Part shown: positions 1 to 60,000 of the stretch, in pieces
Numbering within the stretch: position 1 is the stretch's first letter
Layout: the number at the start of each line of letters is the position of its first letter
NCBI GenBank assembly: GCA_030390025.1
Contig: CM059432.1
Location: forward strand, 77,688,001 to 77,748,000
Direction: 5' to 3'
DNA from: Squalus acanthias
Taxonomy: Eukaryota
Length of the DNA: 60,000 nt
Notes under the pieces: generated by a model
What the model was told of the DNA's origin: nothing
What the model saw: the letters and a program-made list of their open reading frames with translations, nothing else
Database searches by the model: none
Made by a program: the position numbers and the translations under genes

Positions 1-1
1 A

Positions 2-76
2 CAGAAGGCGCCAACGCGCGACAACATTGCTGCCCGGGATGCAAGGGACGCACTCATCCTGGCCAGATTTGCTTAG
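2..76 (+). CDS. C-terminal end of HARBI1-like Harbinger transposase (partial)
   Basis: Frame 2 reads QKAPTRDNIAARDARDALILARFA*, resembling the 'A..R..LI...F*' end of Harbinger transposases; position tail-to-tail with the Myb gene. Confidence 0.6.
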   Translation, partial: QKAPTRDNIAARDARDALILARFA

Positions 77-334
77 CCTGCACAATCAAACACTTTAGTC
101 TCGCTCCTTCTTACCAGAACATCGACAATGGACAAGAACCTGCGGAATCCTATCACTCTGACCACCATTCTGACAATCACAAGGCGCCCTAAGCCCTCAA
201 TGTGAAAGTCCCATTCGCGAAATCACACAGGCCACAACTTCAACAGTTTGCCATCAAAACACTTGATAATACAATCACAATGATGGCTGGTCCAAAAACA
301 AAACAACACAGCACCCAAATGACTACACTTGTGA

Positions 335-2274
335 CTACTTGTGCTTTATCTTCCTCTTAAGCGTGCTCCTACGTGGTGCTTCCCCTGTGGCTTCAGCAGA
401 TGTGGAGGCCCCTTGCTCACTCTCTTGCTGCTCCTGTCTCGACGCCTTTGGCGGGTGTCCTCTGGGGTGGTGAATCTGTGCGGGCTCGCCAACAGTCTGC
501 TGCTCCTGCGGCTGTGATGCCCATCTCAGTTGAGTGAGGACTCTGGTGGGGCTCTGACCGAGGGCTTTGCTGTGGCATGGTCGTGTGAGCACTTGGAGAG
601 GAGCCCCCACTTCCTTGTTGTCTGCCACCAACATCCCACTCATGGGTCAGCCCCACTTCAGAGCTAGCAAGTGGCTTGACAGCACCTTGCTGCACTGCAG
701 GGGGTCCATGAGGACCCGTTTCTGCACTGGAAGTCCTACTCCAGAGGACTTGCATGAAGGTCTGGTTTGTTTGCTCAATAGCTGACCATTGCTCCTCAAG
801 AGATGTCATTCTATTCTGAACAATCACCATGTTTTCAATACCCTGGCGACTAAGCTCCTCCATGGACGTAGCCATCCTCTCCTCTACCGTAGCCATCCTC
901 TCCTCTACCGTAGCCGGAGGTAGTCATCCTTTCCGCGGTGATGCGTTCATGCGCCAATGCCTCCACAAAGGCTCTGCTCATGTTCGCGATGGACTCCTCC
1001 ATTCGCTCCACACTCACAGCGACCCTGGAGACAAAACCTGCCAGAGACTCCTGCACCTGTTCTTGGAGTTCCAGCACCACTCTCCTTCTGGATGGACCCG
1101 AAGGCACAGGGTCGACATGCAGCGGAGCCGAGCTGGCAGAGTCCTGCACCCTCCGACGAGGACTCTCCACTGCTGTCCCTGTCTCCACCATCTGCTGATC
1201 CTCACTTGTGAGCTGTGATACACCAGGTGACAACACTACTCTATCTCCCGAAGGTCCCACCGAGGTGTGAGTGTCTGCGCTGGTGCTGGGTGTGCTGAAT
1301 TCTGCTGACGCTGCGCCCTCAGAGGTTGCAGCTTCCTCTGAGGAGTCTGGAGGCTCAGGCTGTTCCTCCTGGATAGTGGGGACGGGGGCTTTCGATGGTC
1401 CTGTGGGGGAGTAAAGGAAAGAGTTAGAGATGTGAGGCCAAGGTTACATGCACATTGAATATTGCAGATGATCATAAGTCAATCTGTTAGAGCATCAGAA
1501 TCATTATCAGTGACTCATGCTGTGTCAATGAGAGAGATTCCAAACTATTCTGTCACCAGCTTGCTGTGATACGCCCGTCTGTCTGTCCCCCACTTGGGTA
1601 TCCTCCTCGATCTCAGCAATTTCCAGGGCCGCCTCCTCCCAGAAGGTGAGCTGGGCTACTGAGGGTGGCCCTCCTCCTGTCATGGCTCTTTCCCTCTTAT
1701 TGTGGGCTCTCTTTTCCTGCAATGAGGGACACAAGTGGAGTTTGAGTGAGAATGAAGGAGTGCAGAGAATCCATAGCATAGATGCTTAGAAGGATACAAA
1801 GGACCCTCCCTGTGTGCTGTAAGTTGTTGTTGTCATGGCATCACAGTGATAGGGAGTGTGAGGGCTGCATGGTCAAATAGTTAAGTGAATGTGACCATAG
1901 AGAGAGAGGGAATGGGTAAGGGTGCAAGGATGGAAGTGTCAAGTGGGATGTGGAGGAAGAGGTTGGCAAAGCAGAGTGCTGGTGAGGAGAGGCGATGGGG
2001 ATCAGATTGAGGGTGATGGGAAAGTCATACTCACTTTTCCTGTGCGGAAAAGGTCATGAAACCTCTTCCTGCATTGCAGCCAGGTTCTGCAGCTCATTGA
2101 TATGGAGTTGACCTCCTGGGCCACTTGTAGCCACACAGCTTTTGTCTGCTGGGGTGGGTTTTTTCTCCCTGAGGAAGGGAACAGCACCTCCTTATTACAG
2201 CTGGCACCGTGCACCAGAGCTTGGAGGGAGGGCTCATCAAGTCGAGGAGCAGACTTTTGCTTGATCGTTGACAT
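335..2274 (-). pseudogene. Harbinger Myb/SANT-like (NAIF1/MSANTD-type) gene, 3 exons, frameshifted in exon 3
   Basis: Exon1 2274-2035 (MSTIKQKSAPRLDEPSLQALV...W..VAQEV...RTWLQCRKRFHDL, donor GTGAGT); exon2 1716-1557 (EKRAHNKRERAMTGGGPP, acceptor TTGCAG, donor GTGAC); exon3 from 1400 (acceptor CCCACAG) joins in frame to ORF 850-1260, then shifts into ORFs 417-896 and 335-643. Confidence 0.85.
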
Positions 2275-2601
2275 TTTCCACAATTCAACTCCTTCATATA
2301 AATTGCAGAGCCTTTGCAGTCTCCAGAAGAATCAAGGCTGCTTGCAGGCCTTAAATCCAACAGCATTGATGACGTCATCGGAGGCGACTTTCTGTATGAA
2401 AAGACTCAATGGGCCAGTGGTTCCCACACGCAGGAAATCAATTGCCCAATTAGGGGAAAATCCCACTTTTTCAACACATCACTTAGGAGTCGGGGTCCTG
2501 ACACGATTTCCACCTGACACGCCCCAGCCCGCCCACACTGACAAAATCCTGCCCTTAGTCTCAGAAATTCCCCAAGCTAGCCAGCATTTGCCTATACCAA
2601 G

Positions 2602-2992
2602 TAAAAGAAAGAACTTGCATTTAAATAGCATCTTACCTTGCCGGCAGGATGTCCCAAAGCACTTTACAATCAATGGATTGCTTTTTGAAATGTAATTACT
2701 ATAGGCAAATGAGGCAGCCAATTTGCATACTGCAAGGTTCCACAAGCAGCGAATGATATGAATAACCAGTTAATCATTTTTTTTTTGGTGGTGTAGGTTG
2801 AGGGTAGAATATTGGCCAGGACAGTACGAGAATTCTCTTCTTTCAATAGTGCCATTGGAGCAAGCAGATGGAGCCCCAGTTAAATGGTTCATCTGAATAG
2901 ATTGCACCTCCACAATGCAGCACTCCCTCAGTAACAAACTGAAGTGTCAGCCTAGATTGGCTCAAGTCTGTGGTGGGCCTTGAATCCACAAC
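2602..2992 (-). mobile_element. DeuSINE (SacSINE1-like) tRNA-derived SINE, degraded
   Basis: Reverse strand shows the Deu-domain-like text CTAGGCTGACACTTCAG...CTGAGGGAGTGCTGCA...TGGCACTATTGAAAGAAGAG...CCTGGCCAATATT and an L2-like tail AAAGTGCTTTGGGAC...AAATGCAAG; recognised from memory of the family. Confidence 0.75.
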
Positions 2993-4508
2993 CTTTTTTT
3001 TATTCGATTATGGGATGTGGGCATCGCTGGCAAGGCCAGCATTTATTGCCCATCCCTAGTTGCCCTTGATCAAGTGGTGGTGAGCCACCTTCTTGAAACG
3101 CTGCAGTCCGTGTGGTGAAGGTACTCCCACAGTGTTGTTAGGGAGGGAGTTCCAGGATTTTGACCCAGCGACGATGAAGGAATGGCGATATACTTCTAAG
3201 TCAGGATGGTGTGTGACATGGAGGGGAACTTGGAGTTGGTGGTGTTCCCATGCTCCTGCTGATCTTGTCCTTCTAGATGGAAGAGGTCGCGGGTTTGGGA
3301 GGTGCTGCCGAAGAAGCCTTGACGAGTTGCTGCAGTGCATCTTGTAGATGATACACACTGCAGCCATGGTACGCCGTGGTGGAAGGAGTGAATGTTTAAG
3401 GTGCTGGATGGGGTGCCAATCAAGCGGGCTGCTTTGTCCTGGATGGTGTCGAGCTTCTTCAGTGTTGTTGGAGCTGCACTCATCCAGGCAAGTGGAGAGT
3501 ATTCCATCACACTCCTTACTTGTGCCTTGTAGATGGTAGAAAGGCTTTGGGAAGTCAGGCGGTGAGACACTCGCCGCAGAATACCTAGCCTCTCACCTGC
3601 TCTTGTTGCCACAGTATTTATGTGGCTGGTCCAGTTAAGTTTCTGGTCAATAGTGACCCCCAGGATGTTGATGGTGGGGGATTCGGCAATGGTAATGCCA
3701 TTGAATGTCATGGGGCGGTGGTTAGACTCTCGCTTGTTGGAGATAGTCAATGCCTGGCACTTCTGTGGCGTGAATGTTACCTGCTACTTATCAGCCCAAG
3801 CCTGAACGTCGTCCAGATCTTGTTGCATGTGGGCACGGACTGCTTCATTATCTGAGGAGTTGTGAATGGCACTGAATACTGTGCAGTCATCAGCAAACAT
3901 CATAATTTCTGACCTTATGTTGGAGGGAAGGTCATTGATGAAGCAGTTGAAGATGGTTGGGCCTAGGACACTGCTCTGAGGAACTCCTGCAGCGATGTCC
4001 TGGGGCTGTGATGATTGACCATCAATCACCATAACCATCTTCCTTTGTGCTAGGTATGACTCCAGCCAGTGGAGAGTTTTCCCCCCGATTCCCATTGACT
4101 TCAGTTTTACTAGGGCTCCTTGATGCCACACTCAGTCAAATACTGCCTTGATTGAGAGTAGACTGATGGGGCGGTAATTGGCCGGATTGGATTTGTCCTG
4201 CTTTTTGTGGACAGGACATACCTGGGCAGTTTTCCACATTGTCGGATAGATGCCAATGTTGTAGCTGTGCTGGAACAGCTTGGCTAGAGGCGCAGCTAGT
4301 TCTGGAGCACAAGTCTTCAGCATGATAGCCAGGATGTTGTCAGGGCCCATAGCCTTTGCTGTATCCAGTGCGCTCAGCCATTTCTTGATATTACGTGGAG
4401 TGAATCGAATTGGCTGAAGACTGGCTTCTGTGATGGTGGGGACCTCAGGAGGAGGCCAATTTGGATCATCCACTTGGTACTTCTGGCTGAAGATGGTTGC
4501 GAACACTT
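2993..4508 (-). mobile_element. Family-A LINE (APE-RT, CR1-superclade/Zenon-like), 3' portion with RT, internal deletion near 4150
   Basis: ORFs with PVHKKQDKSNPANYRPISLL, GVPQSSVLGP, FADD, LGVTIDQKLNW; poly(A) tail at 2993-3001; continues at 10087 after a CR1 insertion. Confidence 0.9.
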
Positions 4509-6571
4509 CATAGAAACATAGAAAAATAGGAGCAGGAGTAGGCCATTCTGCCCTTCAAGCCTGCTCCGCCATTCAATATGATCATGGCTGATCCTCTATC
4601 ATCTCAATACCATATTCCCGCTCTCTCCCCATACCCCTTGATGCCTTTTGTGTCTAGAAATCTATCTATCTCCTTCTTAAATATATTCAGTGACTTGGCC
4701 GCCACAGCCTTCTGTGGTAGAGAATTCCACAGGTTCACCACCCTCTCCTCATCTCAGTCCTAAATGTCCTACCCCGTATCCTGAGACTGTGACCCCTCGT
4801 TCTAGGCCCCCCAGCCAAGGGAAACATCCTCCCTGCATCCAGTCTGTCTAGCCCTGTCAGAATTTTATACCTTTCCATGAGATCCCCTCTCATTCTTCTA
4901 AACTCTGGTGAATACAGGCCTAGTTGACCCAATCTCTCCTCATACGACAGTCCTGCCATCCCAGGAATCAGTCTGGTGAACCTTCGCTGCACTCCCTCTA
5001 TGGCAAGTATATCCTTTCTTAGGTAAGGAGACCAAAACCGCACACAGTACTCCAGGTGTGGTCTCACCAAAGCCCTGTAAAACTGTAGTAAGACATCCTT
5101 GCTCCTGTACTCAAATCCTCTTCCAATGAAGGCCAACATACCATTTGCCTTCCTAACTGTTTGCTGCACCTGCATGTTTACTTTCAGTGACTGGTGTACA
5201 AGGACACCCAGGTCCCTTTGTACATCAACATTTCCCAATCTATCACCATTTAAATAATACTCTGCCTTTCTGTTTTTCCTACTGAAGTGGATAACTTCAC
5301 ATTTATCCACGTTATACTGCATCTGCCATGTATTTGCCCACTCACTCAACTTGTCTAAATCGCCTTGAAGCCTCTTTGCATCCTCCTCACAACCCCACTC
5401 TGGGATGCAGATTATCAGGCCCTGGGGATTTATCAGCTTTCAGTCCCATTAATTTCTCTAGCACTATTTTTTTACTAATACTAATTTCCTTTAGTTCCTC
5501 TTTCTCACTAGACCCTTGGTTCCTGAGCATTTCTGGGAAGTTATTTGTGTCCTCTTCCGTGAAGACAGAACCAAAGTATTTGTTTAATTGCTCAGCCATT
5601 TCCTTGTTCCCCATTATAAATTCTCCAGTTTCTGACTGTAAGTGACCTACAGTTGTCTTCACTAATCTTTTTCTTTTTACATACTTGTAGAAGCTTTTAC
5701 AGTCCGCATTTATGTTCCTTGCAAGTTTACTCTCATACTCTATTTTTCCCATCTTAATCAATCTCTTGGTCCTTTTTTTCTGAATTCTAAACTGTCCCAA
5801 TCGTCAGGCTTGCTACTTTTTCTGGCAACTTTATATGAGTCCTCTTTGGATCTAATGCATTCGTACCTTAAATGTTAGCCATTGCCTATCCACCATCATG
5901 CCTTTTAATGAAGCTCCCCAATCTATCATAGACAACTCCCTCCTCATACCTTCGTAGTTTTCTTTGTTCCAATTTAGGACCCTAGTTTCGGATTGGACTA
6001 CTTCAAATTCCATCTTAATGAAGAATTCTATCATGTTATGGTCACTCTTCCCTAAAGGACTGCGCACAACAAGATTATTAATTAACCCATTCTCATTGCA
6101 CAATACCCAATCTAGGATAACCTGTTCCCTAGTTGGCTCCTCAACGTACTGGTCTAAAAAACTATCTTGTACACACTCCAGGAATTCATCCTCCACAGTA
6201 TTATTGCTAATTTGGTTTGGCCAGTCTATATGTAGATTAAAGTCACCCATGATTACTATAGTTACATGCATCTCTAATTTCCTGCTATATGCCATCTCCT
6301 ACATTACCACTACAGTTTGGAGGCCTATGTATAACTCCCACCAATGTTGTCTGCCCCTTGGTGCTTCTTAGCTCTACCCAGACTGATTCTACATCTTGAT
6401 TTTCCGAGTCAATATCCTTTCTCACTATTGCTCTGATTTCATCCTTTACTAACAACGCCACCCCACCTCCTTTTCCTTTCGCCTGTCCTTCCTAAATATT
6501 GAATATCCTTGGATATTCAGCTCCCAGCCTTGGTCACCCTGCAGCCATGTCTCCGTAATCGCAATTATATC

Positions 6572-7312
6572 GGGCCAGAAATTCGGCTTTCTGGCTTCCT
6601 GCGGGTGCAAGCATCACGCGCGTACTTGCCTACCGTGCCTGCTGTTGTGCTTTGGGCCCACGAGGACTTCGGGTCCTGGGCCTCCTGCAGCTGCCGGCGT
6701 GCAGTGCTTGTGTATCCCTGGGGCGCAGTTAGTTCGAAGCGTCCCCTGGGATCACGTGGGCCATGGAGAGCCAATCCTAACAGGGCATTTTCATTCATAG
6801 ATTTGACAGGAAGATCGGCCCCAAAACCACACTTAAACTTCAAATACATTTTTTAAAAAACATCACATTTTTAAAATAACTATAAGTTACATAAATTAAC
6901 GACTTGAAACAAAAATTTAAATTTTTGAAAAAATTAATTATACTTTTCAACGGTGCTAAAAATAAACTTACCTTTCTTTAAAGTATCCAAAAATGATAAA
7001 TCTGTTGAAAAAATGTTTAAATTCTAATTAATTAACCACTTACCTTGTTAAAAACAGGCCTTGCGCCTCCTTTTTAAAAGTGTAGCTTCTCCATACTTAC
7101 CCTCCCGGGGAAACCTGAAAAAAAAACGAAGTTTGCTGCGTGCGCGCAGCCTCTCCCGCACACGCGTTCGACTTCTGAACCCCTTCCTGCAGGGGAACGG
7201 AAGTTCCGGTTTCCCGCGCATGCGCAGTGCATGCAGGAAACCGGCACTTCAGGTGGCCTTACGGGTGAGCACACAACGCGTACTCACCCGACAAGAGCCG
7301 AATTTCTGGCCC
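6572..7312. mobile_element. Non-autonomous Harbinger-type MITE (741 bp)
   Basis: 17-bp perfect TIR GGGCCAGAAATTCGGCT / AGCCGAATTTCTGGCCC; 3-bp TSD ATC (6569-6571, 7313-7315) confirmed against the uninterrupted CR1 copy 2. Confidence 0.9.
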
Positions 7313-7452
7313 ATCGTATCCGTTTTCACCTATTTGCGCTGTTAATTCATCTACCTTATTACGAATGCTTCGTGCATTCAGATACAGTGCCATTAGATTT
7401 GTCTTTTTAACATTTTTAGACATTGTAAAATTTTTTTGTACTATGGCCCTAT

Positions 7453-8345
7453 GGGGGAAAAATTCAGTTGGTTGCGCCTCCCGTTAGCGCCTTAAGAGGG
7501 CGCTAATGGGGCGCAAATTATCTAGCGCCCAGGCGCGGCGATGTTTGCGCCGCTCGCGAAATTAACTAGACACTTTGCGGCGGCGCTAAACACTACCGCC
7601 ACGATCTCCTGCGCCGGCAGATCGTGACATCAGTCGAGTGCGCAACGCCCCGGTATCGCCCCAGAGCGGATATTGAGTGGCGCCCCCTGCCTTACCGCGT
7701 GACGCTAGCAACGACATGTTGAGGGGAACGTTTTGCAGTCATGAAGGGACTGGGGGAGCGCTATTTAAAGGAGACCGCTTCCTGCCTTTTATTGTTGGTG
7801 ACATTTTTGAACCACGCATTCTGAGAGAGAGGGAGAGAGTCTTCTGGAGAGATTCAACGCTGTGTGAAGGAGTTTTGGGTACTGAGCAGCACTTTGCAGG
7901 TTCATTTTGATTTGCCATTCCTTGTATCGATTTAGAAGAGACTGTGGGGGCTGCACTCTGAGCTCTTTCCCTGGTACTCTTCATTGTTCTTTCCAGCAGA
8001 TTTGATGTGCAGGTCTCTCCAGGCCGAGATTCAAGGCTGCAATGAGCAGGATGTGGATGGAAAGCAAGATCAACCATCCCCTGTAAGAACTGGCCCGTGC
8101 CATTGTGTGTGTGTTCCGTTGCTGACTGACATCACATGAGCTTCGCCAGCGCTCTGAGGTAGCGCCTCGCTCCTCGGCCTTTGTGCCTTAAGACAGGTGT
8201 GAAGCGCCTGATTTAGCACTCCAATCACCTCCAGGGGCGATAAAAGTCAAGTTTGCAGTCGGTGGCGATAATTAGCGCCAGGCGCTAATCTTTGCGCCCG
8301 GCCGATAATTGCGCCCCAAATGGGGCGATACTGAATTTCTCCCCC
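7453..8345. mobile_element. Non-autonomous Harbinger-type MITE (893 bp)
   Basis: 16-bp TIR GGGGGAAAAATTCAGT / ACTGAATTTCTCCCCC (1 mismatch); 3-bp TSD TAT (7450-7452, 8346-8348); GCGCC-rich subterminal regions. Confidence 0.9.
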
Positions 8346-8528
8346 TATGTGTCTTACCATTTTTTCTTACCTGGACCCTATTTGTTAGTGCACTCTTTTG
8401 TTTGTACGCTCTGTCCCTTCCTGACACAATCTGGTTATCCTTACCCCAATCACTTTCCTGCACTGCTTCCTTGTCTTCTCTCTTTAGCATTCTAGATTTC
8501 TCTCCACCGGGACCCTCCCCCCCCTTAT

Positions 8529-9482
8529 TTAGTTTAAAGCCCTATCTACCTCCCAAGTTATTCGATTTGCTAGAACTCTGGTCCCAGCATGGTTCAGGTG
8601 TAGTCCGTCCCAACGGAAGAGATCTCTCTTTCCCCAGTACTGGTGCCACTGCCCCACAAATCGAAACCCACTTCTCCCACACCAATCTTTGAGCCACGCA
8701 TTCATCTCCCTGATCCTACTGACCCTATGCCAATTTGCTCGTGGCTCAGGTAATAATCCAGAGATTATTACCTTTGTGGTTCTGCTTTTTAATTTAGTCC
8801 CTAGCTGCTCAAACTCTCTCAGCAGAACCTCTTTCTTAGTCCTACCTATGTCATTGGTACCTACGTGGACCACGACAACTGGATCCTCCCCCTCCCACTC
8901 CAAGTTCTTCTCCAGCCCGGAGGAGATGTCCTTTACCCTGGCACCAGGTAGGCAACATAGCCTTCGGGACCCACGCTCCTGGCTGCAGAGAACAGTGTCT
9001 ATCCCCTTAACTATACTGTCGCCTACTACAACCACCTTCCTTTATACTCCCCCCACTTGAATGGATTCCTGTACCACGGTGCCGTGGTCAGTTTGCTCAT
9101 CCTCCCCGCAGTTCCTGCACTTGTCCACAAGGGTTGCAAGAACCTCAAATCTATTGGACAAGTGCAGGGACTGAGGCTCCTGCAATACTACCTCCTGGAT
9201 CCCCGTACCTGCCTCACTCGCAGTCACACCCTCCTGTCCCTGACCATGTGTCAATTCTAAAGTATTTAATCTAAGGGATGTGGCTGCCTCCTGGAGCAAA
9301 AGGTCCAGGTAACTTTCTCCCTCCCTGATGTCTCGCAATGTCTGCAGTTCGGACTCCAGCTCCTCAACTCGGAGCCGAAGTTCCTCGAGCCGCAGACACT
9401 TACTGCAGATGTAGTCACCCTGGACAAAAATGTCCACAAGCTCCCACATATTGCAGCAGCAACACATCTCCTGTTCTCCCAT
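8529..9482 (-). pseudogene. CR1 ORF1 (CxxC zinc finger, leucine zipper, SGNH esterase) with one nonsense codon
   Basis: CCCCNMW...CSKCLRLEELRLRVEELESEL; GDSI, GTND and DGLHL esterase motifs; TAA at 9042 where copy 2 has AAA. Confidence 0.9.
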
Positions 9483-9697
9483 TATTTTATTAATTTATTT
9501 AATTAATTAGTTTAGTGTTAATCAAATTATTTACCTCATTTAGTTTATTAAATTAAGTTTAGTTTTTAAAATTTAGTTATATGCTATATGTTAACTTAAA
9601 ACTTAGCCCACAGTCACTACCAATCACTTACCTGCCTTACCTGTGATGTCACGCTGTAGTTTTCTCTTGTAGTTGCAGGTCTGCGGCTGCTTTTATC

Positions 9698-9916
9698 CCC
9701 GCTCTCGGGCCTCGGTCCGCTCCCGCTCTCGGGCCTCGGTCCGCTCCCGCTCTCGGGCCTCGGTCCGCTCCCGCTCTAGGGCCTCGGTCCGCTCCCGCTC
9801 TCGGGCCTCGGTCCGCTCCCGCTCTCGGGCCTCGGTCCGCTCCCGCTCTCGGGCCTCGGTCCGCTCCCGCTCTCGGGCCTCGGTCTGCTCCCGCTCTCGG
9901 GCCTCGGTCTGCTCCC
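9698..9916. repeat. 24-bp CpG-rich tandem repeat, 9 units, in CR1 5'UTR
   Basis: Unit CCCGCTCTCGGGCCTCGGTCCGCT repeated nine times. Confidence 0.95.
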
Positions 9917-10086
9917 ACTCAGGTCCACCACCGCTCTGCGGGAGAGGTTAGGAAAAGCAAGGCAAAGCAGCACCTCCTTCCCCCACTTCACCGAACTCCC
10001 ACACTTACCAAACTCCCAAGTTGTTCACTCTGCGCCAAGCTGCACTCAGTGCCAAACTGAACTCCAACCTCCCTTGTTTATACTGC

Positions 10087-11132
10087 TGTCTTTTGCACTC
10101 GCATGCTGGGCTCCATCATCATTGAGGATGGGGATATTCATGGAGCCTCCTCCTCCCGTTAGTTGTGTAATGGTCCACCACCATTCACAACTGGATGTGG
10201 CAGGCCTGGAGAGCTTTGATCTGATCCGTTGATTGTGGGATCGCTTAGCCCTGTCTATAGCATGCTGCTTCCGCTTTTTAGCATGCATGTAGTTCTGTGT
10301 TGTAGCTTCCCCAGGTTGGCACCTCATTTTTAGGTATGCCTGGTGCTGCTCCTGGCATGCTCTTCTACACTCCTTATTGAACCAGGATTGGTCCCCTGGC
10401 TTGATGTAATGGTAGAGTGAGGGATATGCCAGGCCATGAGGTTATAGACTGTGGTGGAATATAATTCTGCTGCTGCTGATGGCCCACAGTGCCTCATGCA
10501 TGCCCAGTTTTGAGCTGCTAGATCTGTTCTGAATCTATCCCATTTAGCATGGTGGTAGTGCCACACAACACGATGGAGGGTGTCCTCAGTGTGAAGATGG
10601 GACTTCGTCTCCACAATAACTGTGCGGTGGTCACTGCTACCAATGCTGTCATGGACAGATGCATCTGCGACAGGTAGATTGGTGAGGACGAGGTCAAGTA
10701 GGTTTTTCCCTCGTGTTGATTCTCTCACCACCTGTCGCAGGCCCAGACTGGCAGTTATTTCCTTCAGGATTCGGCCAGCTCGATCAGTAGTGGTGCTACC
10801 GAGCTACTCTTGGTGATGGACGTTGAAGTCCCCCACCCAGAGTACATTCTGCGCCCTTGCTACTCTCGGTGCTTCTTCCAAGTGGTGTTCAACATGGCAG
10901 AGTACTGATTCATCAGCTGAGGGAGGGTGGTAAGTGGTAATCAGCAGGAGGTTTCCTTGCCCATGCTTGACCTGAAGCCATGGGACTTCATGGGGTCCGG
11001 AGTCAATGTTGAGGACTCCCAGGGCCACTCCTTCCCGACTGTATACCACTGTGCCACCACCCCTGTGGGTCTGTCCTGCCGGTGGGACAGGACATACCCA
11101 GGGATGGTGATGGGAGAGTTTGGCACATTGGC
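10087..11132 (-). mobile_element. Family-A LINE, 5' (APE endonuclease) portion of the copy at 2993-4508, 5'-truncated
   Basis: GGGTVVY, YHPPS, GDFNVHH, LDLVLTN, SDH motifs; sequence is continuous with 4508 when compared to 50060-50095. Confidence 0.9.
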
Positions 11133-11819
11133 TATGGAGGAGTTTGGGACCTTCCGACCCTGTGGCAGGAGTGCATCCAATTGTGCCAAGCTGACACTTG
11201 TAGATGATCAAAGTACTACAAAAAGTTTCCTTTCTACCTGTTACATCTTGATCGAGGCCACATGAAAAGCACTTAGAGAACTGTATAGCTCTCTCATAGC
11301 TTAACATGCTTGTCCTTACTGTACCAGTGCAAACTTTCTAGCTGCAACTTTGAGTTGCAACTATTGTTGCACTTATATCTGTAGAGGTGCCTGAAAGCAA
11401 GCTTCCAAAAAACTTCGCTGTATGATGCACGTTTGTTTATTTACACACACTGAAATGCAGTATAGGAGCTTGGGTGTCACTGCTGTACTCTTAAAATTGC
11501 AACTTCCCTGTACTTAAGTGTCAGCCTTGACAATGTGCTTAAGAAAGCAGCACATAATACGAGGAGAAAACCCCACACAGGAGGAGGGCTTTCAGTGCAT
11601 TTGAGGACTTTTGTCAAAATCTTAGAGATTGAGAGTAGAGAGGGGTGGAGGAATGAGAAACTAGAGGCCTCTCTCAGGACTCAGGACCATTCTTTTCCTG
11701 TTTCCCTTGATCCCTCTATTCAAAGACTCGAATACAATACCATGATACACATTACCATGTCAGTATTATTTGAAGGGGTGTTTTGTTACCATAATTCTAA
11801 TATTTCTCTCCAGTTCATA

Positions 11820-12579
11820 TACAAGTGCCAGGCAATGACTATCTCCAACAAGCGAGAGTCTAACCACCTCCCCTTGACATTCAATGGCATTACCATCGCC
11901 GAATCCCCCACTATCAACATCCTGGGGGTCACCATTGACCAGAAACTTAACTGGACCAGCCACATAAATACTGTGGCAACAAGAGCAGGTCAGAGGCTAG
12001 GTATTCCACGGCGAGTGTCTCACCGCCTGACTTCCCAAAGCCTTTCTACCATCTACAAGGCACAAGTAAGGAGTGTGATGGAATACTCTCGACTTGCCTG
12101 GATGAGTGCAGCTCCAACAACACTCAAGAAGCTCAACACCATCCAGGACAAAGCAGCCCACTTGATTGGCACCCCATCCACCACCTTAAACATTCACTCC
12201 CTCCACCACCGGCATACCGTGGCTGCAGTGTGTACCATCTACAAGATGCACTGCAGCAACTCGCCAAGGCTTCTTCGGCAGCACCTCCCAAACCCGCAAT
12301 CTCTTCCACCCAGAAGGACAAGGGCAACAGGTGCATGGGAACACCACAACCTCCAAGTCACACACCATCCTGACTTGAAAATATATCGCCGATCCTTCAT
12401 AGTCGCTGGGTCAAAATCCTGGAACTCCCTCCCTAACAGCACTGTGGGAGTAACTTCACCACACGGACTGCAGCGGTTCAAGGCGGCGGCTCACCGCCAC
12501 CTTCTCGAGGGCCATTAGGGATGGGCAATAAATGCTGGCCTTGTCAGCGACGTCCACATCCCATAAACGAATAAAAAAA
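11820..12579 (+). mobile_element. Family-A LINE 3' fragment
   Basis: KCQAMTISNKRESNHLPLTFNG... to 3' hairpin and A-tail. Confidence 0.9.
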
Positions 12580-14773
12580 TTCAAGTTCCTCCAAAATCTA
12601 CCAGAGTTTTATGTCACTCACTCCACCTGTCACAAGCATCAGTGCAGGTAATTCCATCCCATATACAGTGTATAAACGGACACTCCCAAATTACAGACAC
12701 TTATTAAGTGACCCAAATAGCTTACATTGTAAAATACACAAAAGGCACTCTGATACCACAGATACTCGCAAATTACAAACTACGGACAGCCTTCAATGCA
12801 TCAAGCGTCACACTTTCAAATGTTCAAAGTACGTACTGTATTGGAGTCTGAAGATCGGGATGACCAATGGATTGTTACTGGATTCCTTTTTGTCGCTGCC
12901 GATATCGGGGTTTGAATCACCCACTGTAGTTGCTGCCCCTGATTCTAAAAGCAACCTTGTTGACAACACATGGCAGAAGATGCACATGTACCTCACCTCA
13001 CGTGAACCCAGAAGATGCGCTTGCACCCGACCCCACGCAATATGATTGTCTGTCGCCTGAGAGTGTCATAAGGAACAGGTTCCACTGTCCAGGTACTGTA
13101 CTTGCAACATCAGTTTTGTTGTTATATCTGTTTCCAAACTTAAGTTCTTATCATTGCTGCATCTGATTATGTGCTGATCATAAACTCAGCTGGTTCTTCA
13201 AGATTGCTGGGAAATTTTTTACAGTAAATGCAATGACCATTTTGAAAATAAGGACACCTGCAAAAAAAAGGACTGCGATACCAGCCTCTTAGGTGTCTGT
13301 AATTTACAGGTGTCACAGTATGTCCAATGTCTCCTCCACCTGCTTCATAGTTAGGCCTTGTGGTATCTCTGTTCAGCTTCTGTTCTTGGCTGTCACAAGG
13401 CCTCAGGCCTCAAGAGAGTAGCCTTTGATTCTTGAAAGTCTGGTTTCTCCTTCAAATAATCCAGGCACAGTTTGAGGCCAGAGCACAGGTGAAGCACTGA
13501 ACACAAGTGAGCAGAAGCATGTAGTCATGCCAGTAGAGTAGCCGCAAGCTGCTCATGTCCTTCCTTAGCTGTAGATGAGACCCCACAGGGTTGCATATGA
13601 ACACAAGTTACTATCTGAGCACAGTCATTATCTAGTCATTTGGGTTATGCCACACTGCTTTGTAAGGTCTACTTTCCATGGATTTCTGCAATGGAGCCTC
13701 CAGTCACAGAGATCCTTTGCACAGGGAGGCATCAATGCTTATAACTGCTGTTAGGGAGGCCTACTCAAATCTCAGTATTAATCACAGGTTGCTCCTATGC
13801 AGATCAGTGGCCATGTTGAAGGCGTGTCTGGGAGTAAGGGCATGGATGCAGCAGGCACAATGAAGCCAGTCACCTCACTTGGCCTTCCACTGGGGAAGCA
13901 CCTAAAAGGAGCACTGGGCTAGGTTCCAGAAGACAGAAAGCATTACTGTCATTAAAGGGAAACAGACTAGGCACATACAGTGATCACACCTAGGGTATGA
14001 AATTTGGTTTCACTTTAATTGAGCTTTATCCAAAGAGTATACTATTGATGGTGCAGAAAAAGGTAACAGCAGACCGAAGGATGGCTAACAATGTTAGTTG
14101 ATTTATTTCAGGGGGCAATGGGTACTGGCAACTACATTGTGCACATAACTGTTAGTGAATTAGGTAGCTGAGGCACTTAAGTGAAGGTCTTGTCTAAGAC
14201 TATTCTAAGCTACTATTCTTATTGCCTAGAAGGGTGTTTCAAGGTCATTGTCAGTGTCATGCTCTACCCTTTACAGTGGTTGGACCTTCTCCTCCATCTG
14301 CTCAGTGGTTAGGCTGAGTCAGGGCTGAAGAAAGTAGACTTTGTTTCCTAGAATGCATTATTCGAGTCTGCCTTCTCCTTCAAATAACCCAGGGGCAAAG
14401 GATAAAGGAATCGTAGCCGCTGCCTGGGAAGCAGGCATTCACCTGCATGATCCTGTGATGCTGCTAACTAAACCACCTGGAAATAAATGGAGTGAAGCTC
14501 CTGTGATTCATGAATTCCATGGCATTATGTGGGAGAATGAATGCCATCAATAACACTCTAGACTTTGGGAATCTTGACATATAGAAGTTACAGAATTGTC
14601 CACTTATTCCATTGCTGATTTTCCATGGGGAAAGTAGTGAAGCTGTTGTCCTACTTAATAAAAATCCAACAAATATGTTTTTGAATATAAATACTAATAG
14701 TTTAAAATTTTACAGAAATATACCTTCCACAGATAAATATTTAAATTGAGCATGTCATATAATGACTATGAAA

Positions 14774-14791
14774 CAGCACCCTCTGGTGGAC
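14774..14791 (-). promoter_or_regulatory. Candidate CTCF binding site
   Basis: GTCCACCAGAGGGTGCTG closely matches the CCACCAG(A/G)GGGCGC core, in AT-rich non-repeat-looking DNA. Confidence 0.45.
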
Positions 14792-14965
14792 ATATTTAAG
14801 AAGTTTAATTGTCCACCGCTCAGAATTGTCTTTTTAACTTAAAGTACACTAATCCTGACATTTTGTAACTACTGCTTTATAAATGTAGTGTCCAAATATT
14901 TTATAATGATTTTGTTCTTAAAAAGAATGCTAGTCTGGCCTTTTTAACTTTGTTGAATTTGTTGA

Positions 14966-15131
14966 GTCCAAAGGTGTGCGGGTTAGGTTGATTTGGCTAT
15001 GATAAATTGACCCTTAGTGTTAGGGGGATTAAATACGTGGGGTTACGGGGATAGGGTGGGATATGTGTCGGTGCAGGCTCGATGGGCCGAAATGGCCTCT
15101 ATCTGCACTGTGGGATTCTGTGATTCTGTGA
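14966..15131 (+). mobile_element. HE1/V-SINE-like fragment, 5'-truncated
   Basis: AGTCCAAAGGTGTGCGGGTTAGGTTGATT...AAATTGACCC V-domain-like text followed by a CR1-like tail (GATGGGCCGAAATGGCCT...GATTCTGTGATTCTGTGA). Confidence 0.75.
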
Positions 15132-16339
15132 ATTCAACTGCACCCTCAAAAGCACCCACGATGTCAAGTTATGTTTCAGCTAGAGGAGATATATTCATTG
15201 CTACCAATACAATTTTACACCCAAAGGGGTTCTGAATATTCAATACACATATTAGTTACACAGCATTGTAAGATATGTACATAAACAATGATGGTCTTTG
15301 TAACTTTAAAGAGTGAAAACAAACCAAAGGACTCAAGTAGCAAGATATGGGTTGTCTACATACCGTGGATTCAGTTGTTACAAAGATAAATTTTGAAAAT
15401 TAGGCATTTCAGGATTATTCATCCCCCCTCATTTACAGACTTTAACTTTTCTTTGAATCAACAGATGTCAAATTCCTCCTCCTCCCCCTACCCCATCCCA
15501 GTTTCTCTGAAAATACTACATTAGAAATGTGTATATATGATGGAAGGGAAATATATCAATGTTAAAAATGTCACAATGGCAATGGCTAAGTCTGTCAAAA
15601 TACGTGGATAATCATCCTGCTATCATCCTTAAAACTAAAACAGCACCACTTCAAAATACTTTGACAGGCTTCATGTAAACCCAATTGACAGCTTTCTTCT
15701 GTCAAAATGTAAACAAAATACATGAAAGTGTGAGCAAATTATCTACCCCTCTATCTGGAATGTTACAGAAAACATTAATGTAACAACACAAATTGAGGGT
15801 ACCCTGATATACAAGTCAATGCCAGATACATCAACACCTGTAGGTATTCCTATCAATCCCATCCCACACAGCAGTGGAAAGCTGATGCCAGTAGCAGACA
15901 ATTCATTGATTCTGGCCTAATGAGATGAAAACCTCTCAAATTTGACAGTTAAGAGTTAATGCCAATCTCCATCTTATCCCTATTAAATACTCTCATCAAA
16001 AGGAAATCAAAAGTTAGAAGGTATATTGACACAAACAAAGTTGATTTCGGAAGCGACAGGAGTCTCTAGTGAATGCTGATACTAAATTGGTGCAATGCCT
16101 GGAGCATTTACAACTAATCTTTATTTTCCCACATAGCACTCATTTCCCTTGTGGTGCACAGGAAATTGAACCTGGTAATCACACCCTCCCATTAGCACTG
16201 GGGCACTAAAAGGGAAATATGCACCTCCTCATACTTTTCAAGAATGATGTCTACAATAGAAGCATCTGTACCAAGCAGCTAGGCAAGGCAGCAGGGCATG
16301 GATCTAAGCAAGAGGAGAAGAACACGGAACTTTATCATC

Positions 16340-16501
16340 TCAGACCTCCAAGTTCTTCTGCAGAAAATTTAAATCAGAAGGCAGAGACTCCTGGGAGTCT
16401 GTATCAAGTGCCATCTGAAGGGAGGTGGCACCAGCGCCGAGTCCCCCCGGACTGCAGACCAGTGCCAAAATAAATTCAACAACTTCATCAGGTCAGGCAA
16501 G
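16340..16501 (+). pseudogene. Degraded Myb/SANT exon 1 of a second, older Harbinger
   Basis: SAI*REVA...RTADQCQNKFNNFIRSGK followed by donor GTAAC, homologous to RTWLQCRKRFHDLFRTGK|GTGAGT of the first element. Confidence 0.7.
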
Positions 16502-16911
16502 GTAACACTGGACAACCTTCCTCATCTTCCTTGCCTGGGCACCAACGCATACTTCACCATCTTAAAGCAACACTTGCACAACAAACCCCTCACAATGCTT
16601 TTTAATAGGGGGGCTCTAACTTAGCATCTTGCACTATGGCTACACAGCTCCTCTCACAGCAGAAAACACTAATGGGAGTAGTTAATAGGCCCCCAAACAG
16701 TAGCAATACCGTTGGACAGAGGACTAATCAACAAATAATAGGAGTTTGTAACAAAGGTAATACAATAATCGTGGGGAACTTTAATCTTCATATAGACTGG
16801 GCAAATCAAATTGGCAAAGGTAGTCTGGAGGACGAGTTCATGGAATGCATTCGAGACAGTTTCCTAGAACAAAACATCGTGGAACCAACCAGGGAACAAG
16901 CTATTTTATAT

Positions 16912-17596
16912 AATAATAATAAATAACAACAGAAAACGCTGGAAAAACTCAGCAGGCCAGGCAGCATCCGTGGAGAGAAAAACAGAGTTAACGTTTCAGG
17001 TCGAAGACCTTTCGTCAGAACTGGAAAAAAACAGGCAATGGAATAGATTTTAAAGCAGGTTTAGGGGCAGCACCTCATCTTTCGATTAGGCACTCTACAG
17101 CCCTCTGGACTCAACATAGAGTTCAACAATTTCAGATCATAACCTCGGCCCCTATCACATATATATATATTTTTTAATCCACACTTTTTGTTTGGCCTTT
17201 TTTTCTCTCCTCCCACATGGCAGCTGTCCTTCATTCTGCCAGCGCATTTCACACTTCATCTGGAGCCATCCTTTGTTCCTTAACCTGTCACATTACCACC
17301 TCCTCTTGTCTTGAATATATCTTAATGTCTCTCAATGTCTCTCAATCTCTCCTGCTTTCTATCCTATCACTGACCTTCCCTTTTGTTCTTTCATCCCCTC
17401 CCCCATTTCCCCGCCCCTAAACCTGCTTTAAAATCTATTCCATTGCCTGCTTTTTTCCAGTTCTGACGAAAGGTCTTCGACCTGAAATGTTAACTCTGTT
17501 TCTCTCTCCACGGATGCTGCCTGGCCTGCTGAGTTTTTCCAGCGTTTTCTGTTGTTATTTCGGATTTCCAGCATCCGCAGTATTTTGCTATTGTAT
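16912..17596 (+). mobile_element. Penelope-like element remnant with inverted pseudo-LTR and minimal hammerhead motifs
   Basis: ~148-bp inverted arms 16921-17068 / 17413-17560; GIY-YIG-type C-terminus QHLIFRLGTLQPSGLNIEFNNFRS*; CTGACGA-stemII-GAAA at 17463-17487; 14-bp flanking duplication AAGCTATTTTATAT. Confidence 0.85.
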
Positions 17597-17956
17597 AAGC
17601 TATTTTATATCTTGTATTGTGTAATGAGACAGGGTTGATTAGTAATCTCATAGTAAAGGATCCTCTGGGGAACTGTGATCATAATATGATAAGTATTTCA
17701 CTTTCAAACTCAATGTGAAATTCTAAGTCTGAAACCAGAGTCTTAAACTTAAATAAAGCCAATTACATATGTGTGAGGGGTGAGTTCACTAAGGTAGATT
17801 GGGAAATTAGATTAAAATGTATGACGGTAGATAAGCAGTGACAAAAATCTAAAGAAATATTCCAAAATTCTCAATGAAAATGCATTCCATTGAGAAATAA
17901 AAACGCCACGGGAAAAGTGATCCATCCATGGCGAACTGAAGAAGTTAAGGATAGTA

Positions 17957-18047
17957 ACAACAGAAAACGCTGGAAAAACTCAGCAGGCCAGGCAGCATCC
18001 GTGGAGAGAGAAAGAGAGTTAACGTTTCAGGTCGATGACCTTTCATC
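17957..18047 (-). mobile_element. 91-bp Penelope pLTR fragment (hammerhead core plus downstream hairpin)
   Basis: Near-identical to 16926-17018; flanked by 17-bp duplication AGAAGTTAAGGATAGTA. Confidence 0.85.
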
Positions 18048-18100
18048 AGAAGTTAAGGATAGTATTAGATTAAAAGAAATGGCATATAATTTTGCTAAGA

Positions 18101-18567
18101 ATATAGGAACATAGGACCAGGAGTAGGCCATTCAGCCCCTCGAGCCTGTTCTGCCATTCAATGAGATCATGGCTGATCTGCAACCTAACCCCATATACCC
18201 AGCTTTGCCCCATATCCCTAAATAACTTTGTTTAACAAAAATCTATCAATCTCAGATTTAAAATTAAATATTGATCTAGCATCAACTGCTGTCTGCGGAA
18301 GAGGATTCCAAATTTCTACCACCCTTTGTGTGTAGAAGTGTTTCCTAATTTCATTCCTGAAAGGTCTGGCTCTAATTTTTAGACTATGCCCCCTAGTCCT
18401 AGACTCCCCAATCAGCGGAAATAGTTTCTCTCTATCTACCCTATCTGTTCCCCATAATATCTTGAAAACTTCGATCAAATCACCCCTTAACCTTCTGAAT
18501 TCTAGGTACTGTAATACAACTGTAATTTATGTAAGCTCTCCTCGTCATTTAACCTTTGGAGTCTGGG
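18101..18567 (-). mobile_element. CR1 3' fragment inserted antisense into CR1
   Basis: IEVFKIL...TRGHSLKIR...FYTQRVV ORF and CR1 tail; host CR1 resumes at ~18568. Confidence 0.85.
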
Positions 18568-20509
18568 TAGTAGTAAGCCTGAGGATTGGGAGAGCTTTAG
18601 AAACCAGCAAAGGATGACCAAAAAATTGATAAAAAGGGAGAAGATAGAATGAGAGTAAACTGGTAAGAAATATAATAACAGACTGTAAGAGCTTCTACAA
18701 GTATGTAAAAAGCAAGAGAGTAGCAAAAGTAAGCGTTGGTCCCTTAGAAGCTGAGACAGGAGAAATTATAATGGGGAGGAAGGAAATGGCAAGACTTTAA
18801 ACAAATATTTTGTATCTGTCTTCACAGTAGAAGACATAAAAAGCATACCAGAAAGAGTGGGGAACCGAGGCTGTTGAAATTGAGGAACTTAAAGTAATTA
18901 AGATCAGTAGAGAAAAAGTCCTTGAGAAACTAATCGGACTAAAAGCTGACAAATCCCCTGGACCTGATGGCCTACATCCGAGGGTTCTAAAAGAGGTGGC
19001 TGCAGAGATAGTGGATGCATTGGTTGTGATCTTCCAAAATTCCCTAGATTCTAGAACAATACAGCGGATTGGAAGGTAGCAAATGTAACTCCGCTATTCA
19101 AGAAAGGAGGGAGAGAGAAAACAGGCTAGTGAGCCTGACATCAGTCGTCAGGAAAATGCTGGAACCCATTATTAAGGAAGTGGTAACAGGGCACTTAGAA
19201 AATTATAAGATAATTAGGCAGAGTCAACATGGTTTTATGAAAGGGAAATCATGTTTAATAAATTTATTAGAGTGTTTGGAGGATGTAACTAGCAGGGTAG
19301 ATAAAGGGGAACCAATGGATGCAGTATATTTGGATTGCCAAAAGGCATTTGATAAGGTGCCATATAAAGGTTGCTATGCAAGATTAGGGCTCATGGGGTT
19401 GGGGGTAATATATTAGCATGGATAGAGGATTGGTTAACGGACAGAAAACAGAGAGTAGAGATAAATAGGTCATTTTTCAGTTGGCAGACTGTAAAGGAGT
19501 GCCGCAAGGATCAGTACTTGGGCCTCAGCTATTTACAATCTATATTAATGATTTAGATGAAGGGACTGAGTGTAATGTATCCAAGTTTGCTGATGATACA
19601 AAGCTAGGTGGGAAAGTAAGCTGTGAGGAGGACACAAAGAGCCTGCAAAGGGATATATTCAGGTTAAGTGAGTGGGCAGATGGAGTATAATGTAGGGAAA
19701 TGTGAGGTTATTCACTTTGGTAGGAAGAATAGAAAAACAGAATATTTTTTAAATGGTGAGAAACTATTAAATGTTGGTGTTCAGAGAGATTTAGGTGTCC
19801 TCATACAGGAAACAAAGAGAGTTAGCAAGCAATAAGGAAAGCAAATGGCATGTTGGCTTTTATTGCAAGGGAGTTGGAGTACAAGAGTAAGGAAGTCTTG
19901 CTACAATTGTACAGGGATTTGGTGAGACCACACCTGGAGTACTGTGCACAGTTTTGGTCTCCTTACCTGAGGAAGGTTCACTAGATTGATTCTTGGGATG
20001 AGAGGGTTGTCCTATGAGGAGAGATTGAGTAGATTGGACCTATACTCTCTGGAGTTTAGAAGAATGAGAGGTGATCTCCTTGAAACATCTAAGATTCTGA
20101 GGGGGATTGACTGGGTTGATGCTGAGAGGCTCCCTCCCCCGACTGGAGAGTCTAGAACTGGGGGGTATAGTCTCAGGATAAGGGGGTCGGCCATTTAAGA
20201 CTGAGATGAGGAGGAATTTCTTCACTCAGAGGGTTGTGAATCTTTGGAATTCTCTACCCCAAAGGGCTGTGGATGCTGAATCATTGAGTATATTCAAGGC
20301 TGAGATAGATAGATTTTTGGACTCTAGGGAATCAAGGGATATGGAGATCGGCCGAGAAAGTGGAGTTGAGGTTGAAGATTAGCCATGATCTTATTGAACG
20401 GCGGAGCAGGCTCGAAGGGACGAATGGTCTACTCCTAATTCTTACGCTCTTATGTTCTTACATTAATTACATGCACAACCCTAAAACCCTTTCCTTCACT
20501 TTAACAGGC

Positions 20510-21712
20510 TGATACTCCATCTCTTAGTTCAGCTCACCCAATCTTAGCTTCTACTCTCTAATGGTAGGAAGGCGATTATAAAAAGGAGCAGAATCAGGGA
20601 AGACATTTCTTCCTCCTCGACTATGATGATGATTATGATGAGGACCAGGCCACAAGGGAGACACCGGAGCATGATTCCGCCAAATATTCCTCTGACCCAA
20701 CTCCTTACAACTCACTCCCTGTGGCAATTGCTTCCTCACTCACAGTCAGCAATTCAGATACCTTCACCCTGGGGCAATTAGATAGTGTTTGTGGGGACAT
20801 GCCACCAGGTAATTCACAGAGCATGAAGGAGCTGGAGAAGTGGAAAATGGGTGAGGATGTGCTATATTCCCAGCAGTGGCTGAGGAGAAGGCTGTCTATG
20901 TTGTGACAGTTCACATTGCCACAATTTGAGGGAGCTGGTAGAACGGACAGCTGCTGTCCTTGTATTAACACCAGTCAAGAACCCCCGCACCAATGTGGAG
21001 CAAAAATACAATAGGGCTTAGGCCTCCACCCAAGTTCTTGTGGAACTTATGATCAGTACGTTAAAGCAGCACTTCTAATGTTTGGAAGATAAGGTGGAAT
21101 CCAACAGCACAGCCCCAAGGAAGTGTTGAAAATGATTTGTATCTGCTGTGTGCTGTACAACTTCAATATTGTAGAGGGGATCCCATGCAGCCAAAAAAAT
21201 TGGAAGGTGAGCCTGTAGCCTTGGTTGTATAGGAGGAAGAGGAGGAGGAAGAGAAATGGCACATGCACAGCCAGGCGGACTGCTGCACGAGTGATTGACA
21301 GGTTCTGTTAAGCTGATCCCATAGCCTATTGAGATCCGAAAGGTGACATGCATGCTAATTGGAGCCCAAAATTTCAACAGCAGCAAACACAGCGTTGGCG
21401 AGCAAAACTGCATCAGTGCTTGGGCCTCTGATCTTGAGGGCCTCTGATCTTGAGGACCTCTGCCCCATAGGACACCCTGCGGTTGTCACTCACTCAATGG
21501 TACTCAGCTGGATTCCAAAACCTTCTTGCATGGGTACACAGATGTCAGAACAGCATGGTTAAATTTTTTTCACCATTCCAAGTAGGGTGCTTTAAAGATT
21601 GTCAAAGGACTGAATGAAGATCTTCTGCTGATTAATCAGGGCAGTTGTACAGCACACAGTAGACGCAAATCATTTTCAACACTTCCTTGGGGCTGTGCTT
21701 TTGGATTCCACC
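20510..21712. pseudogene. Scrambled remains of second Harbinger: Myb exon 3 and HARBI1-like transposase C-terminus
   Basis: 20962-21311 (+) reads VLTPVKNPRTNVEQKYNRA*ASTQVLVELMISTLKQHF*CL...SPKEVLKMICICCVLYN...EEEEEEE...IDRFC* (with frameshifts); Ser/Thr-rich Myb exon-3-like text after acceptor TTTAACAG at ~20508. Confidence 0.75.
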
Positions 21713-21713
21713 A

Positions 21714-24713
21714 AGATGTAGCATTAGAAAGGAGAAACAAAGGGCACAAAGGATTGGGAGAGGCAGAGAGCACTAAAGCAAGAAACAGTAAGGTATTAGG
21801 TGGGGTCAGACTAAGAGAGAACACAGGATGATCTAAGATAGGTTTACAGTGTGTGTATGTAAACACACGAAGCATAGTAAACAAGGTTGGTGAGCTGCAG
21901 GCGCAAATAGCCACATGGGAATATAATGTTGTGGCAATAATGGGGACCTGGTTCAAAAAAAGGGCAGGATTGGGTTTTAAATATTCCTGGATATAGGGTG
22001 TTCAGGAAAGATAGGGAAGGAAAGATGGGAGGTGGTGTGGCAGTATTGGTTAAGGAGAATGTTACAGTGCTGGAGAGAGAGAATGTCCTGGAGGGGTCAA
22101 GGACAGAATCTATATGGCTAAAGTTAAGAAATAATAGAGGTGCCATTACAGTACTAGATGTGTTCTATAGGCCACCAACTAGTGGGAAGAATATGGAGGA
22201 GCAAATTTGCAGGGAAATTAGGGAGAGATGCAAGAACTATAGAGTAGTGATAATGGGGGACTTCAACTATCCTAATATAGACTGGGATAGTACTAGTGTA
22301 AAGGGCAGGGAGGGGGAAGAATTTCTGAAGTGTGTTCAGGAGAACTTTTTTGATCAGTATGTTTCTGGCCCAATGAGGAAGGAGGCATTGCTGGATCTGG
22401 TTCTGGGGAATGAAGTCGGTCAAGCGGAGCAAGTGTCAGTAGGTGAACATTTAGGGAACAGTGATCATAGTATCATAAGGTTTAGATTAGCTATGGAAAA
22501 GGACAGGGAGCAATCTAGAGTAAAAAATACTTAATTGGAGGAAGGCAAATTTCAGTGGGATGAGAAAGGATCTGGCCTGAGTAAATTGGAATCAAAGATT
22601 GGCAGGCAAAACTGTAGTGGACAATGGGCTGCCTTTAAAGAGGAAATAGTTTGGGTACAGTCGAGGTACATTTCCACAAGGGGGAAAAGTAGGGCAACTA
22701 AAGTCAGAGCTCCCTGGATGACGAAAGAGATAGAGAGTAAGATGAAGCCGAAAAAAAGTGCATATGACAGATGTTAGTTTGAGAATACATCTGAGAATCA
22801 GGCTAAATATAGATAGTTCAGAGGAGAAGTGAAAAAGAAAATAAAAGGGGCAAAGAGAGGGTATGAGAATAGAATGGCAGCTAACATAAAAGGTAATCCA
22901 AAAGACCTCTATAGGCATTTCAATCATAAACGGGTAGTAAGAAGAGGGGTGAGGCTGTTTAGGGACAAAAAGGAGACTAACGCATGGAGGCAGAGGGTAT
23001 GGCTAAGGTACTAAATGAGTACTTTGCATCTGTCTTCACCAAGGAAGAAGATGCTGCCATAGACATAGTAAAGGAGGAGGTAGTGGAGATACTGGATGGG
23101 ATAAACATTGATAAAGAGGAGGTACTAGAAAGGTTGGCTGTACTTAAAGTAGATAAGTCACCAGGACCGGATGGGATGCATCCTAGGATGCTGAGGGAAG
23201 TGAAGGAAGAAATCGTGGAGGTACTGGCCATAATCTTCCAATCCTCCTTAGAAACGGGGGTGGTGCCAGAGGACTGGAGAATTGCAAATGTTACACCCTT
23301 GTTCAAAAAAGGGTGTAAAGATAAACCCAGCAACTATAGGCTGGTCAGTTTAACTTCAGTAGTGGGGAAGCTTTTAGAAACAATAATCAGGGACAAAATT
23401 AACAGTCACTTGGACAAGTGTGGATTAATTAAGGAAAGCCAGCACGGATTTGTTAAAAGCAAATCGTGTTTAACCAACTTGATATAGTTTTTTGATAAGG
23501 TAACAGAGAGGGTTGATGAGGGCAATGCGGTTGATGTGGTGTACATGGATTTCCAAAAGGCATTCAACAAAGTGCCACATAATAGGCTTGCCAGCAAAGT
23601 TGAAGCCCATGAAATAAAAGGGACAGTGGCAGCATTGATACGAAATTGGCTAAGTGACAGGAAACAGAGAGTAGCGGTGAATGGTTGTTTTCCAGACTGA
23701 AGGAAGGTGTTCCCCAGAGTTCAGTACTAGGACCACTGATTTTCTTGATATATATTAATGACTTGGATGTGGGTGTACAGGGCACAATTTCAAAATTTGC
23801 AGATGACACAGAACTTGGAAGTATAGTGAACAGTGAGGAGGATAGTGATAGACTTCAAGAGGACATAGACAGGCTGGTGGAATGAGCAGACACGTGGCAG
23901 ATGACATTTAATGCAGAAAAGTGTGAAGTGATACATTTTGGTAGAAAGAATGAGGAGAGGAAATATAACCTAAATGGTACAATCCTAAAGGGAGTGCATG
24001 AACAGAGACACCTAGGGGTATATGTGCATAAATCGTTGAAGGTGGCAGGTTGAGAAAGCAGTTAAAAAAGCTTATGGGATCCTGGGCTTCATGAGTAGAG
24101 GTATAGAGTACAAAAGCATGGAAACTATGATGAACCTGTATAAAACACTGGTTCGGCCTCAACTGGAGTATTGTGTCCAATTCTGGGCACCGCACTTTAG
24201 GAAGGATGTAAAGGCCTTAGAGATGGTGCAGAAAAGATTTACGAGAATGGTTCCAGGGATGAGGGACTTCAGTTACGTGGATAGACTGGAGAAGCTGGGA
24301 TTGTTCTCCTTATAGAGCAGAGAAGATTGAGAGGAGATTTGATAGAGGTGTTCAAAATTATGAGGGGTCTGGACAGAGTAGGTAGAGAAAAACTGTTCCC
24401 ATTGGCGGAAGGGTCGAGAACCAGAGGACACAGATTTAAGGTGATTGGCAGAAGAACCAAAGGCGACGTAAAAAAAAACTTTTTTACTCAGCGGTTATGA
24501 TCTGGAATGCACTGCCTGAAAGGATGGTGGAGGCAGACTCAATCATGGCTTTCAAAAGGGAATTGGATAAGTACTTGAAAGAAAAACATTTGCAAGGCTA
24601 CGGGGAAAGAGAGGCGGAGTGGTTCTAGCTGAGGTGCTCTTGCAGAGAGCCGGCACAGGCTCGACGAGGCAAATGGCCTTCTTCCGTGCTGTAACCAGTC
24701 TATGATTCTATGA
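21714..24713 (+). mobile_element. CR1 LINE, near-complete ORF2, degraded
   Basis: NTRSIVNKVGEL, GGGVAVLV, YRPP, GDFNYP, SDH, KSPGPDGMHP, FADD; TCTATGATTCTATGA tail. Confidence 0.92.
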
Positions 24714-25680
24714 TATGCAGCCCTCATAAGGTACCAATCCGTGGATTCTAATCCTCTTTTTCTACTATTGCTGCTCGTCTGCTGCCACCTTCACTTGCTG
24801 CTTCTCACTGTTGCTTAGTGCTTCCCCAGGTGTTCGGTGATTCCTCATGACCCCCTCCCCCCATCTGATTCCCTTGCAGCGGATATTTCTATGCTGCTGC
24901 TTGTGGAGATTGCTGTATGGGTGCTTATATGGAGTATGAAAAATGTGCCTCCATTTAAATGCATCAGCCCTTTAAGAACTGCTGCATGCAGGATTCCCCT
25001 TCCCACAGATGCTGCAGTGCTCCCTGTACACATGAAAAACATGCAGGGAACATATTAAATGATTTAAATGACCCCACCTCATGGACTGCTACCGAACCAG
25101 CGTGGGTGTGCAAGAGAGCGCTGCGACTGCAGGCCCATTTTTTGCCATAATCGAGGAATTCAGTTCAATTACATTGAACCAAAAAAAAATGCAGTGATAA
25201 TCCCTAAATCAACCATTAAGACTTGAATTATAAAAACTGGCCTCACTATGCTATAGTAATGTGAACAGTTAACATTTGTTGCATTAATCTCCTTTTATAC
25301 TTTTCTGGCTCCCAATTTACAGACTTTTTCCGAGTTTGGCCCCTGCCTTGCTCAGTGTGTTCCTACTCCACTTTGATTTTTTTCTGGTTTCACACCTCAA
25401 GTAAATATCAGTGAGATTAGCTTTCTGCTTCCTTACATACAGGACCCAAAGATCTACAATGGAAACAGTAACGCAACATCCCAACAGTCCCTTCAATGTA
25501 GAAGGACATACATATGTCCCTTCTAATGAGACTTAATTTGTCATTCGGTACATATTGCTTCACAATTTCCTGAGAGTCACCTCCCCACTTTCCTCTGAGC
25601 AAGCTCAGCAACTATTTACAGTGCAGTTGAACATCTGCAGTCCTTCTGCTGCAGTTTTGCCACAAGGTCAGTGTGAGTTC

Positions 25681-27134
25681 CATAGGATTACATAGAATAT
25701 ACAGTACAGAAACAGGCCATTTGACCCAACCAGTCCATGTTAGCGTTTATGTTCCACTTGAGCCTCCTCCCATCCTTCCACATCTAATTCTATCAGCATA
25801 ACCCTACATAACCCTCTGTTCTCTTCTCCCTCATATGCTTATCTAGCTTCCCCTTAAATACATCTATATAATTCGCCTCAACTACTCCCTGTGGTAGCGA
25901 GTTCCACATTCTCACCACTCTCTGGGTAAAGAAGTTTCTTCTGAATTCCCTATTTGATTTCTTGGTGACTATCTTATACTTCTTGCCTCTAGTTTTGCTC
26001 TCCCCACAAGTGGAAACACTCTCACTGTGTCTACTCCATCAAAACCTTTCATAAATTTAAAGACCTCTATTAGGTCACCCCTCAGCCTTCTCTTTTCAAG
26101 AGAAAAGAGACCAAGCCTGTTCATCCTTTCCTGATAGGTATAACCTCGCAGTTCTGGTATCACTTTGTAAGTCTTTTTTGTACCCTCTCCAGTGCCTCTA
26201 GATCCTTTTCATAATATGGCAACCAGAACTGTACACAGTACTCCAAGTGTGGTCTAACCAAGGTTCAATACAAGTTTAGCATAACTTCACTACTTTTCAA
26301 GTCTATCCCTCTGGAAATAAACTTTAGTGCTTGATTTGCTTTTGTTATAGCCTTATTGACCAGCATCGCAATTTTTAGTGATTTTTGTATTTGTACACAG
26401 AGATCCCTTTGCTCCTCCCCATTTAGAGACTTATTTTCTAAGTAATATGTGACCTCCTTATTTTTCTTATCTACATTGAAATTCATTTGCCAATTATATG
26501 CCCATTCTGCAAGTTTATTAATGTCTTCCAGTAATGTTTTGCAGTCCTCCTCAGTGTTGACTATCCCTCCCAATTTGGTGTTGTCCGCTAATTTAGAAAT
26601 TGTATTCATGATTCCAAAATGTAAATCGTTAATATAAATTGTGAACAACAGTGGTCCCAGCACTGATCCTGTGGGACCCTACTTCCCACCTTCTGCCACT
26701 CTGAATAGCTACCCTTTACCCCTACTCTCTGCTTTCTTTCAGCCAGCCAGCTATCCATTCTACTACTTGTCCACTGATTTTGCACGCTCTGACCTTATTC
26801 ATTAGTCTAATATGTGGTACCTTGTCGAAGGCCTTTTGGAAATCTAGATAAATTACATCTACTGCATTACCCTTGTCCACGCTCTCTGTTATCTCTGCAA
26901 ATAATTCAATGAGGTTGCTCAAGCAAGACTTGCCCCTTTCATTATTATATTTTTGGTTTCTAGATGTTTTTCTATTTTCCCCTTTAGGAGGGATTCCATT
27001 ACTTTTCCTACCACCGATGTGAAGCTGACTGGTCTATAGTTCCCTGGACATGTTCTATCTCCCTTCTTAAATATACGTAAAATGTTAGCTATTCACCAGT
27101 CCTCTGGCACTACACCTTTTTCGACTGAATTATT
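25681..27134 (-). mobile_element. CR1 LINE 3' portion (host of copy-2 insertion)
   Basis: [42 protein letters not shown]-type tail at 25681. Confidence 0.9.
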
Positions 27135-27765
27135 CAGAGTGCAGCTTGGCACAGAGTGAACAACTGGGAGTTTGGTAAGTGTGGGAGTGAATCTTAAGAG
27201 TAATCTCTTTTTGATAAAATCTAGTCTTGTGTGCTTGCAATTAGCATTTAACTTAAATTTACTGTTTTAAGTTTCTTCCAGGCTTGGGCAGGGCTAAGCA
27301 AGCTCTGCACAGGAGAGTGGGTAGGGCTAGTTAGTTAATTAACTGGTCTAATCTGGTTCTGCAACTGCCAGAGAGCTAACTCATAAATCTCAGCAGTATA
27401 AATAAGGGAGGTTGGATGCAGCTTGGCACAGAGTGAACAACTGGGGGTTTGGTAAGTGTGGGAGTTCGGTGACGTGGGGGAAGGAGTTGCTTGCTTTTCC
27501 TAACTTCTCCCACAGAGCGGTGGCGGACCTGAGTGGGAGCAAACTGAGGCCCGAGAGCGGGGATAAAAGCATCAGCAGACCTGCATCAACCAGAGGAAAC
27601 GGCAGTGTGACATCACAGGTAAGGTAGGTAAGTGATTGGTAGAGACTGTGGGCTAACTTTTAAGATAACATATAACTAAATTTTAAAAATTAAACTTAAT
27701 TTAATAAACTAAATGAGGTAAATAGTTTGATTAACACTAAACTAATTAATTAAATAAATAAAATA

Positions 27766-28708
27766 ATGGGAGAACAGGAGATGTGTTGCTGCTGCAATAT
27801 GTGGGAGCTTGTGGACATTTTTGTCCAAGGGCGACTACATCTGCGGTAAGTGTCTGCGGCTCGAGGAACTTCGGCTCCGAGTTGAGGAGCTGGAGTCCGA
27901 ACTGCAGACATTGCGAGACATCACAGAGGGAGAAAGTTACCTGGACCTTTTGCTCCAGGAGGCAGCCACACCCCTTAGATTAAATACTTTAGAATTGACA
28001 CGTGGTCAGGGACAGGAGGGTGTGACTGTGAGTGAGGCAGGTATGGGGATCCAGGAGGTAGTATTGCAGGAGCCTCAGTCCCTGCTCTTGTCCAATAGAT
28101 TTGAGGTCCTTGCAACCCTTGTGGACAAGTGCAGGGACTGCGGGGAGGACGAGCAAACTGACCACGGAACCGTGGTACAGGAAGCTGTTCAAGTGGGTGG
28201 ACTAAAAAGGAAGATGGTTGTAGTAGGTGACAGTATAGTTAGGGGGATAGACACTGTTCTCTGCAGCCAGGAGCGTGAGTCCCCAAGGCTATGTTGCCTA
28301 CCCGGTACCAGGGTAAAGGACATCTCCTCCGGGCTGGAGAAGAACTTGGAGTGGGAGGGGGAGGATCCAGTTGTCGTGGTCCACATAGGAACCAACGACA
28401 TAGGTAGGACAAAGAAAGAGGTTCTGCTGAGAGAGTTTGAGCAGCTAGGGACTAAATTAAAAAGCAGAACCACAAAGGTCATAATCTCTGGATTATTACC
28501 AGATCCACGAGCAAATTGGCATAGGGTCAATAGGATCAGGGAGATGAATGCATGGCTCAAAGATTGGTGTGGGAGAAGTGGGTTTCGATTCGTGGGGTAC
28601 TGGGGAAAGAGAGAGCTGTTCCGTTGGGATGGACTACACCTGAACCATGCTGAGACCAGAGTTCTAGCGAATCGAATAACTAGGGAGATAGATAGGGTTT
28701 TAAACTAA
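27766..28708 (+). pseudogene. CR1 ORF1 (Zn finger, leucine zipper, SGNH esterase), +1 frameshift near 27828
   Basis: ATG 27766 MGEQEMCCCCNMW; extra base in GTCCAAGGGCGAC versus copy 1; GDSI/GTND/DGLHL motifs. Confidence 0.9.
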
Positions 28709-28755
28709 ATAAGGGGGGGGGGGGGCGGGAGGGTCCTGGTGGAGAGAAATCTAGA

Positions 28756-31730
28756 ATGCTAAAGAGAAAAGACAAGGAAGCAGTGCAGGAAAGTGATTGG
28801 GGTAAGGATAACCAGATTGTGTCAGGAAGGGACAGAACGTACAAACAAAGGAGTGCACTAACAAATAGGGTCCGGGTAAGAAAAAATGGTAATAAGACAA
28901 ATAGGGCCATAGTACAAAAAAATGTTAAGATCTCTAAAAATGTTAAAAAGACAAATCTAAAGGCACTGTATCTGAATGCACAAAGCATTCATAATAAGGT
29001 AGACGAATTAACAGCGCAAATAGATGTAAATGGATATGATATAATTGCGATTACGGAGACATGGCTGCAGGGTGACCAAGGCTGGGAGCTGAATATCCAA
29101 GGATATTCGATATTTAGGAAGGACAGGTGAAAAGGAAAAGGTGGCATTGTTAGTAAAGGATGAAATCAGAGCAATACTGAGAAAGGATATTGGCTCAGAA
29201 AATAAAGATGTAGAATCAGTCTGGATGGAGCTAAGAAGCACCAAGGGGCAGAAAACATTGGTGGGAGTTGTCTATAGGCCTCCAAACAGTAGTGGTAATG
29301 TAGGGGATGGCATCAAACAGGAAATTAGAGATGCATGTAACAAGGGTACTACAGTAATCATGGGTGACTTTAATTTACATATAGACTGGCCAAACCAAAT
29401 TAGTAATAATACTGTGGAGGATGAATTCCTGGAGTGTGTACGAGATGGTTTTTTCGACCAGTACTTGGAGGAGCCAACTAGGGAACAGGCTATCCTAGAT
29501 TGGTTATTGTGCAATGAGAAGGGGTTAATTAATAATCTTGTTGTGCGGGGTCCTTTCGGGAAGAGTGACCATAACATGATAGAATTCTTCATTAAGATGG
29601 AAAGTGAAGAAGTCCAATCTGCAACTAGGGTCCTAAATCTAAACAAAGGAAACTACGAAGGTATGAGGAGGGAGTTGGCTATGATAGATTGGGAAGCTTC
29701 AAAAAACGGCATGATGGTGGATAGGCAATGGCTAACATTTAAGGAACGAATGCATGAATTGCAACAGTTATACATTCCTTTCTGGCGCAACAACACAAAA
29801 GGAAAAGCGGCCCAACCATGGCTAACAAAAGAAATTAAGGATAGTATTAGATCCAAAGAGGAGTCATATAAAGTTGCCAGAAAAAGTAGCAAGCCTGAGG
29901 ATTGGGAGCAGTTTAGAGTTCAGCAAAAAAGGACCAAGAGATTGATTAAGATGGGAAAAATAGAGTATGAGAGTAAACTTGCAAGGAACATAAACGCAGA
30001 TTGTAAAAGCTTCTACAAGTATGTAAAAAGAAAAAGATTAGTGAAGACAAATGTAGGTCCCTTACAGTCAGAAACTGGAGAAGTTATAATGGGGAACAAG
30101 GAAATGACTGAGCAATTAACCAAATACTTTGGTTCTGTCTTCACGGAAGAGGACACAAATAACTTCCCAGAAATGCTAGGGAACCAAGGGTCTAGTGAGA
30201 AGGAGGAATTAAAGGAAATTAGTATTAGTAAAAAAAAATAGTGCTGGAGAAATTAATGGGACTGAAAGCTGATAAATCCCCAGGGCCTGATAATCTGCAT
30301 CCCAGAGTACTAAAAGAGGTAGCCATGGAAATAGTGGATGCATTGGTTGTCATCTTCCAAAATTCTATAGATTATGGAACAATTCCTGCAGATTGGAGGG
30401 TGGCAAATGTAACCCCACTATTTAAAAGAGGGAGAGAGAAAACAGGGAACTACAGACCAGTTAGCCTAACATCAGTAGTAGGAAAAATGCTAGAGTCTAT
30501 TATAAAGGATGTGATAACAGGACACTTAGAAAATATCAACGGGATTAGACAAAGTCAACATGGATTTATGAAAGGGAAATCGTATTTGACAAACCTACTT
30601 GAGTTTTTTGAGGATGTAATTGGTAGAATAGATAAGGGAGAACCAGTGGATGTGGTGTATTTGGATTTTCAGAAGGCCTTTGATAAAGTCCCACATAAAA
30701 GAGGTTAGTGTGCAAAATTAAAGCACATGGGATTGGGGGTAACATACTGGCATGGATTGAAAGTTGGTTAACAGACAGGAAACAGAGAGTAGGAATAAAT
30801 GGGTCTTTTTCAGGGTGGCAGGCGGTGACTAGTGGGGTACCGCAGGGATCAGTGCTTGGGCCCCAGCTATTCACATGATTTGGATGAGGGAACCAAATGT
30901 AATATTTCCAAGTTTGCTGATGACACGGAACTAGGTGGGATTGTGAGTTGTGAGGAGGATGCAAAGAGGCTTCAAGGCGATTTAGACAAGTTGAGTGAGT
31001 GGGCAAATACGTGGCAGATGCAGTATAACGTGGATAAATGTGAAGTTATCCACTTCGGTAGGAAAAACAGAAAGGCAGAGTATTATTTAAATGGTGATAG
31101 ATTGGGAAATGTTGATGTATAAAGGGACCTGGGTGTCCTTGTACACCAGTCACTGAAAGCAACCATGCAGGTGCAGCAAGCAGTTAGGAAGGCAAATGTT
31201 ATATTGGCCGTCATTGCAAGAGGATTTGAGTACAGGAGCAAGGATGTCTTACTACAGTTATACAGGGCCTTGGTGAGACCACACCTGGAGTACTGTGTGC
31301 TTTTTTGTTCTCCTTATCTAAGAAAGGATATGCTTGCCATAGAGGGAGTGCAGCGAAGGTTCACCAGACTGATTCCTGGGATGGCAGGACTGTCGTATGA
31401 GGAGAGATTGGGTCGACTAGGCCTGTATTCACTAGAGTTTAGCAGAATGAGAGGGGATCTCATGGAAACGAATAAAATTCTGACAGGGCTAGACAGACTG
31501 GATGCAGGGAGGATGTTTCCCCTGATTGGGGGTCTAGAACGAGGGGTCATAGTCTCAGGATACGGGGTAGGACATTTAGGACTGAGATGAGGAGAAATTT
31601 CTTCACTCAGAGGGTGGGGAACCTGTGGAATTCTCTACCACAGACAGCTGAGGAGGCCAAGTCACTGAATATATTTAAGGAGATAGATAGATTTCTAGAC
31701 ACAAAAGGCATCAAGTGGTATGGGGAGAGA
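28756..31730 (+). pseudogene. CR1 ORF2 (APE endonuclease + reverse transcriptase), disrupted
   Basis: YLNAQSI, ITETWL, YRPP, GDFN, SDH, NYRPVSLTS, YLDFQKAFD and FADD across several ORF pieces; 3' end approximate. Confidence 0.9.
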
Positions 31731-31840
31731 GTGGGAATATGGTATTGACATGATAGAGGATCAGCCATGATCATATTGAATGGCGGAGCAGGCTCGAAGA
31801 GCCGAATTACCTACTCCTGCTCCTATTTTTCTTTGTTTCT

Positions 31841-33815
31841 AATATTTGTAATAGTGCCTCTGCTATCTCTTCCCTAGATTATTTTAGAATGCGCGGATGC
31901 AATCTGTCCGGACTAGGGGTTCTATCCTCTTTGAGTTCGATTAGTTTATTTAATATAACTGCATTTAAAATAAAAAGAAAATATAATTTCTAATCTCATC
32001 TTCCGATGTCATCTCCACTTGATCCGTCTCCCTGGTAAATACTGAAGCAAAATAATTATTTACTATTCCTACCATTTTGCTGCCTGTGATTTTATCTTGA
32101 TCATCCCTTAATGGTCCTATTCCCATCCCAACTTTTGTTTTTTTATGTTCCTGTAAAATATTTTATTATTTTGTTTTATGTTCCTTAATAATTTAATTTC
32201 ATAGTTCCTTTTTGCCTTCCTAATTTTTTGACTTCTCTCCTAGTCTCTTTGTATTCTCCCTTGACTTGCTCTGCTCTGTTGACCATGTACTTAGTGTATG
32301 TCTCTTTCCTTACCCTCAATTTTTCCCCCCAGGTCTTTATTCATTAGTGTTTAGTTTGTTCTTGTTTTTTAGCGGAATATATTTTTCCTAGGCTCTGTTG
32401 AACGCTGCTTTAAATGTTTCTCATTGCTGTTCTAAATATAAATGTAAGTCTTTTTTTAAAATCATTGTTTGCCAATATTCTTTTCCATTTTATTTTCCCA
32501 AGTCCTATTCACAGCCCCTCAACGTCAGTTTTTTTTCCAATTTTTTTCCTGATTTTTGTCATGCTTCTGTCCTTCTCAATTATTATCCTAAACTGTATAT
32601 TATGGTCATTATTGCCTAGATGTTCCAGCTTTGCTTCTCTTATCTGCTCTGGTTCATTCCCCATTACCAGATGCAGTAGCAAATTCTCCCTTGTCGGGCT
32701 TCTTACATAGTGGAATAGAAAAGAGTCCTGCACACATTGTAGGAACTCCATTCCCTTATCCCCTTTACCTACCTCTTCTTGCCAATTAATTTTAAGGTAG
32801 TTGAAATCCCCCATGATTATTATTCTATGTTTGTTACTCATTTCTCTAATTTGTTTATATATTTCTTCCTCCACCTCCCTTTAGGTGGTCTATAGATTAC
32901 CCCTATTAATGTGATTGATCCTTTTTTATCTCATCACTATCCACATGGATTCTATTTCTGTCTTACTGATGGCTGCATTACTTTTTTATACTGCTATTAT
33001 GTTATCTCTAATAAGTAGTTACTTCACCTTCCTTTTTCCCACTCTACCTTTTATAAATGCTATACCCTGCAATGTTTAATTCCCAGTCCTGATTTTTCTG
33101 TAGCCATGTCTCAGTAATCCCGACTATATCTGGTTCCTCGCAATGTATTATTGTCTCCAGTTCCAGTTTTATTAGACACTGTGCATTGTTGCACAGACAG
33201 TTTAACTCAATAGCAGTTGCTCTGACTTTATTTTTAACCATTTTTTTACACTCCTGTTCTATAACTCTAGTTATTCCCCGGCCATTTATGTCCTCCCTTA
33301 GTTTAGCCTGTCCCATGCTCTCCTTTCCAGTTGCATTTATATTTAAGCTTGATTCATTTCTTGTTGATCCCTCCCATTGTCTTATTAGTTTAAAGCCTTT
33401 GTGACCTCCCTATTTACCCTTTCTGCTAGGACACTGGTCCCATTGTGGTTCAGGTGGAGCCTATGTCATCGGTACTGCTCCTTCCTGTCCCAGTACTGGT
33501 GCCAGTGCCCCATGAAAAGGAACTCCTCTTTCCCACACCAGCCCTTTAGCCACGTTAACTCCCCTGGTGTGTCTGTCTCAATGCCAATTTGCACGTAGCT
33601 CGGGGAATAATCCAAAGATTATTATTCGAGGTCCTGCTTTTTAATTTAGTTCCTAATTCCTGATACTTCCTCAGCAGGACTTCCTCTCTGTTCCTACCTA
33701 TGACATTTGTTCCAACATGGACTATGACAACTAGATTTACCCAGTCCCTTTCCAAATTCCTCTGGCACCGAGTAGGCAACATACCCGTTGGAACTCTTGT
33801 TCATGGCTGCAGAGG
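31841..33815 (-). mobile_element. CR1 LINE 5' portion (APE and esterase remnants) of the element at 25681-27134
   Basis: GITETWL, GDFNY and HVGTN...LGTKLKSRT fragments. Confidence 0.85.
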
Positions 33816-34754
33816 GCGCGAAAGATCCCCATAATTATAGAGCGTGGCAGAAGGGCCTTGTTAGCACAATCCAAACAAAGTCAGTGTTGCAGAAGTGGGC
33901 ATGGCTGAGAGAGGACTCCCAGACCAAGTGCTTCCTCAGCTGGAAAAGCATTACACCAGTATGTTGAGTGGAACCAGGTGCATCAGCCTGCCAAATGGTG
34001 CAATTGGACCCTGAGACCTGGACCCCAGAGATGAAAAAACATTTTGCTAAATGTTTTAACACCCCCCCCCCTCCCCCTCCCCCTCCCCCCCCATTTTAAC
34101 AACGTATCCAGGTCTTGAACGAATTCATGGCCCTTCCGCCACACTGTCGTCAGACTTACAGAAAGAATGTGCCAAAGGGGCCGATGACTTTCGGCCCCCA
34201 TATGACCATTACCAGAGGTTTACAATTCAGCCTTGTATCTTCTACATCGCACAAATGCTGAAGAACTTCACAAATTTCACAGAATCTTAACTGCAGTTTT
34301 ATCATGCAAATATTAATATTTGTTTTGATTGTACTGTCATATTCAATTAGAGGCACCTGCTCAATAATCCAATCTAGTGTTGCGTACCAATTCATCCTGA
34401 GGAGAGAGCCCAGTGCCAGTCTAATCCCATCACTATATGCAGAAAATCTACCCCCAGCACATTATAGAAAGATCATTTCAGTGACGCCCTCTGCTGATGA
34501 ATAGTGTGATAACAAAAACAATGCAGCAAATGAATGCATTTTAACAGTAGCATTCATAAACAGTATAAAAAGTTCATTTAAAATATATATTCCTTTTTAC
34601 CTACATTGAGCATTTAGACATGTCAAAAATTTTAAATCATACATTTAATTGTTTTATAAATGATTAGGAATCTCCAACATTCTATGCCATAACTTGTAAT
34701 AAAGATGAGAAGTCGCACAACACCAGGTTATAGTCCAACAGATTTATTTAATTT

Positions 34755-34792
34755 TACAAGCTTTCGGTGCTGTCGCTCCTTCGTCAGGTAAG
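34755..34792 (-). ncRNA. Minimal hammerhead ribozyme motif
   Basis: CCTGACGA-AGGAGCGACAGCACC-GAAAGCTTG: catalytic CUGANGA and GAAA boxes, stem II, palindromic AAGCTT. Confidence 0.7.
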
Positions 34793-35020
34793 TTAGCAAT
34801 GAGAGAATCTCCCAGAATTCACAATTTAAACCCAGATAAAATCTATTCACATTATTCGCTACAACAAAGAGCACAGCCAAGACAATGAGATGTGTCCCAG
34901 GGGGTCCAACGTGTCAAACCACCTGCTGGCTGCATATCCTGTCAATTTGTGTTCTTGTGTTAGCCTTTTTAAAAAAAAAACCAAAAAAAAACACCTGGGA
35001 AGACCGGCCATGATGTCAAG

Positions 35021-36076
35021 TCACGTTCTGTATCGTGACATGAACCCGATATCGCGATTGAGACCATCCTCATGAGTGCGGAACTTGGCTATCAGTTTCT
35101 GCTCTATGATTTTGCGCTGTCGTGTATCTCGAAGGCCGCCTTGGAGAACGCTTACCCGCAGATCCGAGGCTGAATGCCCCTGGCTGCTGAAGTGTTCCCC
35201 GACTGGGAGGCAACCCTCCTGCCTGGCGATTGTTGCGCGGTGTCCGTTCATACGTTGTCTCAGTGTCTGCATGGTCTCGCCGATGTACCATGCTCTGGAG
35301 CATCCTTTACTGCAACGTATCAGGTAGACAACGTTGGCCGAGTCACATGAGTATGTACCGTGTACCTGGTGGGTAGTGTCCTCACGTGTAATGATGGTAT
35401 CTGTGTCCATGATTTGGCATGTCTTGCAGAGGTTGCCGTGGCAGGGTTGTGTGGTGTCTTGGTTGCTGTTCTCCTGAAAGATGGGTAATCTGCTGCGAAC
35501 GATGGTACTTTTGAGGTTAGGCGGCTGCTTGAAGGCGAGTAGTGGAGGCGTGGGGATGGCCTTAGCAAGGTGTTCGTCGTCATCGATGACATGTTGAAGG
35601 CTGCGAAGAACATGGCGTAGTTTTTCCGCTCCGGGGAAGTACTGGACGACGTAGGGTACTCTGTTGGTTGTGTCCCGTGTTCGTCTTCTGAGGAGGTCTA
35701 TGCGGTTTTTCGCTGTGGCCCGTCGGAACTGTCGATCGACGAGTCGAGCGTCATATCCCGTTCTTACGAGAGCGTCTTTCAGTGTCCGTAGGTGTCCATC
35801 GCGTTCCTCCTCGTCTGAGCAGATCCTGTGTATTCGCAGGGCTTGTCCATAGGGGATGGCTTCTTTAACGTGGTTAGGGTGGAAGCTGGAGAAGTGGAGC
35901 ATCGTGAGGTTGTCCGTGGGCTTGCGGTAGAGTGAAGTGCTGAGGCGTCCGTCTTTGATGGAGATTCGTGTGTCCAAGAATGAAACCGATTCTGAGGAGT
36001 AGTCCATGGTGAGTTTGATGGTGGGATGGAACCTGTTGATGCTATCGTGTAGTCCTTTCAGTGATCCTTCGCCGTG
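35021..36076 (-). CDS. Penelope RT C-terminus + GIY-YIG endonuclease (partial, uninterrupted)
   Basis: ~350 codons open; the first residues of the listed ORF come from flanking DNA. Confidence 0.85.
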   Translation of the reverse strand, partial: HGEGSLKGLHDSINRFHPTIKLTMDYSSESVSFLDTRISIKDGRLSTSLYRKPTDNLTMLHFSSFHPNHVKEAIPYGQALRIHRICSDEEERDGHLRTLKDALVRTGYDARLVDRQFRRATAKNRIDLLRRRTRDTTNRVPYVVQYFPGAEKLRHVLRSLQHVIDDDEHLAKAIPTPPLLAFKQPPNLKSTIVRSRLPIFQENSNQDTTQPCHGNLCKTCQIMDTDTIITREDTTHQVHGTYSCDSANVVYLIRCSKGCSRAWYIGETMQTLRQRMNGHRATIARQEGCLPVGEHFSSQGHSASDLRVSVLQGGLRDTRQRKIIEQKLIAKFRTHEDGLNRDIGFMSRYRT

Positions 36077-36725
36077 AAGAGCAATTGCATGCTTCATCAT
36101 ATAAGCATTCTATGAGAGGGGCTGCAGTAATTACAAGGATATGTCTACCAAACTATTGCTTCAAGCACATGAACAGTGGATGAACCAAGCCTGAAACACA
36201 TTTACAGTAAAAATGTTTATTAAAGATAACAGGGACAAGACACGTTTAAAAAAAGTTTAAAACCTTTGTTATTCATATCAAATATTAAACATAAAATCAG
36301 ACAAGTAACTGAATTAAAAATGCTTTTAAAAAAGCATATTTATATTACCATTATTGAAATCTATGACATTTCACTTGTGGAGGGGGCACCAAAACTAGGG
36401 GCCATAAATATAAAATATGTACACAATAGGTTTTGTAAATTTAAAATTTAATTTCTGTAAAAATTTGTTGGATTAAATAGTGAAAGGTATCAAGAAAACA
36501 TTGTCAACAGATTATTGTCCCATTTATACATAAAACGCATTCAGTTTAAGAGAAAGTCCCTAGACACTTCTGCAGCCCTTTACCCAAGTACTAATCATTT
36601 AATAGAGAGTAACTTGAAAAACTCCTTGAAAGAATTGCATTTACAGAGCACATTTCATGTCCTCAGGGCATTCCAAAGTGCTTCATAGACAATTAATTTG
36701 TTTGTTCAAGGTGGCAACTGTTATT

Positions 36726-37472
36726 GGGCCAGCATTTGCTGTCAAAATAATGGTGAGGCTAATGACACTCACTGTTATTTATTCGTAAATGGTACAGCAA
36801 CTTCAGGCGAGGAACAGCATCTAAACTTAAATATCCAAACGCTGCTGTCCGAGTTGCACCACTCCATTAGCTTCGTGAAAACGGCATCTCGCTGTCTGCC
36901 TCACCATTGAAATGCTTTGAATGGCAAAGTTGCTATATTTACACGGTAAATACGAACCAAACGCGCCACAGAAAGTCTTATCCATTTCAGTCTAAGTATC
37001 CTTTTAACGATGAGATAAGTTTTTATTACTGACAGTCAGCCTCTCTGGCATTGAAAATTAACGATTACATGTGTGGCGTCTCATTCCTTTAGGTTTTAAT
37101 AGTTGGAGATTTAAAAAAATGTAAAATTTAAAATTTAGTTTTTTTTAAAAACTTTTCCTTTCTCTTTTTTTCCTCTCTTAATCCAATCTTTCTTCCCCTC
37201 TTTCTGTACCCAATTTGATATTGAATTCACCCACTCTAATTTACACTTCCTTCTCAGTCCTTGCACTGTTAATTTCACAATCCTTCAATCTGATTAAGGA
37301 GATACTCAGTTGCTTGCCTTGTTCACTGAGGTCCCAGGTGCCCAGTTTCCCTCACTGTGATGTTATCAGCTGGCATGTTCATCAACTTGCCACACAAAAA
37401 AATGTAAAAACCTAAATGTGCAAAGGCAAGTCTAAATAATGGCAGATGCCCTGCCACAGGAAATTATGGTCC
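36726..37472. mobile_element. Old Harbinger-type MITE
   Basis: Degenerate TIR GGGCCAGCATTTGCTGT / ACAGGAAATTATGGTCC; no clear TSD. Confidence 0.5.
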
Positions 37473-37911
37473 AATAATCTGCTTTAAATGAAGCTGGTTG
37501 AGAGGAATGATGGGGTGGGTCAGGAGCAGTGGCCAGCTTTCTTTAAATGTGGGGTCGGGAGGAGCACTCTTGCTCCTCTGGGCTCCACATTCAGATAAGT
37601 AAATTTGAAAGACTTACCTTGTGGGTTGCACTCGGTCCCAAGCTTTAGTTTTATGGAGTGCAGCTGGTGCTGGCGCCAGCTGCCTCAGGGCAAACCAATT
37701 TTGAAGTGGGAGCCTCACGGGTGTTAGGCCCCTTATCTGCATATGCAAAGGGAACAAGTCCTCTTTCAGGTGTGGGCCCTCCACACCTATTTTTGTTCCT
37801 TCACCAATAGGGCGGGTGGCTCACTTCTGGCCAGAAATAGCGCACATCTCCTGCCTGCCATAGGCCAGTTAGTGCCCAAAAGTTAGGCGCTGCATGGCCA
37901 AATTTATTGGC

Positions 37912-37998
37912 CACCGTCTTTTGAATGAGAAAGTAAGCTAAAGGCCAGTCTGCCTGTCCTAGTAGATGTAAAAGATTCCATGGCACTGTTCAAAGAAC
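37912..37998 (+). mobile_element. DeuSINE core fragment
   Basis: CCGTCTTTTGAATGAG...AGGCCAGTCTGCCTG...GATGTAAAAGATTCCATGGCACTGTTCAAAGAA. Confidence 0.6.
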
Positions 37999-38610
37999 TT
38001 ATGCAAAAGACCAACTGGCTCATTAAGCCTGCCCCATCCAGACATGATGTAGTATATATGCATCATGAATCTTTATCCCCCAAATCTTATCCCCCCAAAT
38101 CTAATAAGAAACTCTGGGAAATTCATCTCCAACCCCTGAAGACAATCAAGCAAGCTCCAGGAAAGTGCATCAACTCACATCAATCGTTACAGCTACCCCT
38201 CACCCACCTTCATTAACTCGAGGTATCCTTGAATGTCAGAAATTTGTCCATCTCCCTTTTGAAGGACTGCAGTACTGTGTGCACTAGTTTTAACCCTCAG
38301 CGTTAGTGCAATAACTGTACATACATGAATGCAGTACAAACATGCTAATCAAAATGTACACCTGTAGGTCAGGAATTTATCCAGTTGTCACCATGAAGAC
38401 TTGTGTGAGGAATTCAACACTTTAATGATTTCCTGATTCTGGCATAGTATTTCTACTTAACTTAACCCTTAATAGTCTTTTGCTATTTTATGCAAAATCC
38501 CCATTGATAAGTATTGTTTTACCAAAGTAGTCAAAGCACCTTCTCTGGAAAATTAGTATGAACTATGAGCCAACAGAAGCAAGTAAATAAAAAACTGAGT
38601 TTGGAATAAT

Positions 38611-40020
38611 CTTCTTCTTCTTAGGCAGTTCCTCGGAACTGAGGATGACTTGCTTCCACACTAAAAATGAGTTCTCAGGTGACTGATGAGTCCAACACGA
38701 GACCTACAGTCTCTGTCACAGGTGGTTGAAGAGGCGGGTGGGTGGGGTGCTTGGGTTGACGTGCGCTCCTTCCGCTGTTTGAGCTTGGCTCCCGCTTGCT
38801 CCCGGCGAAGAGACTCGAGGTGTTCGGCGCCTTCCTGGATGCTTCTCCTCCACTTTGTGCAGTCTTGGGCCAGGGATTCCCAGGTGTCGTGGGGATGTTG
38901 TACTTTTTCAAGGAGGCTTTGAGGGTGTCCTTGAAGCGTTTCCTCTGCCTACCTGGGGCTCTCTTGCCGTGTCGGAGCTCCGAGTAGAACGCTTGTTTTG
39001 GGAGTCTCGTATCGGGCATGCGGACGATATGGCCCGTCCATTGGAGCTGATCGAGTGTGGTAAAAGCTTCGATGCTGGGGGTGTTGGCCTGAGCGAGAAC
39101 ACTGACGTTGGTGTACCTATCCTGCCAATGGATTTGCAGGATCTTGCGGAGGCAGCGTTGGTGGTACCTCTCCAGTGCTTTGAGGTGCCTGCTGTACATG
39201 GTCCATGTCTCTGAAGCATACAGGAGGGCGGGTATCACTACTGCTCTGTAGACCATCAGCTTGGTGCTGGGTTTGAGGTCCTGGTCTTCAAACACTCTCT
39301 TTCTCAGGCGACCGAAGGCTGCACTGGCACACTGAAGGCGGTGTTGGACTTCGTCATCGATGTCTGCCCTTGTTGACAGTAGGCGCCTGAGGTATGGAAA
39401 GTGGTCCACGTTGTCCAAGGCCTCATCATGGATTTTGATAATCGGGGAGCAGTACTGTGTGGCGGGGGCAGGTTGGTAGAGGACCTTTGTCTTAGTGGAT
39501 GTTTAGTGTAAGGCCTATGCTCTTGTACGCTTCGGTGAAGGTGTTGACGATGGTTTGGAGTTCGGCCTCAAGCGTGTGCGCAGACGCAAGCGTTGTCTGC
39601 ATACTGTGATTCGATGACAGAGGATGGGACGACCTTGGATCTGGACTGGAGGCGATGGAGGTTGAACAGTTTCCCGTTTGTTCTGTAGATTAGCTCCACT
39701 CCAGTGGGGAGCTTACTGAGGGTGAGCTGGAGCATTGCAGCCAGGAAGATCGAGAAGAGCATTGGTGCAATGACACAGCCTTGCTTGACCCCGGTCTGTA
39801 CGTGAATTGGGTCTGTGGTGGATCCGTTGGGCAGGATCACGGCTTGCATGTCGTCGTGAAGCAGGCGGAGGATGGTGACAAACTTTTGAGGGCAGCCGAA
39901 TTTGAGGAGGACACTCCATAATCCTTCATGGTTGATGGTGTCGAAGGCCTTTGTGAATTCAAAGAAGGCCATGTAGAGCGGTTGGTGCTGTTCCTGCATT
40001 TCTCTTGTAGTTGACGCGCG
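38611..40020 (-). mobile_element. RTE-clade LINE, 5'-truncated
   Basis: RQLQEKC...PLYMAF...KAFD...GVKQGC.IAP..F...YADN; HFPYL; LLYASETWT; RLPKQ..YSEL; (GAA)n tail. Confidence 0.92.
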
Positions 40021-40329
40021 TTGGAATAATAGCTACATTTTATTAGCAAGAATTTTGAAAATCATAACACATAAAGGGTAGCTTTCCTTCAGAGACCATA
40101 TTGCAGTCTGCACAGCATCAGACAAACTTGTACATGCATAACACATTCAGGGCATGGAACACTGGAACACACTGCAGCAGGCTTTCAAGCCTGAATGGAT
40201 TGGATACTCAATACAAAGCACCAACATGCAGAGCACCAAAATCCCATTTAGCAGATACACACTGGAGGACATTGTGCAGCTGACGTCTGTGGTATAATAG
40301 GAAGTTTACTCTAATACTGCTGCTAATAT

Positions 40330-40596
40330 CCCGCGACCTCTACCACCTAGAAAGACAAGGGCAGCAGGTCCACCTCCAAGTCACACACCATCCTGACTTG
40401 GAAGTATATCGCCGTTCCTTCATCGTCGCTGGGTCAAAATCCTGGAACTCCCTCCCTAACAGCACTGTGGGAGTACCTGCACCACATGGACTGCAGCGGT
40501 TCAAGAAGGCGGCTCACCACCACCTTCTTAAGGGCAATTAGGGATGGGCAATAAATGCTGGCCTTGCCAGCAACGCCCACATCCCATGAACGAATA
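40330..40596 (+). mobile_element. Family-A LINE 3' end fragment
   Basis: Matches 51477-51750 including the terminal hairpin. Confidence 0.9.
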
Positions 40597-41301
40597 TTTT
40601 AAAAAATGCTCTCAGCAGCAAATCTTTCTTTGTGCTTCCTAAGTGAAGCTGAAGTATTTACCAAGGATACTTTTAAAGGAAAAGTTATTAAATACTTCTT
40701 CAACCAAAACAAAAAGAAACATATTTCTCCTGCAACAGAAGCATTAATAAATGGTCCAAAACATGAATGGTGTAGATTTAGAGAGGATATATATATATAT
40801 ATATACAGGACTTGAAGGTTTTCTGAAAAACAAAAATCAACCAAATGTTAGGTTACCCAAGTTACAAGGTCAGACAGCATGATCTGCAACTCCAACTAAA
40901 GCCACCGAGAGCTGGACTTTACTTCAATTGGTGGGTTAGCTGCAGGGCTGAACTTCCCTCTGCTCAATCCTTAGCTGATATCCACATGCCTGAAGTTTCT
41001 AGGTTGGGTCACTGGATAGTAATCAGAGTAGGAATCCTGGCTCATTTATCTCCATTCAGTCGAGAGCTCCAAGTCCATATGTAGGATCTCCAGCATTACA
41101 TTAGCTGAACTTAGCTAAATTAGCAGAGATGGCATCTGATCTAAACGGTTCAGTACTGTACCATGTTTTGCAATTATATACACTATGTTGTACATATAAA
41201 TATAAATTATTGTGGTTACCCGATAAGCCATCGGGGAAGTGGCATACATTCAATAACAGGCAGTTTTTTTCATCTAACCTTTTGGCCATTAGAATCTACA
41301 G

Positions 41302-42532
41302 CAGGGGGTTCTCAACCATTTTGCTTCTGTGGACCCCCTCCCTGTTATAAAAATTCCTGTAACACAAGTATTTTTTCTTATAAAAATTCTATCAGCGCCG
41401 CTCCCATTCACTATGTTACTGCTGCTATCCATGCACTGCAGACAATACTGGTCCCCACGCCCATCCCACTCCCTTTCCCTTCACGAGCCCTAATCACCTG
41501 ACCCCCAGTCGCCCTCTTTCCCCTGCAACTCCCGACTCCCTCATCGACTGTTCCCGGCACATCAGCCAGTCCCGGTTCTCTGCTTGATTGTCAGTCAAAC
41601 AACCTGCTCCCCCCATCTCCAATATTTTTATAACTAATAAACAAAAGTGTACAATGAAAAAACACAATTTTTTTTTTTAAGGCCCGTATGATTTTTCTCC
41701 CAAATTGCTCGCAGCAGTGTCCAGATTAATGCCTGGCGGCTCCAGGACAATCCTGGAAGATTGAAATCTTAGCTGGAGGTCAACATTGGGTGTGAACAAT
41801 CAGGTCTGCCTGTGATGCCCCCCTTGCTAGAGCAAGACTGCTAACACTAAAGGTATGGGCTCATAGGTGAAGAATGAATGAGGTTAGGCACCAAAAGGCA
41901 GCCAGCACCCTTGTAACTATACCAGAGTGTGAGTCAACACTTTAAAGACATCAGGAGAGAGAATGGTGGTGGGGAGAAAGAGATTAGACAATGCAGACTA
42001 TTTAAATGAGTTTGCAAACGGTTTCAGTTTTGCTGGTAATAAATCAATCCTAATTCTGGTAGTTTCCTAATGTTGACATATTCCGCTCTTCTTCCTCCAC
42101 GAAGACAGCGACTCACAGTTTGACCCCAGCAGTTCCTTTACTCCTTGCAGCTGCCGCCTATTTCCTTGCCCTTTCTTCAATTGATTGACAATCGCGACCG
42201 CGCAAATAATAAAAATAGGACAAAAAAAAATCAGATCTGCAACGGAATCGACGCAGCACGCACGTACCTGGCGAGAGGAGGGTGAAGGAGCGCTCAAGCC
42301 GGGGGATCTGTGCTCAGCGACCGCCGCCGCCTCTCACTTCTCAGCGCGCGGAGCCTGGGCTCAGCTGCAGCTGTCCTCGCACAGACGCTCAGGAGGGGGG
42401 AAACTCAGAGGTCCCAGTTGGGGCTGGAGCCGCCAGTTTGTTCAGCTCGATCCCACCTTTACACGACGGTGTATTTCGGTTTATTTTTTGAAGACTCCTC
42501 GGGGGCCGCATACCCCCGTTTGAGAACCCCCG
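41302..42532. mobile_element. Non-autonomous hAT (Charlie-like) element, 1231 bp
   Basis: TIR CAGGGGGTTCTCAA / TTGAGAACCCCCG; perfect 8-bp TSD ATCTACAG (41294-41301, 42533-42540), inserted in a CR1 tail. Confidence 0.9.
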
Positions 42533-43562
42533 ATCTACAGCACAGGAACAGGCCATTTGGCCCAACTGGTCTGTGCAGGCATTTATGCTCCACACTAGCC
42601 ACCTCTTCATCTAACCCTCAGAATATCCTTCTATTCCCTTCTCCCTCATGTGCTTTTCTAGATTCCACCTTAAATGCGTCTATGCTTTTCGCCACAACTA
42701 CTCCTTGTGGTAGAAAGTTCCACATTCTTTCCATTCTTTGCGTAAAGAAGTTTCACCCGAATTCCCTATTGGATTTATTGGTGACTATCTTATATTTATG
42801 GCCCCTAGTTTTGGTCTCCCCCACAAGTGGAAATATCTTCTCTACCACTACCCTATCAAGCCCCTTCATAATTTTAAAGACTTCTATTAGGTCACCCCTC
42901 AGCCTTCTCTTGTCTAGAGAGAAGAACCCCAATCTGTTCAGCCTTTCCTGATAAGTATATCTCCTTAGTTCTGGTATCATCCTTATAAATCTTTTTTGCA
43001 CCCTCTTAGGTGCCTTTATATCCTTTTTATAATATGGTGACCAGAAACGTGCAAAGTAAATGTGGTCTAACCAAGGTTCGATACAAGTTTAACATAACTT
43101 TTCTGCTTTTCAATTCTATCCCTCCAGAAATGAACCCCAGTGCTTGTTTTGCTTTTTAATGGCCTTATTAACCCGTTTCCCTACTTTTAGTGACTTGTGT
43201 ATCTGTACCCCTAGATCCCTTTGCTCTTTTACCCCAGTTAGACTGTTATTTTCCAAGCAGTATGTGGCCTCTTCATTCTTCCTTCCAAAATGCAACACTT
43301 CACACTTACCTGTATTGAAATTAATTTGCCAATTACATGCCCTTCTGCAAGTTTATAAATATCTTCTTGTTTTTTGTCAGTCTTCCTCTGCATTAATTAT
43401 GCCCAATTCGGTGTCACCTGCAAATTTAGAAGTTGTACTTCTGATTCCCGAGTCCAAATCATTTATATAAATTATGAACAATAGTGATCCCAGTGCCAAT
43501 CCTCATAGACTGGCAAAAGGTGGGAAGTGGTGTTCTGAGTATCTACCCTTAACCCCTACTGT
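42533..43562 (-). mobile_element. CR1 3' fragment
   Basis: HFGRKN, QRDLGVQIH, RRLRGDLIEVFKIM, TRGHKYKI. Confidence 0.88.
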
Positions 43563-43612
43563 GAAATGTAGCCAGTTATACTGAATGTATGGCATTAATG
43601 CTACCTTCAATA

Positions 43613-43792
43613 AAGAACATAAGAAATAGGAGCAGGAGTAGGCCATTTGGCCCCTCGAGCCTGCTCTGCCATTCAATAAGATCATGGCTGATCTGATCTT
43701 CGCCTCAACGCCACTTTCCCGCCCGCTCCCCATAACCCTGGACTCCCCTGTAGCTCAAATATATGTCTATCTCCGCCTTGAATATATTCAAT
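43613..43792 (-). mobile_element. CR1 3'UTR fragment
   Basis: TAAGAACATAAGAAATAGGAGCAGGAGTAGGCC tail as in other copies. Confidence 0.85.
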
Positions 43793-44099
43793 GACATGTC
43801 AAACATGCAGTGCAAGACAGTCGATGTCGTGGCAATGTGTAAAATGGTGCAGCAGCTAGACTGCTTAGAAGAGGTGGCTTTTCCCACTTGCTGAGATCAT
43901 GCACACACACAGCATGTGCTCAAGCATACATACTCTAGAATCCTGGGCCTACAATCCTCATATCGCTCCAAGGGGTCCAAGCAGGCATTACAACTGTTAT
44001 CTGCCCACACTAAAAATATATTGCACAGATATCAAAAACATAACTACATTACTACAGAAAAAACAATGGAGTTAGCCAATTTTGAAATCACACTTAAAA

Positions 44100-46120
44100 A
44101 CACAAGCATATGACAATATTTTACCTTGTTTGTAAATAAGTCACCTTTGCAAGAACGAAGCATATTCAAGAGAACAGCCCAGCTGTGAAATATGTTGGGA
44201 GTTTCAACGCTCTACCATGAAAGAATGAAACATAAATTTGCATTTCTCATGTGGTGTTACTGGTCTAAGCTGAGCCATCATAATGGAGCACTGAATGCAG
44301 TTTGATTACTTCTTCAAAGTGTCCTAAAAGGGCACTAGACAAGCTCAATGAAGTCAGTAAACATTTTTCTTGTCAGTGTCTATGCAGAAATATAAAATTA
44401 CCCAATAGCATATTAAGAACAAAAACATTACAATCATTGATCTGCCAATTATGGAGTTCTCAACTAAACTATTCTCACTTCGTTCTTACATAGGAAAAAT
44501 AAAATGCAGTTGTGGAGAACCATTCATCAGTATTAATCCATACCAGAAAAACAAAATGCGATTTTGGAGAACCAATCACTAGTATTAATTCATACCAGAA
44601 ATTTGAAAATATTGAATGCATCTTTCTCTAAAACAATCAGCACTGGAAACAGGACATAATTTCAAGTGGTACCATAGAAATGATTTGCATGAAAATGCAT
44701 TACTTCATAAAAATGATTATTTAAAACAGATTTCTATAAATTCAACAATGGTTTTAAATTGCATAATTATTTTACAGCAACAAAACCACAATGAATACAA
44801 GACTTCAACTAAAACCAAATTACAAGCAACATTCACAATAATATGGTTTACAGAATGTTGATCATTTTCCTCCTACAGTAGATGAATGGACATATTTAAT
44901 ATATGGTGCACTACCAAACCAACTGATCTGCACCAGGCGGAAATGCAGATTATCTTTTATTTCACATGTGATTTGCAAGACTGAACACAACACAATACTA
45001 AACATAATCTGTTTGTAGGGATTCAAGCATAATGGAGTTATTGTTCCTAAAAAGTACCAGAAAATGTGCAAATCTGGCATAATGCAAAGAAAATCATCTT
45101 TTAAAATTTGGAAATGTAATCCATATACAATATGTTTAATGGAAAATGTAGTTACAGTGATACACATTTATGGAATAATATACAGACTATTGGCACAAAC
45201 TAAATGTTAATTACATGAATGTAAATTAGCAGTAACAAAGATTTTGTATGCTGAATACTATACATACCTATTACCTCAAACATTCAAATGTCAAACAATG
45301 GTTTTAATACATGTCTGACAATAAAGTAAAATTGTTGCATTGCAAGTTCAAGACATATTACTCAAAGTGCAGTTAATGGGTTTTTGACAGATTCCTTTAT
45401 ATGTTGCAAAACCAGATTAGAAGGCAGCACGTCAAGTTCATTCACTGTACATTTTGAGCAGGGTGCTACTTTTGTGTACAGACATGGCTGAATATTAATA
45501 AGTTACAAGGACAAATTGCACCAATGAGCATACTGAATTTAGTGATTCAGATGGAAAACAGAAATAGAAAGGCATATACTATGAAGGCTTTAGAAACTGA
45601 ACAAAAGAAAAGTAAGGCAAACGTATGCAACCTTTTAGGTTTTAAGCAAACTGCAAATATTTGGAAATGTCATTGAAATTTGTATCAGAAAAAAAGCATA
45701 ATTCATGCACAATACTCCTTATATTAACATAACTGAAAGAGTTCTTCTGTACAGGATTCGAGGGATAGAGTTAAACGTGGATACCCTATGTAGGATGCTG
45801 CAGAAAAATCCATCCAAACTCTAGCTGCTTAAGCTTCACTTTTGATGTCATTTGGTACTGATGTGGACCCGTTGGAGGAAAACAATATAAACATGATTGT
45901 GAGGCAATTTAATGATAAAGGCAGAAGGGATCTCCTCTATTGCTGATGGCTTAACTTCTCGCTTAAGTGAAAATGCAGTATAATTAAAGCCTCTATAAAC
46001 TGCAACAGTTTCTGCATTATTGCAAATTGCACTTGACAATTCACCACAACAATGGGAACACAGTCTCCCTCTTTCCACAGTCCTACACATACCCAAATTT
46101 GGCACAACTACAACCACCTG
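44100..46120 (-). other. Probable 3'UTR of the host gene
   Basis: TE-free, U-rich on the minus strand, AATAAA (minus) at 44956-44961; distal boundary uncertain. Confidence 0.5.
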
Positions 46121-46312
46121 TCACCAATAAAATGACCTTGATAAAAAGTTTGCTGCTGTACTGAACCAGCCACTACCAACTTCTTGCTTACTCCCAACAC
46201 GGGACACAGCATTGTCATCATCCTTCGCAGGACTCTCCTCTTCAGGCAAGTAGTCTGGTAATTCTGTGTTTTCCTCAACTTCAACAGGTGTACCTTGGAA
46301 TGGAATCAGCAT
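46121..46312 (-). CDS. Terminal coding exon of an unidentified host gene
   Basis: Acceptor TTTTAATCATTACTTTATAG directly before 46312; 63 codons [26 protein letters not shown]...[18 protein letters not shown]; followed by ~2 kb of TE-free AT-rich sequence. Confidence 0.7.
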
Positions 46313-46625
46313 CTATAAAGTAATGATTAAAAACTTCAAACACCAGCGAACAGCACATGGGGAAGGAGAGGAAACATTTCCTTTGGTAGTTATATGTTAG
46401 TGACATTGTAAATGTATTCTTTTAGAATATATTTACTATTTCACTAGGAATAGCAATCAGATATGGTGCCACTAACACCAGAGATAATTTATTTCAACTC
46501 TTTCATACAAGTTATATTCTAGTATAAGATTTTGGAAAATGCAACGTTAGTTTGACAAAATACAATTGGTGTGACGACAGCCCCCCTGCCCCAAGCACAT
46601 TTTCTTGACTTCTAAAGTGGTATGG

Positions 46626-46708
46626 CTGAACTGGATGATGTAGACTGAACTGGATGATGTAGACTGAACTGGATGATGTAGACTGAACTGGATGATGTAG
46701 ACTGAACT
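46626..46708. repeat. 19-bp perfect tandem repeat, ~4.4 units
   Basis: CTGAACTGGATGATGTAGA x4 plus partial. Confidence 0.95.
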
Positions 46709-47217
46709 CCATCACTGATGCTCAGCGACTGGCAAGCACAAAATACAAAACACGACTGAAATGGGGAACACCCCCCCACCCTCCCCCCAAAAAAAATAAC
46801 GAATGCTGGCACAGCAAATACTGGAAATGCACAAGTAAAGCACTAGGGGTCAGTGTTGGGATCAAAACTCTGATATATATTAATGACTTTGACTTGGGTA
46901 TAGGGGGCATAATTTCAAAGTTTGTAGTTGACACGAAACTCGTAAATGTAGTAAACAGTGAGGAGGAAAGCAACAGACTTCAGGAGGACATAGACAGATT
47001 GGTGAAATGGGCAGACACATGGCAGATGAAATTTAATGCAGAGAAGTGTGAAGTGATTCATTTTGGTAGGAAGAATGTGGAAAGGCAATATAAACTAAAT
47101 GGTAGTTTTAAAGGGGGTGCAGGAACAGAGAGCTCTGGGGTATATGTACACAAATCTTTGAAGGTGGGAGGACAAGCTGTTAAAAAGGCATACGGGATCC
47201 ATGGCTTTATAAACAGA

Positions 47218-48069
47218 TAGTGGTCATGATGCGGAGATGCCGGTGTTGGACTGGGGTGGACAAAATTGAGAGGTCGCACAACACCAGGTTATAGTCCAAC
47301 AGTTTTATTTGAAATCACAAGCTTTCGGAGCTATCGATTGCCCCTTCCTCAGGTGAAGTAAATTAGATACAGAATCACCAAAGCATATATAGATAGAGAA
47401 CAAAGCATGTGTACCTTACAATTGCAGACCACTAAATTAAATCATCCTGACTATCTGCCGAGGTGTGATAAAGTTAATCAAGTCAGCCAGGAAGGTACCA
47501 CATCAAAGACATAGCAAGATACAACTGAGACAATGAGGTGTAGTCGCAGGGGTTCTAACGTGTCAAAAGCTGCCGTCTGTATGTAAAACGAAAAGCTTTA
47601 AAATTTTTACTTTTTTACTGGGAAAATTTTTACTTTTTTACTGGGAATCACATCTGTGAACAAGCCAACGACGACTCGAGTCCGGATCACGTCATGTATC
47701 GTGACATAAACCCAAGATCCCGGTTGAGACCGTCTTCATGAGTGCAGAACTTGGCTATCAGTTTCTGCTCGATGATTTTGCGTTGTCGTGTGTTTCTAAG
47801 GTTGCCTTGGAGAACGCTTCCTTCCTGATGTGGTACCTTCCTGGCTGACTTGATTAACTTTATCACACCTCGGCAGATAGTCAGGATGATTTAATTTAGT
47901 GGTCTGCAATTGTAAGGTACACATGCTTTGTTCTCTATCTATATATGCTTTGGCGATTCTGTATCTAATTTACTTCACCTGAGGAAGGGGCAATCGATAG
48001 CTCCGAAAGCTTGTGATTTCAAATAAAACTGTTGGACTATAACCTGGTGTTGTGCGACCTCTCAATTTT
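47218..48069 (-). mobile_element. Penelope-like remnant with 244-bp inverted pLTR arms and two hammerhead motifs
   Basis: Arms 47262-47505 / 47826-48069 (one mismatch seen); internal GIY-YIG C-terminus EQKLIAKFCTHEDGLNRDLGFMSRY; CTGAGGA...GAAAGCTT at 47979-48012; 12-bp duplication TTTATAAACAGA. Confidence 0.9.
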
Positions 48070-48512
48070 ATAAACAGAGACAGAGTACAAAAGCAAGAAC
48101 GTTATGCTAAACTTTTATAACTCACTGGTAAAGCCTCAGCTTGAAATTGTCTTCAATTCTGGACACCATACTTTAGGAAGGACATCAAAGCCTTATAGAA
48201 GGTGCAGAAGAGATGTACTAGAATGGTACCAAGGATGAGGGACTTTAGTTATGTGGAGACTGGAAAAGCTGGGGTTGTTCTCCTTAGAGCAGAGAAGATT
48301 AAGAGATTTGAGGTGTTCAAGATCATGAACGGTTTTGAGAGAGTAAATAAAGAGAAACCGTTTCCAATGGCAGAAGGGTCAGTAGCCAGAGGGCACAGTG
48401 TTAGTGATAGGCAAAAGAAGTAGAGGTGACACGAGGAAACATTTTTTTTTATACAGCGAGTTGTTGTGATCTGAAATGCAGCACCTGAAAGGGTGGTGGA
48501 CGCAGATTCAAT

Positions 48513-51500
48513 TGACGGGAACAGTAGCATAGTGGTTATGTTACTGGACTAGTAATCCAGAGGCCTGTACTAATAATCCAGAGACGTGAGATCAAATCCC
48601 ACCACGGCAGCTGGGGAATTTAAATTCAGTTAATTAAATAAATCTGGAATAAAAAGCTAGTATCAGTAATGGTGACCATGAAACTATTGGATTGTCGTTA
48701 AAAACCCATCTGGTTCACTAAGGTCCTTTAGGGAAGGAAATCTGCCGTCCTTACCTGGTCTGGCCTATATGTGACTCCAGACCCACAGCAATGTGGTTGA
48801 CTCTTTACTGCCCTCTGAAATGGCCCAGCAAGCCACTCAGTTGTAACAAACCGCTACGATAAACAATAATAAGAATAAAACTGGACGGACCACCCGGCAT
48901 CGACCTAGGCACCGACTACGGACACGTCAACGGCAAACCCAGCTCAGCCGACCCTGCAAAGTTCTCCTTACGAACATCTGGGGCATATGCCAAAATTGGG
49001 AGAGCTGTTGCAAAGACTAGTCAAGCCTGACATAGCCATACTCACAGAATCATACTTTTCAGCCAACGTCCCAGACTCCTCCATCACCATCCCTGGGTAC
49101 GTCCTGTCCCACCGGCAGGACAGACCCACCAAAGGTGGTGGCACAGTGATATACAGTCGGAGTGAGTGGCTCTGGAAATCATCAACATTGACTCCGGACC
49201 CCATGGCTCATGGCTTCAGGTCAAGCATAGGCAAGGAAACCTCCTGCTGATTACCACCTACTGCCCGCCCTCAGCTGATGAATCAGTACTCCTCCATGTT
49301 GAACATCACTTGGAAGAAGCACGGAGAGTAGCAAGGGCACCGAATGTACTCTGGGAGGGGGGGGGACTTCAATGTCCATCACCAAGAGTGGCTCGGTTGC
49401 ACCACTACTGACCGAGCCCTGAAGGATATAGCTGCCAGTCTGGGCCTGCGACAGGTGGGGAGAGAACCAACACGAGGGAAAAACCTACTTGACCTCGTCC
49501 TCACCAATCTACCTGTCGCAGATGCATCTGTCCATGACAGCATTGGTAGCAGTAACAACCGCAGTCCCGTCTTCACACTGAGGACACCCTCCATCGTGCT
49601 GTGTGGCACTACCACCGTGCTAAATGGGATAGATGCAGAACAGATCTAGCAGCTCAAAACTGGGCATCCATGAGGAGCTGTGGGCCATCAGCTGCAGAAT
49701 TGTATTCCACAACAATCTGTAACCTCATGTCCTGGCATATCCCACCATTACCATCAAGCCAGGGGACCAACCCTGGTTCAATGAGGAGCGTAGAAGAGCA
49801 TGCCAGGAGCAGCACCAGGCGTACCTAAAAATGAGGTGTCAACCTGGGGAAGCTGCAAAACAGGACTACATGCATGCTAAACAGCGGAAGCAGCATGCTA
49901 TAGACAGGGTTAAGTGATCCCACAATCAACGGCTCAGATCAAAACTCTACAGTCCTGCCACATTGAGTCGTGAATGGTGGTGGACCATTAAACAACTAAC
50001 GGCAGGAGGAGGCTCCATGAATATCCCCATCCTTAATGATGGTGGAGCCCAGCACGTGAGTGCAAAAGACAAGGCTGAAGCGTTTGCAATCATCTTCAGC
50101 CAGAAGTGCCGAGTGGATGATCCATACTGGCCTCCTCCGGAGGTTCCCACCATCACAAAAGCCAGTCTTCAGCCAATTCGATTAACTCCACGTGATATCA
50201 AGAAATGGCTGAGCGCACTGGATACAGCAAAGGCTATGGGCCTCGACAACATCCCGGCTGTCGTGCTGAAGAACTGTGCTCAAGAACTAGCTGCGCCTCT
50301 AGCCAAGCTGTTCCAGTACAGCTACAACACTGGAATCTATCCGACAATGTGCAAAGCTGCCCAGGTATGTCCAGTCTACAAGAAGCAGGACAAATCCAAT
50401 CCGTCCAATTACCGCCCCATCAGTCTACTCTCAATCATCAGCAAAGTGATGGAAGGTGTCGTCGATAGTGCTATTAAGCGGCACTTACTCACCAATAACC
50501 TGCTCCCGATGCCCAGTTTGGGTTCTGCTAGGACCACTCGGCTCCGGACCTCATTACAGCCTTGGTCCAAACATGGACAAAAGAGCTAAATTCCAGAGGT
50601 GAGGTGAGATCAAGGCAGCATTTGACCGAGTGTGGCATCAAAGAGCCCTAGTAAATGTAAAAATGTCAATGGGAATCAAGGGGGAAAACTCTCCACTGGC
50701 TGGAGTCATACCTAGCACAAAGGAAGATGGTTGTGGTTGTTGGAGGTCAATTATCACAGCCCCAGGACATTGCTGCAGGAGTCCCTCAGGGCAGTGTCCT
50801 AGGCCCAACCATCTTCAGCTGCTTCATCAATGACCTTCCCTCCAGCATAAGGTCAGAAGTGGGGATATTCGCCGATAACTGCACAGTGTTCAGTGCCATT
50901 CGCAACTCCTCAGATAATGAAGCAGTCCATACCTGCATGCAGCAAGACCTGGATGACATTCAGGCTTGGGCTGATAAGTGGCAGGTAACATTCACGCCAC
51001 ACAAGTGCCAGGCAATGACTATCTCCAACAAGCGAGAGTCTAACCACCGCCCCTGGACATTCAACGGCATTACCATTGCTGAATCCCCCGCCATCAACAT
51101 CTTGGGGGGGTCACCATTGACCAGAAACTTAACTGGACCAGCCACATAAATTCTGTGGCAACAAGAGCAGGTCAGAGGCTGGGTATTCTGTGGCGACTGT
51201 CTCACCTCTTGATTCCCCAAAGTCTTTCCACCATCTACAAGGCACAAGGTCAGGAGTGTGATGGAATACTCTCCATTTGCCTGGTTGAGTTCAGCTCCAA
51301 CAACACTCAAGAAGCTCGACACCATACATGACATAGCAGCCCGCTTGCTTGGCACCCCATCCACCACCTTAAACATTCACTCCCTCCACCACCGGCGTAC
51401 CGTGGCTGCAGTGTGTACCATCTGCACGATGCACTGCAGCAACTTGCCAAGGCTTCTTCTACAGCACCTCCGAAACCCGCGACCTCTTCCACCTAGAAGG

Positions 51501-51757
51501 ACAAGGGCAGCAGGCGCATGGGAACACCATCCCCTACAAGTTACACACCATCCTGACTTGGAAGTTTATCGCCGTTCCTTCATCATCGCTGGATCAAAAT
51601 CCTGGAACTCCCTCTCTAACAGCACTGTGGGAGTACCTTCACCACAAGGACGACAGCGGTTCAAGAAGGCGGCTCACCAGCACCTTCTCAAGGGCAATTA
51701 GAGATGGGTAATAAATGCTGTCCTTGCCAGCGACGCGATGAACGAATAAAAAAAAAA
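48513..51757 (+). mobile_element. Full-length family-A LINE with tRNA-derived 5' head, single APE-RT reading frame (disrupted in this copy)
   Basis: tRNA-like head 48517-48605; APE from LLTNIWG (48964) with [37 protein letters not shown]; stop at 51701; hairpin and A-tail; both ends defined by the interrupted CR1 host. Confidence 0.92.
48525..48599 (+). promoter_or_regulatory. Pol III type-2 internal promoter (A and B boxes) in tRNA-Thr(AGT)-like head
   Basis: A box TAGCATAGTGG (48525-48535); anticodon arm CTGGA-CTAGTAA-TCCAG (48544-48560); B-box-like AGATCAAATCC (48589-48599, diverged from GGTTCRAATCC). Confidence 0.75.
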
Positions 51758-51887
51758 GTAACTTTCAAAAGGGAATTGGATATATAGAGCAGGGGAGTGG
51801 GATTAATTGGAAAGCTCTACCAAAGAGCCGGCACAGGCACGAAGGGCCTAATAGCCTCCATCTTTTCTATATTATTCTATGATTCTA

Positions 51888-52625
51888 GGAGGTTACAAAG
51901 ATAGGGAAAGGCAAGGCCATGGAGGGTTTTTAAAACATGAATGAATCATAGAAATTTACGGCACTCTCGGAGGCCATTTGGCCCATCGTGTCTATGCCGG
52001 CCCAAAAAGAGCTATCTAGCCTAATCCCACATTCCAGCTCTTGGTCCGTAGCCTTGTATGTTAATTTTGGGGTATTTAAAATTGAGGCATTGCCAGACCG
52101 AGAGCCAATATAGGTCAGCGAGCACAGGGGTGATGGGTGAACAGGACTTGATGCGAGTTAGGATACAGGCAGCAGAGCTTTGCATGAGCTCAAGTTAATG
52201 GAGGGTGGAAGATGGGAGGCCGGCCAGGATAGTCAAGTATAGAGATAACAAAGGCATGGATGAGGGTTTCAGCAGCAGATAAACAGAGGCAGGGACAGAG
52301 ACGGGCAATGTTACGGAGGAGGAAGTAGGCGGTCTTGGTGATTGAGTGGCTATGTGGCCGGAAGCTCACCTTGGGGTCCAATAGGACAAGCAAGGTTGTG
52401 AACGGTCTGGTTCGGCTTCAATGACCAGGGAGAGGGATGGAGTCGGTGGCAGCGACTGAAGACAATGGCTTCGGTCGTCCCAAAATTTAGTCGGAGGAAA
52501 TTTCCAACTAAATAGTGACAAGCAGCGTGACCAATCAGAGACAGTAGAGTGTTGAGAGAGGTGGTGGTGAGGTAGAGCTGGGTGTCGTCCATATACATGT
52601 GGAACCGGACGTTGTGTTTTCAGAT
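51888..52625 (-). mobile_element. L2-clade LINE fragment (with small CR1 tail insert ~51945-52060)
   Basis: MYMDDTQLY, TKTAYFLLRNIARL, AAETLIHAFVISILDY. Confidence 0.85.
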
Positions 52626-52629
52626 GGTG

Positions 52630-54150
52630 TTACACTTTAGGAAGGATGTCAAGGAAGGATGTCAAGGACTTAAGAGAGGGTGCAGAGATTTACTAGAATG
52701 GTACCAGGGATGAAAGACTTCAGTTATGTGGAGAGACTAGAGAACTGGGGTTGTTCTGCTTAGTGCAGAGAAAGTTAAAGGGAGATTTGATAGAGCTGTT
52801 CAAAATCATGAAGGTTTTTTTTTCGTTTATGGGATGTGGGCGTCGCTGGCAAGGCCAGCATTTATACAATGAAGGAATGGTGATATGCTTCCAAGTCAGG
52901 ATGTTGTGTGACTTGGAGGGGAACTTGGAGGTGGCAGTGTTCCCATGTGCCTGCTGCTGTTGTTCTTCTAGGTGGAAGAGGTCGTGGGTTTGGGAGGTGC
53001 TGTCGAAGAAGCCTTGGCGAGTTGCTGAAGTGCATCTTGTAGATGGTACACACTGCAGCCACGGTACGCCGGTGGTGGAGGGAGTGAATGTTGAAGGTGC
53101 TGGATGGGGTGCCAATCAAGCAGGCTGTTTTGTCCTGGATGGTGTCGAGCTTGTTGTTGGAGCTGCACTCATCCAGGCAAGTGGGGAATATTCCATCACA
53201 CTCCTTACTTGTGCCTTGTAGATGGTGGAAAGGCTTTGGGGAGTCAGGAGGTGAGACACTCGCCGCAGAATACCTAGCCTGACCTGCTCTTGTTACCACA
53301 GTATTTATGTGGCTGGTCCAGTTAAGTTTCTGGTCAACGGTGACCCCCAGAATGTTGATGGTGGGGGATTTGGCGATGGTAATGCCGTTGAATGTCAAGG
53401 GGAGGTGGTTAGACTCTCGCTTGTTGGAGATAGTCATTGCCTGGCACTTCTGTGGCGCGAATGTTACCTGCCACTTATCAGCCCAAGCCTGAACGCCGTC
53501 CAGGTCTTGTTGCATGCGGGCATGGACTGCTTCATTATCTGAGGAGTTGTGGATGGCGCTGAACACTGTGCAGTCATCAGCGAACATCCCCATTTCTGAC
53601 CTTATGTTGAAGGGAAGGTCATTGATGAAGCAGCTGAAGATGGTTGGGCCTAAGACACTGCCCTGAGGAACTCCTGCAGCGATGTCCTGGGGCTGTGATG
53701 ATTGACCCTCAACCACCACAACCATCTTCCTTTGTGCTAGGTATGACTCCAGCCAGTGGAGCGTTTCCCCCCCCCCGATTCCCATTGACTTCAGTTTTAC
53801 TAGGGCTCCTTGATAGAGTAAATAAAGAGAAACTGTTTCCAGTGGCATAAGTGTTGGTTACTAGGGTGCACAGATTTAAGGTAATTGGCAAAAGATGTGA
53901 CATGACGGGAAAAAATTATGCAGCGAGTTGTCATGAGCTGGAATGCATTGTCTGAAAGGATGGTGGAAGCAGATTCAAGAATAACTTTCAAAAGGGAATT
54001 GAGTAAATACTTGAATGGGAACAATTTGCAGGATTATGGGGAGGGAGCAGTGGAATGGGACTAAATGGATAGCTCTTTCAAAGAAGCGGTGGCACAGGTA
54101 TGACGGGCCGAATGGCCTCCTGTGCTGTATCAGTCTATGATTCTATGATT
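52630..54150 (+). mobile_element. CR1 3' end split by a family-A insertion
   Basis: CR1 text ...ATCATGAAGG|TTGATAGAGTAAATAAAGAG continuous across the insert; TCTATGATTCTATGA tail. Confidence 0.85.
52815..53812 (-). mobile_element. Family-A LINE 3' fragment
   Basis: [26 protein letters not shown]-tail at 52815. Confidence 0.9.
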
Positions 54151-55029
54151 ACTATTTCAGATGGGATGTTTTATCAGGATATTAGAATAATCCTCTCCCC
54201 CAACCAGAGATACGAGGTCTGATTTTGAGGATGCGTGTTCCTGGGGGGGAAGGGGAGCTTCATCTACTGAGAGTGCATATTGGGACATCGTGGATGTGCT
54301 CTCCACAATATTACACCCATTAATGTAAAAATCTATGAAGTCTTGTCTTATGTTACTCCATCTAACAAGCTAGCTGATAATGGATTAAATTCACCCACTG
54401 AACAGGCATTGGACAGGTGCAGTGCACCCGAAGTCCGCAGCGACAGTAAAGCCTCAGGTAAGCCCAAATTTGGTAGGTTGTGCCGTTATGACAGCCCAGT
54501 TGAATCCCCAGCACAGGACCTTGTGCCAGGAACTGGGAGTAGAAAGAGAATCACAGCTACGGGTCTGCAGGACTATCTGCTAGCCTTGGTGCCTTTTGGC
54601 TGCTTTAGAGATGGATCCTGCAAAAAAAAAGGACCAATTACCTTTTGTCTTGATTTCTGGCCCCCTTAAACTGAGGGTGGGGGAAGGGGAGGGGTGTGAT
54701 GGTGGTCCAGACTCAGGCTCACCATCAGTTTCCCAGGGCACCAATGGAAATGGGCACCCTAAAGACACAACCACTGGCTATTGAGGTGGCATTGCCCCTC
54801 TCACCTCATTACCATGGCAGTGCTGAGTATGTGCCTGGGTGGGCATGGGGGAAGCCCCAGAAATGCCAGAGCAATGTAAAGGGAGTAGAGACCTGGCAGA
54901 CTTCTCACTGTCACTTTTCCCCTGACTTTTACTCCCAGGGAATAAATATTCACCAGGCGCTGACCGCAGGAACATTGGCCCAAGAATTTTTGGGAACAGA
55001 AAGAAGCTGTTAGGCAAAAACAAACATCC

Positions 55030-55370
55030 CATTCTCTTTGATAAATTAAACCTATCTACCTGCCTTCACACCATATTCCTTAATCCTTTTGCTCTTCTAT
55101 TGCCTTGAATAAATTAATACTGTCCATTTCCATGGCCCTCTTGATATTGTATTTCATATTTCTATTCCCTTTAGCTTGAATTCGTTTCTTCCTTCCTAAT
55201 TTTTAACCTATGTCTCCTAGTATTTGAACCATTCACCAGAGAACAAATTGTCTGGATCAAGCTATTCAATTCCTGTGCTAATCTTCAAAACTTCAATTAG
55301 GGCACTATAGGTATCCTTTTTTGTCCTAAAGAAAACAACCCCAACTTCCTTATATCCAGAGGGTAATAAT
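55030..55370 (-). mobile_element. Old CR1 3' fragment
   Basis: RKLGLFSLGQKR...TRRHRLK-like text. Confidence 0.6.
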
Positions 55371-55394
55371 ATTGCGACAGAGAATCTTCAGTAA

Positions 55395-55950
55395 TACAAC
55401 AACTTGCATTTATATAGCACCTATTACATTGAAAAAACCTCCCAATGCACTTCACAGAGGCGCAAGGAAAAACTGGACACTGAGCCAAGGAAGAAGATAT
55501 TAGGAGGGGAGACCAAAGGCTTGGTTGAAGAGGTGGTTTTCAGGAGGGTCTTGAAGTGGAGAGATTTAGGGAGGAAATTCCAGAGCATGGAGCCTAGGCA
55601 GCTGAAGGTACAGCTGGCAGTGGTGGGACAAAGGCAGGTGGGGATGCACAAGAGCCCAGAGTCAGCAAAAGGAAGAGTTTGGGGGACTGGGAGTGTAGGG
55701 CTAGAGACCGTCCCTAGAAATAGGGAGAGCAAGGGCATGGAGATTAAAACACAAGGAACAAAATTTAAAATTTAAGGCATTGGGGGACTGGCAGCCAATG
55801 TAAGTCAGCAAGGTTAGGGGTGATGGGTGAGCAGGACCTGATGCGGGATAGATACAGGCAGTAGAGTTTTGTATGAGCTGAGAGGCTGGAGGGTGGGACG
55901 CAAGCCAGGAAAGCATTATCATAGTGGAGTCTGAAGGTGGGGTGGAGGTG
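55395..55950 (-). mobile_element. L2 3' end
   Basis: ITPNLADLHWLPV, FSCLGSMLWNFLP; tail CTATATAAATGCAAGTTGTTG. Confidence 0.85.
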
Positions 55951-56519
55951 TTGTATTTTGAACTTTAATTTAAGATCACAGTCAAAATCAAAGGTTTCAC
56001 TTTCATTTATAAATGCTTTCATAAAAGAATTCATTCTGTGGTTATGTGATCGATTTCTAAAATCATTTCAAATAGTTATGTATCTCAGTTTTGGAGAATT
56101 GTTTTAGGGATCATTGTTGGGAGTAGAAAACTCTTCCCAATTAAATTGGTGGAACTGATTTTTTTCCAATCTCTCAAAAACTTTATTATAATTCTCAACT
56201 CACCCAGTTTCAGCCATTAATTCTGATGTCTCCAGTATTTCTTCCATCTCACATTCAGCTTTGGAATTATTATTTTTTTTAAACACGAGATTTCCAGCCA
56301 CAGATGAAATAACCAACTTACCCAAACAACATCTCCCCAGTTCAACATCTCCCCCTCCACAAAAAAAACACACCTTTCCTTTGAAACCAGAAGGATATTG
56401 TGAAATTCTTAATTACATAATATTAAGCGGTCCCCTATTACCTCAATGAGTTGTGTAACTAGGAACATGCCAATACAATACTGGGTCAGAATTGTTAGCA
56501 GAATTCAACTGGGAAAAAC

Positions 56520-56860
56520 TCTAGTTAGGCCTCATCTGGAATACTGTAATCAGTTAAGGTACCCTCACATGATGGGTGATAGAGGCCCTGGTAAAGGGCC
56601 GCTAGAATGATCCCTAGTTTAAAAACCCTTAGTTATCACAATAGGCCTAAGAAGCTGGGCCTTTTTATTATCGGAAAGCATAGGCTTTGGGGAGATTTAA
56701 TTGAAGTGTTCAAAATGAAGAACCTAAACTGTGTCTGTGTGGACAAACTATTTGAATGTAATAGGTCAGTGAAAATGAGGGGTCATGCATATAAGCTGAG
56801 CAAGCACAGGACTAGGTTAGATATCAGTAGGTTTTTCTTTAAGCAGAGGATGAATAAGGG
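56520..56860 (+). mobile_element. Old CR1 3' fragment
   Basis: [26 protein letters not shown]. Confidence 0.75.
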
Positions 56861-59761
56861 TGTGGGCAGGGGGAAGGAAACCAATGTTTTAGACAGTAAA
56901 CAAACTCCAAGATTTTCCTGATTCTCTGGACCAGTGATTTTTAAAATAGTCAAAAAATCTTTCTCCATGTTCCCAACTACTGTTGTTAAGATTTTTTTTT
57001 AAGTCTCCTCTCACTTTTTACATGGCCTTGAAAGCAGAGAGCCCTTGCATATCTTCTTCCTTTCTCCTAACTGTGAAGTTGTTCTAATCCTCCTAAATAT
57101 GAAATTAAATCTAATTAGGTAATTTCAATGTTCAGACTTCACAAAGCACCCAACAACTGTAGAAGTTCAAATGTAGAATAAAAATAGATATATGCACAAG
57201 CTGAAGCTCAAATGTTACCCAATGCCCCACAACACTGGTTTTAAAATACAAATGTACACCTGACATACCTTTGGTTATTTGAATGATAAAATAAGTCAGA
57301 TACTTTACATGGACAATAAATACTGCAAAAATAAATACAGGTTCATGGACTGTATTGTAAATCTTCACTATGACTTTATAAGCTTGCTAGGAGCAAGGTA
57401 AGGGAAGTGATGCAGCATAATTTCAGCATAACAAATGGAACCATCCACCTGATTGTCAACAGTAGTTCTACAAACTCTGACCCAAGTTTCTCAGAAACCC
57501 ATTGCTCCTCAGAAGGATTAACAATGTTATCATGAGAAAGAAATTTTTTTAAGAAAGCTAGCAAAATACATTGACCTATAACTGCATAAATTTTTAAGAG
57601 CCTTAATTGTACAATTTATCTTTGTGAATGCCATATATAGCCACAAGGGACATTACATTTTTAATGAGAACAATTTAGGACAAAAATAATGATCTATAAA
57701 AATTATGACAAGTTCAATGCATAAATCACACAGAACACTCCTTAGATAGTCTGGACATTAATTTATAATTTGAATGTGCCTATACATCAATCTTAAACTT
57801 GCCTGTATGATACAGAATAGAGGACATTTTGATCTATTTTCACTATTCTAATTATATAATCTAGAAATAATGTTGCAAAATCTTCTGATTAATAAAAAAA
57901 AATGTACCATTTACAAAAGAATGGTTGGAGCAAACTCACTGCAAATTTTAGGTGATAGAAAACATGGCTGTATAAATGCCGAACAAAGAGAATTGGTCTA
58001 CAGAGGAATTAATGGAATGCATTCAGGCAAGTATTACATTTGTCTCAATTAGTGGTACAGTTTAGGGAGCATCAATGTATAGTAAAAAGCAAAAAGTAGG
58101 CCTTGGTTCATACCCATGGGAACTCAGCCATGTTTAGGACCAATTTCAGGCAAGTTGCTGGGTGGAAAAGGCAGAGGCTAGAGGTTACCCAGAGGGAGAG
58201 AAGGGAAAAAAAGTGAGAGTCAGAGTCACGATCGAAGTGCTCCCCTATACCTCCTACCAGCTGATTTCTGATTCGACCAATATTCATGAATGCTTAGGAG
58301 CAGCTTGTTTGCCTGTCATATTGCCACAAATGGCATGTGGTCTTGGGATTCAAGCACAAAAATGCAAGCACATTAAAATAGTCTCTCAAATCTCAAATGG
58401 CTGACATTTATCTTACCTCCTCTCCATTTTCATTTTTGATCACTTGTTGTGCTTTCAAAATTTTGGTTGCTGCAATAGCAGATGCCAGTGCCTAAAATAA
58501 AGATGAATACTGGTAATTCCAATAGTATTGCTCACTGTGAGTCAGAGATAACGTTGATGCACGGGGAGGGGTTGAGATTTCCATTGAAAGAATCCGATAG
58601 CAGTTTGTAAGAGATCAACACAGAAATACTGAGCATTTTTTGACTGGAATGAAGAGTTTTACTTACCCAATACAAGTAGATAAATAAATAAGTTATATAA
58701 ATAAACCTCTGCATTTAACATTAGAGAGCAGCTCTTTACCTTTACGGTCCCTCTATTTCGCGGTGTTTTTTTTTTATATAGTGAGTGCCAAGAAGTATAA
58801 GAAAACGTTAAACTAATTTGCATCTTTCTTTTTTAAACTAACTATCTCTGCAACAATTAGTAAAATATTCTACTTACAAATTTAAAGTTCAGGACTTTCA
58901 TTCAGAACCTCCCTCCTTATAAACTTGAGGAATGGTACAGTCCTAGAATTTCAACAGTTTATATTAAGGTTTTGCTATTTTAGTTTGAGTTCCAAGATAA
59001 ATACAAATTTAAAAATGCAGGTTTAACCATTAGGAATATATTACAATACAGAAAGATTTAACTAATGCTAAATTTAGTCCAAAAGTTTTAATGTGTCACA
59101 CATTGGACATACTGCAATTTGCTAAATAAACAAACCATTGAATATAGTATCCTACATTTTTTTTTCAGGAAAGTTACCTCAGAAAAAGCTGAACAGTTCA
59201 TACTTTACTTGTTTTTGTGTAAGACATCAAAACAAAATTCTGGTTACTTTTACTGCTACTAAAAAATGTTTCCCTGGTCTCCGTAATCTTCTATTGAGAC
59301 ATAATTGTAGAGCCTAAAAACAGCGAGTCCTAGCATGCTCTGTGAATGACTATTGCTGTTGTCAAATCATAAGAAGTTTCTGGGGGCTGTAGACACATAT
59401 ACAATTGTAGCCTGCTACCTTATTTAGTCTCTTTAGTCAACAGTGCTAGCTCCATGAACTCAAACCTAGACTTCCCAAAGATGCAGAGGTATCCAACTGA
59501 AAATGTTGTTAGAATTGTGTTAAACACAGAAAATATTACTGGAAATTTAAGTTTCATAATTTTCATAGACATAGTATTTGTTGTCTTCATTGTCGTAAAC
59601 CTTATTTCCAGTCCTAAATTTCTCAGTTTAGCGAGAGTCCAAAATGATGGTTGAGGATTTTCCAAAAATATATGGCACTATTTCATTGGCAAACTTTGCC
59701 AACTACTCATTGTTGATTAGTTATTTTAAATTGTTCTTAGTAATTTTTCATTGGAAGTTTC

Positions 59762-60000
59762 TTTTTTTTTTAATTCATTCACGGGATGTGGGTGTTGCCG
59801 GCAAGGCCAGCATTTATTGCCCATCTCTAATTGCCCTCGAGAAGGTGGTGGTGAGGGCAGTTAATAGTCAACCACATTTCTGTGGGTCTGGAGTCACATA
59901 TAGGCTAGACTGGGTAAGGATGGCCGATTTCCTTCTCTAAAAGGACATTAGTGAACCAGATGGGTTTTTACGACAATCAGACAGCTTCATAGTCACCATT
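59762..60000 (-). mobile_element. SINE-like internally deleted derivative of family-A LINE (continues past window end)
   Basis: 59853-60000 matches LINE 5'UTR 48668-48815; 59762-59855 matches LINE 3' end 51673-51757; junction at a shared CTC. Confidence 0.9.

Follow-up and report, generated by a model that had tools for sequence, protein, structure and literature searches.

A tRNA-Like Head Opens the Elasmobranch Zenon LINE, a Coding Retrotransposon Family That May Be Transcribed by RNA Polymerase III

Introduction

Reviews set coding LINEs, which are made by RNA polymerase II (Pol II), apart from non-coding SINEs, which RNA polymerase III (Pol III) makes (PMC10886601, PMC5786205). In a 60,000-nt stretch of the Squalus acanthias genome (contig CM059432.1, positions 77,688,001 to 77,748,000; hereafter the window), a tRNA-like head with Pol III boxes stands before a LINE coding frame. 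Pol III is taken to make short non-coding RNAs only. The locus therefore raises the questions of whether the head belongs to the family or to this copy, which polymerase would transcribe such an element, and how its frame would be translated.

Results

The insert belongs to the elasmobranch Zenon LINEs, of the CR1 group and without ORF1, and this copy of it is dead (Table 1). The first-pass annotation of the window had taken its ends from the CR1 that it interrupts. This was confirmed by the flanks, which once joined are colinear with CR1 copies that carry no interruption; the insertion falls in the CR1 3' region, and the target was neither duplicated nor lost. Among 17 Zenon copies, no convincing target-site duplications were found. 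The same annotation could not say whether the family was already catalogued. It is, since the first 400 nt of SquAca_Zenon-1 in the supplement of Stuart et al. 2026 (PMC13343379) match the column majority built here almost letter for letter, and this near identity to a consensus that PMC13343379 places in Zenon also assigns the reverse transcriptase (RT). In an RT tree built without named Zenon proteins, the element fell in a weakly supported clade (91/79) with a lepidopteran relative, separate from the genome's CR1. Poly(A) is also of the Zenon kind, the A tails being short at the 3' ends listed (41), as are the absence of ORF1 and the single ORF with APE endonuclease and RT. No relatives were returned in viral contigs.

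Table 1. Features of the Zenon copy, its host CR1 and a SINE-like deletion form, in window coordinates.
Feature	Position	Strand	Remarks
Host CR1, upstream portion	48041..48512	+	
Decayed full-length elasmobranch Zenon LINE copy	48513..51757	+	5.5% divergence from family majority
5' extension before core start	48513..48516	+	All or most in 6/44 head-complete copies; last two letters in 12; core start in 26
tRNA-derived head	48517..48605	+	D arm, anticodon arm, extra hairpin, T arm; acceptor stem lost
Pol III A box	48525..48535	+	Consensus-matching in 35/44 head-complete copies
Anticodon-like arm (AGT)	48544..48560	+	One letter off the core of the genome's tRNA-Ser(AGA) arm; stem same as tRNA-Gln
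Second hairpin, at variable-arm position between the boxes	48565..48581	+	
Pol III B box	48588..48598	+	Consensus-matching in 33/44 head-complete copies
Leader, near-invariant in five shark and ray species	48703..48843	+	Candidate ribosome-entry element; predicted hairpins 48724-48738 (GGG loop), 48757-48783, 48783-48795, 48815-48840
In-frame stop closing the coding frame upstream	48844..48846	+	
AUG-free frame opening, A-rich then Arg-rich	48847..48972	+	Conserved GCT codon 48853-48855
Single APE-endonuclease/RT frame, broken in this copy	48847..51701	+	973 codons in family majority; endonuclease from ~48973; first in-frame AUG only at 49670; FADN 50868-50879
3' tail, common to SINE-like deletion forms	51660..51757	+	AATAAA 51710; hairpin ~51717-51731; A tail 51748-51757
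Host CR1, downstream portion	51758..51890	+	
SINE-like deletion form, leader joined to tail, cut by window end	59794..60000	-	

The earlier reading of a single APE/RT frame without ORF1 held: the family majority is one stop-to-stop frame of 973 codons, with Pfam matches to the endonuclease and RVT_1. The copy had also been called dead, rightly: its frame has taken 16 indels, of which 10 shift it, and FADN stands in place of the family's two aspartates. None of the 17 full copies examined, from thousands, was intact (16 with frameshifts, one with stops). Variants shared among copies lean to third positions and to synonymous changes in the APE (7 synonymous vs 5 not) and RT (11 vs 6) regions, and no synonymous lean was seen in the middle region (7 vs 10). 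The open majority frame suggests that the family would be autonomous.

We then asked of the genome whether the head is the family's 5' end. All 39 non-self matches to a head-plus-ORF query, with 40 scored out of 11,533 candidates, cover both parts. When 28 copies were chosen by ORF sequence alone, 9 extended to the head start (one in pieces), 15 broke off within the leader or head and 4 deeper in the element; an alternative 5' end was seen in none of the 28, and no pair had a common upstream flank. Copies chosen by head alone continued into the ORF in 19 of 20 cases, and all 16 extended copies were colinear and full length (3.19-3.30 kb). The joint matches, ORF-chosen copies, head-chosen copies and colinear copies rule out a one-off SINE-LINE chimera, and a hidden ORF1 or longer 5' end is ruled out because no upstream flank is common to the copies. 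In all five elasmobranch species of the supplement, the head opens the Zenon consensus (first 400 nt, by eye) with near-consensus A and B boxes; by eye, four of the B boxes are consensus-type and that of the ray misses by one letter, the intervening sequence has diverged between species, and no acceptor stem survives. The 5' ends of head-complete copies are spread across several positions. Full-length copies that lack the head or carry an ORF1 were looked for and none was found among those sampled, indicating that this coding, ORF1-less LINE family carries the tRNA head as a constant component, as had been proposed.

The head itself is tRNA-like. In a Rfam search of 48300-48900, the sole match was tRNA at 24.4 bits (E=0.01), under the gathering score of 29; the search returned no IRES, no ribozyme and nothing else at E<=5. 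The Rfam tRNA model scored 21.7-26.3 bits on 6 of 9 other copies, and these six showed a D arm, an anticodon arm, a 22-nt insertion and a T arm. ARAGORN called no tRNA gene in the Zenon head, so the head is tRNA-like and not a tRNA. The A box and AGT arm of the first-pass annotation were borne out, whereas its B box (48589-48599) lay 1 nt off. A threonine donor, read from the AGT triplet, was unsupported: among the five isotypes compared, Thr(AGT) scored 47 against 50.5 for Ser(AGA), 51 and 51 for Gln, and 32-43 for Lys and Cys. In the second hairpin, stem letters vary between species and pairing is retained (by eye, published consensuses). ARAGORN, run on 44 of 80 metagenome LINE loci, found no tRNA there either, a weak test given that it misses the Zenon head too. 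With respect to the SINE2 class, a tRNA-derived head with A and B boxes is present, but an element of 3.3 kb and 973 codons is neither short (100-700 bp) nor non-coding, and only its deletion forms are.

Runs of T are strongly depleted along the element. According to the accessible text of PMC8223928, TTTT truncates Pol III reporter transcripts. The sense strand of the family majority (3,307 nt) contains no T4 and seven T3, neither TTT-V-T nor T-V-TTT occurs in it, and T4 is absent from 12 of 17 copies. The majority has 1 window with four T in five. Base shuffles gave 20.6, with 0 of 1000 reaching so small a count, and dinucleotide shuffles gave 9.9 (P=0.006). No depletion was observed for A, C or G windows, and T3 depletion persisted with codon usage fixed (P=0.006). 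T4 by itself did not reach significance, with P=0.19 for dinucleotide and P=0.13 for codon-preserving shuffles. Since Zenon copies are not independent, a single master sequence of 3.3 kb underlies the T-run statistic. Within the same genome, 131.8 kb of Zenon copies contained T4 9 times, and 10.8 kb of segments from other LINEs, chiefly one CR1 family, contained it 43 times. The observed/expected ratio was 0.06 for the Zenon majority vs 0.58-1.97 for 74 of 75 other LINE fragments, most of which are more T-rich than the Zenon family and few of which are close relatives. The undepleted fragments include L138, of the same broad clade as the Zenon element; the exception, L199, has no T4 and a ratio of 0.28 that approaches the Zenon family, though it belongs to another clade. 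Taken together, the A and B boxes and the terminator avoidance strongly, if indirectly, suggest that the Zenon family would be transcribed by Pol III.

Head and leader together span 330 nt. In the family majority, the endonuclease motif lies at codon 43 and the first Met at codon 287, and none of the nine AUGs in the first 480 nt opens the frame. Since no AUG precedes the endonuclease domain, initiation is probably non-AUG, behind the conserved leader. The frame was preserved in 60 of 65 linkers, 13 of these being shorter by multiples of 3, although AAT repeats in the linker favour 3-nt slips with or without selection; at this point, the dogfish consensus as published has one letter fewer than the majority built here. 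From the GCT codon, the frame is retained in four other species (by eye). The leader contains uORFs, one of which overlaps the main frame and is closed early in two species (by eye), and 28 of 74 copies lack the closest AUG that is out of frame.

Other sources of a start codon were considered. An AUG supplied by splicing was not seen, full copies being colinear. Read-through from an in-frame AUG in the last leader hairpin is disfavoured because stops intervene (one in three species, two here). For a frameshift from the overlapping uORF, the AUG is lacking in the 28 copies noted above, and not every species preserves the frame relation. The gain in leader folding over shuffles is modest (z=-1.9), no two-sided changes were found in four of its helices within the genome, and Rfam gave no match to Dicistrovirus IGR IRES or HCV-like IRES models. 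The leader motif had 0 matches in metagenome contigs. In a weak comparison with the Meta, Deu, V and CORE domains of MetaSINEs, DeuSINEs and similar SINEs, short leader motifs were absent from two supplements except for one chance match in a CR1 coding region.

At the 3' end, the hairpin and A tail described at first pass are both present, the A tail being short. The AATAAA and poly(A) are compatible with Pol II processing and count against Pol III. With regard to a built-in terminator like that of B2, at least two T were found in 10 of 37 tails, and in 8 of 71 when a comparable position inside the element was taken, which is probably slippage. Deletion forms consisting of head, leader and tail (~400 nt) resemble ordinary SINEs; exact leader-to-tail matches numbered 262, with several junctions, vs 1,816 for one LINE linker variant. 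A leader-tail joint of like kind was found in contigs of three other organisms.

Discussion

We consider it likely that the tRNA head acts as a promoter for a Pol III RNA without terminators, that this RNA is translated without an AUG, and that it gives rise to the SINE-like derivatives. Specifically, an ancestral shark-ray Zenon LINE would have gained a tRNA-derived 5' end in place of its own promoter. The 3.3-kb sense strand is cleared of the U runs that halt Pol III, so that the polymerase would read past the A tail and halt, SINE-like, at the next T run in the flank. The uncapped RNA would be translated without AUG from just behind the conserved leader, which may recruit the ribosome, and the single APE-RT protein would use the 3' tail to insert this RNA through target-primed reverse transcription, a process established for LINEs. 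Because the promoter is already of the SINE type, one internal deletion would yield a SINE-like element; the several junctions point to repeated events, presumably in the direction from LINE to SINE. The chances are about even for the fuller claim of an autonomous shark-ray retrotransposon with a 3.3-kb, uncapped Pol III mRNA and its own AUG-independent ribosome entry, which births tRNA SINEs by one deletion and so reverses the head-added-last model. Against a Pol III RNA of 3.3 kb, the SINE length of 100-700 bp has been ascribed to weak Pol III processivity (PMC10886601).

An unlikely alternative is that the head is an accessory or a relic of SINE capture, and that a Pol II transcript, driven by cryptic signals in the head or leader or by host read-through, is capped, polyadenylated at AATAAA and translated by re-initiation after a leader uORF. 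AUG-independent re-initiation is known for L1 ORF2, and the leader does contain uORFs, one overlapping the main frame. The 3' end fits as well, poly(A) being common to all Zenons surveyed in the accessible text of PMC13343379; LINE transcription is attributed to Pol II (PMC10886601, PMC5786205), and a cited title speaks of Pol II transcription from Pol III promoters. However, a Pol II origin leaves unaccounted for both the retention of the boxes across sharks and rays, amid changed neighbouring sequence, and a T-specific run depletion that is absent in the genome's CR1 and 74 of 75 other LINE fragments. Its uORF route is also weakened by the frequent loss of the nearest AUG and the early closure in two species noted above.

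We give less credence still to a dual use, in which Pol III makes the full-length RNA for reverse transcription and the protein comes from minority Pol II transcripts or unseen source elements, the family being mostly a very long SINE. Such a division would explain the boxes and the T-run avoidance without translation of uncapped RNA, and it agrees with the lack of an intact copy among 17, but the majority frame is open throughout with its motifs intact, shared variants lean synonymous in APE and RT (not in the middle region), and no copies with an alternative 5' end were found. Least probable, and very much so, is that the head serves as an RNA structure instead of a promoter, for example as a site at which RNase P would release the element from host co-transcripts, in the manner of the HDV-like ribozymes of R2 and L1Tc. 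RNase P needs an acceptor stem, which is lost here; moreover, the 5' ends are spread over several positions, and terminator avoidance would be left unaccounted for. In favour of a structural role, the head hairpins retain pairing across species (by eye), and there are precedents for processed 5' ends and for a tRNA-like fold in L1Tc (PMC3383444).

Returning to a Pol III-transcribed coding element, the catalogued elasmobranch Zenons (SquAca_Zenon-1, CarCar, ScyCan, RhiTyp and HypSab; PMC13343379) are the same family, ~3.3 kb with poly(A) and no ORF1. That study sorts elements by RT, and its accessible text contains no tRNA, polymerase, promoter, Pol III or start codon; the head, terminator avoidance, AUG-less frame and SINE derivatives are absent from this part of its account. 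Other Zenon and CR1-Zenon elements (Lepidoptera, hagfish, coelacanth) and the SIDE Persaeus likewise show one ORF and poly(A), together with derivatives that have lost internal sequence (PMC6740152). Persaeus retains the Zenon 5' end, yet it has neither tRNA homology nor a Pol III promoter (PMC6740152), unlike the elasmobranch Zenon, and no such head was seen by eye in the first 400 nt of the hagfish and coelacanth consensuses. The ~400-nt deletion forms fit tRNA SINEs (SINE2, including the Bov-tA type on bipartite RTE/Vingi LINEs), which have a tRNA head with A and B boxes, a conserved body and a LINE tail. SINEs are stated to be non-protein-coding, their head thought to be added onto an already deleted LINE (PMC5786205), whereas the Zenon head stands on a full coding element and the SINE-like forms appear secondary.

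The retrotransposons Cassandra, Helenus and Ajax (TRIMp3) also have a Pol III promoter, which derives from a small RNA gene (PMC10886601), but they are LTR-type, non-coding, non-autonomous and at most ~1.3 kb. R2 and L1Tc/ingi are LINEs that have a single ORF or are compact; their RNA is taken to lack a cap, and cap-independent translation has been proposed for them (PMC3383444); they differ in that an HDV-like ribozyme on a host co-transcript (rRNA for R2) sets the 5' end, without a tRNA-type promoter. In the Dicistrovirus IGR IRES, a tRNA-mimicking structure sets a non-AUG start, according to the accessible text of PMC3517527. A candidate counterpart in Zenon immediately precedes the open frame: a hairpin with a 7-nt loop and an AGC that might pair with the GCT codon. 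In contrast to the IGR IRES, it has no Rfam match and only 3-4 possible pairs, and in 23 of 72 copies the U of the loop is altered. The literature searched revealed no coding LINE transcribed by Pol III; Repbase, Dfam, most subscription papers, the Zenodo files of PMC13343379 and bioRxiv supplements lay outside its scope and may remark on the head.

If the proposed account is true, the elasmobranch Zenon would be a genome-encoded Pol III mRNA retained across the shark-ray split, and a family of several thousand copies would demonstrate that vertebrate Pol III is able to produce a functional mRNA of 3 kb. It would also offer a compact natural element that translates uncapped RNA without an AUG, and a directly traceable route of SINE origin.

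Identity of the insertion and its family

The element at 48513-51757 (+ strand) is a real feature. It forms a whole insertion within the 3′ region of a CR1: once joined, the CR1 flanks were colinear with uninterrupted CR1 copies and showed no target duplication, in agreement with the first-pass annotation, which held that the host fixes the ends of the insert. The coding part contains endonuclease and RT domains and is disrupted by 10 frameshifting indels as well as FADN, indicating that this copy is dead, as had been proposed. The tRNA-like head noted at first pass was also recovered, as the sole match of the Rfam tRNA model across 48300-48900 (24.4 bits, E = 0.01, under the cut-off), and a D arm, anticodon arm, 22-nt insertion and T arm were present in the heads of 6 of 9 other copies.

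Features of the window, with Zenon fragments 87-92% identical to the insertion
Feature	Position	Strand	Remark
A box	48525-48535	+	head of element
B box	48588-48598	+	head of element
Truncated Zenon fragment 1	2994-4510	-	
Truncated Zenon fragment 2	10087-11133	-	
Truncated Zenon fragment 3	11821-12579	+	
Truncated Zenon fragment 4	40330-40576	+	
Truncated Zenon fragment 5	52869-53814	-	
SINE-like form	59794-60000	-	leader-to-tail deletion, cut by window end
Canonical CR1-type LINE fragments (many)	4861-5373, 18888-19681, 21977-24713, 26163-27128, 30241-31374, 46696-47290, 52652-52818, 53810-54148		in part T-run control
Acidic frame, 63 residues	~46121-46312	-	stop at end

The acidic frame resembles the terminal coding exon of a host gene and had no match in a Pfam search; if this exon is real, the insertion sits within, or close to, an intron of a gene on the opposite strand.

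Leader motifs of the window were found in six or seven consensuses of Stuart et al. (2026, PMC13343379), and the first 400 nt of their dogfish consensus, SquAca_Zenon-1, matched the column majority of the family copies near-exactly, indicating at the sequence level that the family is already catalogued, as elasmobranch Zenon. According to the same paper, no repeat database had formally annotated the elasmobranch Zenons. Its main text does not mention tRNA, polymerase, promoter, Pol III or start codon, and its supplement does not mention tRNA. Read by eye, a tRNA-like head opens the Zenon consensus in 5/5 elasmobranch species, whereas none was seen within the 400 visible letters of the hagfish and coelacanth Zenons; Persaeus, a lepidopteran Zenon derivative, has no Pol III promoter (PMC6740152). 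Phylogenetic placement of the RT, suggested at first pass, set the family apart from the CR1 of the same genome, in a tree whose deeper forks were weakly supported. The best full-length protein relative (40%) was P0014, a metagenome protein on contigs of 3.6-3.8 kb, which carries an Arg-rich stretch ahead of the endonuclease similar to that of the Zenon family. Zenon protein pieces were also seen inside annotated proteins, most from sharks (P0002, P0005-P0009; aldo-keto reductase-like, GPCR-like and others); these are probably gene-model errors, with exonisation as the alternative.

The head as a family feature

We searched the Squalus acanthias genome (3.7 Gb) for family copies. With a head-plus-ORF query, 39/39 non-self hits covered both parts (40 scored of 11,533 candidates). 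Since this query is biased, a separate search was made with the ORF sequence alone, yielding 28 distinct copies after removal of one duplicate: 9 extended to the start of the head (one of them as separate pieces), 15 were 5′-truncated within the head or the leader, 4 were truncated deeper inside the element, and no two shared flank upstream of the 5′ junction. When the head alone was used, 19 of 20 fetched copies (out of 39 hits) ran on into the coding region. All 16 copies that were extended, namely those with alignment reaching the locus edge, were colinear over 3.19-3.30 kb and lacked convincing target duplications, so the head is shared by full-length copies, as anticipated at first pass. 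Copies lay 3.0-5.9% from their column majority, and a 25-letter motif from one subfamily had 1,816 exact occurrences in the genome.

Scored against the genome's tRNA genes, the head gave 50.5 for Ser(AGA), 51 for both Gln, 47 for Thr(AGT) and 32-43 for Lys and Cys. Its 5′ half fitted Ser best, and tRNA-Ser also has a long variable arm; the scores do not single out one donor. Large tandem tRNA gene arrays (Gln, Thr, Ser and others) were observed in this genome at C21:3.34-3.41 Mb and C26:41.6-44.0 Mb and in C889 and C29.

Avoidance of Pol III terminators

A TTTT run stops Pol III, and removal of one such run gave more full-length reporter RNA (PMC8223928). The family majority (3,307 nt) contained no run of four T (T4), seven runs of three (T3) and no interrupted terminator; 12/17 copies had no T4. 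Windows with four T in five numbered 1; base shuffles gave 20.6 (none of 1000 reached so low a count) and dinucleotide shuffles 9.9 (P = 0.006), and the corresponding A, C and G windows were not depleted. T3 depletion persisted with codon usage fixed (P = 0.006); T4 alone did not reach significance with the two most stringent controls (P = 0.13 and 0.19). In the dogfish DNA examined, 9 T4 occurred in 131.8 kb of family segments vs 43 in 10.8 kb of other LINE segments, mostly of one CR1 family. The observed/expected T-run ratio was 0.06 for the majority and 0.05-0.39 across 17 copies, vs 0.58-1.97 in 74 of 75 metagenome LINE loci (from 80, those matching over 1 kb or more) and 0.28 in one; L138, a locus of the same broad clade as the family, had 17 T4. 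Note that the T-run evidence is one strong observation rather than many, because the copies descend from few masters. The locus with the ratio of 0.28, L199 (metagenome contig, 137-1625), is a LINE fragment of another clade with its 5′ end missing and no T4 in 1.5 kb, possibly reflecting chance or a second terminator-poor family.

Start of translation

The majority frame spans 973 codons stop to stop, with the endonuclease motif at codon 43 and the first Met only at codon 287; nine AUGs occur within the first 480 nt, and not one opens this frame. A conserved GCT codon is preceded, three codons earlier, by an in-frame stop. From leader end to coding anchor, the frame was kept in 60/65 copies, including 13 in which this stretch is shortened by a multiple of 3 nt, a count weakened by trinucleotide repeats in the linker, and a nearby out-of-frame AUG was absent in 28/74 copies. 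Taken together, these features suggest a non-AUG start immediately after the leader as the most likely mode of initiation. By eye, the frame from the GCT codon was kept in four other species. Upstream of this codon a base is missing in one of these species; downstream of it, the published dogfish consensus is shorter by one base. None of 17 copies examined was intact, a point against a self-translating element.

The leader is near-invariant between species and has several predicted hairpins; it folded only modestly better than shuffles (z = -1.9), matched no Rfam IRES model and showed no covariation within the dogfish genome. We give roughly a one-in-four chance that it and the GCT codon mimic an anticodon-codon pair in the manner of dicistrovirus IRESs.

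SINE-like derivatives

Leader end joined to tail within 25 nt gave 262 exact matches in the genome, with several different junctions. The 20 joints fetched belonged to head-leader-tail elements of ~400 nt or truncations of these, and any head present was the dogfish genome's own version. The same kind of joint was found on many contigs in three other organisms and on two contigs in a fourth. A few letters similar to the LINE linker survive at several joints. This suggests that the LINE gave rise to the short forms by deletion more than once, a direction inferred from the junctions. In the Kojima model, the head joins an already deleted LINE, and SINEs are stated to be unable to encode protein (PMC5786205).

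Transcription of elasmobranch Zenon

We consider it likely, from sequence evidence, that elasmobranch Zenon is a Pol III-transcribed, self-translating LINE. Transcription by Pol II, with the head a relic, would fit the AATAAA and poly(A), and SINE length is thought to be limited by Pol III processivity (PMC10886601), which counts against a Pol III LINE; we nevertheless regard Pol II as unlikely, given the T-run depletion. A scheme in which Pol III makes template RNA and protein is supplied from elsewhere seems less likely still, given a majority frame open over all 973 codons. Among 44 head-complete copies, the A box matched consensus in 35 and the B box in 33, and both match across species; because the boxes are kept while the acceptor stem is lost, the pattern would be more in keeping with a DNA promoter than with a tRNA substrate, and a head serving as a processing structure appears very improbable. 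Our literature search, with Repbase and Dfam outside it, found no Pol III-transcribed coding LINE. Elasmobranch Zenon is a known sequence family with apparently undescribed biology.

Follow-up and report, generated by a model that had tools for sequence, protein, structure and literature searches.

Family A and Its Copies in the Window

The DNA analysed here is a 60,000-nt window of the Squalus acanthias genome, to which coordinates given without a locus number refer. At 48517..51757 (+) it carries a full-length, decayed copy of a single-ORF LINE with a tRNA-like head and a poly(A) tail, hereafter family A, which is abundant in this 3.7 Gb genome. The copy is 92% identical over its whole length to the family A majority sequence, which was built from 59 aligned genomic copies (3,319 columns), and it is inserted at the 3' end of an older CR1 element, without a target-site duplication in the flanks, which were read directly. 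Five further copies lie in the window: a 5'-truncated and internally deleted one at 2994..4510 (-), an internal fragment at 10087..11133 (-), 5'-truncated copies at 11823..12579 (+) and 52815..53814 (-), and a 3' fragment at 40330..40596 (+). Copies of family A are dispersed, 5'-truncated and share a common 3' tail, as those of autonomous LINEs are, and the named proteins nearest to it are from sharks (65-87% identity).

The tRNA-like head (48517..48598, +) is a predicted Pol III type 2 internal promoter. Pattern matching against the A box and B box consensus sequences placed an A box, TAGCATAGTGG, at 48525..48535 (+), and a B box at 48590..48598 (+), which reads GATCAAATC in this copy and GTTCAAATC in most copies of the family. 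An Rfam tRNA match at 48518-48572 scored 24.4 bits (E 0.015), short of the gathering threshold of 29, and ARAGORN called no tRNA gene in the family A head. The remaining 5' UTR (48599..48846, +) is common to the companion SINE described below until about 48825, and contains two AATAAA and several AUGs; it may resemble the body of a Deu-type SINE. Neither a fold nor an IRES-like signal was detected in the family A 5' UTR (z 0.18; 2 of 77 pairs covary).

This head is an integral 5' end of the LINE. Full copies have their 5' ends grouped at the GGG of position 48517; among 29 copies selected by their ORF, 12 reach the head and 17 stop short of it at scattered places (46-459), with no alternative common 5' end, and the one pair with a common upstream stretch has it away from the junction. 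Moreover, head and ORF were inherited together and have diverged equally. No second headed family was found in the genome, two diverged copies (71% and 80%) being traced back to family A, nor was any headed relative found outside the S. acanthias genome. Among related loci, ARAGORN, which misses the family A head too, gave no call in 52, and a head/tail profile together with an A/B box scan matched none of 125, many of whose contigs lack the 5' end. Viral contigs gave 21 pattern matches, none of which was confirmed.

Downstream of the 5' UTR lies the remnant of the family A ORF (48847..51701, +; 973 codons, APE endonuclease and RT), which in this copy is interrupted by frameshifts and stop codons. 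The majority sequence holds a single open frame of 973 codons with endonuclease and RT; Pfam RVT_1 matched with an E of 4e-17, and Exo_endo_phos matched on fragments, under the curated cut-off. The frame begins in an A-rich stretch, encodes an Arg/His-rich peptide (48847-49670 region) and has its first Met only at codon 287 (49670), with near-cognate codons at positions 4 and 9. The head contains eight AUGs, none of which is in frame without an intervening stop. In one subfamily, an out-of-frame AUG at majority position 362 starts a frame, about 48 codons long, that overlaps the start of the endonuclease. Upstream of the ORF there are only 333 nt, in which the longest frame overlapping the head has 99 codons, so that family A lacks the ORF1 (esterase/zinc finger) that precedes ORF2 in canonical CR1 elements; the neighbouring CR1 family has a GDSL ORF1. 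Variants present in at least 15% of copies, classed as shared, comprise 35 synonymous and 20 replacement changes, as compared to 828 and 2,381 among private variants (P 6e-9). Judged from this shift, purifying selection maintained the ORF in the active lineages, where its protein was made and selected.

The element ends in a 3' UTR with a DNA-encoded poly(A) tail (51702..51757, +; tail at 51748-51757), and no T-run terminator is present in this 3' end. The first T4 run of the 3' flank, at 51863..51866 (+), is the predicted Pol III stop for a transcript that passes position 49056. Other repeats were also noted in the window: a perfect inverted repeat of 244 nt (47262-47505 and 47826-48069, its arms separated by 320 nt), another such pair of 148 nt (16921-17068 and 17413-17560), and an array of 24-nt tandem repeats (9650-9968) upstream of a CR1 ORF1.

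The Companion SINE

At 59763..60000 (-), a SINE in which positions 5-302 of the family A head are fused to tail positions 3227-3319 runs off the window, extending about 150 nt beyond it. It belongs to an abundant family of about 400 nt, in which, over 25 loci, the head from 5 to 290-326 is joined to a tail starting at 3220-3249, mostly with 89-97% identity to the LINE. The position of the junction varies by tens of bases (L311-L336), which suggests repeated internal deletion or recombination. In addition, the SINEs start mostly with GGGTAC and the LINE with GGGAAC, suggesting that the SINEs multiply on their own. An older version, 69% identical, was seen at L091:135-497. As to the defining features of a tRNA-derived SINE, family A has the 5' tRNA-like head with A and B boxes, but, being 3.3 kb long and having a selected ORF, it is not the short, non-coding element that the 400-nt companion SINE is.

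TTTT Runs on the Sense Strand

The initial annotation had drawn attention to the near absence of TTTT (T4), the canonical Pol III terminator, from the sense strand of this LINE, and its counts were confirmed. The interval 48513-51757 holds a single T4 run (49056..49059, +) and 16 runs of A4 or longer, one of them the poly(A) tail, together with nine C4+ and nine G4+ runs, in a base composition of 28.5% A, 27.6% C, 23.1% G and 20.9% T. The five other copies in the window have no sense T4 at all, and the neighbouring CR1 copy (27767-31700), described earlier as rich in such runs, has eight in 3,934 nt. The suspicion that the single run is a copy-specific C-to-T change also proved right, as position 49056 is C in 43 of the 51 aligned rows and T in one. 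Throughout the 59 copies (129,770 nt) only 20 T4 runs were counted, 42 copies having none; all of these runs depart from the column majority, and no site is common to more than two copies.

What this scarcity means is a different matter. The majority sequence has 19.6% T, an observed/expected TT ratio of 0.72, seven T3 and no T4. Absence of T4 is unusual relative to a base shuffle (4.0 expected, P 0.017), but not relative to a dinucleotide shuffle (1.6 expected, P 0.20) or, for the ORF, a codon shuffle (1.8 expected, P 0.12), so the claimed depletion was not upheld against the stricter nulls (P 0.12-0.22). Nor is the lack of T4 exclusive to a headed LINE: an RTE family of the same genome, which is headless, also has none in its 2,828-nt majority, which leaves out the upstream 5' UTR (inspected in four copies), and three in 43,286 nt of 20 copies (0.07/kb), as compared to 22 in 132,803 nt (0.17/kb) for family A. 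The headless CR1 ORF2 has fewer T4 than its codon shuffle predicts (5 vs 10.7, P 0.008). Phe codon usage (TTT/TTC), proposed as a diagnostic, did not discriminate, since family A (3/15) is matched by RTE (5/19) and Penelope (3/26), CR1 having 23/14, and all 11 conserved Phe columns of family A are kept. We also rejected the contrast between T4 and A4 as evidence; A4 runs stand at their own expectation (15 vs 13-14), and the contrast is thus mostly a matter of composition.

With T4 at its null expectation and a headless RTE equally devoid of it, the T4 argument cannot stand alone, and a T4 count by itself does not suffice to tell whether a LINE is transcribed by Pol III. These figures (19.6% T, TT 0.72, P 0.12-0.22, an RTE without T4) favour an explanation by composition and chance, in which family A would be a normal LINE, transcribed by Pol II, whose sense strand is poor in T and TT and which captured a SINE as its 5' UTR, the lack of T clusters having arisen by luck in one ancestor. 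This explanation is also in keeping with the general view that LINEs are Pol II transcripts (PMC5786205, PMC10886601).

Depletion of the Wider Pol III Terminator Set

Since only family A was poor in TT and T3, non-canonical Pol III terminators were counted as well. According to PMC3141230, human Pol III terminates at T3VT2, T2VT3, TVT3, T3VT and T2VT2, and isolated T3 and T2GT2 are almost inactive; PMC8466645 gives TTTT and TVTTT as the shortest moderately efficient terminators. Our set (T4, TVT3, T2VT2 and T3VT) follows PMC3141230, and the strengths attached to it come from human and rodent assays, the host here being a shark.

The family A majority has one site of this set in 3,309 nt, a TTCTT at 51454..51458 (+), a weak motif for which 15% termination in vitro is given in PMC3141230. 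As compared to this single site, 11.8 were expected from base shuffling (0 of 600 shuffles as low), 6.7 from dinucleotide shuffling (36 of 10,000) and 6.5 from codon shuffling (16 of 5,000), the latter keeping protein, codon use and TpG context, with UTRs dinucleotide-shuffled. The deficit is about six-fold, and its P of 0.003-0.004 under the dinucleotide and the protein, codon and TpG nulls weighs against composition and chance. For the strict pair T4 and TVT3, none was found vs 3.5 (98/5,000) and 3.9 (44/5,000) expected. Control of TpG is needed, since the T content of the majority sequence is raised by CpG decay, T being at 73% of third positions before G; correction for it left the signal weaker, but still present, and in the ORF alone, with overlapping motif counts and TpG fixed, P was 0.021. 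In favour of chance, the terminator statistic is post hoc, the motif set having been adopted once T4 was weak and TT and T3 were low, and it concerns a single family, that is, one evolutionary sample; correction for the five T statistics examined brings P to near 0.02.

The deficit was also seen without the consensus, as all 59 copies are under their own nulls (ratio 0.41), and so are 29 of 29 held-out copies (ratio 0.30), copies being non-independent in both cases; for the companion SINE the ratio is 0.52. Moreover, subfamilies that differ at about 40 sites all keep it. Among 156 shared variants only one new motif arose, a TTGTT, of the T2GT2 pattern which is the one reported as inactive in PMC3141230; the comparison of shared with private motif-creating changes comprises only about 15 shared changes to T. 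After insertion, C-to-T changes at motif-making sites occur at a near-neutral rate (0.017-0.024 vs 0.026). As a rough illustration only, when terminator strengths, some taken from PMC3141230 and some assumed, are multiplied, family A comes out with a read-through of 0.85, the RTE family with 0.06 and the best-scoring of 71 related ORFs with 0.006. Family A thus has the body free of active T-rich terminators that characterizes a Pol III type 2 unit.

Specificity of the Deficit

Several control families were built from the same genome, namely CR1 with ORF1, RTE and Penelope, in addition to a second CR1 and an I/Vingi-like LINE. The terminator set was found 7 times in RTE (6.2 expected), 27 times in CR1 (31.8) and 11 times in Penelope (14.4); the second CR1 family (15 copies) has a ratio of 0.85, the single I/Vingi-like copy has 17 sites vs 16.2 expected, and the control ratios without consensus are 0.85-1.33. 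The RTE family has a tandem-repeat 5' UTR and an AUG start, and no tRNA match was obtained in it. It is abundant (38675-40032 (-); L121-L140), with 16.5% T. The Penelope-like family (34900-36109 (-); L101-L120) is very young, its copies being 99-100% identical, and has a majority frame of 747 codons. The rare I/Vingi-like LINE (L122:327-1130; L368) carries a 5' match to a CPEB3/HDV-like ribozyme (Rfam, 30.2 bits, E 2e-4).

Further afield, 125 related loci were taken from metagenome and genome contigs, of which 71 were scored, having an open frame of at least 500 codons with an RT motif, and 54 were dropped. These 71 ORFs have 2.8-29 terminator sites per kb, or 0.67-1.37 of the dinucleotide null, most of them being T-richer than family A and only four having 23% T or less; the family A ORF, at 0.34 sites/kb and a ratio of 0.20, falls far outside that range. 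None of the 71 is without T4, or without T4 and TVT3 taken together. The closest relatives with upstream DNA, L141 and L142, are headless and have 36 and 20 T4 in their ORFs, and the close, low-T relative L221 (TT 0.80), whose contig does not include the 5' end of the element, has one T4 and eight sites. A short upstream motif is common to L141 (170-215) and L142, in which it occurs twice. Eukaryote-type LINE proteins were encountered on 45 prokaryote genome contigs (L221-L265), most of these contigs being short, likely as host contamination of MAGs.

Isolated T3 is not depleted in family A (7 vs 6.0 and 7.3 expected), and the T-poorer RTE is at expectation for the full set; together with the nulls and with the position of the ORF relative to its relatives, this leaves composition and chance as a rather unlikely explanation. 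Motifs of the same build match their expected counts when made of A (37 vs 36.1) or of C (48 vs 45.7), and the antisense strand does likewise (20 vs 22.8), G-built motifs being somewhat low under the dinucleotide null (20 vs 28.3, P 0.02). No one terminator motif class is significant by itself. Overall, the purge concerns only T, only patterns active in termination, and only family A among the families compared. Non-canonical terminators, with isolated T3 as a built-in control, can thus discriminate where T4 does not.

A real, T-specific deficit could also have come from some other pressure on U clusters of a Pol II transcript, such as splice acceptors, decay or cleavage elements, host U-binding factors or RT pausing, and the milder T4 deficit in the Pol II-type CR1 ORF2 points the same way. 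Nevertheless, pyrimidine runs, tracts followed by AG, splice donors and ATTTA are all at expectation in family A; four AATAAA are tolerated, three of them within the first 370 nt; LINEs exposed to the same pressures have not been purged; and the border between depleted and tolerated patterns tracks Pol III terminator activity. We regard such a pressure as distinctly improbable.

A Probable Pol III Transcript

An integral head with A and B boxes, followed by a nearly terminator-free sense strand, makes it rather likely that the RNA that family A copies back into DNA is made by Pol III, a polymerase otherwise regarded as producing only short, non-coding transcripts. The initial annotation had proposed that the coding sequence was selected for Pol III read-through; its T4 argument did not hold, but its conclusion finds support in the depletion of the wider set. 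TFIIIC and TFIIIB would assemble on the A and B boxes, and Pol III would start at the 5' GGG, pass the body and the poly(A) tail, and end at the first T-run of the flank, as for Alu-type SINEs. A source copy that gained TTTT or TVTTT would yield a truncated RNA without the 3' tail needed by the RT and would leave no descendants, and the motifs would be purged in this way. The companion SINE, with the same head and tail, would be mobilised by the LINE. Least certain is the origin of the protein, which might come from the uncapped RNA through a cap-independent, non-AUG start in the A-rich stretch past the head or, alternatively, from occasional Pol II read-through of family A loci.

This difficulty (translation should be hard for an RNA that is uncapped and offers no AUG upstream of codon 287) and the abundance of the same-headed SINE speak for a further explanation, namely that head and purge are relics of a past Pol III phase, or serve the SINE and deletion derivatives, the LINE RNA that was translated and copied being made by Pol II. 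Under it, one would not expect the purge to span the ORF, a part that is missing from the SINE, nor that subfamilies about 40 sites apart would keep it, or that head and ORF would be inherited together with equal divergence, and we consider it very unlikely. Should Pol III transcription of family A be true, a selected 3.3 kb ORF that follows a tRNA promoter and has been purged of just the motifs at which Pol III stops would break down the division between LINEs and SINEs, and family A would represent a naturally occurring example of Pol III reading through a long unit, combined with uncapped translation. It would also offer a testable origin for the conserved SINE body, a question left open in PMC5786205. 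New to this analysis are the null result for T4 alone, the headless RTE that contradicts the T4 argument, and a test by terminator class against matched controls.

Comparison with Known Systems

Family A resembles single-ORF LINEs of the CR1/L2 group, whose one frame, about 950-1000 codons long, likewise encodes APE and RT. Its nearest relatives outside sharks are 34-38% identical and group with it with a support of 0.94; we presume it to be CR1-Zenon-like, a clade name that was used in the initial annotation, the tree holding only unnamed relatives. LINEs are taken as Pol II transcripts, with Pol III held to be too weakly processive for them (PMC5786205, PMC10886601), and no tRNA-headed or Pol III-transcribed autonomous LINE was found in the titles and abstract openings searched, a scope that leaves aside Repbase reports and most subscription papers.

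R2 and ribozyme-processed LINEs resemble the proposed case in that their RNA comes from the transcript of another polymerase, its 5' end being cut (PMC5786205). R2 depends on the transcription of rRNA genes and inserts at a specific site, whereas family A is dispersed and has its own tRNA-type promoter. R2-type elements are also translated from uncapped RNA without a conserved AUG.

Closest in build to the companion SINE are the SacSINE1/LmeSINE1 elements, tRNA-headed Deu-SINEs of sharks, chimaera and coelacanth, which are likewise built from a tRNA-derived head that includes A and B boxes, a central body and a tail of LINE origin; the likeness to SacSINE1 is presumed from its description. Their host group agrees with the nearest named proteins of family A being from sharks. 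SacSINE1/LmeSINE1 measure 463 bp (PMC2746220), as compared to about 400 nt for the companion SINE. Their partner LINE is CR1-4_DR-like (PMC3747384) or L2-2_CM (PMC5499810), and in the accessible parts of both papers the homology between SINE and LINE is limited to the tail, whereas the family A LINE holds the whole head and body. Finally, bipartite SINEs derived from RTE and Vingi LINEs join the two ends of a LINE, like the companion SINE, but their Pol III head was added after the deletion and their parent LINE is taken to be transcribed by Pol II (PMC5786205), whereas in family A the coding parent is already headed.

Follow-up and report, generated by a model that had tools for sequence, protein, structure and literature searches.

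A short element in a Squalus acanthias locus, a probable internal-deletion derivative of the tRNA-headed elasmobranch Zenon LINE

How SINEs originate and what supplies their middle parts are questions still unanswered, since the source LINE has usually been lost. In sharks, parent and derivative coexist in huge numbers, the head and body of the short form can be recognized as 5' UTR of the LINE itself, and such deletions appear to be recurrent. The locus analyzed here, a 60,000-nt stretch of the Squalus acanthias genome (the window), holds a long element of this kind and, at its right-hand edge, a short one that the initial annotation read as SINE-like and formed by internal deletion of a tRNA-headed LINE. 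Is the short element such a deletion product, and is it a single accident or one copy of a mobile form? Internal deletion from a tRNA-headed elasmobranch Zenon LINE, whichever of these two forms it took, is the reading adopted here, with a probability of about 0.8.

Comparison of the window with itself by blastn resolves the short element into two parts of the long one. Positions 60000-59853 (minus strand) correspond to the LINE leader at 48668-48815 (88.6%, 149 columns, E 6e-47), and 59855-59751 align to 51673-51768. The trinucleotide CTC occurs at 48813-48815, 51673-51675 and 59855-59853, that is, on both sides of the junction, and the joint initially described, of the leader up to 48815 with the LINE end from 51676 and a loss of ~2.86 kb, is exact in blastn and in the alignments. 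Two details of that description are adjusted: the missing stretch is mostly coding sequence, as had been said, with ~59 nt of 5' UTR included, and the "last ~80 nt" of the LINE are 81 nt that begin 26 nt inside the ORF end. Inside the window the short element measures 239 nt and its ORF is gone. The leader alignment is unbroken up to base 60000; the head would start 151 nt beyond the window, giving a predicted length of ~390 nt. The features are collected in Table 1.

Table 1. Positions of the short element and of its long counterpart within the 60,000-nt window.
Feature	Positions	Strand	Remarks
Short element: leader (5' UTR body)	59853..60000	-	Equivalent to 48668-48815; continues past the window end
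Short element: deletion junction	59853..59855	-	3-nt CTC microhomology
Short element: LINE tail, 81 nt	59772..59852	-	Equivalent to 51676 onward; last ORF codons and predicted 3' hairpin; aligned with five other tails
Short element: poly(A) tail, 10 nt	59762..59771	-	Sequence
Short element: TTTT run	59939..59942	-	From one extra T; no counterpart in the long copy or the dogfish consensus
Stretch missing from short element	48816..51675	+	2,860 nt; 5' UTR end and nearly the whole ORF
Decayed full-length elasmobranch Zenon LINE	48517..51758	+	3,242 nt; one insertion inside a fragment of another LINE
Long element: tRNA-like head	48517..48600	+	A box 48525-48535; B-box-like motif 48590-48599
Long element: single endonuclease and reverse transcriptase frame	48875..51701	+	Frameshifts and stops; no ORF1

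Microhomology of at least 3 nt is expected in 5.3% of random leader-to-3' joins, so the CTC fits a homology-guided jump without proving one; chance alone leaves it borderline. Three further explanations were rejected. For splicing, GT-AG and GC-AG ends are missing from all 4 registers, whichever strand is read, RNA pairing of the two deletion ends (-17.6 kcal/mol) is equalled or beaten by 21% of 500 random pairs, and local duplication of the long copy is at odds with leader differences that are not common to both copies and with a flank likeness that stops after 11 nt. In those 11 nt after the poly(A) (59751-59761 against 51759-51769), 9 positions are alike in the short and long copies, followed by divergence; one tail substitution is also common to the two copies and, together with the flank likeness, is possibly due to chance.

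The long element has a leader of ~358 nt, a start codon position at ~48875, a stop at 51699-51701 and a poly(A) tail. Its ORF matches the Pfam domains Exo_endo_phos_2 (E 5.7e-7) and RVT_1 (E 4.1e-17), with three of five pieces matched, one below the cut-off. A single EN-RT ORF, the lack of ORF1, a poly(A) tail and a match to published consensuses are all found, and on this basis the element would be classed as Zenon. Protein matches at 62-81% identity with legible species names come from sharks and one ray. Several predicted gene models of sharks and rays (P0001, P0002, P0004, P0016, P0018-P0020) hold pieces of the LINE frame as exons, which are annotation artefacts or exonisation.

The tRNA likeness of the head is weak when the single copy is scored: the Rfam tRNA model gives 24.4 bits over the first 55 nt (E 0.014 in 801 nt), under the gathering score of 29, and neither a whole-window scan nor ARAGORN reports a tRNA in the head. 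Ten Zenon consensuses from the supplement of PMC13343379 were compared over the first 400 letters of each. By eye, all seven from sharks and rays open with the tRNA-like head and the leader, the dogfish ones being closest, and the three from hagfish and coelacanth lack the head within those 400 letters. The leader of the long copy differs from the dogfish consensus, over the same stretch and by eye, at 4 of 147 sites. Within the head, 48544-48582 is an imperfect duplication of the tRNA anticodon-arm region, and contigs of all four public runs discussed below carry an extra 39-nt tandem copy of this unit.

Contigs from these four runs, which represent four organisms, cover the long element heavily. 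In three of them, 922, 961 and 949 contigs have their 5' ends stacked at 48517, next to unrelated flanks. All four contain empty-site joints, from 48506-48514 to 51757/51762, that skip the whole element; the empty-site joints listed reach only 0.5-2% of flank depth. Contig starts and empty-site joints together indicate that head, leader, ORF and tail move as one unit. With the long form a real family and the two-part match exact, the initial proposal of an internal deletion from a tRNA-headed LINE is supported.

The distribution of TTTT runs bears on how this LINE may be transcribed. Over 7,797 nt of sense strand, the Zenon copies in the window hold a single TTTT where 5.6 would be expected, a count as low in 7 of 300 shuffles, although these copies overlap the same sequence; the long copy alone has 1 against 2.4 expected (81 of 300 shuffles, not significant). 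In another LINE of the window, 11 such runs occur over 4,311 nt. The scarcity fits a putative use of Pol III by Zenon. The TTTT gained in the leader of the short copy would be expected to stop Pol III there, and this copy is therefore probably not a source copy.

The two elements are independent copies, as the initial annotation had it. By eye, comparison of the short element's leader with the dogfish consensus Zenon-2 gives differences at 13 of 147 sites, and the short element has none of the long copy's four differences (Fisher p 0.04 for 13 against 4, no differences in common). The short copy is thus the more diverged, which makes it older or places it in a separate subfamily.

Whether the deletion product ever became mobile is a question of its own. 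That the short element belongs, as a dead copy, to a mobile and recurrent short form, deleted from the lineage's own Zenon LINE and then copied in trans, is evenly balanced between being right and wrong, and ranks above a one-off origin, which is possible but doubtful. By the one-off account, microhomology-mediated joining took the middle out of one full-length Zenon copy, at or after its insertion, and the SINE-like result never became a mobile family. Junctions were sought by mapping the contigs of the four runs on the long element, a saturated search whose listing covers 15 of its 8,119 joints and, for joints with inserted letters, 12 of 800 rows. Among these the exact joint 48815->51676 does not occur in any of the four runs, and no leader-to-tail joint is found among the joints listed for the source organism's run; the absence of the exact joint from those listed speaks for a one-off.

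Other copies in the window point the same way. Two of the four other Zenon copies have unrelated internal deletions, of 124 and 175 nt, which suggests that private, single-copy deletions are common; one lies at a 4-nt overlap and the other removes half of the tail stem. The segments 2994-4510 and 10087-11133 (minus strand) form one 5'-truncated Zenon copy divided by a 5.6-kb insertion of other LINE sequence, with its own internal deletion of ~175 nt at the 4-nt overlap. The copy at 52815-53814 (minus strand) is a Zenon fragment within a host LINE of the same kind as that around the long element; its 124-nt deletion takes out the 5' arm of the tail stem, and with half of that stem lost it cannot be a mobile template. 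In the alignment of the 10-kb piece, a gap of 1,706 nt is an artefact. The window also holds a 244-nt inverted repeat (47262-47505 and 47826-48069, 99.6% identity) directly upstream of the host LINE, and further short inverted repeats with 94-98% identity (16921-17560 and 17955-18051; 21093-21712).

Against a one-off stand two other short forms. In run X10, among the 12 of 800 rows listed, the leader to 48805 is followed by 4 letters and then by 51683, at a contig depth of 609.5; X10 contigs tabulated elsewhere in the same search have depths of 3-15. The second, P0027, is read in antisense and joins the leader at 48814/15 to the tail at 51691/92. It was one of 4 matches in a profile search with the antisense frame spanning the junction, a query biased toward similar junctions; of the other three, P0025 has no relation to the element, while P0026 and P0028 consist of ordinary LINE tail, so that three matches bear a tail, P0027 included. 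The exact joint is missing from those listed, and two near-identical junctions exist elsewhere. Across the three short forms the left breaks fall within ~10 nt and the right breaks spread over 16 nt, the other two lying 7-16 nt further into the tail than that of the window. Such proximity would be rare for random deletion in 3.2 kb, and the parts retained are exactly the leader and the recognition tail. All three right breaks lie directly upstream of the predicted tail hairpin, a consensus fold of five tails that has no compensatory changes and is no better than shuffles (z -0.48). The X10 junction could be derived from that of the window by a further loss of 12 nt.

A different leader-to-3' joint, 48625->51530, occurs in runs X6 and X8 and is a further point for a one-off. 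Beside the break, at 48804-48806, a leader variant one letter shorter is found in 47 contigs of X10 and is also present in X6 and X8, but seldom in X1; the short form of the X10, X6 and X8 organisms may be marked by it. Contigs cover a leader site at 1.5-3.2 times the depth of a 5' ORF site, a kind of depth that cannot rank the parts. Searches further afield returned 0 matches to the leader motifs in viral, metagenome and genome collections, one distant locus only in a protein search of metagenome contigs, no match in plasmids, and no match in a word-index protein search across the junction.

The direction of descent separates repeated deletion from an older SINE. It could be that an old tRNA SINE with a Zenon-type tail came first and that the LINE captured its 5' part, with ~48815 marking a boundary between body and tail and not a deletion hot spot. 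The left break, almost constant in three sightings, agrees with this account, as do the greater distance of the short copy from the LINE consensus given above, the headless 400-letter starts of the non-elasmobranch consensuses, and the ability of LINE enzymes to jump onto small RNAs in vivo, as in R2 (PMC3414825, in part). The lineage states of the leaders argue against it. By eye, four sites in the leader of the short copy are of the dogfish type. One of them is a 2-nt indel, a length difference that sets the copy apart from the consensuses of white shark, catshark and whale shark over their first 400 letters. P0027, read by eye via its translation, is galeomorph-type at two sites, one with the state of the white shark, catshark and whale shark consensuses and the other with that of the whale shark consensus only, again within those letters.

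Leaders of different lineages and different right breaks in the short forms are what repeated deletion predicts, whereas a single old SINE lineage would require repeated exchange, which makes deletion the simpler route. The leader also resembles neither the Deu nor the UCON3 body by eye. From two elements and few sites, the evidence favours repeated deletion from each lineage's LINE, and a SINE that preceded the LINE is improbable. Short forms basal to all long forms, the pattern named at the outset as incompatible with a deletion origin, are not what the data suggest: the two readable leaders resemble the long forms of different shark lineages. The further claim that this is the reverse of the usual fusion model goes too far. 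Zenon elements of hagfish and coelacanth (in their first 400 letters) and the Zenon derivative of butterflies lack the head, and a tRNA or SINE head was probably fused to the LINE before the split of sharks and rays, with deletion afterwards. One-step deletion extends the usual model of tRNA-plus-LINE fusion and does not reverse it.

A mis-join in the assembly, or a chimera in which a leader fragment without a head met a tail, would suit an element that is cut by the window end and a junction known from the assembly alone, but is very improbable, since the short copy has none of the local long copy's differences, similar junctions occur elsewhere (X10, P0027) and five DNA runs of two studies contain 0.80-0.91 of the words of 56000-60000, a figure that is not junction-specific. 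No RNA run is listed among those that share words with the window.

Under the preferred reading of a short form that is mobile and recurrent, an ancestor of the sharks and rays would have fused a head of tRNA origin plus the leader to a Zenon LINE. A jump between CTC repeats, during reverse transcription or DNA repair, may then have linked the leader end to the ORF end. The product of ~390 nt would retain a promoter-like head along with the observed 3' recognition tail, and keeping both would give a SINE architecture without further fusion. Cuts near the same leader position would recur across shark lineages, and some products would be amplified, as the junctions in X10 and P0027 partly indicate. 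A more general proposal, that the Zenon LINEs of sharks and rays are coding LINEs with a tRNA-type Pol III promoter that repeatedly yield SINE families by one hot-spot deletion at the leader end, is offered tentatively. If repeated SINE birth is the true reading, nature would have run the same experiment several times, and its outcomes could be dated and set side by side between genomes. Should the junction prove a one-off, the locus holds no more than a commonplace decayed copy of an unusual LINE.

The short element has features of two recognized classes. SINEBase defines a SINE as a non-coding element of <700 bp with a head that bears A and B boxes and derives from a Pol III RNA, Pol III transcription, the tail of a partner LINE and an amplified family; the short element is non-coding, measures 239 nt in the window and 390 nt with the predicted head, and has its 3' tail in common with its partner LINE. 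SIDEs carry both ends of one LINE with the middle gone, and are without a Pol III promoter or small-RNA head. The short element likewise consists of the 5' and 3' ends of one LINE without the middle, and would probably depart from SIDEs in having a small-RNA head, as the head of its parent is tRNA-like.

The closest known relatives of the parent are the elasmobranch Zenon elements (SquAca_Zenon-1/2/3, CarCar, ScyCan, RhiTyp and HypSab; PMC13343379, in part), which share with it the head and leader, a single EN-RT frame without an ORF1, and a poly(A) tail. Their published lengths of 2,886-3,314 nt compare with 3,242 nt in the window. The main text of that paper mentions none of the terms tRNA, promoter, nonautonomous or internal deletion, and the head and short forms are not described in it. 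A literature search outside Repbase, Dfam, subscription journals and preprint supplements, which may hold such entries, found no account of a tRNA-headed shark LINE or of its short forms.

Among short shark elements, SacSINE1 and the Deu-SINEs (PMC2746220, PMC3747384, PMC4824008, each in part) are tRNA-headed with a CR1-group tail, the layout predicted here. Identity with them was rejected by eye, since the leader is unlike the Deu domain in the supplementary alignment of PMC7245038, which stands in for the SacSINE1 sequence itself; matches to two Deu motifs stay at chance level across the window and lie outside both the short and the long element. A SINE with a UCON3 domain was rejected on the same kind of comparison. 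R2 SIDEs are also deletion derivatives, and R2 copies with a U12 or tRNA 5' end acquired this small-RNA end by template jump; they differ in being ribozyme-based, specific to rDNA, low in copy number and not Pol III elements (PMC3414825, in part).

Persaeus is a SIDE of Lepidoptera, where Zenon deletion derivatives arose at least four times, at microhomologies (PMC6740152, in part). Like the shark form it is short (263-386 bp) and non-coding, keeps both Zenon ends, breaks at microhomologies, has repeated origins and clusters with its host's LINE. It is described in that source as having neither tRNA similarity nor a Pol III promoter, whereas the 5' end of the shark parent is tRNA-like, which would give its deletion product a SINE layout. 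Bov-tA, AfroSINE, SINE2-1_ACar and others (Kojima 2018, PMC5786205, in part) combine the 5' and 3' parts of one LINE with a small-RNA head, as the short element is predicted to do. In these bipartite-LINE SINEs a template switch supplied the head once the deletion had occurred, and RTE or Vingi served as donors, whereas in sharks the head is already on the LINE and the donor is of the CR1 group. Zenon deletion derivatives have thus been published before, as have SINEs put together from the two ends of one LINE (PMC6740152, PMC5786205, in the parts cited), and the short element joins these two known kinds: it is a probable Zenon deletion derivative with a predicted SINE layout owed to the tRNA-like head of its parent.
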